64,000 nt of DNA from assembly GCA_965262605.1 (NCBI GenBank), contig CBDHFN010000002.1, positions 153,107-217,106 of the forward strand, read 5' to 3'. Below are positions 1 through 64,000 of the stretch, in pieces. The position numbers were made by a program, and so were the translations under genes. Under the pieces are notes generated by a model. The model was given only the letters and a program-made list of their open reading frames with translations, was not told the DNA's origin and did not search any database. Position 1 is the first letter of the stretch; every line of letters starts with the position of its first letter. This stretch comes from Alphaproteobacteria bacterium. Its GTDB lineage: Bacteria; Pseudomonadota; Alphaproteobacteria; JASGCL01.

Positions 1-380
1 AACCCAACTTGAGTCAATAAATCTATCGCAATCGTTAATGCTTGCTTTTTGGGCATTTTCAAGGAATATATCAAGCGAAATGCGATATTTTCTTGAATAT
101 TCATGCTATCAAATAACGCAGAATATTGGAATAACATGCTCATATTTTGGGTGATCTTTGCCAATTCATTGCTATCAAGCGTTAAAATATCTTGATTTTT
201 TATAAAAATTTTACCGCTTTGCGGGCTAATAATGCCCAATATTGTTTTAATTAATACCGATTTCCCGCAACCAGACGAACCAATAACAACCAAAGATTCA
301 CCTTTATTTAAAGTTAAGTTAATATCCCGTAAAACATGGTTATTGCCAAATTTAACATTTAAATTTTGAATATTTATCAT
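1..380 (-). CDS. mlaF: ABC transporter ATP-binding protein (MlaF-like), N-terminal part; the gene runs off the window start
   Basis: Minus-strand translation from the ATG at 378-380 reads MINIQNLNVKFGNNHVLRDINLTLNKGESLVVIGSSGCGKS..., which contains a Walker A motif. The start overlaps the mlaE stop in an ATGA junction. It is absent from the supplied ORF track because it is truncated. Confidence 0.75.
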   Translation of the reverse strand, partial: MINIQNLNVKFGNNHVLRDINLTLNKGESLVVIGSSGCGKSVLIKTILGIISPQSGKIFIKNQDILTLDSNELAKITQNMSMLFQYSALFDSMNIQENIAFRLIYSLKMPKKQALTIAIDLLTQVG

Positions 381-1156
381 GATACATTAAACCAAATTAA
401 AGTTATAACAAAATTGGCGATTAAAATTAAAATTGACGCAATTACAACGGCATTAGTCGTGGCGCGCCCCACCCCTTCGGCACCGCCTTTGGTATAAAAT
501 CCGCAATAAACCCCCATCAACGCAAGTATAAAACCAAATACCGAAGCCTTGACAATGCCCAACGCCACACCATTAAATGTAAGTGAGGCATAACCATAAT
601 TTAAAAACGCATCATAACTTATATTTAATTGCAAAACACAGATTAAAAGCCCGCCCAATATCCCCATTAAATCGCCAATGATAAGCAAAAATGGCATTGC
701 CAAAATGCCACCAATCAAGCGCGGAAAAATAATAAATTTCACGGGATTGACATTCAGGCTTGACATTGCGTCAATTTGTTCGCTTACCCGCATCGTGCCA
801 ATTTCCGCCGCAATCGCCGCGCCGATTCGTCCCGCCACCATTAAGCCCGCAAACACGGGCGCAAGTTCACGAGTCATTGCCAAAACCACAAGACTTGGAA
901 TCGCTTGCTTGGCAATATCACCCGAAAAACCGCTATAACTTTGCAACGCCAAAACCATGCCCGCAAAAAGGCAAGTCATCGCCACAACCGGCACAGAATA
1001 AAAACCAATTTCAAGCCATGCCCGCCAAATATTTTGCCAATAAATTGGTTTTTTAAAGCCAATAATTAATGCCCAAAGCGCAAAAATCACCACTTGACCA
1101 ATTGCACTTAATGCTTGGTAAAGTGGTTGCAAAATTTGCCATAAGTTTTTATTCAT
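377..1156 (-). CDS. mlaE: Phospholipid/ABC transporter permease MlaE
   Basis: 259 aa with multiple TM helices and an MlaE-like sequence (LAMTRELAPVFAGLMVAGRIGAAIAAEIGTMRVSEQIDAM). It is adjacent to the MlaF-like ATPase. Confidence 0.85.
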   Translation of the reverse strand: MNKNLWQILQPLYQALSAIGQVVIFALWALIIGFKKPIYWQNIWRAWLEIGFYSVPVVAMTCLFAGMVLALQSYSGFSGDIAKQAIPSLVVLAMTRELAPVFAGLMVAGRIGAAIAAEIGTMRVSEQIDAMSSLNVNPVKFIIFPRLIGGILAMPFLLIIGDLMGILGGLLICVLQLNISYDAFLNYGYASLTFNGVALGIVKASVFGFILALMGVYCGFYTKGGAEGVGRATTNAVVIASILILIANFVITLIWFNVS

Positions 1157-2039
1157 TCATCACCTTTTGCGGGTATTTATGCCGATTTTTAAATTTCAGA
1201 CTTATCCAAATCACAATCATGCTAACCACGACAACACCGCCCATAAGCGTTTGCTGGCTTGGCAATTGCCCAACAACCGCCCAAACCCATAAAGGACCAA
1301 ATAAAGTTTCCAATAAATATAATAATAAAGTTTCTTCGGGTGAGACATATTTTGACATGACGGAAGTTAAATAAAAGCTTAACGCGCAAATCATGCCATT
1401 AAAAAGCATGATTTTCATAGAATCATCAGGAATAACCACATTAAAATTCATAAAAGGTATGCAAATTAAAGCAGTTACCAATGAGCTAAGCGAAATAGTA
1501 AGCAAAATGTTAATTTTAGGGTGCGCCCGCAAATAAATATAAAATGCCGCTAAATTAAACGCGCATAAAACCGAAGCCATTGACCCCCAAAAATCGCCAC
1601 GCACAAAATCGCCCTGCATGACAATCGCAACCCCAAGAAAAACTCCAATAATTGTCACCCAATTAGTCAATGAAACTTTGGATTTCAAAAAAAATACCGA
1701 CAAAAACGCCCCAATTAAAGGCGAAGCAGCAATGATGACAAGATTTGATGCCACCGAATTATGCAAAGTTCCCAAAACGAACCCCAATGAACCCAAGGGA
1801 TAAAAAAACAACACAGGGTAAATAATTTTAAATTCCGCAAGAAAATTTTGAAAAATTGGCAAGTTTTTTCGCTTCATAATAAATAAAGCCAACATGGTTA
1901 AAACGATAAATTGTGAAAAATGCCGATAAAATGTCACTGTAAAGCTATCTTGATTTGCCAGCGTAATTAATAAACTATCAGGAGTTAAAATCATAACTCC
2001 TAACGCGGTGATTAATAAGGCTTTTAATTCTTGATTCAT
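1149..2039 (-). CDS. DMT/EamA-family membrane transporter (about 10 TM)
   Basis: 296 aa, highly hydrophobic with about 10 predicted helices. The fold assignment rests on the hydropathy pattern only. Confidence 0.55.
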   Translation of the reverse strand: MNQELKALLITALGVMILTPDSLLITLANQDSFTVTFYRHFSQFIVLTMLALFIMKRKNLPIFQNFLAEFKIIYPVLFFYPLGSLGFVLGTLHNSVASNLVIIAASPLIGAFLSVFFLKSKVSLTNWVTIIGVFLGVAIVMQGDFVRGDFWGSMASVLCAFNLAAFYIYLRAHPKINILLTISLSSLVTALICIPFMNFNVVIPDDSMKIMLFNGMICALSFYLTSVMSKYVSPEETLLLYLLETLFGPLWVWAVVGQLPSQQTLMGGVVVVSMIVIWISLKFKNRHKYPQKVMNE

Positions 2040-3280
2040 GAAGTTTTACTATCGCGAATCCATTGGCGTGAAATGGCTTCAATTTTTTCGCCTTGAAATA
2101 ATTGCGCGCCCATTTTAACCCCGACTTGCAACGATTCCAAGGAATTAATATTGCGCAAAATAAATCGTTCTGGACGAATTTGCAAAATAATATTTTTGAT
2201 GATTTCTTGAATATCAAATGAATGATGATGCGCGAAATTTTCTGGGGGTTCAAAAAATAATAAATCAAAGTCCAAATATTCGGCATTAACCAGACTTAAA
2301 ACATCTAAATTCACGCCATGAATCGCGACAATATGCCCCCTTGAACGCAAAAATTTTAAACATTCCGTGTATGAATTAATATTATGTAAAACATTATAAA
2401 TATCCACTTCAACCACCAAGAAATTTTCATTATTCCATTTATTATTTGTGACAAAGCTTAAAAATTCGGGGCTACAAATCGCACCTTGCGATAATTTCAA
2501 CCCCACGGATTTCGTGCCTAAAACCACGCTGCGCATTGCTAATAATCGCAATAATCGTTTTTGGCACGCATCGTCAAGACTATATCGCAAAAAACTTGAA
2601 GGGTCAAGTTCATTGGAAGGAAGAAGAATTTTACATAATTCATCAAGCTTAATTGATGCTTCGGTAAAAAGCTTTTCCGCCACGCCATGGTCGGGAAAAA
2701 ATGAAAAAATTGGCGTTTGTTGCACAAAATTTTTCAAATTCACGGTGGAGATATATTCTTCGGATTTTGAAATTTGCCGTGCCGTGGCGGGCGATTTGAT
2801 AAATTTGCCGCGTTCATCGTTTGGAAAATTTTTCGTGGTATTTTCAGGGTCAATAACATAAATAGTATCGCGAACAAACGATTCAAAATTGACGGGTGCT
2901 TGAAAATTATAAATGCGGTAAATTTCCGAAAATAAGCTAATTCGGCTGATTTTGAAAAAATACTCATCATGGCTGATGATTTCTGCCAAGGCGTTAAAGC
3001 GTTTTTCCAATGCTGACATGCCAATATTTTTTATGACAATAATTAAAACTCCAGAATCCGTATGAAAATACCGACCGGCAAAAGTCTTAATAATATCTTC
3101 AAACCATTTTTCAACAATTTTGCTGTAAATATATCGTTCGGTCGCATCGGCAATGATACTGCAATTAATAATAGTTGCGCAATAAAGCGTTTGCTTTGCG
3201 CGAATTATTTCTACATATTCTTTTAATTTCTGGGCGTGTTCGCCCAAAATTTGTGTATTCTCGTTATTATTTCCAGTCAT
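2036..3280 (-). CDS. Hypothetical cytoplasmic protein, possibly a degenerate GGDEF/EAL-like (c-di-GMP related) protein
   Basis: 414 aa. The C-terminal 150 aa loosely resemble an EAL domain with the DDFGTG motif replaced (IHGVNLDVLSL), ending in ...GAQLFQGEKI. A central RYFHTDSGVLIIV stretch resembles a degenerate RYGGDEF motif. Confidence 0.45.
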   Translation of the reverse strand: MTGNNNENTQILGEHAQKLKEYVEIIRAKQTLYCATIINCSIIADATERYIYSKIVEKWFEDIIKTFAGRYFHTDSGVLIIVIKNIGMSALEKRFNALAEIISHDEYFFKISRISLFSEIYRIYNFQAPVNFESFVRDTIYVIDPENTTKNFPNDERGKFIKSPATARQISKSEEYISTVNLKNFVQQTPIFSFFPDHGVAEKLFTEASIKLDELCKILLPSNELDPSSFLRYSLDDACQKRLLRLLAMRSVVLGTKSVGLKLSQGAICSPEFLSFVTNNKWNNENFLVVEVDIYNVLHNINSYTECLKFLRSRGHIVAIHGVNLDVLSLVNAEYLDFDLLFFEPPENFAHHHSFDIQEIIKNIILQIRPERFILRNINSLESLQVGVKMGAQLFQGEKIEAISRQWIRDSKTS

Positions 3281-3341
3281 GCTCTTTATTTAACCTGATT
3301 CTATGTATTTGTCCATAATTTATAATGTTTTTTTTGAAAAT

Positions 3342-4001
3342 TTATTCATCTTCGTTTATATCATATTTAACCCCAAAAGCTTGATTTAATAAATCAAGTT
3401 GCGATTGAGTTTCATTATTTTCATCGTCTTCGTCCATGCTTAATTGGTGCATTGCATGCCCGCTTTCTAATAATCCTAATGATTTAAGTTCGTTCATGGC
3501 GGGTAAATCTTTTAAATCCGTTAAGCCAAAATGCACCAAAAAGCTTTCGGTCGTGCCAAAACATAATGGTCTGCCCGGAATTTTTTTGCGCCCCTTAGGT
3601 TTTACCCAACCCGTTTCCAATAAAATATCCAAAGTGCCCTTTGATAAGGCAACCCCCCTTACCTCTTCAATATCGGCGCGGGTGACTGGCTGATGATAGG
3701 CAATAATTGCCAGAGTTTCCAATGCCGCACGGGATAATTTTTTTTGTTCTTGTTTATATTTTACTAAATAAGGGGCTAAATCGGGGGCGCTGGTTAATAA
3801 ATACCCATCAAGGTGGCGCACTAAATTCACGCCGCGGTTTTTATAAATTTCGTGCAATTCGTGCAAAATTTCGTCAATATCGGCGTTATTGGGCAATAAG
3901 GCTTGCAATTCTTGGCGCGTCAAGGGTGTAGCAGAGGCAAATAACGCCGCTTCAATTAATCTTGTATAATTATGCGCTTCAAGCATCAAAATCACCTTCA
4001 C
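3342..4001 (-). CDS. scpB: Segregation and condensation protein B (ScpB)
   Basis: 219 aa with ScpB winged-helix sequence (LEAALFASATPLTRQEL...ETLAIIAYHQPVTRADIEEVRG) and an acidic C-terminal tail. Confidence 0.9.
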   Translation of the reverse strand: MKVILMLEAHNYTRLIEAALFASATPLTRQELQALLPNNADIDEILHELHEIYKNRGVNLVRHLDGYLLTSAPDLAPYLVKYKQEQKKLSRAALETLAIIAYHQPVTRADIEEVRGVALSKGTLDILLETGWVKPKGRKKIPGRPLCFGTTESFLVHFGLTDLKDLPAMNELKSLGLLESGHAMHQLSMDEDDENNETQSQLDLLNQAFGVKYDINEDE

Positions 4002-4719
4002 TTTTTTTTGCTTTTATTTCAATATTGCCAAAAAAATCGGCTTGGCGCATCTGAATTTTAGCATCACGATTCATTTCCAAAATCGCGCATAAAGTTGCGG
4101 CAAATGCTGACCTTGCTTGCAATTTTGTGGGATATTTTTTATCAAAGCTTTGTTCCATGTTAATCCATTCGCGCAATTTTGGCAATAATAATTCCAGCCT
4201 TTGAATCGCAATTTCGGTTGATTCTAAATTTGTCGGTAAAATCGCTAAATTCCCAATTTTTTGGCGACCACGACAATAAGCATATGCAAGAATTAATTCG
4301 TTAATTTCCGTATTAAATAATGATTTTTTAAAAATCATTATATTTTGCGCCATGCCCCGTGTGAAAAACTCACTGCCCCATTGTGGGCGGGCTTGTAATT
4401 CGCGGGCTTTTTCTTGAATTTCGCTTAAAATCAACAATGCCTGACGGGTTAGGGTAAATTCTTCGGGTTCATCAATTTGGTCTTGGGGGATTAATAATTG
4501 CGATTTAAGATAAGTTAAATAGCTTGCCATCACCAGATATTCGGCGGTTAAATCCAAATGTTGCGCCGCTGATTTATCTATAAATTCCAGATATTTATCG
4601 CATAATTGCGTCATGGATATTTGCCGTAAATCAACTTGTTGGGCGCGGGCTAAATTAAGCAATAAATCCAAGGGTCCTTCAAAATTATTGATGGATATTT
4701 GCCAAATTTCTTCACTCAT
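3979..4719 (-). CDS. scpA: Segregation and condensation protein A (ScpA)
   Basis: 246 aa with an ScpA N-terminus (FEGPLDLLLNLARAQQVDLRQISMTQL). It overlaps scpB. Confidence 0.9.
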   Translation of the reverse strand: MSEEIWQISINNFEGPLDLLLNLARAQQVDLRQISMTQLCDKYLEFIDKSAAQHLDLTAEYLVMASYLTYLKSQLLIPQDQIDEPEEFTLTRQALLILSEIQEKARELQARPQWGSEFFTRGMAQNIMIFKKSLFNTEINELILAYAYCRGRQKIGNLAILPTNLESTEIAIQRLELLLPKLREWINMEQSFDKKYPTKLQARSAFAATLCAILEMNRDAKIQMRQADFFGNIEIKAKKSEGDFDA

Positions 4720-5716
4720 CTTGCCATAAATCCCCTAAAATCGCCTTAACGATTTGAAAATTTGCGGCAATATCAATTTTTGTATCAGGGTAAGTTTCGC
4801 TTAATAAAAATTTTTCTTTATGATTAAGGGGCAAAATCGCATCGGCTATTTCTTGCATTTGCTCTAATTCGCCGTTGCAATGCAAGACTAAATCACAACC
4901 AGCATTAAGGCATTTTATGGTGCGCTCATGATAAGTGCCTTGCAACGCCTTCATTGATAAATCATCGGACATTATCAAGCCATGAAAACCAATTTGTTCG
5001 CGAATCACTTCGCCCAAAATACGCTTAGACATGGTGGCGCAATTATCCGCATCAAGCGAATTGTAAATAATATGCGCCGTCATCGCCAATGGGAATAAAT
5101 TGCAATATTCAAAGGGATAAAAATCATGGGCAAGGGTTGCAAGGTCTGCCGCAACGATTGGTAAATCTTCGTGCGAATCGCAATTGGCGCGCCCATGCCC
5201 GGGAATGTGCTTGATAATGGGTTTAATGCCATAATTCATCAATGTTTTACCATATTCATGCGCCAATATCGCGATGATATTTTTATCCGCGCTAAACGCG
5301 CGATTGCCAATAATATCATGCGCGCCGCTGATGGCTAAATCAATTAAAGGCGCGCAATTAATTGTAATTCCCAATTCTTGAAATTCGCCCGCTTGCCATG
5401 CGGCATAACTTTGAATTGCTTGAATCGCTTTTTGGGAATCACGCAAATAAGCTTGCCCAAAAATCGCCATATTCGGGGCGGGCAACCATTCGGGCGGTTT
5501 TAACCTGCGCACCCTGCCGCCTTCTTGGTCAATAAGAAATTCCAAATTATGCCCGATATTTATTGATTTACATTCGTCAATTAAAGCCTTAGTTTGCGCT
5601 TTATTTTTAATATTGCGGGCGAATAATATAATGCCCCATGGTTGATGTTTGGCGATAAATTGCCGTTCCAAAAAATTAAGTTCGGTTGATTTTATGCCAA
5701 TAATAAGCGGTTTCAT
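4712..5716 (-). CDS. nagZ: Beta-N-acetylhexosaminidase NagZ (GH3)
   Basis: 334 aa with GH3 NagZ motifs (DQEGGRVRRL, IKHIPGHGRANCDSHEDLP). Confidence 0.9.
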   Translation of the reverse strand: MKPLIIGIKSTELNFLERQFIAKHQPWGIILFARNIKNKAQTKALIDECKSINIGHNLEFLIDQEGGRVRRLKPPEWLPAPNMAIFGQAYLRDSQKAIQAIQSYAAWQAGEFQELGITINCAPLIDLAISGAHDIIGNRAFSADKNIIAILAHEYGKTLMNYGIKPIIKHIPGHGRANCDSHEDLPIVAADLATLAHDFYPFEYCNLFPLAMTAHIIYNSLDADNCATMSKRILGEVIREQIGFHGLIMSDDLSMKALQGTYHERTIKCLNAGCDLVLHCNGELEQMQEIADAILPLNHKEKFLLSETYPDTKIDIAANFQIVKAILGDLWQDE

Positions 5717-5718
5717 GG

Positions 5719-6999
5719 TTAAGCTCCTGCCACTGGTTTAAGAGTAGATTGCATGATTTTTTGCCAAATTATCGTGATGATTAATAAAACCATGGGTATG
5801 GCAAAGCCTAATTTATAGGCATCTTCTAAAATCCAGCCCCAGTCCATCACCATATCAATAACCACACCAATAAGCCATTGAAAAATAAAAGCCATGACAA
5901 ATGCCAATAAATTTAACGCGCTATTCACCCGCCCGGTGATGCGTATATCAAAAACCTGAGACAACAACCCATATGTTAAAATGCCCGACCCCATACAGCC
6001 AACAACTAAAAACATGCCCCAAAAGCTGAATTGCGGGGGCAAAAAAACAATAATGGCAAAGCCAAAAATGATAATATATTGCCCCGCTAAAATTAATCCT
6101 TCGGTGCTGCAAATACCCATTTTGGGTAAAATTTGCGAACCAAAGCCAAAAATCACATATCCTAACACCATACATACCGCCGCCAATGACATGATATTAC
6201 CAACATCATGCAAGCTAAACCCCGCCACTGATTTTAAATATAACGCCCCCCATAAGAAAATAACAGCAACCTGTGAGGCTTGGGAAATCACGGTGGGCGG
6301 GGTTAAAATCCAAAATCTTTTATCGGCAAAAATAATTTTATATTGCTTAAAGCTTGCCCAAAATTCTTCTTGATTATCATTGCTTGCCTTGGGTTTTTCA
6401 AATTTCGGGGGCATGAATAAAATCATCAAGGCTATTATAAAAGTCGCAACGGCTAAAATAATAAAAACACCCCGCCAATCGGTATAATTTAGCAATATTT
6501 CCACGGGACCTGAGCCAATTAAAGCCCCAGCACCGCCCGCCATCATTTGCATATTATTCATCATGGGTAATTTTTCGCGGGCAAAACATTCGCTATACGC
6601 CTTAAAAGCCGCCATAAGACTGGCACAGACACCAAAGCCGATTAACCCCCTGCCTAAGATTAAATGCCACGATTCTGTAGCTTGGGAAAAAATCAACGCC
6701 CCTAAAACTGCAAAAAATAATAAAAACCCTTCAGTTTTGCGCGCGCCAATTCTGTCAAGCATCACCCCCATTGGAATTTGCATCAAGGTAAATGTCAAAA
6801 AATAACTTGCTGTCATTAAGCCTAAATCAGATTTTGTCAGCAAAAATTCGGTGGATAAAATTCCGCCAACCATGCCATTTACCACGCGAAATAAAAACGA
6901 AATTAAATACCCCAAAGCAAAGGGAATATAAAGCCGAACAATAAACATAAAATTTAAATTAGCATGGGACGATTGCGAATTAATCATTGGTTTCACCAT
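5719..6999 (-). CDS. MFS transporter (possibly AmpG-type muropeptide permease, from context with nagZ)
   Basis: The ORF 5719-7035 encodes 12 or more TM helices. The likely start is an internal Met (6999 or 6987) just after the cytochrome stop at 6980. The stop lies 2 nt from the nagZ start. Confidence 0.7.
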   Translation of the reverse strand: MVKPMINSQSSHANLNFMFIVRLYIPFALGYLISFLFRVVNGMVGGILSTEFLLTKSDLGLMTASYFLTFTLMQIPMGVMLDRIGARKTEGFLLFFAVLGALIFSQATESWHLILGRGLIGFGVCASLMAAFKAYSECFAREKLPMMNNMQMMAGGAGALIGSGPVEILLNYTDWRGVFIILAVATFIIALMILFMPPKFEKPKASNDNQEEFWASFKQYKIIFADKRFWILTPPTVISQASQVAVIFLWGALYLKSVAGFSLHDVGNIMSLAAVCMVLGYVIFGFGSQILPKMGICSTEGLILAGQYIIIFGFAIIVFLPPQFSFWGMFLVVGCMGSGILTYGLLSQVFDIRITGRVNSALNLLAFVMAFIFQWLIGVVIDMVMDWGWILEDAYKLGFAIPMVLLIITIIWQKIMQSTLKPVAGA

Positions 7000-8962
7000 T
7001 TTCACTTTCTGGTTTAACAATGTTAACGCCGTCAATATTTATTGTATTTTTTGTCGCATTTATTGACTTGCCATGATATAAATGGCAAGTTTTGCAATCG
7101 GTTGAAGCCCCATTTTTAACATGGCATAAATCGCAAGTATCCTTGGAGATAACATGGAAATTCCTGTCGGGTTTTGTAATGGATAAATCATGAAATTCTT
7201 CGTAATAATTTGAAACTTCATTTAACTGATGGCATGCCAAACATGCGCCATCACCCAAAATTTCATAATGCGGTTTATGTTTAAATTTTGTGTATTTTAA
7301 TTGATTTTTCTCGGGCGGATTAATTACCCAATTAGTCATCAGTATTTTCATCGCGTTATTTTCAATTTCCGATTTTTTGTCTTTTATATTTATTTGTTCT
7401 TGGGAATGGCAATTTAAGCAACCACCAACAACTTGTCGGTTATGAAATAACTCATTTATCCTATCAAAACTTGGTTGCAACAGCGGAGTTTTGAAATAAT
7501 TTATAGTTGTGTCAATCCAATTCTTAATAAATTCATCTTGATGGGATATGGGGCGATATACTATGCCGTTTCGGTCTAATGTCCAATTTTGTTTGGGGTA
7601 AAGGCTTTCAAACGATTTCACAGGATTAAATGCGTTATGAATTGGACGATTTTCATGATATTTTATAATTTCATCGCGAAATTGCCCGCCAAAATACCGC
7701 ACTATAAATTGATTGCTTAAATCGCGCGGAATGGAAAGCGTTAATTTCTTATTATTTTCATCGTTACCATCAGTAATATCCAATAATAAAAGCTTGTAAG
7801 CCCATATTAATTTAGCAATTTCTTGCAAATCTGCTTTGCTTACTTTTGATAAATCATTCAATCCAGTTGCGCGATATTTATTCATTATTTCGCTTAATTC
7901 AATTTGCGAAGTAAGCAAATAATCCACCATTGGATTAAACCAATTTTTACCGCGCTCTAAAATTGGGTATGCGCCAATAATTACATTATTATTGGCAAAC
8001 GCATTCGTGTCAATGATTGGCAATGCAATCACTTCAATGGGTTTAATACCGGGCGCGTCTTGTCCGGTTACCGTGGCGATATGGCATGACAAACCGCAAG
8101 TTTGCTCAAAAGATTTAGTTGTCATGTCTGATTTATTGCCGTCTTGGGTATTATTAATAACATGGCAAAATTGGCAATCATTCGGCGCTTCACCCAAAGC
8201 TGGATTTAAATTTGCGAATTTTTCAAAATGCCGTGCATGGTCAAAAATAATTCTGCCACGGCGTTTAAATGGAAAATTCAGAAAATTAGGATGCGTATTT
8301 TCAAAATCCGTAATATTAATTAAATGGCATTGCGTGCATACTTCATTATTATCAGTTCGGTCTGTAAATGAAGTTTTACCATGCCCGCGATGGCATTCCG
8401 CGCAATCACCGGGCGATTCTTGTAATTCGGTTGCCCCAAAAATATATCCAAACCAGCGGCGATACCACGGACGCTCTTTTAGAAATATTCCGTGTTTGGC
8501 TAAATCAAATTGTTCTTTATTATGCGGATTTTTATAATTTTCGCCAACATCATGGCACGACAGACATGATTTATTATCATCGCCTAATTTTAAGGTAAAT
8601 ACATCGTGCAAAATTGGAAAAGACAGATTTTCATTGGGTTTAATATGGCATTGTTCGCAATTTTCAATGGATGCGTGGTTCGCGGATAATGGACCCGGGC
8701 TTAAAACATTATGCCCTAAAATGCCGCTAAAAATTACCATCATCAGCACAAAAGTTGCCAAACCTAATAAAAAAGAGATAATTAACCAGAATTTACGGCT
8801 TTCATATTTTGGTTCGCAATATTCAGATATTGGCAAATTTTCCAGCGATTTACCGCATTTACCTTGAATAGTCGGTCCGTATTTACAATGAATATTATCC
8901 GCGCACTTATAATTGGCATTCGGGCGCGGAAAATATCTTTTGCGAAAATTTTCAAATTTCAT
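6980..8962 (-). CDS. Membrane-anchored multiheme cytochrome c (about 10 haem-binding sites)
   Basis: 660 aa. It has nine CxxCH motifs (CEQCH, CLSCH, CAECH, CTQCH, CQFCH, CLNCH, CLACH, CDLCH, CKTCH) plus one CxxxCH (CGLSCH). It also has an N-terminal Cys-rich segment followed by a single TM helix (FWLIISFLLGLATFVLMMVIFSGIL). Confidence 0.85.
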   Translation of the reverse strand: MKFENFRKRYFPRPNANYKCADNIHCKYGPTIQGKCGKSLENLPISEYCEPKYESRKFWLIISFLLGLATFVLMMVIFSGILGHNVLSPGPLSANHASIENCEQCHIKPNENLSFPILHDVFTLKLGDDNKSCLSCHDVGENYKNPHNKEQFDLAKHGIFLKERPWYRRWFGYIFGATELQESPGDCAECHRGHGKTSFTDRTDNNEVCTQCHLINITDFENTHPNFLNFPFKRRGRIIFDHARHFEKFANLNPALGEAPNDCQFCHVINNTQDGNKSDMTTKSFEQTCGLSCHIATVTGQDAPGIKPIEVIALPIIDTNAFANNNVIIGAYPILERGKNWFNPMVDYLLTSQIELSEIMNKYRATGLNDLSKVSKADLQEIAKLIWAYKLLLLDITDGNDENNKKLTLSIPRDLSNQFIVRYFGGQFRDEIIKYHENRPIHNAFNPVKSFESLYPKQNWTLDRNGIVYRPISHQDEFIKNWIDTTINYFKTPLLQPSFDRINELFHNRQVVGGCLNCHSQEQINIKDKKSEIENNAMKILMTNWVINPPEKNQLKYTKFKHKPHYEILGDGACLACHQLNEVSNYYEEFHDLSITKPDRNFHVISKDTCDLCHVKNGASTDCKTCHLYHGKSINATKNTINIDGVNIVKPESENGETND

Positions 8963-9975
8963 TTATAACCTACTTCTGTAAATAAAATATATTTCCATAC
9001 ATGGAATATAATTATCGCCCAAAGGCTGGGCACAAATAAGGCGTGTATTTTATAAAAAAACCGCATTATAAAATAAAAAACATGCGTATTATTTAAAATA
9101 TTTTTATTTTCAATTAAAATCTTAATTGCGTGTAATTCTTGATGAAATTCATCGCCAAAAACACGAATTAATTCATTAATAATATCCAAATTCCTGCGAT
9201 ATGCGCGTTGATTAAATTGGAATTTACCGAAATAGTCAACATAATTACTGGCGAATAATTCCACGATATTTTCCGCCTTTTTGATTAATTTTAATCGTTC
9301 ATAATATTTGAAAAATTCTTGGTGAATAAAATATTTCTCGGTATAAATTTGATTATAGCTTAATAATTCATGGTTATTAATGGCAAGTTTCGGCAAAAAC
9401 CGATTAATAATTTCTTGAATTATCCCTGAAATACATATTATCATGGCAAAAATAATAATTAAATATCCCATAAAATTTAGACTGCGGTTATTAAAAACAT
9501 GAAAATAAAATATAATCAACCAAATTAACCCCGTCATGACATGCAGATATTTCCAATCCTTGGCATTGGGCAAAGGCAAAGCACCATATCGTTTTTTTAT
9601 GCCATAAATAGTTTGAATAGCCATACCAATTAACAAAAATATCCCCAAAAGCGATTGGTTATCATAACCAACTTTATTGCCATAAACAATCAATAACCCA
9701 ATTATCGCAACGGACACAAGCAACATATTTGATAAGGAAGGTAATTTTTTGCCAATAATTTTACAATAATTATATAATAATTTAAAATCTCTAAGGCTAT
9801 ATCGGCGGGTGAACGCTTGAGTTATCATTGCTTTTAATGGTAATTTTTTTAAAAAATAATAAATATTTAAAATATTAAAATATAAATCTTTGGCAAAGCT
9901 ATATAATTTCATGGTAAATTTAACCCATAAATTTTTCATAATATTCATCAAAAATTGTTGATAATTTTCGTTCAT
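8959..9975 (-). CDS. Ferric-reductase/NOX/MsrQ-like di-haem-b membrane protein (split FRD domain with a soluble insert)
   Basis: The ORF is 8959-10086, and the likely start is Met38 at 9975, giving an ATGA overlap with the ferredoxin stop. There are six predicted TM helices. Two helices each carry an H-x13-H pair (YLHVMTGLIWLIIFYFHVF; KIHALFVPSLWAIIIFHVW), which is the bis-haem signature of ferric reductase domains. About 110 aa of soluble sequence are inserted between TM4 and TM5. Confidence 0.7.
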   Translation of the reverse strand: MNENYQQFLMNIMKNLWVKFTMKLYSFAKDLYFNILNIYYFLKKLPLKAMITQAFTRRYSLRDFKLLYNYCKIIGKKLPSLSNMLLVSVAIIGLLIVYGNKVGYDNQSLLGIFLLIGMAIQTIYGIKKRYGALPLPNAKDWKYLHVMTGLIWLIIFYFHVFNNRSLNFMGYLIIIFAMIICISGIIQEIINRFLPKLAINNHELLSYNQIYTEKYFIHQEFFKYYERLKLIKKAENIVELFASNYVDYFGKFQFNQRAYRRNLDIINELIRVFGDEFHQELHAIKILIENKNILNNTHVFYFIMRFFYKIHALFVPSLWAIIIFHVWKYILFTEVGYK

Positions 9976-10445
9976 TGCCAATCCACTAATGCCTGTCTGT
10001 CCGATAAATTCACCCGCCGCATTGCCCCAGTCGGACAAGCAGACACGCATGCCGCACCGCCAAGTCTGCCAACGCATAAATCGCATTTAACCGCTTTTTT
10101 AATTGGGGTTTCGGTCTTTTGATTAAGCAATAATTCGCCATTATTATTAAAAATATCCACTATGCGCACGGAATGGAACGGGCATGCTTGTTCGCAATTA
10201 CCGCAACCAATGCAATCATTTTCCGAAATTGAAGTTTGATATGAAGTTGCAATTGGGCGTTGAATCGCGCTTGTCGGGCAACTTGTCAAGCATTGCGGAT
10301 CCAAACAATGCAAACAAGCATTCGCAAAAATTAACTTATTATATTGCGTTCCCGATCTTGCAAATCGGGGATTACCATCATGCGCATTGGCGCAAGCACT
10401 CACGCAATCATCGCACCCCGTGCATAATTGGGAATTAATAACCAT
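9972..10445 (-). CDS. Ferredoxin with four [4Fe-4S] clusters (NapG/NrfC/DmsB-type), no signal peptide
   Basis: 157 aa with four complete cluster motifs: CTGCDDCVSAC, CLHCLDPQCLTSCP, CIGCGNCEQACP and CDLCVGRLGGAACVSACP. Confidence 0.85.
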   Translation of the reverse strand: MVINSQLCTGCDDCVSACANAHDGNPRFARSGTQYNKLIFANACLHCLDPQCLTSCPTSAIQRPIATSYQTSISENDCIGCGNCEQACPFHSVRIVDIFNNNGELLLNQKTETPIKKAVKCDLCVGRLGGAACVSACPTGAMRRVNLSDRQALVDWQ

Positions 10446-10470
10446 GACTTCAGTGCCCGCGACAATATTT

Positions 10471-11598
10471 TCAGATATGAAAAAAAAAATTAACCCCTGG
10501 GTCGTAATTATTTTCAGATTTTTGGGCGATTTCTTTTCGGCGATAATTACTGATAATTTCTTTTTTTGCTAATTCCAGCGCGCTTAACGGAATAAATATC
10601 GCATCCAGCGCACCGATAGAGCTTACAGACACATTAAAAATTGGTGGTTCCTCCGATGAAGATTCCCAATATTCAATCAAGTCTTTAATCCCAAAAATAT
10701 CATCTTTAATGAGGTAATTTATAGTTTCCGTGCCAATTTCGCGGGGAATAAAAATTCGCCCATTGCCCGAAATTACTATCATTATACCATCTAATTTATC
10801 GCCTTTATCAAACAAGACTATTTCATCTTTTGTATCTTGCTTGGTAATATCGTCCTGCATACCATGGCGTTGAAATTGCGCTTGTTTTGTGATGGAAGCC
10901 AATAAATGTTCAGGGACATTTTCAAATAATTCAAAATTTTTCAAAGTATTATTCAAGACATTTACTTTATATGATTCAACGATTTGCTGATTAATAACTT
11001 GGTCGCGCAATAAAATTTGCCTTAACCCCTGCCAGCGCATTTCAATGACTTCGGCATCATCAGTCGCCACCACCGAAGCCGAACGAACAGAACGAGTCAT
11101 TGCCGCAATTTCGCCCAGCATTTGCCCAACTTTACAAGGAATTTTAATAATTGCATCATCAATCATGATTAAATCAAAACTGCTCATTTTGGCATTAACT
11201 TCATTATTAAAATGATGAAAAATATGCTTTGTGTCTGCTTCGCTACGCATTTCTTGGGCATAGTTTTTCACCATGAAAGCATTTGATATTTGATGAATAA
11301 TTTTAACGCTTGCGGTTTCTTCTTCGCCAACCAAGAAATTATCATCAGATCCTTCCAATAAAATTGTGAAATTTCCAGATTTTATAAAATAAATACTGGT
11401 CGCTAAATGCCCTTTTGACATTAAAATTTCACCGCGCTTAAATTTGCGAACGCGGCAATTTTGTTGCACAATATTTTGCAAAGTATAAGGTTCAGGGAAA
11501 TTACGCGGGTTTGCTTGGCTTAAAATTGTTTTTTCAAACAAGAAATTTTGCGCAAATTCGCTTAGCCCCCATTTATTATCAACAAATTTATCTGCCAT
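10471..11598 (-). CDS. Tandem cyclic-nucleotide-binding (CNB) domain protein with no recognisable output domain
   Basis: 375 aa with two Crp-like CNB signatures (FKRGEILMSKGHLATSIYFIKSGNFTIL and VLFDKGDKLDGIMIVISGNGRIF). I see no HTH. Confidence 0.65.
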   Translation of the reverse strand: MADKFVDNKWGLSEFAQNFLFEKTILSQANPRNFPEPYTLQNIVQQNCRVRKFKRGEILMSKGHLATSIYFIKSGNFTILLEGSDDNFLVGEEETASVKIIHQISNAFMVKNYAQEMRSEADTKHIFHHFNNEVNAKMSSFDLIMIDDAIIKIPCKVGQMLGEIAAMTRSVRSASVVATDDAEVIEMRWQGLRQILLRDQVINQQIVESYKVNVLNNTLKNFELFENVPEHLLASITKQAQFQRHGMQDDITKQDTKDEIVLFDKGDKLDGIMIVISGNGRIFIPREIGTETINYLIKDDIFGIKDLIEYWESSSEEPPIFNVSVSSIGALDAIFIPLSALELAKKEIISNYRRKEIAQKSENNYDPGVNFFFHI

Positions 11599-11600
11599 AA

Positions 11601-12860
11601 TTAATAATCCAATTCAATATCTGATGCTACTTGCGAAATACAGGCAAGCGTAAACCCATCTGGAACTGCGAAACTAGGTTGCACAATATTTTTTACTGCA
11701 CCTTTAACCTTGATTAAGCAAGCCCCGCAATTGCCAGTTTTACATCCGCTGTCCATAAATATATCATGTTCTTTGGCAATTTCAAGTATTGTTTTATCAT
11801 TCGGCGCGGGAATTTTAATATTACTGCGCAAAAAATTAATATTATGGATATTTTGGGCAACTTCTTCATGCGTCTCATTATCTAAAATTCGTTGAATTTT
11901 ATGCATTGAACGGGCATTGAAGGCTTCATAAATGAAATTTTCGGGGGGCAATCCCATTTTAATTAAATCGGGTAAAATCCCTTGAATCAAGGCATCTGAA
12001 CCGCAAAAATACACAATATAATCTGCGGGATTGCCTTGAAAATCAAAAATCTTGCTGGCTTTGGGGTGATTTGATTGATATTGTTCCGCCGCCTCATTCA
12101 TCATTTGGCGGGTAAATATCGGTATATAAGAAAAGTTTTTTTCCAACGAAAGCCCCGTTAGTTCACTGCCAAATGGTAAATTTAAAGCATCTTTTGCAAT
12201 ATGAATAATTTTAATATTTTGCATAATTGCTTCGTCAATTTCTTGCGCCATCGCATAAAATGGCGTTATACCAATACCACCCGCAAGAAAATACACTTTT
12301 TTTGTTGCATGTTCTGGGTTAAAGATAAAATTACCTTGCGGGGGGACAACGGCAATCGTATTACCAATTTTAATTTGTTTATGAATTTGCCTTGAAACGC
12401 TAAATTCATTGGTTGAATTTAAGTCTAATTTCACCGCAATTTCGTAATATTCATTTTGATTAGAATTATTAATTAAGCTATAACATCTCAGGTGCTTTTT
12501 TATTTTAGCATCGTAAAATTTACAAGTAATAAATTGACCAGCTTTAAATCTTGCTAATTTCGCCTTATTTACAGGATTAAGCCTTAATAAGACTATGTCT
12601 TTGGCGATTTCTTTTTTAATTTCAACTATATATCTTTGCGCTAAATTTTCCTTGTCAGTATGGTTAATTGCCTTGTCAATTTTGAATTTTAACCGAAATT
12701 TTTGATACGCCATAATTTCATACAAATATGATTTAAGTATTTTAGAATAAAACCGCCAGCTTAATTTAACGCAATAATAAAGCGCAACGACCATGATAAA
12801 ATACCAAATTGGATGCTGAAACATCAAATCAAAAATTTTTTGCCACGGCTGAAATTTCAT
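11601..12860 (-). CDS. Membrane-anchored FNR-family flavin reductase (FAD/NAD(P)H) with a C-terminal plant-type [2Fe-2S] ferredoxin domain
   Basis: 419 aa. It has an N-terminal TM helix, the RxYS FAD motif (RCYSLINNS), the NAD(P) motif VYFLAGGIGITPFYAM, and a C-terminal CKTGNCGAC...LAC (CX4CX2C...C). Its start forms an ATGA overlap with the stop of the methyltransferase. Confidence 0.8.
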   Translation of the reverse strand: MKFQPWQKIFDLMFQHPIWYFIMVVALYYCVKLSWRFYSKILKSYLYEIMAYQKFRLKFKIDKAINHTDKENLAQRYIVEIKKEIAKDIVLLRLNPVNKAKLARFKAGQFITCKFYDAKIKKHLRCYSLINNSNQNEYYEIAVKLDLNSTNEFSVSRQIHKQIKIGNTIAVVPPQGNFIFNPEHATKKVYFLAGGIGITPFYAMAQEIDEAIMQNIKIIHIAKDALNLPFGSELTGLSLEKNFSYIPIFTRQMMNEAAEQYQSNHPKASKIFDFQGNPADYIVYFCGSDALIQGILPDLIKMGLPPENFIYEAFNARSMHKIQRILDNETHEEVAQNIHNINFLRSNIKIPAPNDKTILEIAKEHDIFMDSGCKTGNCGACLIKVKGAVKNIVQPSFAVPDGFTLACISQVASDIELDY

Positions 12861-14419
12861 ATCATCGCACCAATTTTCAAATAATGGTTATATTTTGCGC
12901 TTACTAAATTTTTAAAATTTTGCATAATTTCATCGTCGCTTTTTGCTTCGGCATTCACTGTGATTCTGCCTGCTTTCATTAATCCCATCAAATGATCGGC
13001 AATATCACCGATAGTATGTTCGCCATTCATCAATGGAATAATAATTTTATCAGTATCATCAACCTTAGAATTATTGTGAAAAATTGTGCAAATATTGCCA
13101 TTTATTTGGCTTGAAACCGCGCCCCGCGCCCAACCATTTATCTTGGGTTTTTCATCAACTTGCACCGAGATTGGAAATTTCACGGGTGTCATCGTTAAAA
13201 ATCCGCGGGCAAATAATTGTAATATATTTGATTTAAAGAATGTTAAAATTTTATCTTGGGCTAATTCATTATTTTTATTATGAATAAATTGCACCCATTC
13301 ATTAAGCATCATGGGCAATCGGTGTCCCGCCATAATTTCTAAAACTTTATTCGGTAATTCATTTTCATTGCCGATTGAAACTTCGTTTGCACGCAATTTC
13401 CAATTGCCATTTTCAGTTCTGGACACATCAAAATGCAAATAAAAATTCATGGATTCAAGCAATTCAACATTCCAAACTTTACTTAATTTACGCTCTTTTC
13501 GGCAAACGACTGACGAACGAAATTGCCGATTCAAGACAAAATCAGCCATTTGCTCGGCATCTATGCGTTTTCTTGATTCTTCAAATATTTTTTTGACATT
13601 GGGTGCCATATTATCAAGGATATGGGCAATGGCATTGCTTTCCGCGACAAATGCCAAGCCATTATTTTCGCACATGCTATTAAATTCATGAAAATATAGT
13701 GGCTCATTAATGCCTTCCAATAATTCGTGCGACAAATAATAATCAGGGGCATTCATCCAAGTATCATAACGGTTACGCAGTTCTTTCACTAAAATATTTT
13801 CATTTTCGCCCGCTAATTGAGAGATTTCTTCAAAAAATTTTTTAGATTTTTCCAGTTGTAATTTTTTATCTTTGCTATATTTTCTGCCTTCATACATCAT
13901 AATATCGCGAATTGTTAATAAAAAATTCCAGCCCGGACGCGTATTATAACTTAAAATCGCTAAACCATCGTCGGTTAAACTATGTTGCAGGTTTAATAAA
14001 ATTGCTTTTTGCACATGATCCGGCACCCATGAAAAAACACCATGGCAAATTATATAATCAAATTTTCCCATTAAAGTTGCATAATCAGCAATTGAACCAC
14101 TTATGAAATGTATATTTTCCACGCCACCATTGGTTGCTATCCTGCGTGCTTCGGCAATTTGTTTATCGGAAATATCTATGCCAAAAAATTGCCCTTGGGG
14201 GAATTTAATTGCCATGGGAAAAAGATTATTACCAATCGCGCAACCAATCTCCAAAACCCGCATTTTATCCATCGGCGTTGGGTTTAAACCAAATAATTTG
14301 CCGATTAAATATAAATTATCGGGGTGCGTGTTCGCATGCGTGCCACCCGGATATAATATATCATTATAACTATCTCTTGCATCGGCTTCGGAATAATCGG
14401 TCATATTTTCCCCAATCAA
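12857..14419 (-). CDS. Class I SAM-dependent methyltransferase with a C-terminal regulatory-type extension
   Basis: 520 aa. The N-terminal Rossmann SAM motif is VLEIGCAIGNNLFPMA...DYIICHGVFSWV. The roughly 300 aa C-terminal extension resembles methyltransferase regulatory domains. Confidence 0.7.
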   Translation of the reverse strand: MIGENMTDYSEADARDSYNDILYPGGTHANTHPDNLYLIGKLFGLNPTPMDKMRVLEIGCAIGNNLFPMAIKFPQGQFFGIDISDKQIAEARRIATNGGVENIHFISGSIADYATLMGKFDYIICHGVFSWVPDHVQKAILLNLQHSLTDDGLAILSYNTRPGWNFLLTIRDIMMYEGRKYSKDKKLQLEKSKKFFEEISQLAGENENILVKELRNRYDTWMNAPDYYLSHELLEGINEPLYFHEFNSMCENNGLAFVAESNAIAHILDNMAPNVKKIFEESRKRIDAEQMADFVLNRQFRSSVVCRKERKLSKVWNVELLESMNFYLHFDVSRTENGNWKLRANEVSIGNENELPNKVLEIMAGHRLPMMLNEWVQFIHNKNNELAQDKILTFFKSNILQLFARGFLTMTPVKFPISVQVDEKPKINGWARGAVSSQINGNICTIFHNNSKVDDTDKIIIPLMNGEHTIGDIADHLMGLMKAGRITVNAEAKSDDEIMQNFKNLVSAKYNHYLKIGAMI

Positions 14420-14536
14420 TAACTATTTTAATTATATCTGCTATATTTTATTATAAAAAGCAAGGATAAAATAAATTTTTCTTGATTTATATAATAAATT
14501 ACAATATGGCTTTTCATTGCCAAAGAAGAGGGAACA

Positions 14537-14989
14537 ATGAACAAACCAGCGCATAAAAATATTGAAAAATTCCAAGAAGCATTAATTGTGCCATCAGATT
14601 ATAATCCGATTGAAGATAAAAATGAATATATGAATCCGATAATGTTAGAATATTTTCGGTTAAAATTAATTAATTGGAAGAAAGATTTAATGAGCGGTTC
14701 ACTGGAAGTCATTGAAGGTTTGCAAAATGATTCCGAAGGACAACCCGATGTTTTAGACCGCGCAACCAGCGATTCTTTACGAAATTTATCCTTACGCACT
14801 AAGGACAGGGAACGCAAATTAATTATTAAAATTGACGAAGCCCTTGACCGCATAGTCGCAGGCACATTCGGATATTGCGAAGAAACCGATGAACCCATCG
14901 GCGTGCGCCGTTTAGATGCCCGCCCAACCGCAACCTTGTGCATTAAAGCCCAAGAACGCCACGAATGGCTGGAAAAGAATCAAGAATGA
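14537..14989 (+). CDS. dksA: DksA-family RNA polymerase-binding transcription factor (2-Cys variant)
   Basis: 150 aa with DksA coiled-coil and C-terminal sequence (FGYCEETDEPIGVRRLDARPTATLCIKAQ). Only two of the four canonical zinc-finger cysteines are present. An RBS (AGAGGG) lies upstream. Confidence 0.8.
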   Translation: MNKPAHKNIEKFQEALIVPSDYNPIEDKNEYMNPIMLEYFRLKLINWKKDLMSGSLEVIEGLQNDSEGQPDVLDRATSDSLRNLSLRTKDRERKLIIKIDEALDRIVAGTFGYCEETDEPIGVRRLDARPTATLCIKAQERHEWLEKNQE

Positions 14990-15534
14990 AACCCTTCATC
15001 AGCGATTTTCAGGGTAAATACCCGCAAATTCACCCCAATGCACGAATCGCCGCCAATGCCGTCATTATTGGCGATGTAGAAATCGGCGCAGATTCGTCCA
15101 TTTGGTATGGTTGCGTGATTCGCGGCGATGTTAACCGCATTGAAATTGGGCAAAAAGTCAATATTCAAGATGGTTCAGTCGTCCACGGGCAAAGTTTTGG
15201 CGCAAAAACTATCATCGGCGATTTTGTTTCAATCGGGCATTTGGCGTTAATTCATGCGTGTATTTTGCAAGATTATAGCTTTGTCGGCATGAAGGCTTGC
15301 GTGATGAATAATGCCCTTATTGAATCAAAATGCCTTATTGCCGCAGGTTCTTTGGTTGGCAATAATAAAACTTGCGGGGCGAATCGGGTATTTATTGGCA
15401 ATCCCGCCCGCGAATTACGCCCTTGTTCTGAATCGGATTATAAATTAATGGAATTTACTTTCACAAATTATGTTGAATTAGCCGCCAAACAATTACCAAG
15501 CGCGGCTGATTGGGGCATATCATGCGTGAATTAG
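14986..15534 (+). CDS. Gamma-class carbonic anhydrase-like / hexapeptide-repeat protein (YrdA/PaaY family)
   Basis: The ORF is 14965-15534, and the likely start MKPFISD is at 14986 (ATGA overlap with dksA). Left-handed beta-helix hexapeptide repeats are present (AVIIGDVEIGADSSIWYGCVIRGDVNRIEIG). Confidence 0.8.
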   Translation: MKPFISDFQGKYPQIHPNARIAANAVIIGDVEIGADSSIWYGCVIRGDVNRIEIGQKVNIQDGSVVHGQSFGAKTIIGDFVSIGHLALIHACILQDYSFVGMKACVMNNALIESKCLIAAGSLVGNNKTCGANRVFIGNPARELRPCSESDYKLMEFTFTNYVELAAKQLPSAADWGISCVN

Positions 15535-16088
15535 TCATTGCCAGCCATAATAAAGACAAAATATACGAATTTTCTGTGATTTTTCCACAATTTAAGATTC
15601 GCGGTGCCTATGAATTTAATTTATCCGAACCCGAAGAAAATGGGCAAGATTTTAAAGAAAATGCCTTGATTAAAGCTCAATATTTCTTTAATCAAACGGG
15701 CATTGCTTGTTTAGCCGATGATTCGGGCTTGTCCGTATGCGGTTTAAACAACATGCCCGGTGTTTTTTCGGCAAGATGGGCGATAAACAAAGATTTTAAG
15801 CCAGCCATGAATAAAATTCAAGCATTATTGGGCGATAACCCCAACCGCCAAGCCTTTTTTTCATGCGCATTATGCTATTATGATGCGGCACAACAAATTA
15901 CTACCCAAGGCGAAACTCATGGGCAATTAGTCTTTCCCGCCCGTGGCACAATGGGGTTTGGTTATGATGCAATTTTTGTTGCCGATGGCGCGGATTTAAC
16001 TTTTGGTGAAATGACTATTGCGCAAAAAAATAAATACTCCCATCGCATCAAAGCCATAAATCAATTAATAAAGCTTTTGGCATTATAA
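15522..16088 (+). CDS. rdgB: Non-canonical purine NTP pyrophosphatase (RdgB/Ham1)
   Basis: Ham1 family sequence (MRELVIASHNKDK...FGYDAIF...YSHR). The start at 15522 overlaps the upstream gene. Confidence 0.85.
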   Translation: MRELVIASHNKDKIYEFSVIFPQFKIRGAYEFNLSEPEENGQDFKENALIKAQYFFNQTGIACLADDSGLSVCGLNNMPGVFSARWAINKDFKPAMNKIQALLGDNPNRQAFFSCALCYYDAAQQITTQGETHGQLVFPARGTMGFGYDAIFVADGADLTFGEMTIAQKNKYSHRIKAINQLIKLLAL

Positions 16089-16128
16089 TAAACTTGATTA
16101 AATCAATGGTTTAAATTACAATAACTTT

Positions 16129-16698
16129 ATGAAAAAATTATCCATCACAGTTTATTGTAGCGCGCGCGACACAATCGCGGACCATTATATTAATTTAGCG
16201 TATGATTTAGGTGTCGCCATGGCAATGCAAAATTTCACGCTGGTTTATGGCGGTGGTGGCAATGGCATGATGGGGGCGGTGGCGCGTGGTTGCTTTAATA
16301 ATGGCGGTGAAGTTATCGGCGTAATCCCGCAATTTTTATTGGAATATGAAGGCAATGATGATTCAATCAATACAAGATGTATTATTACCGAAACTATGTC
16401 GGAACGCAAGCGGATTTTAGGCTTGCACGCCGATGGTTTTATTGTGATGGCGGGCGGAGTCGGCACATTAGAGGAATTTATGGAAGTCTTAACTTGGAAA
16501 ACACTAAAACGGCATAATTTACCCATTGTTTTGCTTGACCCGAATGGATATTGGCAAAATTTTCATGAATTAATCGCAAAAATGATTGAATTAGATTTTT
16601 GTTCCAATATGGTTTTAAATCAATTTGTTGTGTGCAAAACAATCGCCGAATCGCTTGAATATATTGAAATTCAGCAAAAATCACAATATTTTATTTAA
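16129..16698 (+). CDS. LOG-family cytokinin riboside 5'-monophosphate phosphoribohydrolase-like protein
   Basis: 189 aa with LOG motifs (VYCSA..., LVYGGGGNGMMGAVARG, GGVGTLEEFMEVLTW). Confidence 0.8.
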   Translation: MKKLSITVYCSARDTIADHYINLAYDLGVAMAMQNFTLVYGGGGNGMMGAVARGCFNNGGEVIGVIPQFLLEYEGNDDSINTRCIITETMSERKRILGLHADGFIVMAGGVGTLEEFMEVLTWKTLKRHNLPIVLLDPNGYWQNFHELIAKMIELDFCSNMVLNQFVVCKTIAESLEYIEIQQKSQYFI

Positions 16699-16773
16699 AT
16701 TTAATTGACTCAAAATTTTATAAAAATGAAAATGAATCTTGCATTATGAATTTTATATGATATATTTTTATAT

Positions 16774-17709
16774 ATGTTAAAGTATTTATTAAACAGGGTG
16801 GGAACTTTAATCATCACAATGGCAACGCTTAGCGTTATTTTATTTGCCATGATGGAATTAAATTTACCAAAATTAGCCCGCGAAATGACCACGCTTCGCG
16901 CATCTGATTCGGATGTTGAAATTTGGTTGCAAGACGAAGGCTTCCGCCGTCCGATAATTGTTCGTTATACCGAATGGGTTTCAGGATTCGTGATTGGCGA
17001 AATGGGAAAATCATATAAAAAAGACCGCAAAGTATCAAAAATCATGGGCGAGAAATTAGTGAACACCGCTTATTTAATGGGTTTAACCATGCTTATCATG
17101 GTTTCTTTTGGATTGGTTTTAGGAATTATTGCAGGCATGAAGGAGGGCTCGTGGTTTGACAAATTTATCTCCATTTTTTCCATCACCACAACTTCAGTGC
17201 CTGATTATGTCAGTGGTGTTGTGTTTATGATAGTTTTTGGCGTGGTTTTGCAATGGTTGCCGCCGATTTCTAAAACTTTATATGGCAATATTGGCATTGA
17301 ACATATGATTTTGCCAGCTTTAAGCCTTTCGTTATATGGCTTGGGCTATATTGCCCGCATGACACGCGCATCAATGGTTGAGGTAATGACCGCGCAATAT
17401 ATCCGCACCGCTATTCTAAAAGGCATGCCTTATAAACGGGTGATTTTGAAACATGCGCTTCGCAATGCGTTAATTGCGCCATTCACGGTGATAGTATTAC
17501 AAATTCCGTGGTTGCTTACCGGGGTTGTGGCGATTGAATTGTTATTTAGCTATGAAGGCTTTGGCAAATTGCTTTTAGATGCCGCAACAACGAACGATAT
17601 TCCATTAGTTATGGCTTGCGCGATGGTCACGGTTTTTGTGGTGGTTAGCACACAAATATTATCGGATGTCGGCTATATGTATTTAAATCCAAGGATTCGT
17701 AAATCATGA
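16774..17709 (+). CDS. ABC transporter permease (OppB/DppB/YejB-like)
   Basis: 311 aa with 6 TM helices. It has the binding-protein-dependent permease signature and the conserved EAA-like loop IRTAILKGMPYKRVILKHALRNA. Confidence 0.85.
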   Translation: MLKYLLNRVGTLIITMATLSVILFAMMELNLPKLAREMTTLRASDSDVEIWLQDEGFRRPIIVRYTEWVSGFVIGEMGKSYKKDRKVSKIMGEKLVNTAYLMGLTMLIMVSFGLVLGIIAGMKEGSWFDKFISIFSITTTSVPDYVSGVVFMIVFGVVLQWLPPISKTLYGNIGIEHMILPALSLSLYGLGYIARMTRASMVEVMTAQYIRTAILKGMPYKRVILKHALRNALIAPFTVIVLQIPWLLTGVVAIELLFSYEGFGKLLLDAATTNDIPLVMACAMVTVFVVVSTQILSDVGYMYLNPRIRKS

Positions 17710-18539
17710 GAGCATTAGCAAATTTTTGGATTCATAGCTCTAACACCACGCGATTTGGCGTAATTTTATCAGTATTTTGGGTTTTGGTTGCAATGATTTC
17801 AATATACTGGACTCCATATGATTATAATCATAATTATGAACTTAATTTAAAACCATTAAGCGTATTGCATGGCGATTTATTTTTATTGGGCACGGATAAT
17901 TTGGGGCGCGATATTGTTTCAAGGCTGATGATTGGCGCAAGAAATGTTATTTTTTATGCGACTTCGGCAACATTTGTTGCTTATATTATTGGCGTTTGCA
18001 TGGGGTTAATTGCGGGTTATTACCGCGGCTTAGTTGACAGCTTAATGTCATATGGCGCGAATTTAATTTTATCATTTCCCGTGGTGGTTTTATATATTAT
18101 CATTGCGTCTACTTTTACGCAAAGCGGCTATTCCATTTTTTTTGCCGTTGTATTTGCGTCAAGCCCGGGAATTTACCGCATTGTGCGCGGCTTAACCATG
18201 GATATTTGCACAAGGGATTATATTTACGCTTCACAAACCCGTGGTGAAAATATCTTTTATTTGCTTTTTGTTGATATATTGCCCAATGTGCGCGGACCAT
18301 TAATCGTGGATTTTTGCTTGCGCATTGGTTATACCACGATTCAATTAGGCTTTTTGGCGTTTATCGGTTTAGGATTATCAAAACAAGAACCCGATTGGGG
18401 GCAAATGATTCGCGATTATTTATCCGAAGTCATCGGTAATTATTACATGATTTTAGGACCATCAATTTCCCTTGTCACCCTTGTTTTAGGCATAAATTTA
18501 TTAGCCGATGGCATTCGTGAATATAGCGTGAAGGATTAA
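17706..18539 (+). CDS. ABC transporter permease (OppC/DppC/YejE-like)
   Basis: 277 aa with the LGTDNLGRDIVSRLMIGARN motif typical of OppC/DppC. It overlaps the upstream permease in an ATGA junction. Confidence 0.85.
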   Translation: MRALANFWIHSSNTTRFGVILSVFWVLVAMISIYWTPYDYNHNYELNLKPLSVLHGDLFLLGTDNLGRDIVSRLMIGARNVIFYATSATFVAYIIGVCMGLIAGYYRGLVDSLMSYGANLILSFPVVVLYIIIASTFTQSGYSIFFAVVFASSPGIYRIVRGLTMDICTRDYIYASQTRGENIFYLLFVDILPNVRGPLIVDFCLRIGYTTIQLGFLAFIGLGLSKQEPDWGQMIRDYLSEVIGNYYMILGPSISLVTLVLGINLLADGIREYSVKD

Positions 18540-18543
18540 GCGC

Positions 18544-20541
18544 ATGAACGACATAATTTTAGAATGCAGAAATCTGGCAATATCCTATTTTACCAAAGAT
18601 GGTGAAGTTCCCGCTGTTTTTGATTTTAATATGAAAATTAAAAAAGGCGAATCAATGGGGCTTGTCGGCGAATCAGGTTGTGGCAAATCCACGGTGGCTT
18701 TGGCTATCATGAATTATATGGGTAAGAATGGCAAAATTGTCGGCGGGCAAATCTTGTTCCAAGGGCAAAATATGCTGGATATGAAGGAAAATGATTTAAA
18801 TAAATTGCGCGGTAATGGCTTGGCGATGGTTTATCAAGAACCCATGGCGTCGTTAAACCCATCAATGCTGATAAGCGAGCAATTGATGGAAATTCCCATG
18901 ATTCATCGTCAAGTTAGCGAAACAGAAGCCCGCAAACAAGCGTTTGAAATTCTGAACAAAGTTAAAATTCCTGACCCGAATCGCGTCTTAAACGCCTATC
19001 CGCATCAGATTTCGGGCGGACAACAACAACGAATCGTCATTGCCATGGCGTTATTATCGCAACCAAAATTATTGCTTTTGGACGAACCGACCACGGCGCT
19101 TGATGTTACAGTTGAAGCGGGTATTGTTGATTTAATTGCAAGTATCGCCAAGGAGCAAGGCACAAGTCTTTTATATATTTCCCATAATTTAGGCTTAATT
19201 TATGAAACTTGTCAAAATATCACCGTGATGTATTCAGGGCAAGCGGTTGAGCAAGGAAGCGTGCGCGAAGTATTTAGCACCATGCGCCACCCTTACACAA
19301 GGGGGCTTTTTAACGCCATTCCCCTGCCAAGTGCTAATAAATTCACGCGCCCATTAATTCCAATTCCCGGTCAATTACCCTTGCCGCATGAACGACCACA
19401 GGGGTGTAATTTTGGTCCAAGATGCGAATTTTTTGATAATGAGCTTTGCGGTAAAGATATAATGATGCAAGAAATTTCCAAGGGGCATGATTCACGATGC
19501 GCCAAAGTTGCCCAAATTAATTGGCAAGCCGAACCAAAATTCAAACCCGTTATTACCAAAAATCCTTCTGATGAAATTGTTTTGGATGTCGTTAATTTAC
19601 AAAAATATTATCCGATAAATATTGGCATGTTTGGGTCGGAAAAACGCACAATTAAAGCCAATGAACATATTAATTTTACCGCAAAAAAAGGGCAAACTTT
19701 GGCGATTGTTGGCGAATCGGGTTGTGGCAAGTCAACTTTGGCTAAAATTTTGATGGGTTTAGAAAATGCCACGGGCGGTAAAGTGCATTTCATGGGCGAA
19801 GATATTCAAAACACCCATGTTAATGAACGGGGCGCAAAATTAGTCGCCAATTTACAAATGATTTTTCAAAATCCTTTTGATACGCTAAATCCATCGCAAA
19901 CTATTGGGTTTCAAATCAGGCGCGTATTGCAAAAATTCGGTATTGGTAAAAATAGCACCGAACGCGAAGATATGATGCTGAATTTATTAGACCGCGTGAA
20001 ATTACCCCGCGAATTTGCCCGCCGTAAGCCAAGGCAATTATCGGGCGGACAAAAACAACGCATTGGCATTGCGCGCGCCTTTGCTGGCAAGCCAAGCATG
20101 GTAATTGCCGATGAACCAGTCTCTGCACTAGATGTCTCTGTGCAAGCCGCGGTTACGGAATTATTAATGGAAATTCAACAACAAAACGATACAACCATGG
20201 TTTTTATCAGCCATGATTTATCCTTAGTTCGCTATATAGCCGACGAAGTTGTGGTAATTTACTTGGGGCATATTGTTGAAAAAGGCAAAATTGACGAAGT
20301 ATTTAATAACCCGCAACATCCATATACAAAGGCATTATTATCATCGGTGCCTGTTGCCGATATTAACCACCAAAAATCGCGCATTATTCTTGACGGCGAA
20401 ATTCCTTCGGCGATTAATCCGCCAAGTGGTTGCAAATTTCACACCCGATGCCCAAGCTATATCGGCGATATTTGCAAAAATTCTGAACCAAAAACCAACC
20501 AAATTACGCCATCGCACAGCACAGCTTGTCATTTGCAATAA
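18544..20541 (+). CDS. ABC transporter ATP-binding protein with two fused ATPase domains (YejF/OppDF-like)
   Basis: 665 aa. There are two Walker A motifs (GESGCGKST twice), two signature motifs (LSGGQQQR, LSGGQKQR) and Opp-type C-terminal Cys motifs. Confidence 0.9.
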   Translation: MNDIILECRNLAISYFTKDGEVPAVFDFNMKIKKGESMGLVGESGCGKSTVALAIMNYMGKNGKIVGGQILFQGQNMLDMKENDLNKLRGNGLAMVYQEPMASLNPSMLISEQLMEIPMIHRQVSETEARKQAFEILNKVKIPDPNRVLNAYPHQISGGQQQRIVIAMALLSQPKLLLLDEPTTALDVTVEAGIVDLIASIAKEQGTSLLYISHNLGLIYETCQNITVMYSGQAVEQGSVREVFSTMRHPYTRGLFNAIPLPSANKFTRPLIPIPGQLPLPHERPQGCNFGPRCEFFDNELCGKDIMMQEISKGHDSRCAKVAQINWQAEPKFKPVITKNPSDEIVLDVVNLQKYYPINIGMFGSEKRTIKANEHINFTAKKGQTLAIVGESGCGKSTLAKILMGLENATGGKVHFMGEDIQNTHVNERGAKLVANLQMIFQNPFDTLNPSQTIGFQIRRVLQKFGIGKNSTEREDMMLNLLDRVKLPREFARRKPRQLSGGQKQRIGIARAFAGKPSMVIADEPVSALDVSVQAAVTELLMEIQQQNDTTMVFISHDLSLVRYIADEVVVIYLGHIVEKGKIDEVFNNPQHPYTKALLSSVPVADINHQKSRIILDGEIPSAINPPSGCKFHTRCPSYIGDICKNSEPKTNQITPSHSTACHLQ

Positions 20542-21899
20542 TTAATTTCTATCACGCCTTTTTGCCATAAAAAATGCGTTAATTCGTGCATTTCAAGGGG
20601 AATTTCGCTAAATTTCGTCAATGTCTTAAACCGATTGATGAAATTAATTATTTCTTGATTGGGCATTGTCGCATAAAATATCCGCAATATATGATATGGG
20701 CTGACGGCTTTGACAATGGCATTTTCTTCAATAATTTCTATATTTGCTTGCATTTGCAATTCATCATTGGGCAATAATTTATCGCGCATGGTAGTTTTTC
20801 GTATATTATCAATAAAATCTTTAATATCTTGAAAATTTTCATAGCGGCTTTGGGCAATAAATTCCGTGCCATCGGGAAATTTATCGCTGGCATTTATTGG
20901 CACGACTAAGCTAATAGTTCGTTTTACTAAATTTAAAACAAATCCATATACGCAACTGATAGTTTCGTGGGTTAAATCAATTGCTTCTGATTTTTCTTTT
21001 TCATGGTGTCCGCGGGCTTGGTTTTCTAAAAATCTGCGCCTTGCATGCCCACTATTTGCGACTGCAAGCATGGAGCCATGCGCCAATTGCGCAAAACTTA
21101 TGTCAATCAATTCTTCATTATCAAATAATTGGAAAATTTTATCAAGCTGGCGCAAGGAATATACCGAAAATCGCAAACCCGGTCCGGGTTTATTATTTAT
21201 CATTTTCTTAATTTTTAAGACTCTGTCGGGATATTTATCCGCCAAAGCCGTAGTCATCGCAGGATGCGCGTCATTAACTTGATAAAAAATTTCTGAAAAT
21301 AAATGATAATCAGGGTGGTCCAACGGATCGGTGGCGTAATATAAAAAGCCATTTTGGGCATTTTCATGCAAAAAAGTCTTAAAATAAAGCAAAATTTCGC
21401 GAAATAATTGCATATTTTGCGCCGAAGTTTCATAAAATCCCCGAAATTTATCCGCACCCACGCCACAAAACCAACACCCCCCCGTGCACCCATCAGTTAA
21501 TTCAATGCCAAACGGCAATAATAATGCCATTTTGGCGCGCGCCTCGCCAGTCATAAAATAATTGCGGTGCATCATGCGGTTGCGCCATTGTTTAAAATCT
21601 GCATCGGCGGAATCAAAACGGCTTCGGTCATAATAAAATTGCAAGACGCGATTAACCGATTGAAACACCTTATATAAGGCGATTTCTTGGTCATTTAATA
21701 GATTTATGCCGTTCAAAAGCTCAAAATACGCGTCTTCGCGCCTATCCCAAAACCTTCTTGTCGCTTCGGCATTTAAGCCAATTCCCCATTTGTCAAATGC
21801 CAATTGCGGATTTTGCATTAATTCCACGCGAAATTTTTCATCCATCATGGAATATTCAATTAATTTTTTTGCTTGCGCGACTAAACTCATTTCAACCAC
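20529..21899 (-). CDS. Radical SAM domain protein with an N-terminal extension of about 130 aa
   Basis: 456 aa. It carries a CX3CX2C triad (CTGGCWFC) and a downstream GGEP-like stretch (YYATDPLD). The N-terminus is FRVELMQNPQLAFDKWGIGLNAEA. The gene is convergent with the ABC operon and overlaps it by 13 nt. Confidence 0.6.
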   Translation of the reverse strand: MVEMSLVAQAKKLIEYSMMDEKFRVELMQNPQLAFDKWGIGLNAEATRRFWDRREDAYFELLNGINLLNDQEIALYKVFQSVNRVLQFYYDRSRFDSADADFKQWRNRMMHRNYFMTGEARAKMALLLPFGIELTDGCTGGCWFCGVGADKFRGFYETSAQNMQLFREILLYFKTFLHENAQNGFLYYATDPLDHPDYHLFSEIFYQVNDAHPAMTTALADKYPDRVLKIKKMINNKPGPGLRFSVYSLRQLDKIFQLFDNEELIDISFAQLAHGSMLAVANSGHARRRFLENQARGHHEKEKSEAIDLTHETISCVYGFVLNLVKRTISLVVPINASDKFPDGTEFIAQSRYENFQDIKDFIDNIRKTTMRDKLLPNDELQMQANIEIIEENAIVKAVSPYHILRIFYATMPNQEIINFINRFKTLTKFSEIPLEMHELTHFLWQKGVIEINYCK

Positions 21900-21974
21900 C
21901 CCGATTTATTTTATATTAACTTTTTTATTCAAATTGTCAATATATTTTATTGTGAATATATTAACATAAATGAA

Positions 21975-22694
21975 TTAATTTGGCGGTAAATCCCATAATA
22001 TTTTGGTAAGTTTAACGGCGTTTTCTAAATTTTCCATGGTAAATTCGGGGGAAAAATCATCATTACCAAAGCTTATAGCCCAATTAGCATCAGTTTTTTG
22101 AATAATATCTTGAATTTGGTCATGATGAAACCCCGTGGTGATATTGCCGCTATACACGGCACCGCCATCGGCTGTATTTAGCAAAAGTTTTAATTCCAAA
22201 ACGGGTGCGGGGGGCGTTATAGTCATAAAATATTTACCATTTTTATCATATCCCAAGGATATATTATGCCAATATAACCAGCATACTTTTTTGCGGTCGT
22301 ATTTGTCAGTACGGCAAGAAATTTGGTAATCATCGTCATTGCCCCTTAAAAAAGGGGCGTGCGTATCTTTTTGCAATTGGGCATTGTAATTCGCGTAATT
22401 CACAATATAAAACGAACCATTAATATCGCCAATTTCTTGCAAATGAATAAAATTCTCTAAATATGGCAACTCGCTATACACACGGCAAGAAATTCTGCCT
22501 TCGGGCAAAATGGGTTTATTGCGCATTAATAAATGCGGAATAATTTGCCGTGGCGCGTTAAATTTTGCGGGACTGCCTTCATAAATTATATCGGGGCAAA
22601 ACAGCAAATTCTCTGCCTTGGCATTTTTATAGCCCAAAAAGCAAACCACGCCTAAAATAGCAAAAAATTTAAAATAATTGACGCACGACTTCAT
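21975..22694 (-). CDS. Secreted hypothetical protein (signal peptide)
   Basis: 239 aa with an N-terminal signal sequence (FFAILGVVCFLGYKNAKA). I recognise no catalytic motif. Confidence 0.5.
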   Translation of the reverse strand: MKSCVNYFKFFAILGVVCFLGYKNAKAENLLFCPDIIYEGSPAKFNAPRQIIPHLLMRNKPILPEGRISCRVYSELPYLENFIHLQEIGDINGSFYIVNYANYNAQLQKDTHAPFLRGNDDDYQISCRTDKYDRKKVCWLYWHNISLGYDKNGKYFMTITPPAPVLELKLLLNTADGGAVYSGNITTGFHHDQIQDIIQKTDANWAISFGNDDFSPEFTMENLENAVKLTKILWDLPPN

Positions 22695-23142
22695 ATAAAG
22701 ACCCTGTTTTATAATAAGAAAATTTTATGCCGATTTTTTGTGCGCATTGCTCATCGGATAATTTATCGCCGATAAAAAAACAATCTTGCGCCTGTAAATC
22801 ATAATCTAGAATAGCTTGCTTAACCAAAGCTGTATTGGGTTTGCGGCATGCGCAATTATCGCTTGGCAAATGCGGGCAATGATAAAATTGGCTTATTTGC
22901 GTGCCGTGTTTTATCAAAGCCTGATTCATGGTTGCATGAAATAAATCCATTTGATTTTTAGTATAAAACCCGCGCCCGATGCCTGATTGATTGGTGATGA
23001 CTATTGCTAAATATCCATTATCGGTGCTATATTTAACAGCGTCCATTGCGCCTTGAATAAATTTCAATTCGTCTGGTTTATGGGTATAACCATCGTCAAA
23101 ATTAAGCGTGCCATCGCGGTCAAAAAATACGGCTTTACTCAT
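22669..23142 (-). CDS. gmhB: D,D-heptose 1,7-bisphosphate phosphatase-like HAD hydrolase (GmhB family)
   Basis: 157 aa with the HAD motif VFFDRDGTLN and GmhB-like Cys/His zinc-site residues (CPHLPSDNCACRKP). Confidence 0.75.
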   Translation of the reverse strand: MSKAVFFDRDGTLNFDDGYTHKPDELKFIQGAMDAVKYSTDNGYLAIVITNQSGIGRGFYTKNQMDLFHATMNQALIKHGTQISQFYHCPHLPSDNCACRKPNTALVKQAILDYDLQAQDCFFIGDKLSDEQCAQKIGIKFSYYKTGSLYEVVRQLF

Positions 23143-23972
23143 TGCGATTGCTCCTGCGCTTGTTTTTCTTTATGGTCGCGCAATTTTCTGATAATAACCG
23201 CCGAAGTTTCTTCAATGGATCGGTGCGACACATCCATAATATGCCAATTATTTTGCCGACATAATTTCTTAAAATCGCGCAATTCTTGGCTAATTTTATC
23301 TATATCGGCATAATCCGAACCGCTGTTTTGATTCATCACCAGCAAGCGATTTTTGCGAATTTCGGCTAATTCTTCGGGGTTTTTCACTAAACCAATGATT
23401 AAAGGCTTGGTTAATTGGTATAATTGCTTGGGAATGGAATTTTCATCAACATATGGGATATTCGCGCATTTCACCCCGCGATTCGCTAAATAAGCCGCCG
23501 TAGGCGATTTTGATGACCTTGACACGCCCAATAAAATCACATCGGCATTTTCAATCGTGTTAAATCCCAAACCATCATCGTGGTTTAAGGTAAAATCAAT
23601 AGCAGAAATGCGCATAAAATATTCTTCGCTAAGGTGATGTTGTCCGCCCGGTGCTTCCTTGGGCTTAATACCAAAAATCATGGAAAATTGCGTGATGATG
23701 GGATTTAAAACATCAATATAGGCAATATTATTTTGCGTGGCGATTTGCTTGGCTGTATTGGATAATTTTTCATTGGCAAAAGTATATAATAGCAATTCAA
23801 ACCCTTGGGGGTTTTTGTCTAAAATAAAATTAAGTTGCCCTTGGGTGCGCACTTCTGGGTATGGTTCTACTTCAAATTTATGTTCGGGAAATTGCGCCAA
23901 AACTGCCCTTACCAATGAATCTAATGTTTCACCAGTTGAATCGGAAATTAAGCATATTTTATGGCTTATCAT
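23139..23972 (-). CDS. PEP synthetase / pyruvate-phosphate dikinase regulatory protein (PSRP, DUF299 kinase/pyrophosphorylase)
   Basis: 277 aa with PSRP family sequence (ISDSTGETL...ADVILLGVSRSSKSPTAAYLANRG). Confidence 0.75.
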   Translation of the reverse strand: MISHKICLISDSTGETLDSLVRAVLAQFPEHKFEVEPYPEVRTQGQLNFILDKNPQGFELLLYTFANEKLSNTAKQIATQNNIAYIDVLNPIITQFSMIFGIKPKEAPGGQHHLSEEYFMRISAIDFTLNHDDGLGFNTIENADVILLGVSRSSKSPTAAYLANRGVKCANIPYVDENSIPKQLYQLTKPLIIGLVKNPEELAEIRKNRLLVMNQNSGSDYADIDKISQELRDFKKLCRQNNWHIMDVSHRSIEETSAVIIRKLRDHKEKQAQEQSQ

Positions 23973-24102
23973 TGCCTTAATTTACCTTGATTCTTAGGCG
24001 TGTCAATATATTAAAGTAAGGTAAATGCCCTGCATCGCAAGGCTTGACATTTAATAAAAAATGTTTTATGCAATATTATCACCATTAACGAAAGGCTTAA
24101 TT

Positions 24103-24624
24103 ATGGACATCAGCAAAATTTCAACTGGCAAAAACCCACCCGAAGATATTAATGTTATTATTGAAATTCCTATGATGGTGCCGATTAAATATGAATTGGA
24201 CAAAGAATCAGGGGCTGTCATGGTTGACCGATTTATCGCAACCCCGATGTATTACCCATGTAATTATGGATTTATTCCCAATACCTTGTCTGATGATGGC
24301 GACCCAACCGATGTTTTAGTTGTTTGTCAGCACCCGATTCAAGCAGGTGCGGTGATTCGTTGCCGTCCGATTGGCGTATTGTTAATGGAAGATGAATCAG
24401 GATTTGATGAAAAAATTATTGCTGTGCCCCACGCAAAAATGACTCCATATTACGACAAAGTTAACGAATGTTCGGATTTGCCCGAAATTTTAACCCAACA
24501 AATTAAACATTTTTTTGAACATTACAAAGATTTAGAAAAAAATAAATGGGTTAAAGTTAAAGAATGGGGCAATGCCGCCAAAGCCCGTGATTTAATTCAA
24601 GAAGGCGTGAAACGGGCAAAATAA
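24103..24624 (+). CDS. ppa: Inorganic pyrophosphatase
   Basis: The ORF is 24061-24624, with a likely start at MDISKI. Family I PPase motifs are present ([27 protein letters not shown]). Confidence 0.9.
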
Positions 24625-24839
24625 TGCACCAGCTTGATACTTCGGGATTGCAATGCCCTTTGCCGGTGTTAAAAGCAAATAAATATCTGAAATCCATGCA
24701 AAATGGCGAACAATTAACCATTATCGCCACCGACCCCCATGCTGATATAGATTTTCCCGAATTTTGTAAGGCGCAGAATTATAAATTAATTAGCCGCACG
24801 CAAAATAACCAACAACGAATTTTTGTCATTGAAAAATAA
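24624..24839 (+). CDS. TusA/SirA-like sulfur carrier protein
   Basis: 71 aa with the CPxP motif (LQCPLPVLK). Its start overlaps the ppa stop. Confidence 0.75.
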   Translation: MHQLDTSGLQCPLPVLKANKYLKSMQNGEQLTIIATDPHADIDFPEFCKAQNYKLISRTQNNQQRIFVIEK

Positions 24840-24868
24840 AGCTTTGGCTTGTTTTTACGCAAAAATTA

Positions 24869-25534
24869 TTGTATATTATAATAATGTATCACAGATTTTG
24901 TCATTTTTTTGGCTTATTTTTAATTTTAAGCGCCTTATCGGGATGTTATTTGCCCGGTGATTTTGACGCTTTGTTAGAAATTGACGGCAAGGGAAGATAT
25001 AGATTTTCCTATCAAGGTGAGTTAATGTCCATGAATATATTGCAAAAAATTGCCCAAAATGATTTTAAATCACAACAAGATTTTGACGAAGCCATCGCGG
25101 CGCAAATTCGCGAATTAAAAACTAAGCAAGGCATTAGCGAGCTTGAATGGATTGGCGATGCAAAATTTCAATTAAAATACGAAAAAATCGGTTTTGCACG
25201 CGCAGGCATATTTTATTTTTTAAAAAAGCAATCTGAAATTTTTTCGGTGCGCATGGAACCCGACCCTAAAAACCCGAATTTAGTCTTAGTGAAAAGCCAT
25301 AAACCCGAAAAAAAATATGTTATTGATTTAACGAACAAAGGCTATCGCCTCCATTCAACTTTTAAGGTAAAAACTAACGCCAAAATTTTAGAAAGCAACG
25401 CCGAAGAAGTCGTGCAAACCAAGGATTCTTCAACTTTATTAACATGGCATTTTTCGTCATTGCAATCACCATCGGTGCGATTATTGCTGGAAATTGAACC
25501 ATACACACCACCCGTAAGCCAGAAAGTCCAATAA
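24869..25534 (+). CDS. Hypothetical lipoprotein
   Basis: It has a lipobox-like LSALSGC after a hydrophobic N-terminus. No other motif is visible. Confidence 0.5.
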   Translation: MYIIIMYHRFCHFFGLFLILSALSGCYLPGDFDALLEIDGKGRYRFSYQGELMSMNILQKIAQNDFKSQQDFDEAIAAQIRELKTKQGISELEWIGDAKFQLKYEKIGFARAGIFYFLKKQSEIFSVRMEPDPKNPNLVLVKSHKPEKKYVIDLTNKGYRLHSTFKVKTNAKILESNAEEVVQTKDSSTLLTWHFSSLQSPSVRLLLEIEPYTPPVSQKVQ

Positions 25535-26778
25535 TGGTAAATATTGTTGCAGAAATGGGCAAAAATGCCCGCATTGCCTTAGCGCAAAGCACTTCCATCA
25601 CGATTGGGCAAAAAATTCAAGCTCTTAATTTGATTGCGGATTTAATTTTAACGAATCAAGATAAAATTCTTGAAGCGAATCGCCAAGATTGCGAAAACGC
25701 AAGCCATTTATCCGCGCCCATGTTAAGCAGATTAAAACTTAGCGAATCAAATTTAAAATCTATGGCGCAATCATTGCGCGATATTGCCGCGATGCCCAAC
25801 CCATTGGGGCGCATTTTAGATACAAAAACCCGCCCAAACGGGCTTATTATTGAAAAAATTTCTGTGCCCATCGGTGTTATCGGTATTATTTACGAATCGC
25901 GCCCCAATGTCACCACGGATGCGGCGGCATTGTGTTTTTGGTCGGGAAATGCGGTTATTTTGCGCGGTGGGTCAGAATCTTTTAATAGTTCTAAAATATT
26001 AGTGGATATTTTTCGCCAAGGATTGCATCAATGCCGACTTCCCATGAATTTAGTACAATTTATTCCCAATATCGCCCGCGAATCGGTCAAACAAATGTTG
26101 CATTGCCATGAATATATTGATGTTATCGTGCCAAGGGGGGGTAAAAACCTGATTAAACTTGTGCAAAGCGAGGCAACTATGCCCGTATTTGCGCATTTAG
26201 ACGGCAATTGCCATATTTATGTCCATGAAGATGCCGATTTTTCCCAAGCTTGCGCCATTATCGTCAATGCTAAATTACGGCGCGTTGATGTTTGTGGTGC
26301 TTGCGAAAGCCTGCTGGTTGACTCGGCAATTGCCGCAAAATTTATTCCTAAAATCGCTGAAATTTTAACGGCGCAAAATTGCGAAATTCGCGCTTGCCCT
26401 GAATCATTACAATATATCGCCAACGCCCTGCCCGCAAGCGAAGCGGATTATTCCATGGAATATTTAGACAAAATTATTTCCTTAAAAATCGTTAAAAATA
26501 TTGATGAAGCCATCTTGCATATTAATCAATATGGTTCACACCATACGGATGCGATTATTACAAATAATCTTGACAAAACAGATTTTTTCTTTCATAATAT
26601 ACAAAGTGCTATTGTAATTCACAATGCTTCAACTCAATTCGCTGATGGCGGTGAATTGGGAAAAGGTGCTGAAATTGGAATTGCAACGGGACGATTCCAC
26701 GCAAGGGGACCAATTGGCGCCGAAGAATTAACCATTTTTCAATACCACATAAGGGGCAAAGGGCAAATAAGAAATTAA
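25534..26778 (+). CDS. proA: Gamma-glutamyl phosphate reductase
   Basis: 414 aa of the ALDH-like ProA family (IGVIGIIYESRPNVTTDAAALC..., catalytic Cys region CNA/ESLLV). Confidence 0.9.
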   Translation: MVNIVAEMGKNARIALAQSTSITIGQKIQALNLIADLILTNQDKILEANRQDCENASHLSAPMLSRLKLSESNLKSMAQSLRDIAAMPNPLGRILDTKTRPNGLIIEKISVPIGVIGIIYESRPNVTTDAAALCFWSGNAVILRGGSESFNSSKILVDIFRQGLHQCRLPMNLVQFIPNIARESVKQMLHCHEYIDVIVPRGGKNLIKLVQSEATMPVFAHLDGNCHIYVHEDADFSQACAIIVNAKLRRVDVCGACESLLVDSAIAAKFIPKIAEILTAQNCEIRACPESLQYIANALPASEADYSMEYLDKIISLKIVKNIDEAILHINQYGSHHTDAIITNNLDKTDFFFHNIQSAIVIHNASTQFADGGELGKGAEIGIATGRFHARGPIGAEELTIFQYHIRGKGQIRN

Positions 26779-26780
26779 CA

Positions 26781-27863
26781 ATGCAGAATTCGCGAAGAAA
26801 ATTTATCCATAAAGCTGTTGCTGGATCTTTGATGCTGAGTGCGCCGTATATTCTACGCGCCGTGGGTGATGAAATTTTAAATTTCGCCCTGCCGCAAACT
26901 GATAGTAAAAAAGAATTTTTAAACGAATTTTCATCATTATATAAAGTTAAGGTTAGATATATATATTACAATAGCTTTGATAATTTTTTAGCGCAAGTCT
27001 ATAAAGGCGGCTCAGATGTAGATGTTATTTTGTCCAATAGTTTTGAAGCATCAATTCTTTATCGCCATAAAAAATTACTTAAAATCCCTTATGCTAAAGT
27101 GCAAAATTTGCAAAATATCTCACACATTAAAAATGCGATAACAACGGCTGCAACATATGATGAAAATTATGATTATAATTATGTTTTAGGGCATACTTAT
27201 GCCAATTTAATTTACCGCAAGAGCGTATTTCCCCAACAACCGCCAGATTGGGGTGAATTATTCCCCACAAAACCCAGCAAAGTGCGCGTTGCATGGACTT
27301 CCAATGGCAAGCATACTGTTCGTTTAGCTTCAAAATTTTTGGGGTATGGATTTAACAATACCTATAAAAAATCATTGGATATTGTGCGTGATTTATTAAT
27401 AACATCGGTTAATTTCGTATCAAATTTCTCCGAAGGCATGAATGACGATTTGGTTTTGAATGATTTTGCCGATATTGGCATGTCTTACACCGCTTCAAGC
27501 TTGCCAAGATTAATAACCACCAAGGATTTTGCCAATACGATTCCATTAACTGGCACCGCCATGGGTGAAGCAGTTTTAGTCATTCCCACTATATCTAAAA
27601 ATGAAGGGGCGGTGATTAGTTTATTTGAATTTTTGTCAACGCCCTTGATTAACAAAACCATGGTTGAATCAAGTTATATGGCAACCCCTTACCCAGAAAT
27701 TTTAAAATTAACTTCGTTGCCATATCAATCAAATCCATATATATTCCCCAAAAATATTGACAAGAAACTTATTGAGCCATATCTTGATTTAGGCGATGAT
27801 GTAAATAAATATATTTGGGAAATTTGGAAACAAGTTATAAAATCACGCATTGCCAAAACTTAA
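26781..27863 (+). CDS. PotD/PotF-family periplasmic substrate-binding protein with a Tat-like signal
   Basis: 360 aa with SRRKFIHKAVAGSLMLSA (twin-arginine-like) and a PotD-family C-terminus. It is paralogous to the ORF at 44511-45572. Confidence 0.7.
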   Translation: MQNSRRKFIHKAVAGSLMLSAPYILRAVGDEILNFALPQTDSKKEFLNEFSSLYKVKVRYIYYNSFDNFLAQVYKGGSDVDVILSNSFEASILYRHKKLLKIPYAKVQNLQNISHIKNAITTAATYDENYDYNYVLGHTYANLIYRKSVFPQQPPDWGELFPTKPSKVRVAWTSNGKHTVRLASKFLGYGFNNTYKKSLDIVRDLLITSVNFVSNFSEGMNDDLVLNDFADIGMSYTASSLPRLITTKDFANTIPLTGTAMGEAVLVIPTISKNEGAVISLFEFLSTPLINKTMVESSYMATPYPEILKLTSLPYQSNPYIFPKNIDKKLIEPYLDLGDDVNKYIWEIWKQVIKSRIAKT

Positions 27864-28695
27864 AATTATGTTTAATAACATTGGTAATTTTTTTTTATGG
27901 AATTATAAAATACTAATTGCGTGTTGGCTGATGATATTTCTTGTGAATTGCACCGATTCGCATCAACCAAAATCCGTTATACCACCCGAGGAAGTAAAAA
28001 AATTAGCGGATTTTAGCGATGAATATGCACCGCCCATCACCCAAAAATCTTTAATAAAAAATACGGCAGGCCCAGAAAAATTGCCCAATGAACAACCGCA
28101 ACTAAGGGTCGGCAAAATTCAAATTGATGATATTGAACCAACCCCACCGCCAAGCGCAAAATTTCAATCGCAATTACCTGATAATCTTGCCCAAACGCCA
28201 TACCCCAAAGCCGACAACGCCATTAAGAGCGCAAAATATCCCGTTGCGAATAATGCGCCAATTACCGCGCAAGCTAATCCCCCTTCCCCTCCTGCGCAAG
28301 TTAATTCCCCCACGAATAGCATAAATTCCACCAATAACTTATTGCCTAAACCTGCTTTAACCATTTATTTCGCCCAAAACGCCACGCAATTAGACGATGA
28401 CGATATTAACGCCTTAAAAATCATCAGCCAGAAATTCAAGGAATTAACAAAAAAACACCCGAATTTAATTATTCAAATTCAAGGACATACTAATAATACT
28501 GAAGGGGGGCAATCAGCGGTTAAGCAATATCGCGATACGCTGTCGTTAAACCGCGCCGTGCAGATTCATCGGTTATTAGGGAATTTAGGCGTGCCCAAAG
28601 ATGCCATGGTTTTAGCAAAATTTGGCGATAGCAAACCAAAATCAACGATTAGTGAGGATAATCGGCGCGTGGAACTTTATTTTATTATAAATTAA
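27850..28695 (+). CDS. OmpA-like peptidoglycan-binding domain protein with a Pro-rich linker
   Basis: It has an N-terminal TM/signal, a P-rich low-complexity middle and a C-terminal OmpA-like domain (NRRVELYFI). Confidence 0.7.
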   Translation: MPKLKIMFNNIGNFFLWNYKILIACWLMIFLVNCTDSHQPKSVIPPEEVKKLADFSDEYAPPITQKSLIKNTAGPEKLPNEQPQLRVGKIQIDDIEPTPPPSAKFQSQLPDNLAQTPYPKADNAIKSAKYPVANNAPITAQANPPSPPAQVNSPTNSINSTNNLLPKPALTIYFAQNATQLDDDDINALKIISQKFKELTKKHPNLIIQIQGHTNNTEGGQSAVKQYRDTLSLNRAVQIHRLLGNLGVPKDAMVLAKFGDSKPKSTISEDNRRVELYFIIN

Positions 28696-29569
28696 GCCCA
28701 TCGCAATAGGCTAACACCGATTTTCGTAAGGCTTCAAGATGATAGCCACCTTCAAGCATAGTTATAATTGGCGTGTTTAATTTTGCTAAAATTTGCGCAA
28801 ATTTTCGGTAATCTTGGTCAGTTAAATTAATATTGGCAAGTGGGTCGTCTTTATGCGCATCAAACCCACCTGAAATTAAAATTAAATCGGCATTATAATC
28901 TTGAAGCTTTTCAATGCCAATTTGCCATTTTTGCCAAAATAACGCGCTTGAACAACCAGAAGGCAAAGGAATATTCATAATTTGCCCAAATTCGCCAACT
29001 TCGTTCGCATATCCCGTGCCCGGATATAACGGCATTTGATGCGATGAAATAAATAAAATATTTGGCTCATGATACAAGCAATCTTGCGTGCCATTGCCAT
29101 GATGCACATCAAAATCGCAAATTGCCACGCGCTTAAACCCTTTTGTTAAGGCATATTTGGCGCATATTGCAATATTTGAAAAAAAACAAAAACCCATCGC
29201 GCGATTAGATTCAGCATGATGCCCGGGTGGTCTTGACAAACAAAAAATCTTGGGAAACTTACCAATATTATCAACCGCGTCTAAACCGGCACCAACCGCG
29301 CGCAAGGCGGCATTTAAACTATATTGATTCATGATAGTATCGCTATCTAAAATTTTTAAGCCATTTTTCGGCGCAGAATTGAAAATATACCCGATATGTT
29401 GCGTGGTATGGCAAAGGGCTAATTCGGCTTTGGTCGCGATTCGCGGTTCGCGCCATTCATAATTTTTAGCCATTAAATCAGGTAATAAATTCCCAACACG
29501 CATCGGCGATTCGGGGTGCGATTCGCCCATTTCATGCGCCATAAAATCATCATGATAATATATTAACAT
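28685..29569 (-). CDS. Histone deacetylase-family hydrolase (acetoin utilisation AcuC / acetylpolyamine amidohydrolase-like)
   Basis: 294 aa with HDAC motifs (CDFDVHHGNGTQ, GGFDAHKDDPL, EGGY). Confidence 0.85.
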   Translation of the reverse strand: MLIYYHDDFMAHEMGESHPESPMRVGNLLPDLMAKNYEWREPRIATKAELALCHTTQHIGYIFNSAPKNGLKILDSDTIMNQYSLNAALRAVGAGLDAVDNIGKFPKIFCLSRPPGHHAESNRAMGFCFFSNIAICAKYALTKGFKRVAICDFDVHHGNGTQDCLYHEPNILFISSHQMPLYPGTGYANEVGEFGQIMNIPLPSGCSSALFWQKWQIGIEKLQDYNADLILISGGFDAHKDDPLANINLTDQDYRKFAQILAKLNTPIITMLEGGYHLEALRKSVLAYCDGLNL

Positions 29570-29616
29570 TGGTAAAATATAGCATTATTCCAAAGCAATG
29601 TAAACTATATTTGCTA

Positions 29617-30963
29617 TCACAAACCTTTTGAAGCTAAATATTGTTCCAGCCAATGATTATCATAAACGCCCGATATAAATTGCGGGTGGGTTAAAATTTC
29701 CTTGTGAAGCGGAATTAAAGTTTGCACGCCATCAATCACGAATTCTTTTAAAGCTCTTAATGAGCGACTAATCGCGATATTTCTGGTATCAGCATGGACG
29801 ACTAATTTCGCAATTAAACTATCATAAAATGGTGGAATCGCATATCCGCTATATACATGGCTATCAACCCGCACACCATAACCACCGGGGGTATGAAATA
29901 ATTTAATTAAACCCGGTGAAGGCTGAAAATTAACGGGGCTTTCGGCATTAATACGGCATTCAATCGCGTGTCCTTTAATTTTTATATGCGATTGTTCCAG
30001 TTTTAATTTTTCACCCGCGGCAACGCGCAATTGCAATTCCACTAAATTAAATCCCGTAATCATTTCGGTGATAGTATGTTCAACTTGCAATCTTGTATTC
30101 ATTTCAATGAAGTAAAATTCGCCATTTTCATATAAAAATTCCAATGTTCCCACGCCTTTATAACCCATTTTTTCCATGGCTTGCACGGAAGTTTGGCAAA
30201 TTTTCTGACGCAACTCGGCATTTAAAGCGGGCGATGGGCATTCTTCCACAATTTTTTGATGCCTGCGTTGCACCGAACAATCGCGTTCATAAAAATGCCA
30301 AGCGCGCCCATTACCATCACCTAAAATTTGAATTTCAATATGCCGTGGTTTTTGCAAGTATTTTTCCATATATACCCTGTCATCACCAAAAGCTGACAAG
30401 GCTTCATTACGGCAAATTTCAAAATTTTGTTCCAATTCATTATCATTTTGCGCGGTTTTCATGCCCCGTCCGCCCCCACCCGATGCGGCTTTCAGAATAA
30501 TGGGATAGCCAATTTCATTGGCAATTTTCTTCGCCATTGCCACCGATGATATATCGCCCTTAAACCCCGGTATAGTCGGCAAACCTAATTTTTCTGCGGT
30601 AATTTTGGCTTGAATCTTATCGCCCATCAAGCTTATATGTTCTGGTGATGGTCCAATGAAGCTGATGCCCATTTCTTCGCATTTTTCGGCAAAATTCGCA
30701 TTTTCTGACAAGAAACCAATGCCCGGATGAATCGCATCAACCCCTGTGATATGCGCCGCCGACAAAATCGCGGGTATATTAAGATATGAATTTTTTGCCG
30801 CGGGCGGTCCAATACAAATGGAATGTTCCGCCAAACGAACAGGTTTTGAATTTGCATCCGCGGTGGAATGCACTAAAACCGTTTCAATGCCCATTTCATT
30901 AAAAGTTCGCTGTAATCTAAGAGCAATTTCCCCGCGATTCGCAATAAGTATTTTCTTAAACAT
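29617..30963 (-). CDS. accC: Acetyl-CoA carboxylase biotin carboxylase subunit
   Basis: 448 aa with an ATP-grasp biotin carboxylase sequence (KILIANRGEIALR..., EMNTRLQVEH). Confidence 0.95.
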   Translation of the reverse strand: MFKKILIANRGEIALRLQRTFNEMGIETVLVHSTADANSKPVRLAEHSICIGPPAAKNSYLNIPAILSAAHITGVDAIHPGIGFLSENANFAEKCEEMGISFIGPSPEHISLMGDKIQAKITAEKLGLPTIPGFKGDISSVAMAKKIANEIGYPIILKAASGGGGRGMKTAQNDNELEQNFEICRNEALSAFGDDRVYMEKYLQKPRHIEIQILGDGNGRAWHFYERDCSVQRRHQKIVEECPSPALNAELRQKICQTSVQAMEKMGYKGVGTLEFLYENGEFYFIEMNTRLQVEHTITEMITGFNLVELQLRVAAGEKLKLEQSHIKIKGHAIECRINAESPVNFQPSPGLIKLFHTPGGYGVRVDSHVYSGYAIPPFYDSLIAKLVVHADTRNIAISRSLRALKEFVIDGVQTLIPLHKEILTHPQFISGVYDNHWLEQYLASKGL

Positions 30964-30970
30964 GCTAAGC

Positions 30971-31456
30971 CTATTTAATCATCACAAGGGGCTGACCAAA
31001 TTCCACGGGGTCTTCATTTTCAACTAAAATACCCGCAATAATACCTGCATTTGGTGCAATGATGGGATTCATAACTTTCATTGCTTCAACAATCATTAAA
31101 ATTTGTCCTTCAATTACGGAATCACCTAATTTAACATAATTTGGTTCACCGGGTTTTGCGCTTAAATATGCTGTGCCCACAACGGGCGATAATACGGGCT
31201 TTCCTTCATTAATTGGCGCAGAAACAACAGCTTCACTGGCGGGTGGCGCAATTGTTGTCGGTGCTTGCGGTGCGTTCATCATCGTTTGTTGCGGCATTTG
31301 ATATAAAACATTTCCTTGCGAAGCTAATTCGCGTTTTAATTCAATTTCGCAATCATTTTGCTTAATGGAAATTTTTGTCAATCCCCGCGATTCCATAATT
31401 TGCGCTAATCGGTTAATGAATTTATCATCAATTTTTTCAATTATTTTATCTGCCAT
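30971..31456 (-). CDS. accB: Acetyl-CoA carboxylase biotin carboxyl carrier protein
   Basis: 161 aa with the biotinyl-Lys motif EAMKVMN and an Ala/Pro-rich linker. Confidence 0.9.
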   Translation of the reverse strand: MADKIIEKIDDKFINRLAQIMESRGLTKISIKQNDCEIELKRELASQGNVLYQMPQQTMMNAPQAPTTIAPPASEAVVSAPINEGKPVLSPVVGTAYLSAKPGEPNYVKLGDSVIEGQILMIVEAMKVMNPIIAPNAGIIAGILVENEDPVEFGQPLVMIK

Positions 31457-31482
31457 GAATCCTCACTTTGTTGATTATTTTG

Positions 31483-31920
31483 TCATTTATTATTATCAAT
31501 TAAATAATTTAAGGCATATTCATACCCCGAACTACCCATACCTGCGATAACCGCTTGCGCAATTGATGAAATAAAAGAATGATGACGAAACTCTTCGCGT
31601 TTATGAATATTGCTAAGATGCACTTCAATAATGGGGCATTTCAAAATACTAAGCGCATCACGAATCGCGATTGAAGTATGGGTATAAGCCCCAGGATTAA
31701 TAACGACTCCATCAATTTTATCACGAAAAATCTGATGAATAAAATCAACAATTGCCCCTTCGGAATTGGCTTGAAAATCAGTAATTTGGCAATTTTTGCT
31801 TTTGGCGATTAAGCTTAAAGATGCGATAATATCGCCAAGTGTTTGCGCCCCATAAATCTCTGGTTCGCGCAAACCCAACATATTCAGATTGGGTCCATTA
31901 ATTATCGCATAATTTTTCAT
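31483..31920 (-). CDS. aroQ: 3-dehydroquinate dehydratase type II
   Basis: 145 aa with type II DHQase sequence (INGPNLNMLGLREPEIYG...HLSNIHKREEFRHHS). Confidence 0.9.
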   Translation of the reverse strand: MKNYAIINGPNLNMLGLREPEIYGAQTLGDIIASLSLIAKSKNCQITDFQANSEGAIVDFIHQIFRDKIDGVVINPGAYTHTSIAIRDALSILKCPIIEVHLSNIHKREEFRHHSFISSIAQAVIAGMGSSGYEYALNYLIDNNK

Positions 31921-31960
31921 AATTCTTTATTATGATATTTTAAACTATATGTCAATATTT

Positions 31961-32005
31961 AAACAAAAAAACAGGGAGGAATCTCCCCCCTGTTTAATTT
32001 TTTTT
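31961..32005 (-). terminator. Rho-independent terminator (hairpin flanked by A/T runs on both sides) downstream of dctP
   Basis: The sequence aaacaaaaaaACAGGGAGGAatcTCCCCCCTGTttaatttttttt forms a 10-bp stem with one mismatch and has a T-run on each strand. Confidence 0.6.
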
Positions 32006-32014
32006 GCAAAAAAA

Positions 32015-33124
32015 TTATAATTTTGTGCTAGTGACATAATCATCATAATTGGCTTCGGCAACGCTAAACCATTGAAAAGTATCTTGACGGAATCGCTTCC
32101 ATGGTTCAAAAATTTTCTTAAATTCAGGATTTTTTGATGCCTCATCATGCAAGAAATCAGCGCATGATTTAAAGCACGCGTCCATAATTGGTTTGGAAAA
32201 TGCCCGCAATTGCACGCCATTTTGCAATAATTTACCCAAAGCCGCGGGATTTTTTGCATCATATTTTGCCAACATGTTAATGTTCGCTTCGGCGCAACAT
32301 GCTTCCAACGCCGCGCGATATTCGCTGGGCAATTTCGCCAATTCTTTCGCATTAACATAAAATGCCAAGTTTGGACCACCTTCCCACCATCCGGGATAAT
32401 AATAAAATTTCGCGACTTTGTAAAATCCTAATTTTTCATCATCATATGGTCCAACCCATTCTGCGCCATCAATCGTGCCTTTTTCAAGCGCAGGATAAAT
32501 ATCGCCACCCGCGATTTGCTGGGGAACTACACCCAAGGGGGCTAAGACTTTGCCACCCGTGCCACCAATGCGGAATTTTAAACCTTTAAGGTCGGATAAT
32601 TCTTTGATTTCTTTTTTGAACCAACCGCCCATTTGCACGCCCGTATTGCCACCAGCAAATGTAACAATATTATAAGCCGAATAAAATTCGTTTAATAATT
32701 CGCGTCCGCCGCCATGGTAATACCACGCATTTTGTTGCCGTGCATTTAAACCAAAAGGAATCGCGCAATCAAAGGCAAAGGCAGTTTGCTTGCCAAAGAA
32801 ATAATATGGTGCTGTATGCCCCATTTCCACGGTGCCATCTTTTACTGCGTCCATGACTTGTAAAGCTGGCACGATTTCACCACCCGCATAGGCTTTAACT
32901 TCAAATTTACCGCCAGTTATTTCGGCTAATCTTTTGGAAAAATCATCGGCTGCGCCATAAATTGTGTCTAATGATTTGGGGAAGCTTGAGGCTAAACGCC
33001 ATTTAATCGTTGGTTGTGTTTGCGCAATTGCGGGGGCAGCTAATGATGCAACTGCACCACCAGCTATTAATCCTGCGCCTGCTTTGGCAATAAAATTACG
33101 CCTGTTTTTCATTGTTGTTTCCAT
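32015..33124 (-). CDS. dctP: TRAP transporter substrate-binding subunit DctP (Tat-like signal)
   Basis: 369 aa with the DctP family fold sequence and N-terminal RRNFIAKAGAGLIAGGAVASLAAPAIA. Confidence 0.9.
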   Translation of the reverse strand: METTMKNRRNFIAKAGAGLIAGGAVASLAAPAIAQTQPTIKWRLASSFPKSLDTIYGAADDFSKRLAEITGGKFEVKAYAGGEIVPALQVMDAVKDGTVEMGHTAPYYFFGKQTAFAFDCAIPFGLNARQQNAWYYHGGGRELLNEFYSAYNIVTFAGGNTGVQMGGWFKKEIKELSDLKGLKFRIGGTGGKVLAPLGVVPQQIAGGDIYPALEKGTIDGAEWVGPYDDEKLGFYKVAKFYYYPGWWEGGPNLAFYVNAKELAKLPSEYRAALEACCAEANINMLAKYDAKNPAALGKLLQNGVQLRAFSKPIMDACFKSCADFLHDEASKNPEFKKIFEPWKRFRQDTFQWFSVAEANYDDYVTSTKL

Positions 33125-33136
33125 AATATTCCTCCT

Positions 33137-34888
33137 TTATGGTTTTTTGGGCTCATCCGTTGAAAAAGTAAATTTATTCGGATCTACTTGTTTCGGCGAA
33201 TCAGCGTCTGTTGAAAATTTTAAATTATTTGGGTCTATGGTTTTACTTGTGCCATCATCATTGCTTGTTGCTGGTTGCAAGTTTAATTCCAATGGTTTAT
33301 CCTCTTGCACAATTTTCTTCTCTACTTGCACAATATTCGGGAATGCAATTATTAATCCCACCATGATTACTTGAATTACCACAAAAGGAATCGCGCCCCA
33401 ATAAATTTCCGAAGTTTTAACAGGTGGCATTAGTTTCTTGGTCACGCTGTCAATATATTCCGTTTTTGCCGCAACTGATCGCAAATAAAATAACGCAAAA
33501 CCAAATGGTGGGTGCATAAATGAAGTCTGCATATTAACCCCCAAAAGCACGCCAAACCATATTAAATCAATACCTAATTTTTCGGCGACTGGACCAACCA
33601 AAGGCACAAGAATAAAGGCTAATTCAAAGAAATCCAAGAAAAATGCCAACACAAAAAACAAGATATTAACCGCGATTAAAAAACCTAATTGTCCACCGGG
33701 CAATGAAGTTAACAAATGTTCAACCCATACATCGCCACCGACACCACGAAATACCAAGGCAAACACCGTAGAGCCAATTAAAATAAACAACACAAAAGAC
33801 GATAATTTAGCTGTTGATTGTGAAGCTTGACGCACAAGCGACCAATTTAATTTGCCTTTAAATATCGCGATAATCATTGCGCCAGCTGCACCCATTGCGC
33901 CCCCTTCCGTTGGAGTTGCAACCCCTAAAAAAATTGTGCCTAACACCAAGAAAATCAGTAATAAAGGGGGAATTAACACAAAAATTACTTTTTCGCAAAT
34001 ATTAGATAAAAACTTAAAGCCCAATAATTTATTGGCGGTTGCCAAAACCCATGAAACAGCCATACCCGCTAACATGGCAATGACAATTCTTTCGTCCAAA
34101 GGCGAATCAGGTTTCGCCAAAACATCATTGGCAAAAACATATCCAGCACCGACTGATAAAGCCACCACCACTGCCAGAGATGGCAAGCCTGATTTGCCAT
34201 TCGCTTCTTGAATCGTGCGCGCATCAATCGGTAATGCTGGCACTGATTTAGGGTAAAAAATTGATAAAATTAAAATATATAAGACATATAAGCCCGTTAA
34301 AATAAAGCCCGGTATAAATGCGCCCTTATACATATCACCAACCGAACGCCCCAATTGATCCGCCATAATAATTAAAACAAGCGATGGCGGAATAATTTGC
34401 GCCAAAGTTCCAGATGCCGCAATAACACCACTCGCAACGCGTCTGTCATAGCCATATCGCAACATAATTGGCAAGGAAATTAAACCCATTGAAATAACCG
34501 AAGCCGCCACCACACCAGTGGTTGCCGCCAATAAGGCGCCTACAAAAATCACGGCATATGCAACGCCACCGCGTACGGGACCAAATAACTGCCCGACCGT
34601 GTCAAGCAAATCCTCCGCCATGCCAGTTCGTTCCAAAATCAAACCCATAAAAGTAAAAAATGGAATCGCCAGCAAAGTATCATTGCTCATAATCCCAAAA
34701 ATACGATTCGGCAAGGCTTGCAAAAATGTGGCTTGAAATAAGCCAACTTCAATACCAATAAAACCAAAAAACAAGCCAACCGCCGCTAAACTAAATGCAA
34801 CTGGATAACCACTTAACAAGAAAACAATTAAAGCTGCGAACATAATTGGCGCAGTATTATTGATAAAGAAATGTGATAATAAATCCAT
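33137..34888 (-). CDS. dctM: TRAP transporter large permease DctM with a C-terminal tail of about 120 aa
   Basis: 583 aa. The DctM 12-TM core is followed by a hydrophilic tail containing the repeated motif DPNNLKFSTDADSP / DPNKFTFSTDEPKK. Confidence 0.9.
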   Translation of the reverse strand: MDLLSHFFINNTAPIMFAALIVFLLSGYPVAFSLAAVGLFFGFIGIEVGLFQATFLQALPNRIFGIMSNDTLLAIPFFTFMGLILERTGMAEDLLDTVGQLFGPVRGGVAYAVIFVGALLAATTGVVAASVISMGLISLPIMLRYGYDRRVASGVIAASGTLAQIIPPSLVLIIMADQLGRSVGDMYKGAFIPGFILTGLYVLYILILSIFYPKSVPALPIDARTIQEANGKSGLPSLAVVVALSVGAGYVFANDVLAKPDSPLDERIVIAMLAGMAVSWVLATANKLLGFKFLSNICEKVIFVLIPPLLLIFLVLGTIFLGVATPTEGGAMGAAGAMIIAIFKGKLNWSLVRQASQSTAKLSSFVLFILIGSTVFALVFRGVGGDVWVEHLLTSLPGGQLGFLIAVNILFFVLAFFLDFFELAFILVPLVGPVAEKLGIDLIWFGVLLGVNMQTSFMHPPFGFALFYLRSVAAKTEYIDSVTKKLMPPVKTSEIYWGAIPFVVIQVIMVGLIIAFPNIVQVEKKIVQEDKPLELNLQPATSNDDGTSKTIDPNNLKFSTDADSPKQVDPNKFTFSTDEPKKP

Positions 34889-34897
34889 TTTTGCCCC

Positions 34898-35497
34898 TTA
34901 ATTCGCAGTTAATTTATTTGCTTGTTTGTATGATTCAACTTCGGCTTCAATTTCTTCAACATCATGCGAAGATTTGATGAATGCCTTGTAATCTACAACA
35001 CCTTTTAAGATGCCAATTCGTTTAATAGTTTCGGAAACAACCTGAATTTGCAACATTAAAAAACCTAATGGAATCAATAATTTAGCTGGCCAGATAATCA
35101 AGCCGCCACTATTCGTGGAAACTTCCATGGTTTTTATGGAATAAATCGCAAATGGCGTAGATTCAATCAAAAGCAATATACATAATGGCGACAGAAAAAA
35201 TATACCGCCCAAAATATCAATCCACGCATGCACGCGATAAGAAAAATGGCTGGTTAATACATCAATACGGATATGGTCGTTGCGCTTTAACGCCCAACTT
35301 GCGCCCAACAAGAAAGTTGCCGCGAATAAATACCATTGCAATTCTAAATAAGCATTGGAGCTGTATGAAAAAATATACCGAATGGTTGCGTTAATTGAAC
35401 TTACCAATATTGACGCAAAAATCAACCAACTGACTAATTCGCCAATTTTTTCGTTAAATTTATCAATAATTTCTGAAATTTTAAGCAATTTATCCAT
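34898..35497 (-). CDS. dctQ: TRAP transporter small permease DctQ
   Basis: 199 aa with 4 TM helices. It lies immediately upstream of dctM. Confidence 0.8.
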   Translation of the reverse strand: MDKLLKISEIIDKFNEKIGELVSWLIFASILVSSINATIRYIFSYSSNAYLELQWYLFAATFLLGASWALKRNDHIRIDVLTSHFSYRVHAWIDILGGIFFLSPLCILLLIESTPFAIYSIKTMEVSTNSGGLIIWPAKLLIPLGFLMLQIQVVSETIKRIGILKGVVDYKAFIKSSHDVEEIEAEVESYKQANKLTAN

Positions 35498-35623
35498 TAA
35501 ATCCCCCTTATACTAATGAATTTAATTTATATTTATATTTAAGTCAACATTTATTTTGCGTATACCCTGATTTGCCATTTGTTGAAAATCTATCATAGAA
35601 GCAGGGTGTAATTAGAGTTTAGT

Positions 35624-37423
35624 TTATTCCTTAGGATTGGTGCTATTGTAATAATTATCATTTTCTTTATCCAGCGCGTAAAGATATTTTTTTTGCGAAT
35701 CATCGGCAATTTGTCCGAATTCTTGAATTTTTTGTTGATTTTCTTGGACAAGCTGCGCGTGCATTTCAAGCTGCATTAATTCATCAAGAATTAATGCCAT
35801 TTGGTTATCGTCATTTTGCCAAATTTCTGGGTGCATGATGCGCAATTGGGCGTTAAAAATTTTTTGCCATAATTCATCGGCATTTTGGGCAACAAACCAT
35901 TGCTGGCATATTGTCCAATCCCATTCTTGATGATTTTGGCTAAATTCGTAAATTTTATGGCTAAATTCATGAAAATCTTTGGAAAATTGCCAATTTTTTG
36001 CCATAATATTTTCGTAAAATTCGCGTTTACATGCCATATATGCGACAATGGCTTGGGCGCGATTGCCAACAATATTCGTGGGTTTTTGCGATGAAATTTC
36101 CTGTATTGCTTTGCTTCCAAGCCGATTTTGCCAATTAAGTTGATTAAATTCGCGAATATATTCTTTGCGTAATGACGCATGATGAATATTTTGCAAAATT
36201 TTTAACCCCTCATCATTAAATCCCGCGCGCCCTTGGGGCGATTTTAAATCATAATTTTGTTGCAATTCATGATAAAAATACTGAAAACCGCTGGTTGCAT
36301 TGCTGATTAATTCTTGCCATTTGGACAAACCATGCTTCATAATGAATGAATCAGGGTCATCACCATTCGGAATTTTAACCACAGAAATTTGTTTTTGCGG
36401 CGTAAATTGCGCCATTGCCAATAAAATCGTGCGCATCGTGGCTTTTTGTCCCGCTTTATCGCCGTCAAGGGCTAAAATAATATTATCTTGATATTTCCAT
36501 AATTGCGTGATTTGTGATTCGGTGATTGCCGTGCCAAGCGGTGCAACGGCGGTGCTAAACCCCTGTGCGGCAAGGGCTATAACATCCATATATCCCTCAA
36601 CCACGCATAAAAAAGGGTGCGATTTAAGATTTTGGCGCATGCGGTGCACATTATATAAATTATCGCTTTTATGAAAAATATTGGAATCTTTGGAATTTAT
36701 ATATTTGCCCGTATTATCTTGGTCATGGTTACCCATATATCGCCCGCCAAAAGCAATGACTTGCCCCATTTTATCGTGAATCGGAAACATGATGCGGTTG
36801 CGCCAAAACGGAAAAATCTTGCTTTGATTTTCAAATTTATTCGCAAGCCCAATATTTATTAAAATTTCAGCTTGAATATCATGATTTTTTTGCAAAAAAT
36901 GTAAATATTCCTCGCCATCATATCCGCAATAACCCAAGCCAAATTCGGCAATATTATCTTGATTTAACCCCCTGCCCCGCAAATAATCAAGCGCGGGTTT
37001 GCCATTTTGCGTATAAAGATTTTTGATAAAAAATTCATTGGTTAATTTCAAAACTTGCTTAACAATGGCGGATTCATCTTTGGCTTTCAAATATTCTTCG
37101 CGATTTTTTGGTTGATATTCAGGCAAGCTTATACCAGCTAAATCGGCGCAATATTTTAAGGCTTCACGAAAATCTAGCCTTTGCCTATCCATTACCCATT
37201 GCAAAGCCCCACCATTGGCACCGCAACCAAAGCAATGATAAAAACCCTTAGTCTCAACGACATGAAAACTGGGCGTTTTTTCGTTATGAAACGGGCATAA
37301 ACCAATAAATTCCAAACCGCGCTTCGTCAATTTGACATGCTGCCCGATTAAATCGCGCAATGAAATTCGCTCTTGAATTTGATCTATTATTACTTGGGTT
37401 GTGCTCATAATTATATTATACAA
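35624..37423 (-). CDS. dnaG: DNA primase
   Basis: 599 aa with a zinc-binding domain (CPFHNEKTPSFHV...CFGCG) and a TOPRIM domain (EGYMDVIAL...LDGDKAGQKA). Confidence 0.9.
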   Translation of the reverse strand: MYNIIMSTTQVIIDQIQERISLRDLIGQHVKLTKRGLEFIGLCPFHNEKTPSFHVVETKGFYHCFGCGANGGALQWVMDRQRLDFREALKYCADLAGISLPEYQPKNREEYLKAKDESAIVKQVLKLTNEFFIKNLYTQNGKPALDYLRGRGLNQDNIAEFGLGYCGYDGEEYLHFLQKNHDIQAEILINIGLANKFENQSKIFPFWRNRIMFPIHDKMGQVIAFGGRYMGNHDQDNTGKYINSKDSNIFHKSDNLYNVHRMRQNLKSHPFLCVVEGYMDVIALAAQGFSTAVAPLGTAITESQITQLWKYQDNIILALDGDKAGQKATMRTILLAMAQFTPQKQISVVKIPNGDDPDSFIMKHGLSKWQELISNATSGFQYFYHELQQNYDLKSPQGRAGFNDEGLKILQNIHHASLRKEYIREFNQLNWQNRLGSKAIQEISSQKPTNIVGNRAQAIVAYMACKREFYENIMAKNWQFSKDFHEFSHKIYEFSQNHQEWDWTICQQWFVAQNADELWQKIFNAQLRIMHPEIWQNDDNQMALILDELMQLEMHAQLVQENQQKIQEFGQIADDSQKKYLYALDKENDNYYNSTNPKE

Positions 37424-37497
37424 ATATAAACTTATTTTGCAATTAATAAATGCCCAATTTGTTCGGGTGAAAAGTTTAAGTTAGTTTTTTGTATATC

Positions 37498-37749
37498 TTA
37501 ATACTGATTTATATCCGTTGGGTTGGATTTATGATTGACAAAGAAATAACGCAAAATATAAGTCGCAATGACCGCAATTATCGCAAAAATAATGCCGTCA
37601 ATAATAAAGCCACCATCACCAAAAATAAAATGTCCCAAAGCTAAAACACCTGCGGAAATGCTTAAACCCAAGAAAATAAAAGTGCCCGTGATTAATTCAA
37701 TGATTAATAAACCCACCGCGATACACGCATAAATTAACGCAAGCGACAT
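37498..37749 (-). CDS. NfeD-like small membrane protein (partner of the SPFH protein)
   Basis: 83 aa with two TM helices plus a short C-terminal tail. It lies directly downstream of the SPFH gene. Confidence 0.55.
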   Translation of the reverse strand: MSLALIYACIAVGLLIIELITGTFIFLGLSISAGVLALGHFIFGDGGFIIDGIIFAIIAVIATYILRYFFVNHKSNPTDINQY

Positions 37750-37752
37750 TTT

Positions 37753-38628
37753 TTACTGCTTTTTAGCAAAGACGCTGACTAATGCTTTGACGCTGTCTAA
37801 AACATCAGTTGGCATTATAACGATTTTAGATGCGGCACTTTCGCCCAATTTTTTTACGGCTTCGGCTTGAATTTTGCGCATTTCAAAGTTAATCGCGCCT
37901 TCGCCACCCTCGCTGATTGCCTTGGATACCGCGGTTACCGCATATGCTTCGGCATCGGCAAGCAATTTTTTCGCTTCGGCAAGTTTTTGGGCGGAGTATA
38001 ATTCGGCTTCAGCAATTAATTGCATGGATTGTTTTTTGCCTTCGGCTTCGCGCACCAAAGCACGCCGATTGCGTTCGGCGTTAAGCTGTAATTGCATGGC
38101 GGATTTTGTTTCGGCATCAACTTCAACATCTAAAATTTCCACGCGGGTAAGCACAATTCCCCATTCTTCGGATACGGCGGCTAATTCGCGCTCAATTTCA
38201 TCGGATATATTGCGCCGATTAGATTGCACGCCGTCTAAATCAGTGCGCCCAATAACATTGCGCACCGTGCCTGTCACCGTGGTGATGATGGCTTGTTGCA
38301 AATTGCGCACGCGATAAAAAGTTTTGTCAGATTCCACAATGCGATAAAGAATCGCTAAATCCAAATAAATTGTGACATTATCCAAGGTAATGCAAGGAAT
38401 TTTTGTGCTGGGCAATTGGCGTTCTAAAACATCAATTTTTGCGCTGACTAATTCAATAAAAGGCACAATAATATGCAGACCAGCTTCGCATTTGCGCACA
38501 TATTTTCCCAATCGTTCAATTAAGTAATTTTGCGATTGCGGCACGATGACTATTGTCATTTTTAAAAATACTAAGGCTAAGACAATAACCAAGCCAATAA
38601 ATATATATGATAATGAAAAATCAACCAT
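37753..38628 (-). CDS. SPFH/band-7 (stomatin/HflC-like) membrane protein
   Basis: 291 aa with an N-terminal TM helix and an SPFH domain (LHIIVPFIE...), then a coiled-coil C-terminus (AEAYAVTAVSKAISEG). Confidence 0.85.
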   Translation of the reverse strand: MVDFSLSYIFIGLVIVLALVFLKMTIVIVPQSQNYLIERLGKYVRKCEAGLHIIVPFIELVSAKIDVLERQLPSTKIPCITLDNVTIYLDLAILYRIVESDKTFYRVRNLQQAIITTVTGTVRNVIGRTDLDGVQSNRRNISDEIERELAAVSEEWGIVLTRVEILDVEVDAETKSAMQLQLNAERNRRALVREAEGKKQSMQLIAEAELYSAQKLAEAKKLLADAEAYAVTAVSKAISEGGEGAINFEMRKIQAEAVKKLGESAASKIVIMPTDVLDSVKALVSVFAKKQ

Positions 38629-38690
38629 AACTCTCTCCTATGTAGTTTGAATATACCACAAGATTACAAAAATTCAAGCAAAATCTTAAA

Positions 38691-39506
38691 TTAATCGTGG
38701 GTATTGATAGTTTTTAATAATTCCGCGTGAATATGCGGGTTAGCGGCAATAATTTCCAATTTTTGTAATGATTCAAACGAAATTTTACTGCCATCGCCAT
38801 GGGTAATTATTGCGCCAGCTTCGTGGGCAATCATAATTCCTGCGGCTATATCCCAAGGGTAAAGCCCTTTTTCCCAAAAACCATCAAGGCGTCCCGCGGC
38901 TAAAAATGCTAAATCAAGGCTTGACGCGCCCATTCGGCGCACGCCAGCGGTTGCGCCCATCACCGATTTTAATTGCCCCAAGAATTTATCAAACCCCTCA
39001 TCTTTGCTTTTGGCAAAGGGCACATATGCCCCAATCAAACATTGCAAAAGATTTTTTCGGTTGGAAACTTGTAATTTGCGGTTTAAGCCTTGGCTAAGCA
39101 CAAATGCGCCTTCACCGCGTTCAGCATAATATAATTCGCCGCTAAATGGTTGATAAACCACGCCAGCTTTAAGGCGAAAATTCTCCTCGGCGGCGATAGA
39201 TACGGCAAAATGCGGTATAGCATGCAGGTAATTTGAAGTGCCATCAAGCGGGTCAATAATAAATCGCCGTTCGCTTTTGGCTTGTTGTCCGCCCGCTTCT
39301 TCGGATAAAATTTCCCAATCGGGGCGGGCGTAGTTTAATTCTTCAATAATAATTCGTTCGGCATTTTTATCCGCCCGTGATACGAAATCACCGGGACCTT
39401 TCGTTGATACTTGAAGATTTTCCACTTCTCGGTAATCGCGAATCAGTGCTCTGCCAGCTTTTTCAGCGGCTTGACACATAACCCGCACTAATGCACTTTG
39501 AGCCAT
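38691..39506 (-). CDS. suhB: Inositol monophosphatase family protein (SuhB)
   Basis: 271 aa with IMPase motifs (WEILSEE, IIDPLDGTSNY, WDIAAG). Confidence 0.85.
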   Translation of the reverse strand: MAQSALVRVMCQAAEKAGRALIRDYREVENLQVSTKGPGDFVSRADKNAERIIIEELNYARPDWEILSEEAGGQQAKSERRFIIDPLDGTSNYLHAIPHFAVSIAAEENFRLKAGVVYQPFSGELYYAERGEGAFVLSQGLNRKLQVSNRKNLLQCLIGAYVPFAKSKDEGFDKFLGQLKSVMGATAGVRRMGASSLDLAFLAAGRLDGFWEKGLYPWDIAAGIMIAHEAGAIITHGDGSKISFESLQKLEIIAANPHIHAELLKTINTHD

Positions 39507-39568
39507 GATGTTTTTTCCGAAGGTTATTTAATTGTTCAATAGGGAGAGTGATTCCATAAACATTAATA

Positions 39569-39594
39569 CATAAGCATTTGCAAAAACGCTTATG
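39569..39594. promoter_or_regulatory. Perfect 7-bp inverted repeat (CATAAGC-N12-GCTTATG) in the divergent suhB/betA intergenic region; a candidate operator
   Basis: The palindrome is read directly from the sequence. I could not identify a binding protein. Confidence 0.25.
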
Positions 39595-39735
39595 AAATCA
39601 TGCAACGAATAGCATAGCATAATAATTATAGCAAGCTAAATTTACGCACTTCTTAAAAAAAGTAAAATATGTCGTTTTTATTTCACTTTTTTTATGATTA
39701 TCCGTTAATATCATGGCAATTATTAAGGAATATTT

Positions 39736-41361
39736 ATGAATCAACCAGATTATATTATTATTGGCTCGGGCAGTGCGGGGGCGGCAATCGCCTATCGCTT
39801 GGCAATGAATGGCAAAAACATCTGTGTTTGTGAATTTGGTGGCACAGATATTGGTCCGTTAATTCAAATGCCATCGGCTTTATCCTATCCGATGAATATG
39901 CCATTATATGATTGGGGTTATAGTAGTGAACCCGAACCATACTTAAATGGGCGTGTTTTAGCAACCCCAAGGGGCAAAGTCTTAGGTGGTTCTTCGTCCA
40001 TTAATGGCATGGTTTATGTGCGCGGTAATGCGCTTGATTTTGATACATGGGCACAAATGGGCGCGAAAAATTGGGATTACAAGCATGTTTTACCCTATTA
40101 TTGCCGCATGGAGGGGCATAATAACCCCGAACAAATAGACAAAAATTGGCGGGGCTTAAATGGTCCCTTGCGCGTGCAACGCGGTAAAATGACGAATCCC
40201 CTTTATAAAGCATTTATTGAAGCGGGCAATCAAGCAGGATTTGGCAAAACCGATGATTATAATGGTTATAAACAAGAAGGCTTTGGCGCGATGGAAATGA
40301 CCGTGCATCAAGGGCGCAGATGGTCGGTTGCGAATGCTTATTTGCGCCCCGCCTTAAAAACCGGCAAAGTTTTTATTAAAAAATGCTTGGTGGAAAAAAT
40401 AATTTTTGACGGCACCAAAGCCATTGCTGTGCAAATCATCGCCAATGGACAACAACAACAAATTAAAGCCAATATTGAAATAATTTTATGCGCTGGCGCA
40501 ATAAATTCGCCAAAAATTCTTTTGCAATCGGGAATTGGTAATGGCGAAGAATTGCAAAAATTAGGCATTAAACCGATAATTAATCGCCTTGGCGTTGGCA
40601 AGAATTTGCAAGATCATTTGGAAATTTATTTTCAATTCCAATGCAAGCAACCAGTTTCTTTATATAGCAAAATTAATTGGGGGTCAAAATTATTAATTGG
40701 GGCTGAGTGGTTGTTTTTCAAAACTGGGCTTGGCGCAACGAATCATTTTGAATCTTGCGGGTTTATTAAATCTTCGCCAAACAAGCCTTACCCTGATTTG
40801 CAATATCATTTTTTGCCCGTGGCGATGCGTTATGATGGTAAATCTGCCTTTGCTTCGCATGGTTTTCAAGTGCATATCGGACCGAATCGTTCGCCTTCGC
40901 GCGGGGAAATTACTTTGCGTTCACCAAACCCATTTGATAAGCCGAAAATTTTATTTAATTATATGTCAACCGACCAAGATTGGCAAGATTTTCGCGCCGC
41001 GATTCGCCATACGCGCCATATTTTCACGCAACCCGCCATGGCGCAATTTGTTGGCGAAGAAGTTAATCCGGGAATAAATTATCAATCTGATGAAGAATTA
41101 AACGAATTCCTTAAACAGCATGTGGAAAGCGCATATCACCCTTCATGCGCCAATAAAATGGGCGATGTTAACGATAATATGGCGGTTGTTGATAGCGAAT
41201 GCCGCGTGATTGGCGTGCAAAATTTACGCGTAGCCGATAGTTCAATTTTTCCGCAAATCACCAATGGCAATTTAAATGCGCCGTCCATCATGGTTGGCGA
41301 AAGGGCATCAGATTTAATTTTGGGCAAAAGCTTGCCGCCTTCTGACTTAGTGCCTTATTAA
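39736..41361 (+). CDS. betA: GMC-family oxidoreductase, choline dehydrogenase-like (BetA)
   Basis: 541 aa. It has an N-terminal FAD motif ([18 protein letters not shown]) and GMC signatures ([14 protein letters not shown]; C-terminal HPSCANKMG). Confidence 0.85.
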
Positions 41362-41377
41362 AAATTATAATATTCGC

Positions 41378-41947
41378 TTAATTTGTGCTTAAACAATGAA
41401 ATAAAAATAGCCGCATTAAAATACCAATTTTACTGATTTTGGGGTTGTTTTGCGAGATATATAATATTTGCGCAAAATAATTTAATGGGTGGCGAATCTT
41501 GGCAACTTGGAGAATTTTTTCGTTATTGTAAAGCGCGTTTGCGATATTTTGCGCGGGATTTTCGTGAATTATCGGCATTATTTCAGCAATTAAAGCGGAT
41601 AATTTAATTTCAGCATCAATAAAATAATGATTTTCAATATCATCAATAATATTTTGCCAAATATTATAATGTTCCATACTTAAATCAAATTCTTGCAATA
41701 ATTTAATGGCGGGGTGGTCGTGGTTTTTCATCGGGGTATTTTCGCGCCACCATTGAAATTTTAATGCCCTTGCAAAATCATTGTCAATATCGTTAATCAT
41801 GATTAATTGCGTGTAAATATAATGGTAAAGGGCTAATTTTGGACGAAAATTTGGCGCAATAAAAATCAAACTATATGCCCGAAATGGTGCATATTGGCTT
41901 AATTCACGCCAAATAATATCTTGGTCTTTATTGATAATTGGCGGCAT
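41378..41947 (-). CDS. Hypothetical protein (last gene of the ABC transporter operon)
   Basis: 189 aa with no recognised motif. It overlaps the ATPase gene by 20 nt. Confidence 0.45.
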   Translation of the reverse strand: MPPIINKDQDIIWRELSQYAPFRAYSLIFIAPNFRPKLALYHYIYTQLIMINDIDNDFARALKFQWWRENTPMKNHDHPAIKLLQEFDLSMEHYNIWQNIIDDIENHYFIDAEIKLSALIAEIMPIIHENPAQNIANALYNNEKILQVAKIRHPLNYFAQILYISQNNPKISKIGILMRLFLFHCLSTN

Positions 41948-43487
41948 AAATTAAATCTTTTGTATATTGGTGTTGCGGATTTTTCAATAAATTTTGCGGG
42001 GTGTTTTCTTCAATAACATCGCCATTATTCATCACCACGACATTATCGCATAATTGCATAATTACATAAAAATCATGGCTGATAACAATACAGCTAAGCC
42101 CTGATTTTTGGCTTATTTCCAAGATTAAATCAATGATTTTTTGCCCCGTGCTTTTGTCAAGCGCGCTGGTCGGTTCGTCTAAAATTAGCAATTTAGGCTG
42201 CATAATCAAGGCGCGTGCCAGCGCGATTCGTTGGCGTTGCCCGCCTGAAAATTCATGGGGGTATTTTGTGCAATCTTCGGGATTTAAGCCCACGGCGATT
42301 AATTGCGCGGCGATTTTAGCTTGCTTTTCGGCTTCACTAAGCTTAACAAAATGAAAATCAAGGGGTTCTTGGCAAATTTGCCCGATATTCATGCGCGGTG
42401 ATAGCGAAGAATAAGGGTCTTGAAATAAAATCTGCATTTCCTTGCGATAGGGCAAAAATTGTTGGTGATTAAAATTTTGATACGCAATATCGTTGAATTT
42501 CATCATGCCCGAACTGGCAATTAATCGTAATAAAGCGTGCGCCATCGTGGATTTTCCAGACCCGCTTGCGCCGATGATTCCCAAAATTTGCCCTTGGTGT
42601 AATTGCCAAGCGCAAGGCTTGATAATTTGGTGATAATGGCTGATTCGTTGCAAGATACCTTTTTTAATGGGGTATTGCACGGCTAAGTCTTTAACTTGCA
42701 AGATAATTGGGGTATTTTGTGCATTTTTATCGGTCTTAATTGGGGGAATGCGCAATAATTCTTTGGTATACTCATGGCGCGGGTTGGTAAAAATATCGCT
42801 AGTCTTACCAAATTCGCGGATTGCGCCTTGCTGCATGACAATGACTTGGTGGCACAGATGGCGCACGGAATTTAACTCATGGCTAATATAAATCAAGCAT
42901 GAATTTGCGGTTTTTTGCTTGATTAATTCTAGGATTTGGCGTTTTAAATGCGCGTCCAGCGCGGTAAGCGGTTCGTCTGCGACCACTAAGCTTGGCTTAT
43001 TCGCAAGCGCAATGGCGATAATCACCCTTTGGCGTTGCCCGCCTGATAATTGATGGGGCAAGCGCATCAAAAATTCATCATCATTGGGCAAGCCGACTTC
43101 ACTAAGCGCGGTTTTAACCATTAAATTTAGGGTGGCTTTATCAAAATCACCAATAAAAGCTTCGGCTAATTGCTTGGCAATATGATGTAATGGGTTTAGC
43201 GTAGTTAGGGAATCTTGAAAAATAAAGCCAATATCCTTGCCCGCGTGGTGTTGGCGCGATGGTGCATCGGCAATTTCGGTTTTTTGCCCCATAAATTCCA
43301 TTGTGCCACCAATGCGCCAATTCCCAAACCACGGCATCAAGCCACTTATCGCCGAACATGCAAGGGTCTTGCCTGAACCAGATTCCCCCACTATCCCCAA
43401 AGCCTGCCCTGATTCTAGGGCAAAGCTAAGATTATCAACCAAAATTTTATCGCCAATTTTTATGGATAAGTTGCTGATTTTAATCAT
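41928..43487 (-). CDS. ABC transporter ATP-binding protein with two fused ATPase domains
   Basis: 519 aa. Two Walker A motifs (GESGSGKT, GASGSGKS) and two LSGGQRQR signatures are present. Confidence 0.9.
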   Translation of the reverse strand: MIKISNLSIKIGDKILVDNLSFALESGQALGIVGESGSGKTLACSAISGLMPWFGNWRIGGTMEFMGQKTEIADAPSRQHHAGKDIGFIFQDSLTTLNPLHHIAKQLAEAFIGDFDKATLNLMVKTALSEVGLPNDDEFLMRLPHQLSGGQRQRVIIAIALANKPSLVVADEPLTALDAHLKRQILELIKQKTANSCLIYISHELNSVRHLCHQVIVMQQGAIREFGKTSDIFTNPRHEYTKELLRIPPIKTDKNAQNTPIILQVKDLAVQYPIKKGILQRISHYHQIIKPCAWQLHQGQILGIIGASGSGKSTMAHALLRLIASSGMMKFNDIAYQNFNHQQFLPYRKEMQILFQDPYSSLSPRMNIGQICQEPLDFHFVKLSEAEKQAKIAAQLIAVGLNPEDCTKYPHEFSGGQRQRIALARALIMQPKLLILDEPTSALDKSTGQKIIDLILEISQKSGLSCIVISHDFYVIMQLCDNVVVMNNGDVIEENTPQNLLKNPQHQYTKDLIYAANYQ

Positions 43488-44506
43488 GAATCCCGCCGTT
43501 TTGGGTCAAAAACATCGCGCATACCTTCGCCAATAAAAATACATAAAGCCAAAATTCCACCAATAACGATAAAGCCACTTAACCCCAGCCATGGTGCTTG
43601 AATATTTTCCTTGCCTTGTTTTAACAGCGCACCCAATGATGGCTCACCCGGGGGCAAGCCAAAACCAATAAAATCAAGCGCGGTTAGTGCCGTAATTGAA
43701 CCCGCAACGATAAATGGCAAATATGCCATGGCAGAATTAAGGCTGTTGGGCAAAATATGGCGCATAAGAATTTTAGCATCGCTTAACCCCAAAGCCTTAG
43801 CGGCGCGAACATAATCCATGGTGCGATTTTTTAAAACTTCGGCACGGACAAAACCGACTAAGCTAGTCCAGCTAAATAACAACATTAAGCCTAATAATGA
43901 AAAAATATTTGGTTGCACAAAGCTTGCCAAAATTATCAATAAAAATAACACGGGCATACTGCCCCAAATTTCCAAGAATCTTTGCCCGAATAAATCAATT
44001 TTACCGCCGTAATATCCGCAAATTGCGCCATAAATTATGCCGATAATAGTGCTAAAAAATGCTAAAACAAAGCCGAAATTCAGGCTTAATCGCATACCAT
44101 AAATTATTCTTGCCGCGACATCGCCTGCTTCGTCATCGGTGCCAAGATAATGATTTTTATCAGGCGCACTGGGGGCAACGGCAATATCCCTTGCCAGCGT
44201 GCGATAATGATATTTTATCGGCGGGTAAATTGCATAGCCGTTTTGATTGATATTAGTTTTGATAAAATTATCATTATAATCGGCTTCGGTCGCAAATTCG
44301 CCCCCTAATTGCGCATCAGATACAAAATTAACGATTGGAAAATAATATTGCGCCTGATATTTTACCATTAATGGCTTGTCATTCGCGATAAATTCGGCAA
44401 ATAACGAAAAAACATAGATAATTATCAGCAAAATTAAACTATAATAGCTAAGTTTTTTTTGTTTAAATTGGTGAATTTTTTCCCACAACAACGATGAAAT
44501 TATCAT
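43484..44506 (-). CDS. ABC transporter permease (OppC/DppC/YejE-like); the single permease of this operon
   Basis: 340 aa with an N-terminal extension typical of OppC/YejE, the LGTDDEAGDVAARIIYGMRLSL motif and 6 TM helices. Confidence 0.85.
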   Translation of the reverse strand: MIISSLLWEKIHQFKQKKLSYYSLILLIIIYVFSLFAEFIANDKPLMVKYQAQYYFPIVNFVSDAQLGGEFATEADYNDNFIKTNINQNGYAIYPPIKYHYRTLARDIAVAPSAPDKNHYLGTDDEAGDVAARIIYGMRLSLNFGFVLAFFSTIIGIIYGAICGYYGGKIDLFGQRFLEIWGSMPVLFLLIILASFVQPNIFSLLGLMLLFSWTSLVGFVRAEVLKNRTMDYVRAAKALGLSDAKILMRHILPNSLNSAMAYLPFIVAGSITALTALDFIGFGLPPGEPSLGALLKQGKENIQAPWLGLSGFIVIGGILALCIFIGEGMRDVFDPKRRDS

Positions 44507-44510
44507 AAAT

Positions 44511-45572
44511 TTAGGTCTTGGTTATTTCTTGCCAGATTTGCAATTTTTGCGCCAAAGCGTCTTCGTCACTATATAAAGAATTTTCAATTTTTAAAAACTT
44601 ATCTTGTTTAGGAAATAAATATTTATTGGTTTGATAAGCGGTTGAAGTCAAACGGCGAATATGCTCAAACGGCGTGCTGGTAAATGATGATTCCGCCAAA
44701 GTTTTTGCAACAAGAGGAATATTTAAATAATTTATCATCGCATATGCGCCCGCGATATTTTTGGAATTATTAGGAATGACAAAAACCGCTTCGTCTTGAA
44801 AAATACCTTCCTTGGGAAACACAAAACCCATTTGTGGATTTTTTTTAGTATTTTGAAAATAAGTAGTCGTCACCGTATCAAACGCTGAAATTTTCTTTTC
44901 TGATAATAATTCAATATTATTTTGTCCAATATTAACTTTATTTTGCGATTTGCATTGCAATAATAAATCACGGACAATTTTTAAATGATTTTTATTGGCG
45001 GTATTATAACCAAACCCTAAATATAAACATGCTAATTGGATTATTTGCGTATTATCTTCGTTTAGCCAACCAATGCTTTGGTTCGGCTTTGCCTTATCAA
45101 AAATCACGCCCCAACTGCTGGGCGGTATGGGAAAATCTTGCTTATTATAAGCCAATCCATTATATAATTTACCAATTGATACGATGTAATTTTTTTCTGT
45201 TTCATCATATTCGCCAATGATGCTGGTATTAATCAATTGATAATTGGGTAATTTCGCAAAATCTAAGGGCAAAATTTTATTATATTTTCTTAATCTTGCA
45301 CCCTCTTTGTAAGCGCAAACAAATAAATCACATTCCACTTGCCCATTAATTATTTGCTGGGTGGCATCATAATAATTCGTGAAATATTTAAATTCTAAAT
45401 CAACGCCATATGAATCTATAAAATGTTGAAAATATTCCTTTTGCCCTGATGCTTGCGGCACAAAGGGTTGTAATTTTCCCACTGATTTTGCTTGGGATAA
45501 TGAAATTTTAGGTAAGCTTATACCCAAAACCCCCAACCCTAACATTGATTGCATTAAATTTCGGCGATTCAT
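44511..45572 (-). CDS. PotD/PotF-family periplasmic substrate-binding protein (Tat-like signal); paralogue of the ORF at 26781-27863
   Basis: 353 aa with NRRNLMQSMLGLGVLGISLP and a PotD-family core (SWGVIFDKAK..., FVFPKEGIFQDEAVFVIPNNSKNIAGAYAMINYL). Confidence 0.7.
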   Translation of the reverse strand: MNRRNLMQSMLGLGVLGISLPKISLSQAKSVGKLQPFVPQASGQKEYFQHFIDSYGVDLEFKYFTNYYDATQQIINGQVECDLFVCAYKEGARLRKYNKILPLDFAKLPNYQLINTSIIGEYDETEKNYIVSIGKLYNGLAYNKQDFPIPPSSWGVIFDKAKPNQSIGWLNEDNTQIIQLACLYLGFGYNTANKNHLKIVRDLLLQCKSQNKVNIGQNNIELLSEKKISAFDTVTTTYFQNTKKNPQMGFVFPKEGIFQDEAVFVIPNNSKNIAGAYAMINYLNIPLVAKTLAESSFTSTPFEHIRRLTSTAYQTNKYLFPKQDKFLKIENSLYSDEDALAQKLQIWQEITKT

Positions 45573-45615
45573 GCAATCATCATATATTTTTTTTTAACTT
45601 AATCAATAAAAAAAA

Positions 45616-45924
45616 TTAAAAATCTATTGGAAAATTCTTCTTACGGGTTTTCTTGCGATATTGGCGCAATTCATAAAATTCGCGCACGGAATCTTGGTCC
45701 AACGATTTTGGGATTTTCTCGCTTAAACCCATTATCCATAACGCCGTCATCACGCAATTTAACGAAACCGAACCATCACCCGATTCAATTTTACGCAAAG
45801 TCGGCAAGGAAACATCCATTCGTCTTGCTAATTCCTGCGCTGATATATTGCGGGCAATGCGCGCTTGCTTAACGCGCAAGCCAAATTGCTTTAACTCATC
45901 TTGAATTTGCATAACTTCAAGCAT
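45616..45924 (-). CDS. XRE-family HTH protein (HipB-like partner)
   Basis: 102 aa with an HTH_XRE sequence (LRVKQARIARNISAQELARRMDVSLPTLRKIESG). It overlaps the HipA-like gene by 8 nt and lies downstream of it. Confidence 0.8.
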   Translation of the reverse strand: MLEVMQIQDELKQFGLRVKQARIARNISAQELARRMDVSLPTLRKIESGDGSVSLNCVMTALWIMGLSEKIPKSLDQDSVREFYELRQYRKKTRKKNFPIDF

Positions 45925-47128
45925 ATTTCGCCAACACGGATTGCGGAATTTTATTCGGACGATTCATGATTTTTTGCAAATCTTCATCGGTCATGTTATA
46001 TTTTTTAGCAAGTATAGGGAATAATTCTGATTGTTCAATCGCCTTTTTAACAATTTCGCGCGCCCTTGTTTCGTCAATTCCTAAAACTTGATGCAATTTA
46101 AACCCATCGTCTAAATCGCAATCATGCGAAGTTGCTAATTTTAACGACATTTTATTATTAAATTGTGGCACTATATCAAAAACGGGCGCCAATTCCCAAA
46201 TGCCAAGGCGGCATAAAAAACCATGATTTTTGGCATGGTCATCGCTGTTTCCCAACAAGATATTCATAATTGCGCGGGCAAAAATCTCTTGATTAAGGGG
46301 CATGGTAAGTCCTTTACAGCCAAGTTTTTGCGCAATATTATAATAATCATAATATGATTTATCGGTTCGGTAATCGTCATGGCATAAACCCAATGCCGAA
46401 GCCAACGACATATAACCAAGAGGGGTAAGATTAAGATTTTCAGAATCAACCATATCAAAACGAAATAACGCCAAACAAAATTCATCATTAATAATTACAA
46501 ATTGATTATGCGTAGTGCGCAATCCAACCAAAGAAACAATAACCAAGCAAGTTTTTTCGGCTTTTAAATCATCAATGATTGATTCCCGATTAGGCATTTT
46601 AACCAAAGCATTTGGAAATAATAATTTAGGATTCGCCCCGCCCGCCGAAGCATTTGAACCAAGTATTAATTGGTCGGGTTTTAAAATTTGTTTTATTAAT
46701 TCTTTGTTTTCAATAAAAAAATCTTTTTGATTTTTTCGTTTTTCCACAAAATCTGGCGCATTTGGCGTAAGCCCAAATTCCAAATTGCCAATTTTATGCA
46801 AGGGCAAATGCAAAATATAATCCATAATACTGGCATTTTGCGGCAAATTATGCGTGGTGCGCAAGATTTTTTTGCCCCAACTATCAGGGCAGACATCTTC
46901 AAAAATGCCGTGAATTTGCAATTTATCCGCGGGATAAAAATCACCATCACTAAGGGGTAAGTGGATTGGGTCAACGGCATAATTATCTTCACGGGCAAGC
47001 CAGCTTTTGGCATATTGGAATTTATAGCGCGTCTGCCCCGTGGGCATTTTACCGCAAGGCGTAAGGATTCCTAAATTAACATAATTTTCGGCTGATTCAT
47101 GATAAATAAAAACAAATATTTCTTTCAT
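45917..47128 (-). CDS. hipA: HipA-family serine/threonine kinase (toxin-like)
   Basis: 403 aa with a HipA N-terminal domain and a C-terminal catalytic motif LLGNSDDHAKNHGFL (DxHxKN). Confidence 0.8.
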   Translation of the reverse strand: MKEIFVFIYHESAENYVNLGILTPCGKMPTGQTRYKFQYAKSWLAREDNYAVDPIHLPLSDGDFYPADKLQIHGIFEDVCPDSWGKKILRTTHNLPQNASIMDYILHLPLHKIGNLEFGLTPNAPDFVEKRKNQKDFFIENKELIKQILKPDQLILGSNASAGGANPKLLFPNALVKMPNRESIIDDLKAEKTCLVIVSLVGLRTTHNQFVIINDEFCLALFRFDMVDSENLNLTPLGYMSLASALGLCHDDYRTDKSYYDYYNIAQKLGCKGLTMPLNQEIFARAIMNILLGNSDDHAKNHGFLCRLGIWELAPVFDIVPQFNNKMSLKLATSHDCDLDDGFKLHQVLGIDETRAREIVKKAIEQSELFPILAKKYNMTDEDLQKIMNRPNKIPQSVLAKYA

Positions 47129-47223
47129 ATTTATAATATATATGAAATTATAATTTCAGTCAATGGATTCTTCAAAAATATCCATTATTTATTAAAAAAT
47201 TTAAATTTAGGGTAAATCACCCT

Positions 47224-47841
47224 TTATTTCTTGTGCCGAGATTCCAAAATATCGGTTATTGCCTTAAATTCGCAGCCTTTATCTTGTAATAACACGAATA
47301 AATGGTAAATTAAATCGGCGGCTTCGTTTGCAAGCTCATGATTATCGCCCGCCACCGCCGCCAATGCGCATTCCAACCCCTCCTCACCGACTTTTTGGGC
47401 GATGCGTTTTGTGCCTTGTTGCAATAATTTGCTGGTATAGCTTGAATCTTGGGGGTTGTCGTGGCGATTTTTAATGATATTCATTAATTGTTGCAAAATA
47501 TTAACTTGAATAAATTTAGTCGGTTCTGGTTCGTTAAAGCAAGAATTATTGCCCAAATGGCAAGTTGCGCCCATGGGAATCGCTTTAATTACCAAAGCAT
47601 CACTATCGCAATCAGTAAAAATTTCTTGAATTTCTAAATAATTTCCGCTGGTTTCGCCCTTTTGCCATAAGCGATTTTTACTGCGCGACCAAAACACCAC
47701 GCGCTTTGTGGCGATGCTTTCTGCCAAGGCATCAAAATTCATAAAGCCAACCATTAAGATTTGCAAATTGCGGGCATCTTGAATCACGGCGGGAATCAAG
47801 CCATCTTGTTTCGTGAAATCAATTTTTGTGATATTTATCAT
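47224..47841 (-). CDS. hisI: Bifunctional phosphoribosyl-AMP cyclohydrolase / phosphoribosyl-ATP pyrophosphatase (HisIE)
   Basis: The ORF is 47224-48024, with the real start MINITKIDF at 47841, immediately after the hisF stop. HisI (GETSGNYL, C-x-C zinc site) is followed by a HisE helical domain. Confidence 0.9.
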
Positions 47842-48605
47842 AATCTTACTGCTATTCCTTGATTTTTTAAATGAATTTTTAATTCGGGGATAAGAATCGT
47901 GTTTTTGTGAAATACGCTGGCTGCCAAAGCGCCAGTTGCCCCAGTTTGCGTGAATAATTGCACAAAATCTGCCATACTTCCCGCCCCGCCCGATGCAATA
48001 ATCGGCAATGAAATATTTTCGCAAATTGGCGCGATTTGTTGAATATCATACCCTTGGCGCATGCCGTCTTGATTCATGCAGTTAAGCACAATTTCGCCCG
48101 CGCCCATATCCGCGCAAATTTGCACCCAATCGCGCGTTTTATGCAAAGTTTTTTGAGTTTTAACCACATCGCCCGTATATTGATAAACAACATAATCGCC
48201 ATGGTCAAATTTCGTATCCACACCAATAACCACGCATTGCGAGCCAAAACGGCGCGCCAATTGCGTAATTAAATCTGGATTTTCCAAGGCTGGCGAATTG
48301 ATAGATATTTTATCGGCACCGCTTGATAAAATAAGCTCAGCTTGGGCGATGCTTCTGATGCCACCCGCGACACAAAACGGAATATTGATTTTTTGGGCAA
48401 TTTTTTCAATCCAAGATTTATCAACGACGCGCCCGTCCGAACTGGCGGTTATGTCGTAAAACACCAATTCATCGGCGCCTTGGTCGCAATAATATTGCGC
48501 AAGCTCCACTATATCACCAATAATTTCATGGTTTTGAAATTGCACGCCTTTAACAACTTGCCCGTCTTTAACATCTAAGCATGGGATAATTCTTAATTTA
48601 AACAT
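47838..48605 (-). CDS. hisF: Imidazole glycerol phosphate synthase cyclase subunit
   Basis: 255 aa with HisF TIM-barrel sequence ([16 protein letters not shown]..., [11 protein letters not shown]). Confidence 0.95.
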
Positions 48606-49318
48606 GATATGGCTTCGCTTAATGTAATTTTTGCCTCATGTAGGGCTTTACCGATGATGGCGCCGCTTAAACCCATGGCTTGTAGTTGTTTTAAATCTTG
48701 ATAATTACTAACACCGCCCGATGCTTGAATCGCGATTTTTGGAAATTTTGCGAGTAATTCTTGATAAAATCCGAAATTTGGACCAACCTGCATACCATCT
48801 TTGCCAATATCAGTTGCCAAAACATGCTTGATATTTGGAAAATCGGCGCATACTTGCCAAACGGAAATATCAGTTGCGCTTTGCCAACCAGACACAGCAA
48901 CTAAGGGGTAATTATCGCGAATATTAAAATCTAGCGCAAGCACAATTTTTTCTGCGCCATATTCTTTAAGCCATGCTTGGCATAAATTGGGGTTTTTAAT
49001 CGCCAAAGAGCCAATAACCATGCGGTTAATGCCGATTTTTTGCAAAATTTCGCAATCTTCACGGGTGCGAATGCCACCGCCCAATTGAATAATGCCTTGA
49101 AAATTGGCACGAATCGCGCGAATCGCCTCAATTTGAGTCAATTTGCCATTTTTTGCGCCGTCTAAATCAACGACATGCAAAATTTCTGCGCCCGCATCAT
49201 GAAAATTTTTGGCGATTTTTTCGGGGGCTTGATTATAAACAGAGACTTGCTGAAAATCGCCTTGCTTTAAGCGCACGCATTGCCCATTTTTAATATCAAT
49301 ACTGGGAATTATTTGCAT
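48593..49318 (-). CDS. hisA: ProFAR isomerase
   Basis: 241 aa with HisA sequence ([15 protein letters not shown]..., [11 protein letters not shown]). Confidence 0.9.
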
Positions 49319-59546: not shown

Positions 59547-60201
59547 AATATTGCGCTAAAGCCGTTTTTGCGTCAATATATCCCAAGCTTTGCGATTTAT
59601 GCCATAATTCTTGGGCTTTTTTACTATCGCGTATGCCGCCTTCGCCATTATAATTCATTAAGGCTAAATAATATTGGGCTTCACCATTATTATTTAAATG
59701 TTTTTTTTGCAAATATTGCCTTGCTTTTGTATGGTTTTTGGGGATATTTTCGCCATCGCGCATCCATTTAGCAAGCGTAATTGTCGCTTGTTCAAATTCA
59801 TCATCTGAGGCAATATTTAAGTAATGCAAAGCCTTGCTGACATCAACCTTGGTGATATTATCACCTTGATAATATGCCATTGCTAATTTATAATTGGCTC
59901 TGCCATATTTAAGGCTTGCGGATTTAAGCAAATATTGCCGTGATTTATTAAGGTTTTTCGGCGTATTAAAGCCTTTTTCTAAAATTATCGCATATAATTC
60001 AAACGCACGGGCATTTTTTAGGCGCATTTGCAAGTTTAAATTTTTTAAATAATGGTGATTTTTCGCAATTTTCTTGGCAAATTCCTCAATTTGCGTATTA
60101 TCCAATTCATCATAATTGGCGGGATAAATAATATTTTGCGCATTTAAAAAACCTATAAAATAAAGACTAATCGCCAATGAAATAGTAATTTGGTATTTCA
60201 T
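59536..60201 (-). CDS. Secreted Sel1-like repeat (SLR/TPR-like) protein
   Basis: 221 aa with a signal peptide and three or four Sel1-like repeats (ALHYLNIASDDEF..., AQYYLALMNYNGEGGIRDSKKAQELWHKSQSLGY). Confidence 0.75.
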   Translation of the reverse strand: MKYQITISLAISLYFIGFLNAQNIIYPANYDELDNTQIEEFAKKIAKNHHYLKNLNLQMRLKNARAFELYAIILEKGFNTPKNLNKSRQYLLKSASLKYGRANYKLAMAYYQGDNITKVDVSKALHYLNIASDDEFEQATITLAKWMRDGENIPKNHTKARQYLQKKHLNNNGEAQYYLALMNYNGEGGIRDSKKAQELWHKSQSLGYIDAKTALAQYFNQ

Positions 60202-60891
60202 TTATAAATAAGAAATATCTAAAATTTCCAGAAAATCAATGGAAGGTTTATGCCCGCGCTTCGCGGCTTTTTTAAAAAATTCAATGGCTAATTCTTCGTT
60301 TTTGTCTACGCCATCGCCGTTATAATAAATATTAGCAATATTATAATTGACAATCATGTTATTTTCCACGCCGGGAATTTTATATATTTCAAGGGCTTTA
60401 TTAACATTTTTGGGCACTTCTAGCCCAGTTCGGTATAAATTGCCAAGAAAAATTATTGATTCCAAGGAACCTTTCTTGGCTGATTCTTCAAATAATTTAA
60501 GGGCAACGGGTAAATCGCGCGTAAATTCATTCATGCCAATATAGTAATTTAAAGCTCTTGCGAACATTGCCCGTTTATTGCCCAATTCGGCGGCTCGGTT
60601 TAAATACTTCGCATATAATTCACCATTAGGCTTACCATCATAGCCGGCTTCGTATATAATGCTTAGCAATTCATTAGCAAAAGATGCTTCTTGGTTAGTT
60701 TTTGATGCTAATTCTTTAATTTTCTTAAAATCACTGGGGGTTTGGGCGATATTTTTGGCAAAAATTTTAATTTTACTTATGCCAATTTTTTCAAAATCAT
60801 CGGGAAAAAAGCCCGCATAAATTGGTTGTGCGAACATCATAAGCAACAAAAGAACAATGAAATTACTTGTATTTTTTCTGACCATGAACAT
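60202..60891 (-). CDS. Secreted Sel1-like repeat protein (tandem paralogue)
   Basis: 229 aa with a signal peptide and Sel1 repeats (AMFARALNYYIGMNEF..., IANIYYNGDGVDKNEELAIEFFKKAAKRGH). Confidence 0.75.
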   Translation of the reverse strand: MFMVRKNTSNFIVLLLLMMFAQPIYAGFFPDDFEKIGISKIKIFAKNIAQTPSDFKKIKELASKTNQEASFANELLSIIYEAGYDGKPNGELYAKYLNRAAELGNKRAMFARALNYYIGMNEFTRDLPVALKLFEESAKKGSLESIIFLGNLYRTGLEVPKNVNKALEIYKIPGVENNMIVNYNIANIYYNGDGVDKNEELAIEFFKKAAKRGHKPSIDFLEILDISYL

Positions 60892-61009
60892 ATTTTATCA
60901 AATTTTCTTAATATTGTCAAGTATTGTCTGGATTTTTTTTCACCCTGATTTCGCAATATATGAAAAAATATCAACGCTAGCGATAATAAATATTAAATGC
61001 GCTTTGCTT

Positions 61010-62059
61010 TTAAAATGGTCCTTTAAAAGCTTCAATTTCGCCCAATTTTGGCGCGGGCGGGTTGTATGCTGATTTACCATTAATCATTTCATGGGCTTTA
61101 ATCGCAACGGACACGGGCGATGGGTAAAATTCCAGTTCCAAACATCTTGAAGTTGGGCAAGGTGTCGGTGCATAACCGATTCGCGCCATTTTATAATGCC
61201 CCAAACCCCGTTCAACCATTTGGGCGATAATTTCTGATGCTACGCCGCTTGGCAACCAATCATTTTCCACGATGAGTAATTTACCAGTTTTTTGCAATGA
61301 TTTAGCAATGGCATCATAATCCATTGGGCTTAGGGTGATTGGGTCAATTACTTCGGCTTGAATGCCTTCTTGCGCCAATAAATCGGCGGCGCGAATGCAA
61401 TCTAAAATCGTGTATGTCATACCGACTAAGGTAATATCTTGCCCGTCACGCATGGTGCGCGCCACGCCAAACTTGCCAATAATTCGCTCGTTTGGCACGA
61501 TTCCCGTTTGCGCATAAACCATGCGGTGTTCCACCATTACCACTGGATTATTATCCAAAATTGCCGCTGCCATCATTGCCTTAGCATCATGGGGGGTATT
61601 GGGTGCAATAACTTTAATACCCGGAATATGCGTGAAAAAATTATATAAAGATTGGCTATGTTGTGCGCCCTGCCCCCAACTGCGACCGATGCTTGCCCTG
61701 ACAACAAACGGCACAGATTGCTTGCCATCGGAAATATAATGAATTTTTGCCGCCATATTGACCAATTGATTCATGCAAAGCATTAAAAAATCCATGCGTT
61801 GATGCACAAATATCGGGCGCATACCCGCCAAAGCCGCTCCAATGCCAATGCCAGTCATGGCATCTTCGGATAAGGGCATATCAAAACAGCGCGAATCACC
61901 AAATTCTTTATGTAAATCTAATGTTGAACCATAATGACCTTTGGCATCATCTACCCCTAAACCATAAACAAATACGCCATTGTCAAGTTGCATTTCCTGC
62001 GCGGTTGCTTCACGAATTGCTTGACCATATGAAATAATGCGGTTATTGGGCGTAGACAT
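61010..62059 (-). CDS. 2-oxoacid (pyruvate/acetoin) dehydrogenase E1 component beta subunit
   Basis: The ORF is 61010-62104, with the likely start MSTPNN. It has a transketolase-like pyrimidine-binding and C-terminal domain sequence (FGDSRCFDMPLSEDAMTGIGIGAALAGMRPI). Confidence 0.9.
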   Translation of the reverse strand: MSTPNNRIISYGQAIREATAQEMQLDNGVFVYGLGVDDAKGHYGSTLDLHKEFGDSRCFDMPLSEDAMTGIGIGAALAGMRPIFVHQRMDFLMLCMNQLVNMAAKIHYISDGKQSVPFVVRASIGRSWGQGAQHSQSLYNFFTHIPGIKVIAPNTPHDAKAMMAAAILDNNPVVMVEHRMVYAQTGIVPNERIIGKFGVARTMRDGQDITLVGMTYTILDCIRAADLLAQEGIQAEVIDPITLSPMDYDAIAKSLQKTGKLLIVENDWLPSGVASEIIAQMVERGLGHYKMARIGYAPTPCPTSRCLELEFYPSPVSVAIKAHEMINGKSAYNPPAPKLGEIEAFKGPF

Positions 62060-62984
62060 TGGAGTATAATTCTGTTGTGGTTGGGAATTCTTGGGATTCT
62101 GCAAAATTTAACGCATCGGCAATTTCTGATTCAACGCGTGAATCAATATTTTGGGCAATATTTTCGCTTAATTTCGCGCGCATTTTCGGTAAGTCATCTT
62201 CGCTAATGGCTTTATCAAGTTCGGCATCTGAACGAAATTTCAAATATCTGTCATCGCCCACGCCGACATGGTCACGAAAACGGCTCGTGGGTATTTCTAA
62301 ATATTGGGGTTTGCCGGTTTGGGCAATTTTCGTCAATAAATCTTTTGTTTGCTGATAAATTCCATGCACGGAATTATCCAAACATTGCGTGCCTTCCACC
62401 CCAAAAGCTTCTACACGGGCTAAAATATTATCATTGGCTTGGCGTTTTGTTTGATGCGTATAAATAGCGTATTGGTTATTTTCGCAAATAAATAAAATCG
62501 GCAATTGCTTTAAAGCCGCAAAATTACACGATTCCCAAAACGCGCCTTCTTCGGTTGCGCCATCACCAAAATAACAAATCGCGCGGCTAGATTTTTTTTG
62601 CATTTTCATCGCCAAAGCATAACCAACAGCATTAGAAACTTGGCTGGCGACTATCGCCGAAGTATAGGCAAAATTTACATTTATATCGCCCAAGTGCATA
62701 GAGCCACCCTTGCCATTAGAACAACCACCCATTTTGCCATATAATTCCGCCCACATGCGCTTTAAATCACCGCCATGCGCCAAATAATGCGCGTGCGAGC
62801 GGTAATTGGAAAAAATAAAGTCAGTTTTATCGCATGCCAACCCCACGCCAACCGCAATGGATTCTTGCCCAATTGACAAATGCACGGGGCTTTTGACTTT
62901 ATCACTAGGGTAAAGCCTGATAATTTCTTCTTCGCTTCGGCGAATTAATTTCGCTAAATAATAGCTTTGTTCCAAAAAATTCAT
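62043..62984 (-). CDS. 2-oxoacid (pyruvate/acetoin) dehydrogenase E1 component alpha subunit
   Basis: 313 aa with the TPP-binding motif (YFGDGATEEGAFWESCNFAALKQLPILFICENNQYA). No E2 or E3 gene is adjacent. Confidence 0.85.
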   Translation of the reverse strand: MNFLEQSYYLAKLIRRSEEEIIRLYPSDKVKSPVHLSIGQESIAVGVGLACDKTDFIFSNYRSHAHYLAHGGDLKRMWAELYGKMGGCSNGKGGSMHLGDINVNFAYTSAIVASQVSNAVGYALAMKMQKKSSRAICYFGDGATEEGAFWESCNFAALKQLPILFICENNQYAIYTHQTKRQANDNILARVEAFGVEGTQCLDNSVHGIYQQTKDLLTKIAQTGKPQYLEIPTSRFRDHVGVGDDRYLKFRSDAELDKAISEDDLPKMRAKLSENIAQNIDSRVESEIADALNFAESQEFPTTTELYSNVYAQ

Positions 62985-63126
62985 GCGTTAAGACTAAACT
63001 ATTTCGTTTTAAAATACAAGAATAATTGAGCAGGTTTCAAAATTATTTTTTTGTTATTAATTCTTGCAAATACCAATGAGTTGCAATTATTTTTTCATTC
63101 ATAAAGTGCGAATATGAATGAAAATT

Positions 63127-63438
63127 TTAATTTGATTTTTTGTAAAAAACAACACCAACGCGGTCAATATGTTGTCGTAATTCATGATTTTCAATTTTGC
63201 CATAAATGGATAAATCAACCACAAATGGAATGTCGGAATCGTCCAATTCGCTAGCAATTTTGTGCAATATGTTAAAATTTATTGTGTCACCAAGCAAAGT
63301 TAAATCAATATCGGAACCAGTTTTATAATTACCCATTGCCCGCGAACCATAAATTATTGCCTTGTCAACTTGTTTATATCGGGCAAGAATAGTAATAATT
63401 TGCGTTATATTTTGCGCGGACAAACCAAATTTACTCAT
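63127..63438 (-). CDS. Minimal nucleotidyltransferase (HI0073/MNT-like)
   Basis: 103 aa with the NTase fold motif (AIIYGSRAMGNYKTGSDIDLTLLGD). It is paired with the upstream HI0074-like gene. Confidence 0.75.
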   Translation of the reverse strand: MSKFGLSAQNITQIITILARYKQVDKAIIYGSRAMGNYKTGSDIDLTLLGDTINFNILHKIASELDDSDIPFVVDLSIYGKIENHELRQHIDRVGVVFYKKSN

Positions 63439-63850
63439 TATTATTCAAAAACCCTGTGAATTTTGTTGATAATAATGCAAATTCGGGATAAAATATTTGA
63501 TAAATATTTTCTGCTAATTCTTGTGCCATTGATTCATCATAAACATTTGTTGCCATATTGCGGGCACCAATCATTTGCATCCAAACATCACCATTGGCAA
63601 TAATGCCAAGTTTAAATGCTTGCCTAAATGAATCTTTTGCCCCCATAATATCCATGATTCCTTGATATTTTAAATAATCTTTCAGCATGTTCCATGATAA
63701 TTCATAAATTATCACAAATGAATGCATTAATCCTTGTTGTTCAAGGGGAGTTAGCGGGCGTGATTCTTGCAAATTAACCGCATCTTGCAAGTTTTCAAAA
63801 GCTTTTTGAAAATTACTAAATCGTTGTTGCCAGCGAATATCCAAACTCAT
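63431..63850 (-). CDS. HI0074-family nucleotidyltransferase substrate-binding (HEPN-like) protein
   Basis: The ORF is 63431-63958 and the likely start MSLDIRWQQRFSNFQKAF is at 63850. The sequence resembles HI0074-family four-helix proteins. It overlaps the NTase gene by 8 nt. Confidence 0.65.
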   Translation of the reverse strand: MSLDIRWQQRFSNFQKAFENLQDAVNLQESRPLTPLEQQGLMHSFVIIYELSWNMLKDYLKYQGIMDIMGAKDSFRQAFKLGIIANGDVWMQMIGARNMATNVYDESMAQELAENIYQIFYPEFALLSTKFTGFLNNNE

Positions 63851-63929
63851 AATATAAAATCCAAAATTACTATTATCAATTGCTATATTACCATAATAAA
63901 AAAAAATTGCAAGTATAGTCAAAATACCC

Positions 63930-63952
63930 AATAGATTTAAAATAAATCTATT
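63930..63952. promoter_or_regulatory. Perfect 9-bp inverted repeat (AATAGATTT-N5-AAATCTATT) upstream of the NTase pair; a candidate operator
   Basis: The palindrome is read directly from the sequence about 80 bp upstream of the probable start of the HI0074-like gene. Confidence 0.25.
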
Positions 63953-64000
63953 GGTCAAATTTTGACTATAAAGGGGGTTGTTAAGGGGGATTTTGAGCTG

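Follow-up and report, generated by a model that had tools for sequence, protein, structure and literature searches.

The window that we analysed, a 64-kb stretch of a 679-kb contig, contains seven closely packed minus-strand ORFs (Table 1). The original prediction had treated these as seven coupled genes, and the layout was found as it described: the ATGA start/stop overlaps (12857-12860, 9972-9975, and 8959-8962) and a 2-nt gap at 11599-11600 were confirmed, and the 3' end of the cytochrome gene is overlapped by the MFS gene, whose ATG at 6999 gives an overlap of 20 nt and whose ORF is extendable to a TTG at 7035. The tight packing extends downstream into NagZ-ScpA-ScpB, which follow after a further 2-nt gap (5717-5718), and therefore spacing alone does not delimit the unit.

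Table 1. Features of the gene block, with positions in the window
Feature	Position	Strand	Basis
Protein-lysine methyltransferase, Rickettsia PKMT1/PKMT2 family; first gene of the block	12857..14419	-	Pfam, PDB match, L001 orthologue
Membrane-anchored FNR-family flavoprotein	11601..12860	-	Pfam, NCBIfam, PDB, motifs, ATGA overlap with methyltransferase gene
cNMP-binding N-terminal part of cNMP-polyferredoxin gene, frameshifted in this assembly	10471..11598	-	Pfam; fused in relatives
A10 homopolymer (T10 on the coding strand), +1 frameshift site	10480..10489	+ (run)	Longest homopolymer in the window
Polyferredoxin, C-terminal part of the same cNMP-ferredoxin gene	9972..10445	-	Pfam, NCBIfam, PDB, Cys positions
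PCC4-type inner-membrane protein (IMP), 338 aa	8959..9975	-	
Membrane-anchored decahaem cytochrome c (PCC4 "10-haem MHC")	6980..8962	-	Motif count, alignment, Pfam multihaem families
MFS transporter, gene overlapping cytochrome 3' end	5719..6999	-	Pfam, NCBIfam, L001 orthologue

Gene products and cofactor motifs

Profile searches with Pfam and NCBIfam, together with motif inspection, bore out the domain content and every cofactor motif that had been predicted. The methyltransferase, with a likely true start at the ATG at 14404 (515 aa, compared with 514 aa in the metagenomic contig L001), comprises a SAM methyltransferase domain followed by MethyTransf_Reg and, at the C-terminus, a winged-helix domain (Pfam Methyltransf_31/25/12; MethyTransf_Reg, 2.4e-19; PKMT_2nd, 5.9e-8). 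The same three-domain layout is found in Rickettsia PKMT1 and PKMT2, which match over the full length (PDB 5dnk, E 8.5e-62, residues 15-503 here against 36-537; PDB 5doo, E 3.5e-61). The Rickettsia enzymes methylate the surface protein OmpB, whereas the gene here is translationally coupled to a redox operon. At the other end of the block, the MFS transporter matches Pfam MFS_1 (6e-36) and shows weak kinship to the anion:cation-symporter type (NCBIfam TIGR00893, 1.3e-25, far under the cut-off).

The flavoprotein begins with a transmembrane helix, which is followed by a barrel that binds FAD/FMN, a domain for NAD(P), and a plant-type [2Fe-2S] domain at the C-terminus (Pfam FAD_binding_6, NAD_binding_1, and Fer2), with the RxYS motif as RCYS at residue 125, GGIGITP at 194, and C373-x4-C-x2-C...C407. 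These motifs and the hydrophobic N-terminal helix are kept in nine orthologues of the PCC4 subgroup II described below. Its identification with a NOX dehydrogenase domain was rejected, as its type is that of phthalate dioxygenase reductase (PDB 2pia, 6e-17) and flavohaemoglobin (NCBIfam Hmp reductase module, 1.4e-35).

The cNMP-binding ORF matches Pfam cNMP_binding in three stretches (1.1e-18), and its first domain retains a phosphate-binding-cassette-like motif, GE..A...RSA. The polyferredoxin has 16 Cys in four [4Fe-4S] motifs and a HycB/HydN/NrfC-type fold (Pfam Fer4_7, Fer4_11, and other Fer4 families; NCBIfam AegA N-terminal region and HydN; PDB HycB3/HycB4, FwdF, and HycB). These two ORFs lie in different frames with the A10 run between them, and deletion of one base from the run yields a 541-aa protein that aligns end to end with the fused cNMP-ferredoxins of 12 related loci, one of them L001 (543 aa), in all of which the gene is uninterrupted. 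The deletion restores NFFFISENIVAGTEVMVINS, for which the L001 counterpart is NYFFIEENLIAGTEVMVINS. The comparison indicates that the cNMP protein and the ferredoxin are a single gene split by one extra base in A10, and the ancestral cluster thus had six genes rather than the seven originally counted. The polyferredoxin lacks a Tat signal, and in relatives it is continuous with cNMP domains; its predicted cytoplasmic location could thus be upheld.

For the IMP, we took the ATG at 9975 as start (338 aa, compared with 339 aa in an orthologue) rather than position 10086, where the longest ORF begins. Of its five transmembrane helices, TM4 and TM5 are separated by a cytoplasmic helical insert of ~110 aa, and TM3 and TM5 each carry a His pair (H145-x13-H159 and H311-x13-H325, respectively); all four His are kept (4/4) in 45 IMPs. 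The N-terminus and the TM4-TM5 insert are rich in K/R and the short periplasmic loops hold at most one K or R, which places one His of each pair near each membrane face, and the four His are the predicted ligands of two haems b that stack across the membrane. The window IMP is below the curated threshold of every haem-b family, with only sub-threshold similarity to DUF4405, Ni_hydr_CYTB (cytochrome b561), and Ferric_reduct, and Foldseek returned no significant structural match. The best Pfam kin is DUF4405, to which 21 of 44 family members are similar (best E 2.5e-4); the window IMP itself scores 18.4 bits, under the gathering score of 26.7. One DUF4405 protein has been found by experiment to bind haem b (Huang et al. 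2024, mSystems; PMC11334425), and this together with the weak homology and the conserved motifs supports haem b binding by the IMP. The protein may also hold a quinone site.

The N-terminal tail of the cytochrome (~55 aa) is cytoplasmic and rich in Cys; after it come one transmembrane helix, six haem motifs, a non-haem domain of ~200 aa, and four further haem motifs. Nine of the ten are CxxCH and one is CxxxCH (CGLSCH); in a four-sequence alignment all ten, and eight further His, are invariant. Both this protein and the flavoprotein are thus held by a single transmembrane helix, in line with the anchoring that had been predicted. The cytochrome matches multihaem families in Pfam, and we found 160 relatives among 185,579 species genomes.

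Conservation of the block and its relation to PCC4

The six genes recur in the same order in L001, where they are collinear, mostly overlapping, and 40-60% identical at the protein level, with different flanks; the methyltransferase (60% identical) and the MFS transporter (59%) hold the same positions there, the latter with the same overlap. A four-gene core (FNR-Fer2, cNMP-Fdx, IMP, and decahaem cytochrome) recurs in 12 loci, from Methyloligellaceae, other Hyphomicrobiales, one Planctomycetaceae MAG, and metagenome contigs. The association of these genes is therefore not a matter of chance.

The original prediction regarded the system as undescribed, and on this point it was mistaken, as sequence comparison identifies the core with subgroup II of "PCC4", one of two subgroups of a system predicted bioinformatically by genome comparison (He, Barco, Emerson & Roden 2017, Front Microbiol 8:1584; PMC5566968). 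Both have a homologous decahaem cytochrome, a homologous five-helix IMP of ~270-340 aa in which TM3 and TM5 each bear Hx13H, a PF13247 Fe-S gene immediately upstream of the IMP gene, and a Fer2/FAD/NAD redox protein with C-terminal Fer2. Across 44 related loci with 9 kb or more of sequence to either side of the decahaem gene, this gene was accompanied by the IMP, the FNR/Fer2 gene, and a tetrahaem cytochrome in all 44, by a porin-like protein in 43, and by a pentahaem cytochrome in 42; these counts agree with the published PCC4, its subgroups, and its IMP, which argues for homology. Throughout subgroup II there is a cytoplasmic four-cluster ferredoxin, and the flavoprotein gene immediately follows the porin and pentahaem genes, in the same orientation.

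Several features set the present locus apart. The IMP has F307 in place of the W of Wx3H on TM5, and SGIIQ in place of SGxxG; the PCC4 paper (PMC5566968) discusses neither the cNMP domains of the Fe-S protein nor the NAD(P)H link. Porin, tetrahaem, and pentahaem genes are all missing from the 64-kb window, which agrees with the earlier statement that it holds no outer-membrane partner, and they may lie in another part of the genome. In their place, the block carries a methyltransferase of the PKMT type and an MFS transporter; among PCC4-type loci, neither was found in any other than L001, and both are lineage-specific additions. By gene content, the block thus appears to be the inner-membrane half of PCC4, with the outer-membrane part missing from its neighbourhood, and the porin-less form also occurs in one metagenomic relative.

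Comparison with other electron-transfer systems

The likening of the IMP Hx13H pairs to ferric-reductase/NOX domains was already made by He et al. (PMC5566968), and the original view of a split NOX-like module stood in part: the His pairs and the FAD/NAD domains are present, but the flavoprotein is of another type and the IMP is related to the ferric-reductase family only below threshold. Enzymes with that domain (NOX, DUOX, FRE, STEAP, SpNOX) have six helices rather than five plus a cytoplasmic insert. The locus differs from them further in that the IMP has no Pfam Ferric_reduct or significant Foldseek match, the PDR/Hmp-type flavoprotein is separate and has its own [2Fe-2S], and a four-cluster ferredoxin and a decahaem cytochrome are interposed. 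Closer in its split design is the two-component NOX-like system of E. coli, MsrQ (YedZ) with flavin reductase Fre, in which a soluble or peripheral NAD(P)H flavoprotein passes electrons to a dihaem b membrane protein and on to a periplasmic redox partner. There, however, the partner is the molybdoenzyme MsrP and not a multihaem cytochrome, no Fe-S relay is involved, and MsrQ is a true member of the FRD family, which the IMP is not. MsrQ-like cytochromes are discussed along with the flavinylation-associated DUF4405 cytochromes b, which share four central His with the IMP but are described with six helices and linked to ApbE and flavinylated partners that are absent here (PMC11334425).

The systems of sulfate reducers (Hmc, Tmc, Qrc, DsrMKJOP) and quinol:multihaem systems (CymA/NapC/NrfH, NrfCD, CbcL) likewise combine a periplasmic multihaem cytochrome, a membrane cytochrome b/NrfD-type subunit, and four-cluster ferredoxin-like subunits in moving electrons across or along the inner membrane, and weak NCBIfam matches to HmcA (6.5e-6), HmcB, DsrO, QrcC, NrfC, and NrfH were obtained, all far under family cut-offs. 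These systems use quinones or HdrD-like cytoplasmic subunits and periplasmic, Tat-exported Fe-S subunits, whereas here the Fe-S protein is predicted to be cytoplasmic and the input module to bind NAD(P)H.

Direction of electron flow and proposed path

NAD(P)H (~-320 mV) is a far better donor than plausible periplasmic donors are for NAD(P)+, and outward electron movement goes with the membrane potential; on both grounds we infer an outward direction. The constant linkage to an NAD(P)-binding flavoprotein argues that the cytoplasmic partner is NAD(P)(H) and not only the quinone pool. We therefore consider it moderately probable that the block is a PCC4-type subgroup II cytoplasmic/inner-membrane module for quinone-independent electron export from NAD(P)H to the periplasm.

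He et al. proposed the opposite flow for PCC4: an Fe(II)/Mn(II)-type extracellular or periplasmic donor reduces the multihaem cytochromes, and the IMP, as a quinone-reducing cytochrome b, feeds the quinone pool, with FNR and Fe-S proteins as accessories (PMC5566968). Such uptake seems unlikely here, as it gives no reason why an NAD(P)-binding FNR/[2Fe-2S] protein accompanies all 44 complete loci (44/44) or why a cytoplasmic four-cluster ferredoxin occurs throughout subgroup II; the window contains no porin for reaching an external donor, no quinone-binding motif was identified, and inward transfer through a transmembrane dihaem would oppose the membrane potential.

Alternatively, the same NAD(P)H-fed chain could generate or detoxify oxidants, with the periplasmic haems reducing O2 to superoxide or peroxide, or reducing peroxide, as a bacterial equivalent of NADPH oxidase of the kind that the original prediction had raised. 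We regard this as quite improbable, since NOX enzymes pass electrons to O2 straight from the outer haem b and have no need of a decahaem cytochrome, and since ten haems that are largely bis-His, as the eight invariant non-motif His suggest, resemble a wire and not a catalytic site. In most relatives the wire is extended to a porin, and the IMP falls outside the FRD family by both Pfam and Foldseek.

Little credence can be given to the block being a decaying PCC4 remnant that has lost its outer-membrane half and is undergoing pseudogenisation. The frameshift at A10, the absence of the porin and of the tetrahaem and pentahaem cytochromes encoded in 42-44 of 44 complete relatives, and a cluster GC content slightly under that of the window (35% against 38%) would fit such decay. 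A single-base homopolymer difference is, however, a typical assembly error, an example of which He et al. describe for a PCC3 porin gene (PMC5566968). The remaining ORFs are intact and all cofactor ligands are kept (4/4 IMP His, 10/10 haem motifs, 16 ferredoxin Cys, and the FNR motifs). Moreover, the porin-less six-gene block is intact in L001, with a fused cNMP-ferredoxin, at only 40-60% identity and with different flanks, which points to long-term purifying selection on the porin-less form.

Reverse operation, in which electrons from a periplasmic donor are driven inward and NAD(P)+ is reduced for biosynthesis, is extremely unlikely: FNR enzymes are reversible, and among the organisms with the cluster are chemolithoautotrophic Fe(II) oxidisers, for which NAD(P)H is a requirement, but by standard potentials Fe(II) or cytochrome c at at least 0 V could not reduce NAD(P)+ without energy input, the membrane potential would oppose inward flow through a simple transmembrane dihaem, and Pfam and NCBIfam revealed no energy-coupling subunit in the cluster.

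The original interpretation is partly supported as a whole, and its continuous chain FAD -> 2Fe2S -> 4x[4Fe4S] -> 2 haem b -> 10 haem c is consistent with the conserved gene association. From the gene content, cofactor motifs, conserved synteny, predicted topology, and family relationships, we infer haem b binding and the following order of carriers. The membrane-tethered flavoprotein would oxidise NAD(P)H and release single electrons via its own [2Fe-2S] to the four [4Fe-4S] clusters of the cytoplasmic polyferredoxin, whose N-terminal cyclic-nucleotide-binding domains could gate or tune the flow. The polyferredoxin would dock on the cytoplasmic helical domain of the IMP, and two bis-His haems b, ligated by H145/H311 on the cytoplasmic side and H159/H325 on the periplasmic side, would take the electrons across the bilayer to the membrane-anchored periplasmic decahaem cytochrome. 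A genuine frameshift with no re-initiation at the ferredoxin part would break the chain in this genome. Possible roles for the methyltransferase and the MFS transporter are modification of a chain component and transport of the substrate or product. In most relatives the chain would continue via the tetrahaem and pentahaem cytochromes and the porin to the cell surface, whereas here the decahaem cytochrome would pass electrons to a periplasmic or diffusible acceptor, for which chelated Fe(III), another metal or metalloid, an organic oxidant, or O2/peroxide are candidates.

Gene content of the redox block

By homology, the redox block is best classed as a porin-less variant of subgroup II of PCC4, a porin-cytochrome cluster predicted from genomes by He et al. 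2017 (PMC5566968), with an added methyltransferase and MFS transporter. The seven consecutive minus-strand ORFs of the original prediction were present with the predicted sizes, their ATGA start/stop overlaps were visible in the junction sequences, and the 2-nt gap and the overlap of the MFS gene with the 3' end of the cytochrome gene were likewise found. By motif count, as originally predicted, the flavoprotein carries RCYS, GGIGITP and Cx4Cx2C...C, the ferredoxin has 16 Cys arranged as four cluster motifs, the cytochrome has 9 CxxCH and one CxxxCH, and the membrane protein has two Hx13H pairs. The count of seven genes did not hold. L001, a porin-less metagenomic relative of the block, encodes the four-cluster ferredoxin and the cNMP domains in a single 543-aa gene. 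In the window, the two parts are out of frame with each other, and a T10 run of the coding strand stands between them. Deletion of one base yields a 541-aa protein that aligns end to end with the L001 fusion and with those of eight subgroup-II loci in other bacteria. This alignment points to either a recent slippage mutation or an error of assembly as the origin of the split, and the ancestral unit, as judged from these comparisons, is six genes. The inner-membrane protein (IMP) should start at the ATG at 9975 rather than at the longest-ORF start of the public annotation (record P0001), as supported by a 339-aa orthologue and the ATGA junction; the P0001 start overlaps the ferredoxin gene by 115 nt. 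Promoter and terminator scans did no better than on shuffled sequence and are neutral on whether the block forms a single transcript.

Positions of the redox block, its junctions and other features in the window
Feature	Position	Strand	Detail
Redox block	5719-14419	minus	seven consecutive ORFs
ATGA start/stop overlap	12857-12860	minus	
Gap between genes	11599-11600	minus	2 nt
A10 (T10 on coding strand)	10480-10489	plus	longest homopolymer in the whole 64 kb
ATGA start/stop overlap	9972-9975	minus	
IMP gene	8959-9975	minus	338 aa
Longest-ORF version of IMP (P0001)	8959-10086		375 aa
ATGA start/stop overlap	8959-8962	minus	
Decahaem cytochrome gene	6980-8962	minus	
Cys-rich tail of cytochrome	8795-8962		residues 1-56
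MFS gene end to NagZ start	5716-5721		2 nt
ORF	2036-3280	minus	414 aa; no Pfam match at E<=1e-8
ORF	20529-21899	minus	456 aa; no Pfam match at E<=1e-8
ORF	21975-22694	minus	239 aa; no Pfam match at E<=1e-8
ORF	24869-25534	plus	221 aa; no Pfam match at E<=1e-8

Housekeeping genes flank the block: the DksA gene lies divergent upstream, and the genes that follow downstream on the strand of the block encode NagZ, ScpA, ScpB, an unknown protein, an EamA-type protein and MlaE. Coding density is high throughout, many genes overlap or abut, and the tight spacing between the MFS and NagZ genes is followed by further overlaps along the NagZ-ScpA-ScpB run. These genes, which serve cell-wall recycling and chromosome segregation, may share a transcript with the redox block; alternatively, such close packing may just be usual for this genome. 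The 414-aa ORF, which also lacks an NCBIfam match at E<=1e-5, lies between the ScpB and EamA-type transporter genes in the same packed minus-strand run as the cluster. A search of the whole 64 kb with Rfam gave no family at gathering score, and no tRNA, rRNA, riboswitch or sRNA was detected.

Correspondence with PCC4

In the PCC4 passages of PMC5566968, the system is made up of a conserved inner-membrane protein, a porin, 'other redox-active proteins' and three multihaem cytochromes (4, 5 and 10 haems). Only Hyphomicrobium carries subgroup I; subgroup II differs in the domain order of its redox protein and has an Fe-S (PF13247) gene lying upstream of that for the IMP. The same passages give the IMP five helices, of which the fourth bears SGxxG and the third and fifth each bear Wx3Hx13H. 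The cluster matches subgroup II as described there, and the earlier view that it was an undescribed system could not be maintained. PCC4 itself is a known but uncharacterised kind of system, for which literature searches returned no later experimental work and one passing mention besides the original paper.

The likeness extends to each shared component. The cytochrome is homologous to the 10-haem MHC, and its ten haem motifs are all invariant in the alignment with relatives. The membrane protein has five helices (AF2 model and hydropathy), with W141-x3-H145-x13-H159 on TM3 and H311-x13-H325 on TM5, although F307 replaces the W on TM5 and, on TM4, S183-G184 is followed by Q187 in place of the second G of SGxxG. 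Like the PCC4 redox protein, the flavoprotein carries FAD_binding_6, NAD_binding_1 and Fer2 domains (Pfam), and it is orthologous to the subgroup-II FNR-Fer2 proteins. The ferredoxin gene, directly upstream of the IMP gene with an ATGA overlap as in subgroup II, matches Fer4_11 (PF13247; 1.8e-9) and is orthologous to the cNMP-ferredoxin fusions of 12 loci. Cyclic-nucleotide domains, methyltransferases and FAD are absent from the main text of PMC5566968, where NAD(P)H comes up in other contexts only.

Unlike PCC4, the window lacks the defining porin and the tetrahaem and pentahaem cytochromes within its 64 kb. An HMM built from 57 porin-like proteins of related loci found nothing at E<=1 in the six-frame translation, in agreement with the claim that the window holds no outer-membrane partner. 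Tetrahaem and pentahaem family HMMs also gave no match in that translation, and the decahaem gene is the sole ORF of the window with two or more CxxCH motifs. Upstream of the L001 cluster, a stretch of 9.9 kb likewise contained no porin. L001 has the same six genes as the window, in the same order and with the same overlaps, at 40-60% protein identity, whereas its neighbours differ (ThrRS and IF3 vs DksA). Conservation of the gene order was borne out in L001; a metagenome scan for close relatives of the two recovered the L001 contig again and one weak match, giving no third example. Its contig number had suggested that L001 might come from a eukaryote-associated assembly; this was rejected, as the contig is present in a metagenome collection.

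The methyltransferase and the MFS transporter adjoin no PCC4-type locus other than those of the window and L001. The MFS transporter closes the block. The methyltransferase, first in the block, matches Rickettsia PKMT1/PKMT2 over its full length (residues 15-504; 5dnk, E 8.5e-62; 5doo, E 3.5e-61) and shares their Pfam layout of methyltransferase, MethyTransf_Reg and winged-helix domains, so that by family it is a putative PKMT-type protein-lysine methyltransferase.

Scanning the decahaem alignment against one genome per species gave 160 relatives, mostly from Hyphomicrobiaceae, Methyloligellaceae, Aestuariivirga and Rhodomicrobium, together with one Planctomycetaceae MAG and one Bacteroidota MAG; the genome of the window was not among the best 80 of these 160. 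Relatives found by tblastn (Hyphomicrobium, Methyloligellaceae and others) are 27-32% identical over about 570 residues, and their clusters hold a porin gene and genes for 4-, 5- and 10-haem cytochromes. Our ORF clustering and HMM searches covered those 83 of 85 loci that carry the decahaem gene, and the IMP-family HMM matched the ORF adjoining the decahaem gene in 81 of the 83. In the 44 loci whose flanks reach at least 9 kb on either side of that gene, an IMP, an FNR/Fer2-type gene and a tetrahaem cytochrome were each nearby in all 44, a porin-like protein of about 550 aa in 43, and a pentahaem cytochrome in 42. A protein search with a pentahaem profile gave 3,275 matches, the best 120 of which are neutral on a copy elsewhere on the contig of the window. 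The cNMP-ferredoxin fusion together with an FNR bearing a C-terminal Fer2 occurs in twelve loci, including L001 and L004 and not counting the window; Hyphomicrobium-type loci have no ferredoxin and carry Fer2 at the N-terminus. P0008, a distant IMP member, lies on a metagenome contig ordered FNR-Fer2, cNMP-ferredoxin, membrane protein, multihaem cytochrome.

The survey also brought up companions that are absent from the window, namely a TPR protein (Pfam TPR_CcmH_CycH, 1.4e-24; L023:4579-5907 and L017:12220-13374 in two related loci) found in 35 of the 44 complete PCC4-type loci, and a YceI-like protein that accompanies Hyphomicrobium-type loci; neither is mentioned in the PCC4 passages of He et al. 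2017 (PMC5566968). The sole full-flank locus without a porin-like gene within 10 kb of the decahaem gene (L006; Rhodomicrobiaceae MAG JBHJOB010000077.1) retains the tetrahaem cytochrome, IMP and FNR-type gene, and may represent a second, independent porin-less arrangement.

The membrane protein and its proposed redox partners

The IMP belongs to a nearly orphan family without a curated model. Exhaustive HMMER searching of 1.84 billion representative proteins gave 62 matches at E<=1e-3; their length is mostly about 270 aa, and identity is about 20-27% for every match except one. Word-indexed protein searches returned only the IMP itself and, for the decahaem cytochrome, only two relatives. In a 45-member alignment, four His are invariant (H145, H159, H311, H325), a nearly invariant W lies four residues ahead of the first His in each pair, the fourth helix has an S-G motif, and the cytoplasmic helical insert has a conserved K..LD motif. 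The AF2 model (44-sequence alignment; pLDDT 84.7, pTM 0.71) has five long transmembrane helices plus the insert. Charge distribution places the N-terminus and insert in the cytoplasm, which would bring H145 and H311 nearer the cytoplasmic face, with H159 and H325 on the periplasmic side, the predicted positions being those expected for two stacked bis-His haems.

Two Hx13H pairs on TM3 and TM5, which by predicted topology put one pair of His near each membrane face, recall those of ferric-reductase/NOX domains, a resemblance already noted for the PCC4 IMP in PMC5566968. Pfam and NCBIfam searches supported all domain calls of the original prediction but one: the membrane protein matched only DUF4405 (PF14358) and below threshold (18.4 bits vs a gathering cut-off of 26.7), a relationship at superfamily level only. 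Ferric_reduct (PF01794) did not match the window IMP at E<=1. Within the family, sub-threshold matches were to DUF4405 in 21 of 44 members, Ni_hydr_CYTB in 15 of 44 and Ferric_reduct in 4 of 44 (best E 1.7e-3); haem b binding has been demonstrated for one DUF4405 protein (PMC11334425). Foldseek of the model against the PDB gave nothing significant, and a PDB profile search with the family gave coiled-coil noise only. We conclude from these comparisons that the IMP appears to be a distinct family in the broad dihaem-cytochrome-b group, ferric-reductase-like in its working but not a member. The interpretation as a split NOX was not upheld. The IMP lacks PF01794 membership, and the flavoprotein is not of the NOX type. 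Unlike the FAD_binding_8/NAD_binding_6 dehydrogenase of NOX, the latter has FAD_binding_6 and NAD_binding_1, its NAD_binding_6 match (5.8e-4) being below cut-off. Among solved structures, it comes closest to phthalate dioxygenase reductase and to flavohaemoglobin, in the latter case to the reductase module, and it begins with a hydrophobic helix followed by a positively charged segment.

The ferredoxin part, which has no signal peptide, resembles the electron-wire subunits HycB3/HycB4, FwdF and HycB. The GE..A..RSA cassette of the first cNMP domain is kept in the window, L001 and the related locus L011, and is degenerate in several relatives. The cytochrome consists of a Cys-rich cytoplasmic tail, one TM helix, six haem motifs, a non-haem middle and four further haem motifs, with eight invariant non-motif His, as is typical of bis-His wire cytochromes. 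It scored below cut-off against NrfH (TIGR03153; 19 bits vs 134), the MtrC/MtrF domain (29.6 vs 30) and HmcA (25 vs 400), and a PDB sequence search returned NrfB only (E 0.011). At family thresholds, its sequence thus shows no homology to the MtrA/CymA/NrfH-type proteins of the quinol-linked multihaem systems MtrAB/MtoAB/PioAB and CymA/NapC/NrfH.

The cytochrome tail carries the motif C20-x5-C26-x2-GP-x4-G-x-C36 ... C49-x-P ahead of the TM helix, and could be a metal or cluster binder or a docking site. The motif is also present in L001 and the related loci L011, L023, L046 and L071, in two or three copies in some subgroup-II relatives, and is absent from L069, L076, L077 and all subgroup-I proteins. 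Strict co-occurrence of the tail with the cNMP-ferredoxin was rejected, as L069, L076 and L077 have the ferredoxin and no tail.

Direction of electron flow and its meaning

The originally proposed cofactor chain remains a reasonable interpretation, in which electrons would pass from NAD(P)H through flavin, [2Fe-2S], four [4Fe-4S] clusters and two haem b to ten haem c. Such a chain would best explain why an NAD(P)-binding flavoprotein is always linked to the IMP and the decahaem cytochrome, and it also fits the cytoplasmic location of the polyferredoxin. From established bioenergetics, outward flow would be favoured by redox potentials and membrane potential, both of which would work against flow inward to NAD(P)+. 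With no porin module in the 64 kb, the acceptor in this organism should be periplasmic or diffusible. He et al. proposed in their PCC4 passages that the IMP feeds electrons to the quinone pool (PMC5566968). This model is possible, and the IMP may hold a quinone site; a direct NAD(P)H-to-cytochrome-c route differs from it, and the flavoprotein in every complete locus and the cNMP polyferredoxin in subgroup II point to this quinone-bypassing route.

More tentatively, and as a possibility that we consider rather unlikely, PCC4 in general and its porin-less form in particular might be a cNMP-gated, quinone-independent export route from NAD(P)H via a novel dihaem b family to periplasmic cytochromes c, repurposed here with the PKMT and MFS proteins as a periplasmic reductase (e.g., for iron acquisition or for oxidant handling or generation). 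If true, this would turn the published Fe(II)-uptake model around and provide a bacterial multi-subunit analogue of NOX/FRE assembled from unrelated parts. Several candidate systems for extracellular electron transfer, PCC4 among them, are known from comparative genomics only, and the compact six-gene form, as a minimal version, could serve heterologous tests of how electrons cross the inner membrane. Should direction and cNMP control be confirmed, the system would be a new type of regulated transmembrane conduit beside NOX/MsrQ, CymA/Cbc and Hmc/Tmc.

Follow-up and report, generated by a model that had tools for sequence, protein, structure and literature searches.

The 64-kb stretch of DNA analyzed here (the window) carries on its minus strand an intact open reading frame of 660 amino acids, ptdG (6980..8962), which opens with ATG and has no internal stop. 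The initial annotation placed the gene at the correct coordinates and missed its strand, and its account of nine CxxCH motifs plus one CGLSCH, a single transmembrane (TM) helix and four upstream cysteines was confirmed from the sequence. The CxxCH motifs are located at residues 102, 133, 187, 209, 263, 515, 574, 610 and 623, and the tenth motif, the CxxxCH sequence CGLSCH, at residue 289 (haem 6). All 20 cysteines beyond the N-terminus fall within these ten motifs. When PtdG was shuffled 20,000 times, the mean number of CxxCH motifs was 0.037 and the maximum 2, compared to 9 observed, which excludes a chance origin. Across all six frames of the window, just one other open reading frame of at least 60 amino acids contains a CxxCH, and it contains only one. 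CGLSCH aligns by column with canonical CxxCH motifs in relatives (such as CSACH in P0003, the decahaem protein of locus L003), and both cysteines and the histidine of this site are invariant in 141 full-length family members. Judging from these alignments, the CxxxCH of PtdG is a genuine tenth haem site.

The motifs had been described initially as spread through a long, non-repetitive polypeptide. The spread is not borne out, as they are grouped into two blocks, with six before and four after a conserved domain that has no haem. Motifs and conservation define both block 1 (residues 96-294; 8081..8677, minus strand), which holds haems 1-6 including CGLSCH and has conserved distal histidines at 96, 147, 194, 224, 242 and 245, and block 2 (residues 511-630; 7073..7432, minus strand), which holds haems 7-10 and has conserved distal histidines at 562, 565 and 630. 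The central domain between them (residues 295-510, about 215 amino acids; 7433..8080, minus strand) was delimited by conservation and a structure model, in which it is mostly helical with pLDDT mostly above 90. It carries the invariant residues D318, G330, L371, K390, W460, H474 and D476, and a Pfam search with it gave no match. Counting H474 with the nine distal histidines, PtdG has exactly ten invariant histidines beyond its motifs. These could supply a second axial ligand for every haem, so the protein resembles an electron wire more than an enzyme. Near-invariance extends to M280, making one His/Met haem possible, and no CxxCK motif occurs in the PtdG sequence.

The N-terminal segment (residues 1-57; 8792..8962, minus strand), recognized by its conservation and its 12 lysine and arginine residues, contains an RPN motif and the cysteines C20, C26, C36 and C49. 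Their spacing is C-x5-C-x9-C-x12-C, and all lie upstream of the TM helix. They are conserved in 72-77% of the 141 relatives, with gaps at these positions in the others. Most relatives have an N-terminal module with eight cysteines in two repeats, and the short four-cysteine form is found here. Pfam and PDB searches with this segment gave no match, and it is presumed to bind metal. The single TM helix, or signal anchor (residues 58-82; 8717..8791, minus strand), was assigned by hydropathy, with a Kyte-Doolittle window mean of up to 2.79 that no other segment approaches, and by the structure model, which puts the anchor helix at 55-79 with pLDDT of 88-95. Because c-type haems are attached in the periplasm, only one TM helix is present, and the 12 positively charged residues before this helix are followed by none in the 15 residues after it, the N-terminus is placed in the cytoplasm and the haems in the periplasm. 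This agrees with the earlier suggestion of a cytoplasmic Cys-rich N-terminus. The proposal of an inner-membrane-anchored c-type cytochrome with about 10 haems also stands, with the ten motifs, ten extra histidines and four cysteines conserved throughout the family.

A cluster of genes for pentahaem, tetrahaem and decahaem cytochromes, ptdABCDEFG, has been named previously, and PtdG is its decahaem member (bioRxiv 10.1101/2023.11.21.568154). The 20 examples published so far are all from marine or saline environments (bioRxiv 10.1101/2023.11.21.568154). Loci L003-L007 were equated with ptd on the basis of the gene architecture described in that preprint. Matches of PtdG to the decahaem genes of L004-L007 by tblastn range from 2e-25 to 4e-38, and its identity to P0003 is 31%. 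The homology to full-cluster decahaem genes is full-length, with 25-31% identity and every haem ligand aligned. A family profile search yielded 1,828 matches at E<=1e-3, of which 962 reach E<=1e-30, and the full-length relatives amount to approximately 1,000 clusters. Exactly 10 CxxCH motifs are present in 127 of the 141 full-length relatives examined, and 5 of the 141 have nine plus a CX3CH. Compared with a relative of 57% overall identity, all 30 haem-motif residues, 10 distal histidines and 4 N-terminal cysteines are retained. We consider it highly probable that the window gene encodes a membrane-anchored decahaem cytochrome of the PtdG family. This recently named family is large rather than rare, and the window locus is a compact form of the ptd system. 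The existing name, the size of the family and a frameshift in ptdE (see below) had escaped the initial annotation.

Comparisons with NrfB/MtrA/OTR/HAO-type families, recommended initially as a check, did not assign PtdG to any of them. Pfam and NCBIfam returned only generic c3/c7 domains (Cytochrome_C7 and CIII), none near a curated family cut-off. Membership in the NapC/NirT/CymA group was rejected in the absence of a Cytochrom_NNT match and with an NrfH model score of 19 bits against a cut-off of 134, and membership among HmcA or high-molecular-weight cytochrome c3 proteins was rejected with 25 bits against a cut-off of 400.

The gene preceding ptdG is ptdF (8959..9975, minus strand), whose TM segments, histidine pairs and homologues indicate a predicted dihaem b cytochrome of 338 amino acids with five TM helices. 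Translation of PtdF begins at the ATG at 9975, and the listed 375-amino-acid open reading frame extends too far upstream. PtdF contains W141-x3-H145-x13-H159 on TM3, SGxxQ on TM4 and F307-x3-H311-x13-H325 on TM5, with a 110-amino-acid cytoplasmic helical insert between TM4 and TM5. Residues H145, H159, H311 and H325 are invariant in a set of 5 homologues and in a set of 31, and the positive-inside rule gives TM3 and TM5 the same inside-to-outside orientation. Pfam gave sub-threshold matches to DUF4405 and Ni_hydr_CYTB. Fold searches revealed no solved relative for PtdG or PtdF, and the NOX-like reading of PtdF thus rests on its motifs and weak Pfam matches.

Pfam matches and fused homologues identify ptdE (9972..11598, minus strand) as encoding two cNMP-binding domains (cNMP_binding, 1.1e-18) and a polyferredoxin (Fer4 families) whose 16 cysteines form four ferredoxin-type groups, with sub-threshold NCBIfam matches to HydN, DmsB and NrfC. 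The gene is split by a +1 frameshift into open reading frames of 375 (10471-11598) and 157 amino acids (9972-10445). Removing one T restores a colinear PtdE of 541 amino acids, and intact fusions of 543-603 amino acids are present in L001, L005, L007 and L008. The frame breaks at a T10 run on the coding strand (10480..10489, minus strand), the longest homopolymer of the window, where L001 has T6. Homopolymer frameshifts are typical of assembly errors, or of the tracts at which transcriptional slippage restores the reading frame in AT-rich symbionts. With ptdE out of frame, the redox chain may be broken in this organism.

The next gene, ptdC' (11601..12860, minus strand), encodes a 419-amino-acid reductase in which an N-terminal hydrophobic TM segment (residues 9-27) is followed by FAD_binding_6, NAD_binding_1 and a C-terminal [2Fe-2S] domain, as assigned by Pfam and NCBIfam. 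It is 19% identical to PtdC of L003, whose order is Fer2-FAD-NAD and is permuted in the window, and the same form of 418-419 amino acids is found in L001 and L008. The NOX-like neighbors mentioned in the initial annotation are supported, one being this FAD/NAD(P)H/[2Fe-2S] protein of the FNR type and the other the five-TM protein with two invariant HX13H pairs. A PKMT-like SAM methyltransferase gene (12857..14419, minus strand; Pfam MethyTransf_Reg 2.4e-19, Methyltransf_31/25/12 and PKMT_2nd 5.9e-8) heads the gene string. It is present in L001 and L002, is not in L008, and represents a lineage-specific addition. Beyond ptdG lies an MFS transporter gene (5719..7035, minus strand; Pfam MFS_1 6e-36), listed from a TTG at 7035 and with its likely start at the ATG at 6999. 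The beginning of this gene overlaps the end of ptdG, as it does in L001, and the gene is missing in L008. Four-nucleotide ATGA overlaps join the methyltransferase gene to ptdC', ptdE to ptdF, and ptdF to ptdG, and ptdC'-ptdE-ptdF-ptdG is a translationally coupled four-gene module with ptdG last.

The order ptdE-ptdF-ptdG is the same in L001, L005, L007 and L008, and the cNMP/4Fe-4S, membrane protein and decahaem genes are neighbors in these loci and in L002. In L003, the membrane protein and decahaem genes are found beside flavoprotein and tetrahaem genes, without a cNMP/4Fe-4S gene. The compact form with CX3CH at haem 6 also occurs in two other low-GC contigs. An open reading frame scan of the window did not detect PtdA (pentahaem), PtdB (porin) or PtdD (tetrahaem), and a complete ptdABCDEFG operon in the 64 kb was rejected for this reason. 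None of the three genes was seen in the flanks of L001 or L008 either; in the window organism they could be located elsewhere in the genome. No frame of the window contains cytochrome c maturation genes, of either the Ccm or the System II (Ccs) type, or a tryptophan-rich haem-handling motif. The closest relative comes from an assembly of over 957,000 contigs, and host association of the source organism is only suggested by this assembly and by the low GC content.

The open reading frames, the conserved motifs, the order of the genes and their homology, all shown above, provide the foundation for a proposed mechanism, namely a quinone-independent, cyclic-nucleotide-gated wire that would link NAD(P)H with the periplasm, which we favor slightly over the other possibilities taken together. 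Membrane-tethered PtdC' would pass electrons from NAD(P)H to FAD and then to its [2Fe-2S] cluster. PtdE, with up to four [4Fe-4S] clusters, would be the next carrier, and its two cyclic-nucleotide-binding domains might gate the flow. Two b haems in PtdF, stacked across the membrane with His ligation of the NOX/ferric-reductase type, would deliver electrons to the ten low-spin c haems of PtdG in the periplasm, which would form the outer end of the chain. We infer cofactor occupancy, subunit contacts, gating, the direction of flow and the nature of the acceptor from this arrangement. Overall, the chain would export electrons from the pyridine-nucleotide pool of the cytoplasm into the periplasm, with quinones not used. 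An inside-negative membrane potential favors outward electron flow, and the direction is the same in NOX/FRE enzymes. In full ptd clusters, the tetrahaem PtdD followed by the porin-pentahaem pair PtdB/PtdA could extend the path to the cell surface. Since ptdA, ptdB and ptdD are missing here and in two related low-GC loci, the window chain probably ends at a periplasmic acceptor, for which no gene is visible in the 64 kb.

Other explanations for the same genes need to be weighed. PtdF might be a quinol- or quinone-reactive cytochrome b that feeds PtdG in the manner of CymA, ImcH or CbcL, leaving PtdC' and PtdE as regulatory or alternative inputs. This is rather unlikely, although a quinone role has been proposed for the five-TM WX3HX13H proteins of PCC3/PCC4 clusters (He et al. 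2017, PMC5566968) and PtdF weakly resembles the quinone-reactive Pfam family Ni_hydr_CYTB. Also, the family variant L010 has PtdG without ptdC and ptdE, and PtdG can thus evidently receive electrons another way. However, each of the three compact clusters has the genes for the cytoplasmic flavoprotein and polyferredoxin side by side and coupled in translation, and the full clusters L004, L005 and L007 contain both as well, an argument to which L003 is the exception. Furthermore, the cytoplasmic insert of PtdF has the look of a docking surface, a motif for a quinone site was not identified, and PtdG, as noted, does not match Cytochrom_NNT (NapC/NirT). A very unlikely alternative is inward uptake, in which PtdG would take electrons from a donor in the periplasm or outside the cell, such as Fe(II) or reduced host compounds, and pass them through PtdF and PtdE to NAD(P)+ or ferredoxin. 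Every cofactor in the chain is reversible in principle, and related inner-membrane proteins are encoded in clusters of Fe(II) oxidizers (PMC5566968), but the cluster has no energy-coupling subunit and the low-GC clusters are missing an outer-membrane conduit. Established bioenergetics also speak against it, as the membrane potential would oppose this flow and typical bis-His c haems could reduce NAD(P)+ only in a strongly uphill reaction.

The possibility that the cluster is a decaying remnant, being lost from a reducing host-associated genome, with ptdG intact yet no longer functional, is raised by the ptdE frameshift, the absence of ptdA, ptdB and ptdD from the 64 kb and the low GC content. 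We judge it improbable. The genes ptdG, ptdF and ptdC' are full-length open reading frames in DNA of 32-38% GC, the haem-motif residues, distal histidines and N-terminal cysteines are all kept relative to the 57%-identical relative, and the sole frameshift sits in the longest homopolymer. Moreover, L001, L002 and L008 all carry the compact set of four genes intact, which indicates a stable architecture. Least likely of all is a catalytic role, with PtdG itself reducing or oxidizing an oxyanion of nitrogen or sulfur in the way of NrfA, HAO, the octahaem nitrite and tetrathionate reductases or MccA. Neither a CxxCK nor another atypical catalytic motif is present, the ten spare invariant histidines are enough for bis-His ligation throughout, and there is no Pfam or NCBIfam match to NrfA, HAO or OTR, with HmcA and NrfH scores as low as those given above. 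A nitrogen-cycle role of ptd genes has been speculated upon, based on the assignment of PtdA to the NrfA COG and the occurrence of ptd clusters in nitrite oxidizers (bioRxiv 10.1101/2023.11.21.568154), but this speculation concerns PtdA and PtdC, not PtdG.

A more tentative idea, of low confidence, is that a lineage of low-GC, possibly eukaryote-associated alphaproteobacteria has kept only the inner-membrane half of ptd as a self-contained, cyclic-nucleotide-gated "NOX with a ten-haem extension". In this reading, electrons from NAD(P)H would cross 17 cofactors to reach the periplasm directly, with neither quinones nor the respiratory chain involved. Electrons arriving there could reduce host-derived iron or oxidants, or generate reactive oxygen species at the host interface, while the conserved cytoplasmic Cys4 tail of PtdG, as an extra metal site, might wire or sense the cytoplasmic side.

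Among known systems, the full ptd clusters offer the closest comparison. Their PtdG likewise has ten haem sites and directly follows PtdE and PtdF, with PtdC in the cluster. Those loci have PtdA, PtdB and PtdD, which the window is without, and canonical PtdC differs from PtdC' in its opposite domain order and in having no membrane anchor. The window PtdG has CX3CH at haem 6, an N-terminal Cys module half the size and a length of 660 amino acids, compared to 840-1,020 in full-cluster loci, and GC content is about 38% in the window genome versus 54-66% in those loci. PtdG has been described as periplasmic (bioRxiv 10.1101/2023.11.21.568154), whereas the window protein is clearly membrane-anchored with a cytoplasmic tail. 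CymA/NapC/NirT, ImcH and CbcL share with PtdG an N-terminal anchor, a periplasmic multihaem domain and a place at the start of periplasmic transfer, but they are fed by quinol, and the neighbors of PtdG point to NAD(P)H.

The only solved chain matched by the PtdG-family profile is PDB 6r2q chain A (E 1.3e-7 over about 130 residues of block 1), which is listed under another molecule name and which we take to be MtrA, the decahaem of the Shewanella MtrCAB conduit. The match is weak, local and motif-driven. Both proteins would use ten bis-His c haems as a wire, yet MtrA is a soluble protein of 333 amino acids inserted in the MtrB barrel, whereas PtdG is twice as long, signal-anchored and interrupted by the 215-amino-acid haem-free domain, and the window holds no barrel partner for it. 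Membership in the MtrA/MtrD/DmsE/PioA group was rejected given the 660-amino-acid length, a TM helix from residue 58 and no barrel or second cytochrome gene nearby.

For PtdF, the PCC3/PCC4 inner-membrane proteins of Fe(II)-oxidizing bacteria are instructive, as they have five TM helices with WX3HX13H on TM3 and TM5 (He et al. 2017, PMC5566968), pairs that were interpreted as ligating two b haems (PMC5566968). Compared by description, PtdF likewise has five TM helices, places its HX13H pairs on the third and fifth of them, carries a motif of the SGxxG type on TM4 and is encoded beside a periplasmic multihaem cytochrome. It differs in that F instead of W precedes the pair on TM5, and in that the TM4 motif reads SGxxQ. 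Unlike ptd, PCC3/PCC4 clusters are described without cytoplasmic flavoprotein or ferredoxin partners (PMC5566968).

With NOX/FRE enzymes the module shares a common logic of outward transfer from NAD(P)H through flavin to two b haems, which are ligated by a pair of His residues on each of two TM helices; in PtdF such pairs are found on TM3 and TM5, invariant in 31 sequences. PtdF has no Pfam Ferric_reduct (PF01794) match and no fold match to a solved NOX, STEAP or MsrQ TM domain. The His spacing is 13/13 in PtdF and 13/12 in NOX. Finally, the module distributes over separate polypeptides what NOX/FRE enzymes combine, inserts a [2Fe-2S] and four [4Fe-4S] clusters into the predicted path, and adds a ten-haem c-type cytochrome on the outside.

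The ptdG gene (6980-8962 in the window, minus strand) is a single long open reading frame that runs from ATG to stop through 660 uninterrupted codons. Nine CxxCH sites lie at residues 102, 133, 187, 209, 263, 515, 574, 610, and 623, and the tenth site, at residue 289, is CGLSCH. Every cysteine beyond the first 50 residues falls within these ten haem motifs, and the residual cysteines (20, 26, 36, and 49) are all upstream of the sole hydrophobic helix (residues 58-82). Among 20,000 shuffled versions of the protein, the mean number of CxxCH motifs is 0.037 and the maximum is two, and only one other ORF of at least 60 aa in the window carries the motif, as a single copy. Thus, the initial annotation correctly described a 660-aa protein with ten haem motifs and an N-terminal cysteine segment preceding a transmembrane helix. 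Its view that the haems are spread along the polypeptide holds for the ten motifs but requires refinement, as these are arranged in a block of six followed by a block of four that flank a haem-free domain of ~215 residues.

An exact-sequence look-up of PtdG in public contigs gave no entry. A word-indexed homology search with PtdG recovers three proteins, which are PtdG itself and relatives with 57% and 31% identity. The orphan status that this result could imply is rejected, because an exhaustive profile search of 1.84 billion cluster representatives finds a large family, with 1,828 matches at E<=1e-3 (962 of them at E<=1e-30), the majority of which are full length. Conservation was counted in the best 141 full-length matches, where exactly ten CxxCH motifs occur in 127 sequences and nine CxxCH plus one CxxxCH in five, including the window protein. 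All thirty haem-motif residues are kept in 96-100% of these sequences, which also share exactly ten additional invariant or nearly invariant histidines (96, 147, 194, 224, 242, 245, 474, 562, 565, and 630). These spare residues could provide one second axial histidine per haem, a pattern that marks electron wires and not catalytic multihaem enzymes. Residue M280 is also nearly invariant across the 141 sequences, and one haem may therefore be His/Met-ligated. The four N-terminal cysteines are kept wherever the N terminus is present (72-77% of sequences). Most relatives carry this cysteine module in a doubled, eight-cysteine form, whereas the window protein has a shortened, four-cysteine form.

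No curated Pfam or NCBIfam model for PtdG was found. The window protein yields only generic c3/c7 matches in these collections, and its scores against the HmcA and NrfH models are far under the cut-offs. Assignments of PtdG as NrfB/NrfH, HmcA, an MtrA-family protein, NapC/NirT, or a catalytic octahaem enzyme were rejected on the basis of HMM scores and architecture. Conservation of the haem motifs throughout the family, together with the single transmembrane helix, supports the core reading of PtdG as a membrane-anchored cytochrome c with about ten haems. This protein belongs, as a divergent member, to a family that received its name only lately, is functionally uncharacterized, and is widespread, PtdG alone accounting for about 1,000 clusters at 50% identity.

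Haems of the c type are attached in the periplasm. Given this location, the one transmembrane helix, and the excess of lysine and arginine at the N terminus (12 in the first 57 residues vs none just past the helix), the cysteine module is concluded to be cytoplasmic. Neither this module nor the central haem-free domain gave a match when searched alone in Pfam and the PDB. Profiles built from three and from 61 sequences revealed no solved family member in the PDB, where the only match is a local one to 6r2q chain A, which we take to be MtrA. A search of the PDB using Foldseek with an AlphaFold model of PtdG (pLDDT 77.7) likewise produced no match at E<=0.001.

Every gene in the window between 14419 and 5719 is on the minus strand, with neighbors joined by 4-nt ATGA overlaps or separated by 2-nt gaps. 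The string begins with a 520-aa PKMT-like SAM methyltransferase (12857-14419) that carries MethyTransf_Reg and PKMT winged-helix domains as in rickettsial protein-lysine methyltransferases, and its gene has an ATGA overlap with ptdC'. The 419-aa product of ptdC' (11601-12860) has an N-terminal hydrophobic helix followed by FAD-binding, NAD-binding, and C-terminal [2Fe-2S] domains. Next are the two parts of ptdE, which encode two cyclic-nucleotide-binding domains (10471-11598) and a 157-aa polyferredoxin with 16 cysteines in four ferredoxin-type groups (9972-10445), and then ptdF, which encodes a 338-aa membrane protein (8959-9975). The start of an MFS transporter gene (5719-7035) overlaps the end of ptdG, and its stop overlaps the start of nagZ. 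The best NCBIfam match of this transporter is sub-threshold, to a D-galactonate-type subfamily. The methyltransferase gene also heads the related clusters L001 and L002, and the MFS gene is arranged in the same way in L001, but both are absent from L008, which indicates that they are lineage-specific additions. Directly downstream of the MFS gene, on the same strand, is nagZ-scpA-scpB (3342-5716), whose order is typical of Alphaproteobacteria. Other minus-strand genes in the window encode a HipA-like toxin kinase (45917-47128; HipA_C at 4.4e-27 plus Couple_hipA) and two proteins with no Pfam match at E<=0.001, one of 414 aa (2036-3280) and one of 239 aa with a signal-peptide-like hydrophobic start (21975-22694).

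In relatives of ptdE (L001, L005, L007, and L008), the cyclic-nucleotide-binding and ferredoxin parts are fused in one protein of 543-603 aa, whereas in the window (9972-11598) they lie in different frames as a result of a +1 frameshift. The break occurs at a run of ten T residues on the minus strand (10480-10489), which is the longest homopolymer in the 64 kb and corresponds to a run of six in a relative. Removal of one T restores a 541-aa protein that is colinear with the relative. Misassembly, a true frameshift or pseudogene lesion, and a tract that slippage rescues are the alternative explanations for this break.

Distantly related loci from high-GC Alphaproteobacteria and metagenomes (L003-L007; GC 54-66%) reveal the identity of the gene set. 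Their genes, which share one direction, begin with a pentahaem protein of ~660 aa and a haem-free protein of ~620-715 aa. Also encoded are a FAD/NAD/[2Fe-2S] protein (Pfam-identified only in L003), a tetrahaem protein, a cNMP/4Fe-4S fusion (verified in L005 and L007, with no such gene called in L003), a membrane protein of ~300 aa, and a decahaem homolog of the window PtdG that is 840-1,020 aa long. This is the architecture of the ptdABCDEFG cluster, named after its penta-, tetra-, and decahaem proteins, in which PtdC is a FAD/NAD(P) oxidoreductase, PtdE has 4Fe-4S clusters and binds cNMP, PtdF is a membrane protein resembling ferric reductases, and PtdG is the decahaem protein (bioRxiv 10.1101/2023.11.21.568154). 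That study gives the function as "completely unknown," lists 20 examples, all of them seven-gene clusters from marine or saline sources, and reports high transcript levels for at least ptdAB in an oxygen-deficient zone of the ocean.

Unlike these full clusters, the window has only C, E, F, and G, and no further multihaem gene or porin candidate was found in its 64 kb. Its PtdC' also differs from canonical PtdC, with the order FAD-NAD-Fer2 plus a membrane anchor vs Fer2-FAD-NAD, and is only 19% identical to a canonical representative. The compact form recurs in two other low-GC contigs, L001/L002 (GC 39-40%) and L008 (GC 34%), which share with the window a PtdC' of 418-419 aa, a PtdG of ~650 aa, and CG..CH at haem 6. 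This CX3CH motif (CGLSCH at residues 289-294, in the window region 8081-8095) replaces CxxCH in five of the 141 representatives, namely the window protein and the relatives P0002, P0045, P0087, and P0137, and these include all three compact low-GC clusters. The replacement could mark a clade or could have more than one independent origin. In L008 (12289-20709), the genes right after the compact cluster encode a phage-type integrase and a set of defence-like proteins (ThsB_TIR, SLATT, SocA_Panacea, pentapeptide), and the cluster may border a mobile island there. A variant locus (L010, 1249-7958) encodes a pentahaem protein, a 467-aa haem-free protein, a tetrahaem protein, a 182-aa protein, and a decahaem protein (A, B, D, and G), with no flavoprotein (C) or cNMP/ferredoxin (E) gene in the cluster, which indicates that PtdG can pair with a different inner-membrane input. 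Overall, the ptd family is modular, and the window represents a compact variant from low-GC alphaproteobacteria that had not been described before, but not a new kind of system.

Scans for tRNAs and Rfam families found no tRNA or rRNA in the window. The best named matches of its AccC are from Alphaproteobacteria (64-67% identity) and allow nothing finer, a placement that the nagZ-scpA-scpB order fits. An 83% match lies on a contig of GCA_013572995.1, which also holds L001 and whose contig numbering exceeds 957,000. We infer that a eukaryote or a metagenome was assembled here together with a bacterial passenger, and host association of the window organism is therefore plausible. Searches of the literature on multihaem cytochromes in Holosporales/Rickettsiales symbionts found nothing. 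No haem-lyase motif was detected in the window. Nearly all alphaproteobacteria, including reduced symbionts, are known to retain Ccm for the bc1 complex and cytochrome c. Thus, the maturation requirement raised in the initial annotation is unlikely to be an obstacle for PtdG.

The most economical reading of the compact module, and one to which we give slightly better than even chances, is a single outward chain from PtdC' through PtdE and PtdF to PtdG, whose cofactor occupancy, contacts, direction, and gating are inferred. Electrons would pass from NAD(P)H through FAD to the [2Fe-2S] center of PtdC', then through four [4Fe-4S] clusters in PtdE and two b haems in PtdF to the ten c haems of PtdG. 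The two cNMP-binding domains of PtdE could act as an allosteric gate, and the cytoplasmic insert of PtdF and the four-cysteine tail of PtdG are candidate docking or metal sites at the inner face. In full clusters, PtdD (tetrahaem) and PtdA/B (pentahaem and porin) could lead electrons further, as far as the cell surface. The chain of the compact clade is expected to stop at an acceptor in the periplasm.

As an alternative, quinone coupling through PtdF is regarded as unlikely. Inward electron uptake would use the same carriers in reverse and seems very improbable, since outward flow would be favored by the membrane potential and by the drop in redox potential that is expected between flavin and the bis-His c haems. 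That the locus is a decaying remnant, a reading for which the broken ptdE frame speaks and against which the intact ptdG frame stands, is judged distinctly unlikely. A catalytic role for PtdG is the hardest to credit, given that its spare histidines are those expected of a wire.

The compact four-gene form, with its outer-membrane parts removed, isolates the apparent core invention of the ptd system, a quinone-independent flavin to iron-sulfur to b haem to c haem chain across the inner membrane that is apparently controlled by cyclic nucleotides. Four genes are far easier to express heterologously and to study structurally than seven, and the compact form offers a minimal, tractable version of the ptd system. 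Activity in a host-associated bacterium would represent a new type of symbiont-host redox interface, whereas a relic would still show when, and in what order, a system for extracellular electron transfer is lost as a genome shrinks.

PtdF is predicted to cross the membrane five times, and a helical insert of 110 residues separates TM4 from TM5 on the cytoplasmic side. Its Pfam matches are limited to sub-threshold DUF4405 and Ni_hydr_CYTB, and its AlphaFold model (pLDDT 77.1) gives only helical-bundle noise against the PDB in Foldseek. Alignments of 5 and of 31 homologs leave just 11-12 invariant columns, four of which are histidines that form two HX13H pairs, H145/H159 on TM3 and H311/H325 on TM5. 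The positive-inside rule orients TM3 and TM5 alike, from the cytoplasm toward the periplasm, so that H145 and H311 occupy the inner level and H159 and H325 the outer one. Two b haems stacked across a membrane have this geometry, for example in cytochrome b and in the NOX/ferric-reductase domain. Judged by its motifs, PtdF probably acts like a ferric-reductase domain, although it is not filed as a member of that superfamily. The same signature, which comprises five transmembrane helices, an SGxxG motif on TM4, and WX3HX13H on both TM3 and TM5, has been described for the inner-membrane proteins of the PCC3/PCC4 clusters and was likewise interpreted there as two b haems (PMC5566968).

Follow-up and report, generated by a model that had tools for sequence, protein, structure and literature searches.

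In the 64-kb window (the whole stretch of DNA that was analysed), four consecutive genes on the reverse strand, ptdC, ptdE, ptdF and ptdG, lie between a methyltransferase and a transporter gene. The names are those of ptdABCDEFG, a gene set named in one preprint on Alphaproteobacteria of marine oxygen-deficient zones (bioRxiv 10.1101/2023.11.21.568154), with which the window set is equated by the description given there. The features of the locus are as follows.

12857..14419, (-), PKMT-like SAM methyltransferase (Pfam Methyltransf_ families, MethyTransf_Reg, PKMT_2nd)
11601..12860, (-), ptdC: N-terminal TM anchor, FNR-like FAD/NAD(P)H domain, C-terminal plant-type 2Fe-2S domain
10471..11598, (-), N-terminal half of ptdE: cyclic-nucleotide-binding domains (Pfam cNMP_binding, E 1e-18; alignment with fused PtdE)
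10480..10489, (-), T10 homopolymer with a +1 frameshift that divides ptdE into two ORFs
9972..10445, (-), C-terminal half of ptdE: four-cluster [4Fe-4S] ferredoxin domain (Pfam Fer4 families, Cys pattern)
9976..10086, (-), spurious 37-codon 5' extension of the annotated ptdF ORF: the ptdE 3' end read out of frame
8959..9975, (-), ptdF CDS, 338 aa: predicted bis-haem b, five-TM membrane protein
6980..8962, (-), ptdG: membrane-anchored decahaem cytochrome c (nine CxxCH and one CxxxCH)
8717..8791, (-), TM anchor of PtdG, residues 58-82, after the Cys4 motif (hydropathy peak 2.79)
5719..7035, (-), MFS transporter directly downstream of ptdG (Pfam MFS_1; TTG start doubtful)

The methyltransferase gene overlaps the start of ptdC by 4 nt, and both it and the MFS transporter gene are syntenic in the closest relative, L001 (the latter from the L001/L002 gene order). 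Among 88 homologous loci, every contig of sufficient length keeps the order C-E-F-G; CEFG alone is the most frequent form (39 loci), and in many loci a porin and a pentahaem cytochrome are present as well (ABCDEFG). At both the E/F and the F/G junctions of the window the genes share a 4-nt ATGA overlap, the second formed by the ptdG start and the ptdF stop, which implies translational coupling.

The annotated ORF of ptdF (8959..10086, (-), 375 aa) has the same long form in the public annotation (P0001, 375 aa). As stated in the first-pass annotation, its first 37 codons run over the ferredoxin gene, giving a 115-nt overlap with the upstream 4Fe-4S ORF (9972..10445) in a different frame, and they are absent from P0004 and from all family members of 262-283 aa. 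Within the long ORF, an ATG at 9975-9973 forms an ATGA overlap with the TGA stop of the upstream ORF (9974-9972). P0004, the sole close homologue (339 aa), starts 2 nt past the stop of the gene upstream of it, and its alignment covers residues 8-333 of the 338-aa PtdF. Given the ATGA overlap, the 37 codons overlapping in another frame and the equivalent start of P0004, Met38 is the real start, in agreement with the earlier proposal, and residue numbers of PtdF are counted from it (338-aa form). An N-terminal extension of about 82 aa then remains, which only the window protein and P0004 have in common, typical family members having only about 13 residues ahead of TM1. This extension is basic (net +11), too low in hydropathy for a TM helix and predicted helical at low confidence (AlphaFold2 pLDDT 49-73); a BLASTP alignment of PtdF with P0004 starts only at residue 75.

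Regarding the partners, PtdC contains the Pfam domains FAD_binding_6, NAD_binding_1 and Fer2, with the motifs RCYS, GGIGITP and C-x4-C-x2-C-x29-C, and its anchor is oriented toward the cytoplasm. PtdE has 16 Cys in four groups and a first cNMP domain with an intact phosphate-binding cassette, GEIAAMTRSVRSA. Removal of one T from the T10 tract gives a single 541-aa ptdE ORF, VNFFFISENIVAGTEVMVINS, matching VNYFFIEENLIAGTEVMVINS of L001, and the ORF at 9972..10445 corresponds in alignment to the last third of PtdE from other loci, which is fused and 543-579 aa long. The supposed ferredoxin gene thus does encode a 4Fe-4S domain, but as the C-terminal half of a split ptdE only, and the module is possibly impaired in the window because of this frameshift. 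The nearest solved relatives of the ferredoxin domain are HycB3/B4, HycB, FdnH and PsrB, the last three being electron-wire subunits; in the solved Fdn-N structure (1kqf), FdnH docks on a di-haem cytochrome b. NCBIfam matches of PtdE include HmcB, DsrO and QrcC.

PtdG is the sole multihaem ORF in the window; its best NCBIfam match is HmcA, a weak one, and its haem c domain must be periplasmic. Ahead of the TM anchor, PtdG residues 13-51 (8810..8926, (-)) form a conserved cytoplasmic Cys4 motif, RPN...C-x5-C-x9-C-x12-C-x-P, in which R13, P14, N15, C20, C26, G29, G34, C36, C49 and P51 are invariant in four homologues (26-59% identity). PtdG proteins of other loci contain one or two copies of it.

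Hydropathy reveals five hydrophobic segments in PtdF (about 83-102, 107-127, 142-161, 169-192 and 306-330), not the six of the helix bundles with which it had been compared. The parts of the protein are the following.

9730..9975, (-), N-terminal extension of about 82 aa (hydropathy, charge, pLDDT)
9670..9729, (-), TM1, residues 83-102, predicted in to out (hydropathy, positive-inside analysis)
9595..9657, (-), TM2, residues 107-127, G111 invariant (hydropathy, family alignment)
9493..9552, (-), TM3, residues 142-161, W141-x3-H145-x13-H159 (sequence read directly)
9400..9471, (-), TM4, residues 169-192, G184 invariant, predicted out to in (hydropathy, positive-inside)
9061..9399, (-), predicted cytoplasmic helical domain, residues 193-305 (spacer length, AlphaFold2, flanking charge bias)
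8986..9060, (-), TM5, residues 306-330, (W/F)307-x3-H311-x13-H325 (hydropathy, alignment, sequence read)

Exactly two H-x13-H pairs are found in PtdF, H145/H159 (codons 9543-9541 and 9501-9499) and H311/H325 (codons 9045-9043 and 9003-9001), and both are located inside hydrophobic segments, TM3 and TM5, respectively. Two such pairs arise by chance in 1.6% of shuffles of the PtdF sequence, a modest figure on its own. The pattern goes beyond chance because none of the four His varies in any of the 42 aligned family members (16-36% identity, alignment A1) or of the 88 homologous loci. This invariance across the 88 loci makes it very likely that PtdF is a bis-haem transmembrane conduit, and its earlier description as a di-haem membrane protein is very probable, with an invariant H-x13-H on each of two parallel in-to-out helices. 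The N-terminus has a net charge of +3.2 and loop 2-3 one of +2.3, with loops 1-2 and 3-4 at about 0. From this distribution, with the positive-inside rule as the sole guide, the N-terminus and the 193-305 domain would be cytoplasmic, TM3 and TM5 would run parallel and the short C-terminus after TM5 is predicted to be periplasmic.

From H159 to H311 there are 151 residues, comprising TM4 and a hydrophilic part (193-305, about 113 aa), so that the roughly 110 aa first given as separating the His helices fits the soluble part and not the whole spacing. The His-to-His spacer measures 151-162 aa in 88/88 loci, with the window protein at the short end of the range (151 aa, a length that 3 of the 88 have). 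Therefore, the soluble segment is no insertion confined to the window PtdF; its length is conserved and marks the whole family, and residues 193-305 form a conserved domain, predicted to be cytoplasmic, that is present in every member. An AlphaFold2 prediction fed with the family alignment (overall pLDDT 82.9) reaches block means of about 92-97 for residues 211-330, which cover most of this domain plus TM5. The model contains a helical bundle (helices 207-230, 232-250 and 256-273) and a 55-residue helix (278-332) running from the soluble domain into TM5; the segment is thus hydrophilic and helical, as first described, but is predicted as a compact bundle instead of a free coiled coil. Near-invariant positions of the family are P195, Y241 (F here), K291, L294 and D295 (N here), and the window PtdF departs from it by Y241F, D295N, W307F and K for the consensus H at 251. 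If cytoplasmic, the domain is on the side of the Fe-S protein and of the N-terminus of the cytochrome, which is also cytoplasmic, and cannot face the haem domain in the periplasm. Docking of the ferredoxin or the cytochrome, as first suggested, is therefore plausible for these two, and the positive-inside rule argues against it for the periplasmic haem domain.

The window PtdF is a divergent member of a widespread, uncharacterised membrane protein family. Pfam Ferric_reduct gives no match to it at E<=1 and, among 42 relatives, matches a single one at E<=0.01. DUF4405 gives the best Pfam signal, which is sub-threshold (18.4 bits against a cut-off of 26.7), spans TM2-TM3 with H145 and H159, and is present at E<=0.01 in 10 of 42 members; Ni_hydr_CYTB (prokaryotic cytochrome b561) is sub-threshold in 4/42. 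In hhalign against an MsrQ alignment, the K-x-W-x3-H...H of TM5 is set on K-x-W-x2-L-H151...H164 of MsrQ, with a probability that is not significant (1.6-3%). A PDB profile search was empty, and Foldseek of the model against the PDB returned nothing below E=0.3, so that across Pfam, PDB profiles and Foldseek no characterised haem protein gives a significant sequence or fold match. The label ferric-reductase-like in the first-pass annotation thus survives as a loose superfamily resemblance or analogy, not as Pfam membership.

The top Foldseek matches are four-helix-bundle sensor domains (McpS and TorS, E 0.3-1). Together with the adjoining cyclic-nucleotide-binding domains and the lack of a significant match to any haem protein family, they could point to a haem-free PtdF, whose His would bind a metal ion or which would be a sensor with HAMP/MCP-type four-helix-bundle signalling. 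We consider this highly improbable, given that these matches are not significant and correspond to periplasmic ligand-binding domains, that the identical W-x3-H-x13-H on two parallel TM helices is the classic bis-haem signature, that redox partners always flank PtdF on both membrane sides, and that it has no output domain (kinase, GGDEF or DNA-binding).

A second alternative is that PtdF is a quinone-interacting cytochrome b, like NarI, FdnI, CybB or CbcL, which exchanges electrons between the quinone pool and PtdG. In this case PtdC and PtdE would supply electrons to the pool via PtdF or withdraw them, and the module would be a quinone-coupled respiratory complex, not a bypass wire. The sub-threshold Ni_hydr_CYTB signals and the presence of FdnH among the nearest solved relatives of PtdE agree with it; moreover, most of the bacterial di-haem b anchors characterised with a docked four-cluster Fe-S subunit react with quinones (FdnI and NarI, for example), and the known extracellular electron transfer systems in Gram-negative bacteria normally begin at quinol dehydrogenases. 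Nonetheless, profile searches show no significant similarity of PtdF to any quinone-reactive cytochrome b, and the module always has its own NAD(P)H-oxidising flavoprotein and cytoplasmic Fe-S wire, superfluous for a simple quinol:cytochrome c oxidoreductase; we judge this reading unlikely.

The model that we favour, and consider probable, is an NAD(P)H-fed export of electrons over the inner membrane that bypasses the quinones, with PtdE docked on the cytoplasmic domain. Within a module of four proteins (PtdC-PtdE-PtdF-PtdG), PtdF would be the subunit embedded in the membrane. One haem b, ligated by H145 and H311, would lie toward the cytoplasmic face and a second, ligated by H159 and H325, toward the periplasmic face, both haems forming a wire of about 20 Å across the membrane. 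Electrons would pass from NAD(P)H to the membrane-anchored PtdC (FAD, then 2Fe-2S), then to the four [4Fe-4S] clusters of PtdE, where the cyclic-nucleotide-binding domains may gate the flow, across the membrane over the two PtdF haems, and finally to periplasmic PtdG with its ten c-haems. The cytoplasmic domain of about 110 aa would act as a platform that docks the PtdE ferredoxin domain over the inner haem, with the Cys4 N-terminus of PtdG possibly docked there as well. The outward direction is suggested by one argument, the known behaviour of FNR-type reductases, since oxidation of NAD(P)H is the normal reaction of those that end in a 2Fe-2S domain. In this model the architecture, the invariant His, the conserved gene order and the cofactor motifs are established from the sequences, whereas haem binding, topology, docking, the direction of flow and the bypass of quinones are inferred.

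The same structure could also operate inward, differing in direction alone, with a periplasmic low-potential donor reducing PtdG and electrons passing through PtdF, PtdE and PtdC to NAD(P)+. The Tmc and Hmc complexes of sulfate-reducing bacteria move electrons inward along a comparable chain of cytochrome c, cytochrome b and Fe-S protein. Tmc, Hmc and Dsr-type complexes are parallels for electron import, the overall layout resembles TmcABCD, with multihaem c in the periplasm, haem b and an Fe-S protein in the cytoplasm, and the NCBIfam matches of PtdG and PtdE point the same way. However, this movement would go against the membrane potential, NAD(P)+ reduction requires a donor near -320 mV, and the usual behaviour of FNR-type reductases is the opposite. 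In favour of inward flow, the preprint reports that many nitrite oxidisers (Nitrospirales) have ptd genes and proposes a nitrogen-cycling link; against it, the preprint likens the porin and pentahaem cytochrome, present in many ABCDEFG loci, to porin-cytochrome complexes of extracellular electron transfer (bioRxiv 10.1101/2023.11.21.568154). Overall, inward flow seems quite improbable, and NAD(P)H-fed export remains our preferred model.

Compared with known systems, the nearest is ptdABCDEFG itself, whose PtdF is called a 'transmembrane ferric reductase-like protein' and whose function is 'completely unknown' according to the preprint (bioRxiv 10.1101/2023.11.21.568154). Our family profile recovered loci with the full A-G order and 5/4/10 haems (L007, L019, L025, L034 and others), in which the four His and the spacer are conserved. 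The window, in contrast, holds only C-E-F-G, and neither the pentahaem PtdA, the porin PtdB nor the tetrahaem PtdD is present anywhere in the 64 kb. The preprint does not describe the short CEFG form; its passages that were searched mention neither the cytoplasmic domain nor the His pattern of PtdF and assign two 4Fe-4S clusters to PtdE, whereas the sequences here have four Cys groups. Unlike a typical PtdF, the window protein is very divergent (16-22% identity, alignment A1), has about 80 extra aa at the N-terminus and does not have several of the residues conserved in the cytoplasmic domain of other members.

DUF4405 (PF14358), MsrQ-like and PepSY_TM proteins are, like PtdF, small bacterial membrane proteins with four highly conserved central His on TM helices. 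A DUF4405 protein binds haem b experimentally, and its model has four central His, as do MsrQ and PepSY-type cytochromes; these flavinylation-associated cytochromes are proposed to transfer electrons over the cytoplasmic membrane (PMC11334425). However, DUF4405 proteins are described as six-TM and without the 110-aa cytoplasmic domain, and their partners are ApbE-flavinylated extracytosolic proteins, whereas PtdF would receive electrons from an NAD(P)H/Fe-S chain and pass them to a decahaem cytochrome.

In PF01794 proteins (NOX, FRE, STEAP, MsrQ), the haem helices are also the third and fifth TM helices and parallel, with a His spacing of 12-13 (13 in PtdF), and electrons from an FNR-type NAD(P)H flavoprotein cross to the outside. 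The closest functional analogy to PtdF is MsrQ, with Fre, feeding the periplasmic MsrP. Nonetheless, PtdF has five TM helices, not six, with the cytoplasmic helical domain between TM4 and TM5, and the ptd module places a four-cluster ferredoxin and a 2Fe-2S centre between flavin and haem.

Finally, as in FdnI/FdnH, NarI/NarH, TmcC, HmcE and DsrM, two stacked b haems would link a HycB/FdnH-type Fe-S subunit to a partner on the opposite side, and Tmc and Hmc also connect a cytoplasmic Fe-S protein with a multihaem cytochrome c in the periplasm. These di-haem b anchors share no detectable sequence similarity with PtdF, and the distribution of the His ligands differs, on three helices in FdnI and on helices II and V in NarI. 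Moreover, they couple to quinones or have an HdrD-like subunit at the end of the chain, whereas the ptd module ends in an NAD(P)H flavoprotein.

Hydropathy analysis of PtdF (338 aa, residues numbered from Met38 of the annotated 375-aa ORF) gives five segments of transmembrane grade, at about residues 83-102, 107-127, 142-161, 169-192, and 306-330, with only about 8 residues beyond TM5. The sole two H-x13-H pairs of the protein fall inside these helices, H145/H159 in TM3 and H311/H325 in TM5, in agreement with the first-pass annotation, which had described a di-haem protein of ferric-reductase type; when the sequence is shuffled, two such pairs arise by chance in 1.6% of cases. Among 42 aligned relatives (alignment A1, 16-36% identity to the query), the four histidines are invariant together with G111, G184, and L294, and W141, G149, P195, Y241, K291, D295, and W307 are nearly so. 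Moreover, the two pairs are kept on TM3 and TM5 in 42 of 42 aligned members and in 88 of 88 homologous loci, a conservation which indicates that they matter. The window protein itself is very divergent, with Y241F, D295N, and W307F replacing otherwise conserved residues in or near the soluble domain.

Across the alignment, the net charge is +3.2 for the N-terminus, +2.3 for loop 2-3, and about 0 for loops 1-2 and 3-4. By the positive-inside rule, this bias predicts a cytoplasmic N-terminus and helical domain and a short periplasmic C-terminus, and TM3 and TM5 would both be oriented from inside to outside. Parallel helices with an identical W-x3-H-x13-H motif are the requirement for bis-His ligation of two stacked haems; H145 and H311 would ligate the inner haem, and H159 and H325 the outer one. 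PtdF is very probably a bis-haem transmembrane conduit, haem binding being a prediction. Set against the invariant histidines, a non-haem function, as a sensor or a metal-binding protein, is barely credible; a sensor domain was suggested by the top Foldseek matches (McpS and TorS), and this reading was rejected at E ≥ 0.3. Also, an internal duplication relating the TM2-3 hairpin to TM4-5 was considered, for which TM3 and TM5 are in register, yet the probability is 5.6% and not significant.

The residues between TM4 and TM5 (193-305, about 113 residues) are hydrophilic, as noted at first for a segment of about 110 aa, whereas the coiled-coil-like character then attributed to them gives way to a predicted compact bundle. 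The AlphaFold2 model obtained with the family alignment has a mean pLDDT of 82.9 and a pTM of 0.69, with block means of about 92-97 across residues 211-330, a stretch that takes in TM5 and the greater part of the soluble domain; the single-sequence model is poor in comparison (pLDDT 55.7). The segment is modelled as helices 207-230, 232-250, and 256-273, followed by a helix of 55 residues (278-332) continuing as TM5. According to this model, it would be a compact helical bundle at the membrane face rather than a free coiled coil. This segment, described at first as an insertion, is not peculiar to this protein, as the comparison of the 88 loci shows: 151-162 residues (median 158) separate the second histidine of TM3 from the first of TM5 in every case; the window PtdF has 151, a value found in 3 of the 88. 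The supposed insertion is, therefore, a hallmark that the whole family keeps at nearly constant length. Specific to the window PtdF and its sole close homologue (P0004) is a basic N-terminal extension of about 80 aa, with little conservation and low model confidence.

The gene lies in a run on the minus strand, composed as follows:

12857-14419, minus strand, PKMT-like methyltransferase (MethyTransf_Reg plus PKMT winged-helix domain), first of the run
11601-12860, minus strand, ptdC
10471-11598 and 9972-10445, minus strand, ptdE in two pieces
8959-9975, minus strand, ptdF
6980-8962, minus strand, ptdG
5719-7035, minus strand, MFS transporter, then nagZ, scpA, and scpB

Most junctions of this run are a 4-nt overlap or a 2-nt gap, with no credible terminators, and the order is C-E(split)-F-G, ptdF being located between ptdE and ptdG, with ptdC upstream. 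The MFS ORF as listed has a TTG start and a 56-nt overlap with the end of ptdG (6980-7035); in-frame ATGs 11 and 15 codons downstream would shorten this overlap to a size comparable to the 26 nt seen in the locus of the closest relative (L001). The flanking genes include MlaE, ScpAB, NagZ, DksA, and Opp and point to an AT-rich (GC content of about 38%) Gram-negative bacterium, probably a proteobacterium. Across the 64-kb window, every Rfam family stays below its gathering score.

The 375-aa ORF (8959..10086, minus strand) is the longest at the site, and the public entry (P0001) is annotated in the same form. Its codons 1-37 overlap, in another frame, the 3' end of the upstream 4Fe-4S ORF (9972..10445), whose TGA stop shares an ATGA overlap with the ATG at 9975-9973. 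P0004, the only close homologue among 1.84 billion representative proteins, has 339 aa and 36% identity to the window PtdF, aligns to residues 8-333 of the 338-aa form, and starts 2 nt past the stop codon of the gene preceding it. The ATGA overlap, together with the length, start, and alignment of P0004, shows Met38 at 9975 to be the correct start, as previously proposed. The annotated start should be corrected, and the hypothetical protein named PtdF. As for the upstream ORF, earlier called a ferredoxin gene, it does encode a 4Fe-4S protein, but as the C-terminal half of ptdE and not as a separate gene. Within a T10 run (10480-10489, minus strand), a +1 frameshift splits ptdE into a cNMP-binding ORF (10471-11598) and the ferredoxin ORF (9972-10445), and deletion of one T restores a single PtdE of 541 aa, colinear with the fused PtdE of 543-579 aa in the other loci examined. 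As to its cause, a sequencing error in the homopolymer, true splitting or decay of the gene, and rescue by transcriptional slippage are all conceivable.

In a word-indexed protein search, the window protein retrieved nothing but itself, and A1 retrieved 3 proteins among the matches listed; the family was discovered by exhaustive HMMER search. With phmmer, 62 matches at E ≤ 1e-3 were obtained among the 1.84 billion representatives, mostly of 262-283 aa and aligned over query residues of about 84-333, that is, the full core from TM1 to TM5 including the so-called insert. The profile built from A1 retrieves PtdF in the 88 loci (L001-L088). Because A1 was too divergent, the search for related loci was run from a subset of it (A4); with a degenerate TM5 pattern, L[KRQ]xWLF[VI]H[IV]P, at least 585 confirmed loci were found, corresponding to species-level genomes among GTDB species representatives, almost all uncultured. 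The best 80 of these at least 585 loci are mostly from Planctomycetota and Verrucomicrobiota MAGs, with Poribacteria, Latescibacterota, SAR324, Omnitrophota, Lentisphaerales, and Alphaproteobacteria also present. The record titles of five loci (L054, L057, L059, L065, and L067) were left out of this taxonomic range, since their labels look unreliable: they are Verrucomicrobia-like ptdCEFG in MAGs titled 'Klebsiella pneumoniae', 'uncultured Klebsiella sp.', and 'Akkermansia muciniphila'. The closest PtdF relative comes from assembly GCA_013572995.1 and is also found in SRA run SRR10036045.

The window PtdF has no NCBIfam match and only sub-threshold signals in Pfam; neither database holds a model for the family, of which there is no solved structure. 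Membership in Ferric_reduct (PF01794) is not borne out: the window protein is unmatched at E ≤ 1, 1 of the 42 relatives is matched (E 0.0017), and PtdF has five transmembrane helices, whereas members of Ferric_reduct (NOX, FRE, MsrQ) have six. The likeness lies in the histidine pairs on TM3 and TM5, spaced by 12-13 residues in Ferric_reduct and by 13 in both pairs of PtdF. Comparison by hhalign with Escherichia coli MsrQ gives a probability of 3%, and with an MsrQ alignment 1.6%, the latter a weak test because this alignment is shallow (all 120 matches listed are >75% identical, nearly all >82%). In the hhalign pairing of PtdF with MsrQ, which is not significant, K-x-W-x3-H...H of PtdF TM5 is set on K-x-W-x2-L-H151...H164 of MsrQ.

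The best Pfam signal is that of DUF4405 (PF14358), below the cut-off (18.4 bits against a gathering score of 26.7, E 0.0032), with PtdF residues 110-162 aligned on profile positions 2-64 of 66; 10 of the 42 relatives are matched at E ≤ 0.01 (best E 2.5e-4). Haem b binding by a DUF4405 protein has been demonstrated experimentally, and this protein was modelled with four central histidines, like MsrQ-type and PepSY-type cytochromes (PMC11334425). DUF4405 proteins are described as having six helices (PMC11334425); in PtdF, the four histidines are present, together with five helices and a large cytoplasmic domain. For Ni_hydr_CYTB/prokaryotic cytochrome b561 (PF01292), the window protein is unmatched, 4 of the 42 relatives give sub-threshold matches at E ≤ 0.01, and hhalign against E. 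coli YodB, a cytochrome b561, yields a probability of 0.1%. No sequence-profile match was found in the PDB, and Foldseek gave nothing below E 0.3. Therefore, from the failed profile, hhalign, PDB, and Foldseek tests, PtdF should not be filed under Ferric_reduct, DUF4405, Ni_hydr_CYTB, or any solved cytochrome fold; membership is unproven, while PtdF is predicted to work alike.

Regarding the partners, PtdC has an N-terminal transmembrane anchor with the positive side after the helix, an FAD motif (RCYS), an NAD(P)H motif (GGIGITP), and, at the C-terminus, a 2Fe-2S site of the form C-x4-C-x2-C-x29-C. The first cNMP-binding domain of PtdE has an intact canonical phosphate-binding cassette, GEIAAMTRSVRSA (residues 162-174), a motif also conserved in the other aligned PtdE proteins. 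This suggests that PtdE, an electron-transfer subunit, may bind cAMP or cGMP. Its ferredoxin domain contains 16 cysteines in four groups, hence four predicted [4Fe-4S] sites, and its nearest solved relatives are electron-wire subunits (HycB3/B4, HycB, FdnH, and PsrB). PtdG has a predicted cytoplasmic N-terminus, one transmembrane helix, and nine CxxCH plus one CxxxCH motifs. On the cytoplasmic side of its anchor, residues 13-51 (8810-8926) carry a conserved Cys4 motif, RPN..C-x5-8-C-x2-GP..G-x-C-x5-12-C-x-P, detected by a strict regular expression in 53 of 76 full-length homologues, the rest having similar Cys-rich repeats; two copies are present in many homologues. For a multihaem cytochrome of the periplasm, such a putative cytoplasmic metal-binding knuckle (Zn or Fe-S) is unusual.

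With one HMM per component, ORFs were labelled in each of the 88 loci. Wherever the contig is long enough, the order is C-E-F-G. Plain CEFG, without PtdA, PtdB, and PtdD, is the commonest form (39 of 88 loci, mainly Verrucomicrobiota), followed by CDDEFG, with two tetrahaem genes (11 of 88), typical of Planctomycetota, and ABCDEFG (8 of 88); the remainder are mostly variants or are ended by contig ends. The full set has been named ptdABCDEFG once, in a preprint that describes only the ABCDEFG form and calls its function 'completely unknown' (bioRxiv 10.1101/2023.11.21.568154). The literature search returned no other Ptd publication and no experimental study of the family. Since L007, L019, L025, L034, and other loci reproduce the published architecture, ABCDEFG with 5/4/10 haem motifs, the window gene product can be assigned as a divergent PtdF, a match made by architecture and family homology and not with the authors' own sequences. 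The methyltransferase and MFS genes are also syntenic with ptdCEFG in the closest relative (L001/L002; 5571-7115 and 12986-14245 in L001), and they overlap ptd genes. The flanking genes in another locus (L006) differ from those of the window and L001; the methyltransferase and the transporter may be lineage-specific accessory genes.

Most characterised bacterial routes by which respiratory electrons leave the cytoplasmic membrane begin at the quinone pool. PtdF as a quinone-coupled cytochrome b would fit this pattern and is rather unlikely for a gene placed beside those of PtdC, with its NAD(P)H motif, and PtdE. The best supported model, which has a reasonably good chance of being right overall, runs from NAD(P)H through PtdC, PtdE, and PtdF to PtdG. 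NAD(P)H would reduce the FAD of PtdC, and electrons would pass to its 2Fe-2S centre, then along the four [4Fe-4S] clusters of PtdE, across the membrane via the two b haems of PtdF, the inner before the outer, and into the periplasm, to the ten c haems of PtdG; where the gene cluster is longer, PtdD and the PtdA/PtdB porin-cytochrome would come next. Outward flow is somewhat favoured, and the same wire running inward, as in Tmc or Hmc, is distinctly improbable. In the outward model, the cytoplasmic domain of PtdF is the obvious candidate for docking the ferredoxin domain of PtdE over the inner haem, a proposal about evenly balanced for and against; docking of the cytochrome by this domain would be possible only for the cytoplasmic N-terminus of PtdG.

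If this is true, a decahaem cytochrome in the periplasm would receive electrons directly from NAD(P)H by way of Fe-S clusters and two b haems, and cyclic nucleotides might control the transfer. More tentatively, PtdC-E-F-G might be an uncharacterised, widespread, quinone-independent transmembrane NAD(P)H:cytochrome c oxidoreductase, NOX/MsrQ-like but split into subunits, where a cyclic-nucleotide-gated four-cluster ferredoxin docks on the helical domain of PtdF, and the Cys4 knuckle and transmembrane helix of PtdG replace the missing sixth helix. Planctomycetota, Verrucomicrobiota, and other groups, as well as this AT-rich proteobacterium, would thereby be able to export reducing power directly from the cytoplasm to the periplasm or cell surface in a regulated way.

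Finally, the observation of the first-pass annotation is real and its structural intuition good; it needs re-framing because the protein is a divergent PtdF in a ptdC-E-F-G cluster, its insert is the family's cytoplasmic domain, what was read as a ferredoxin is one half of ptdE, and Ferric_reduct membership is unsupported. With respect to the literature, the cluster was already named, and the putative export module is widespread, with testable predictions. The hallmarks that define the PtdF family are five transmembrane helices, two W-x3-H-x13-H motifs, a fixed helical domain in the cytoplasm, and a cytochrome partner that carries the Cys4 motif; they offer concrete targets for expression, mutagenesis, and cryo-electron microscopy. 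Set beside the characterised systems, the family represents a new form of bis-haem transmembrane conduit.
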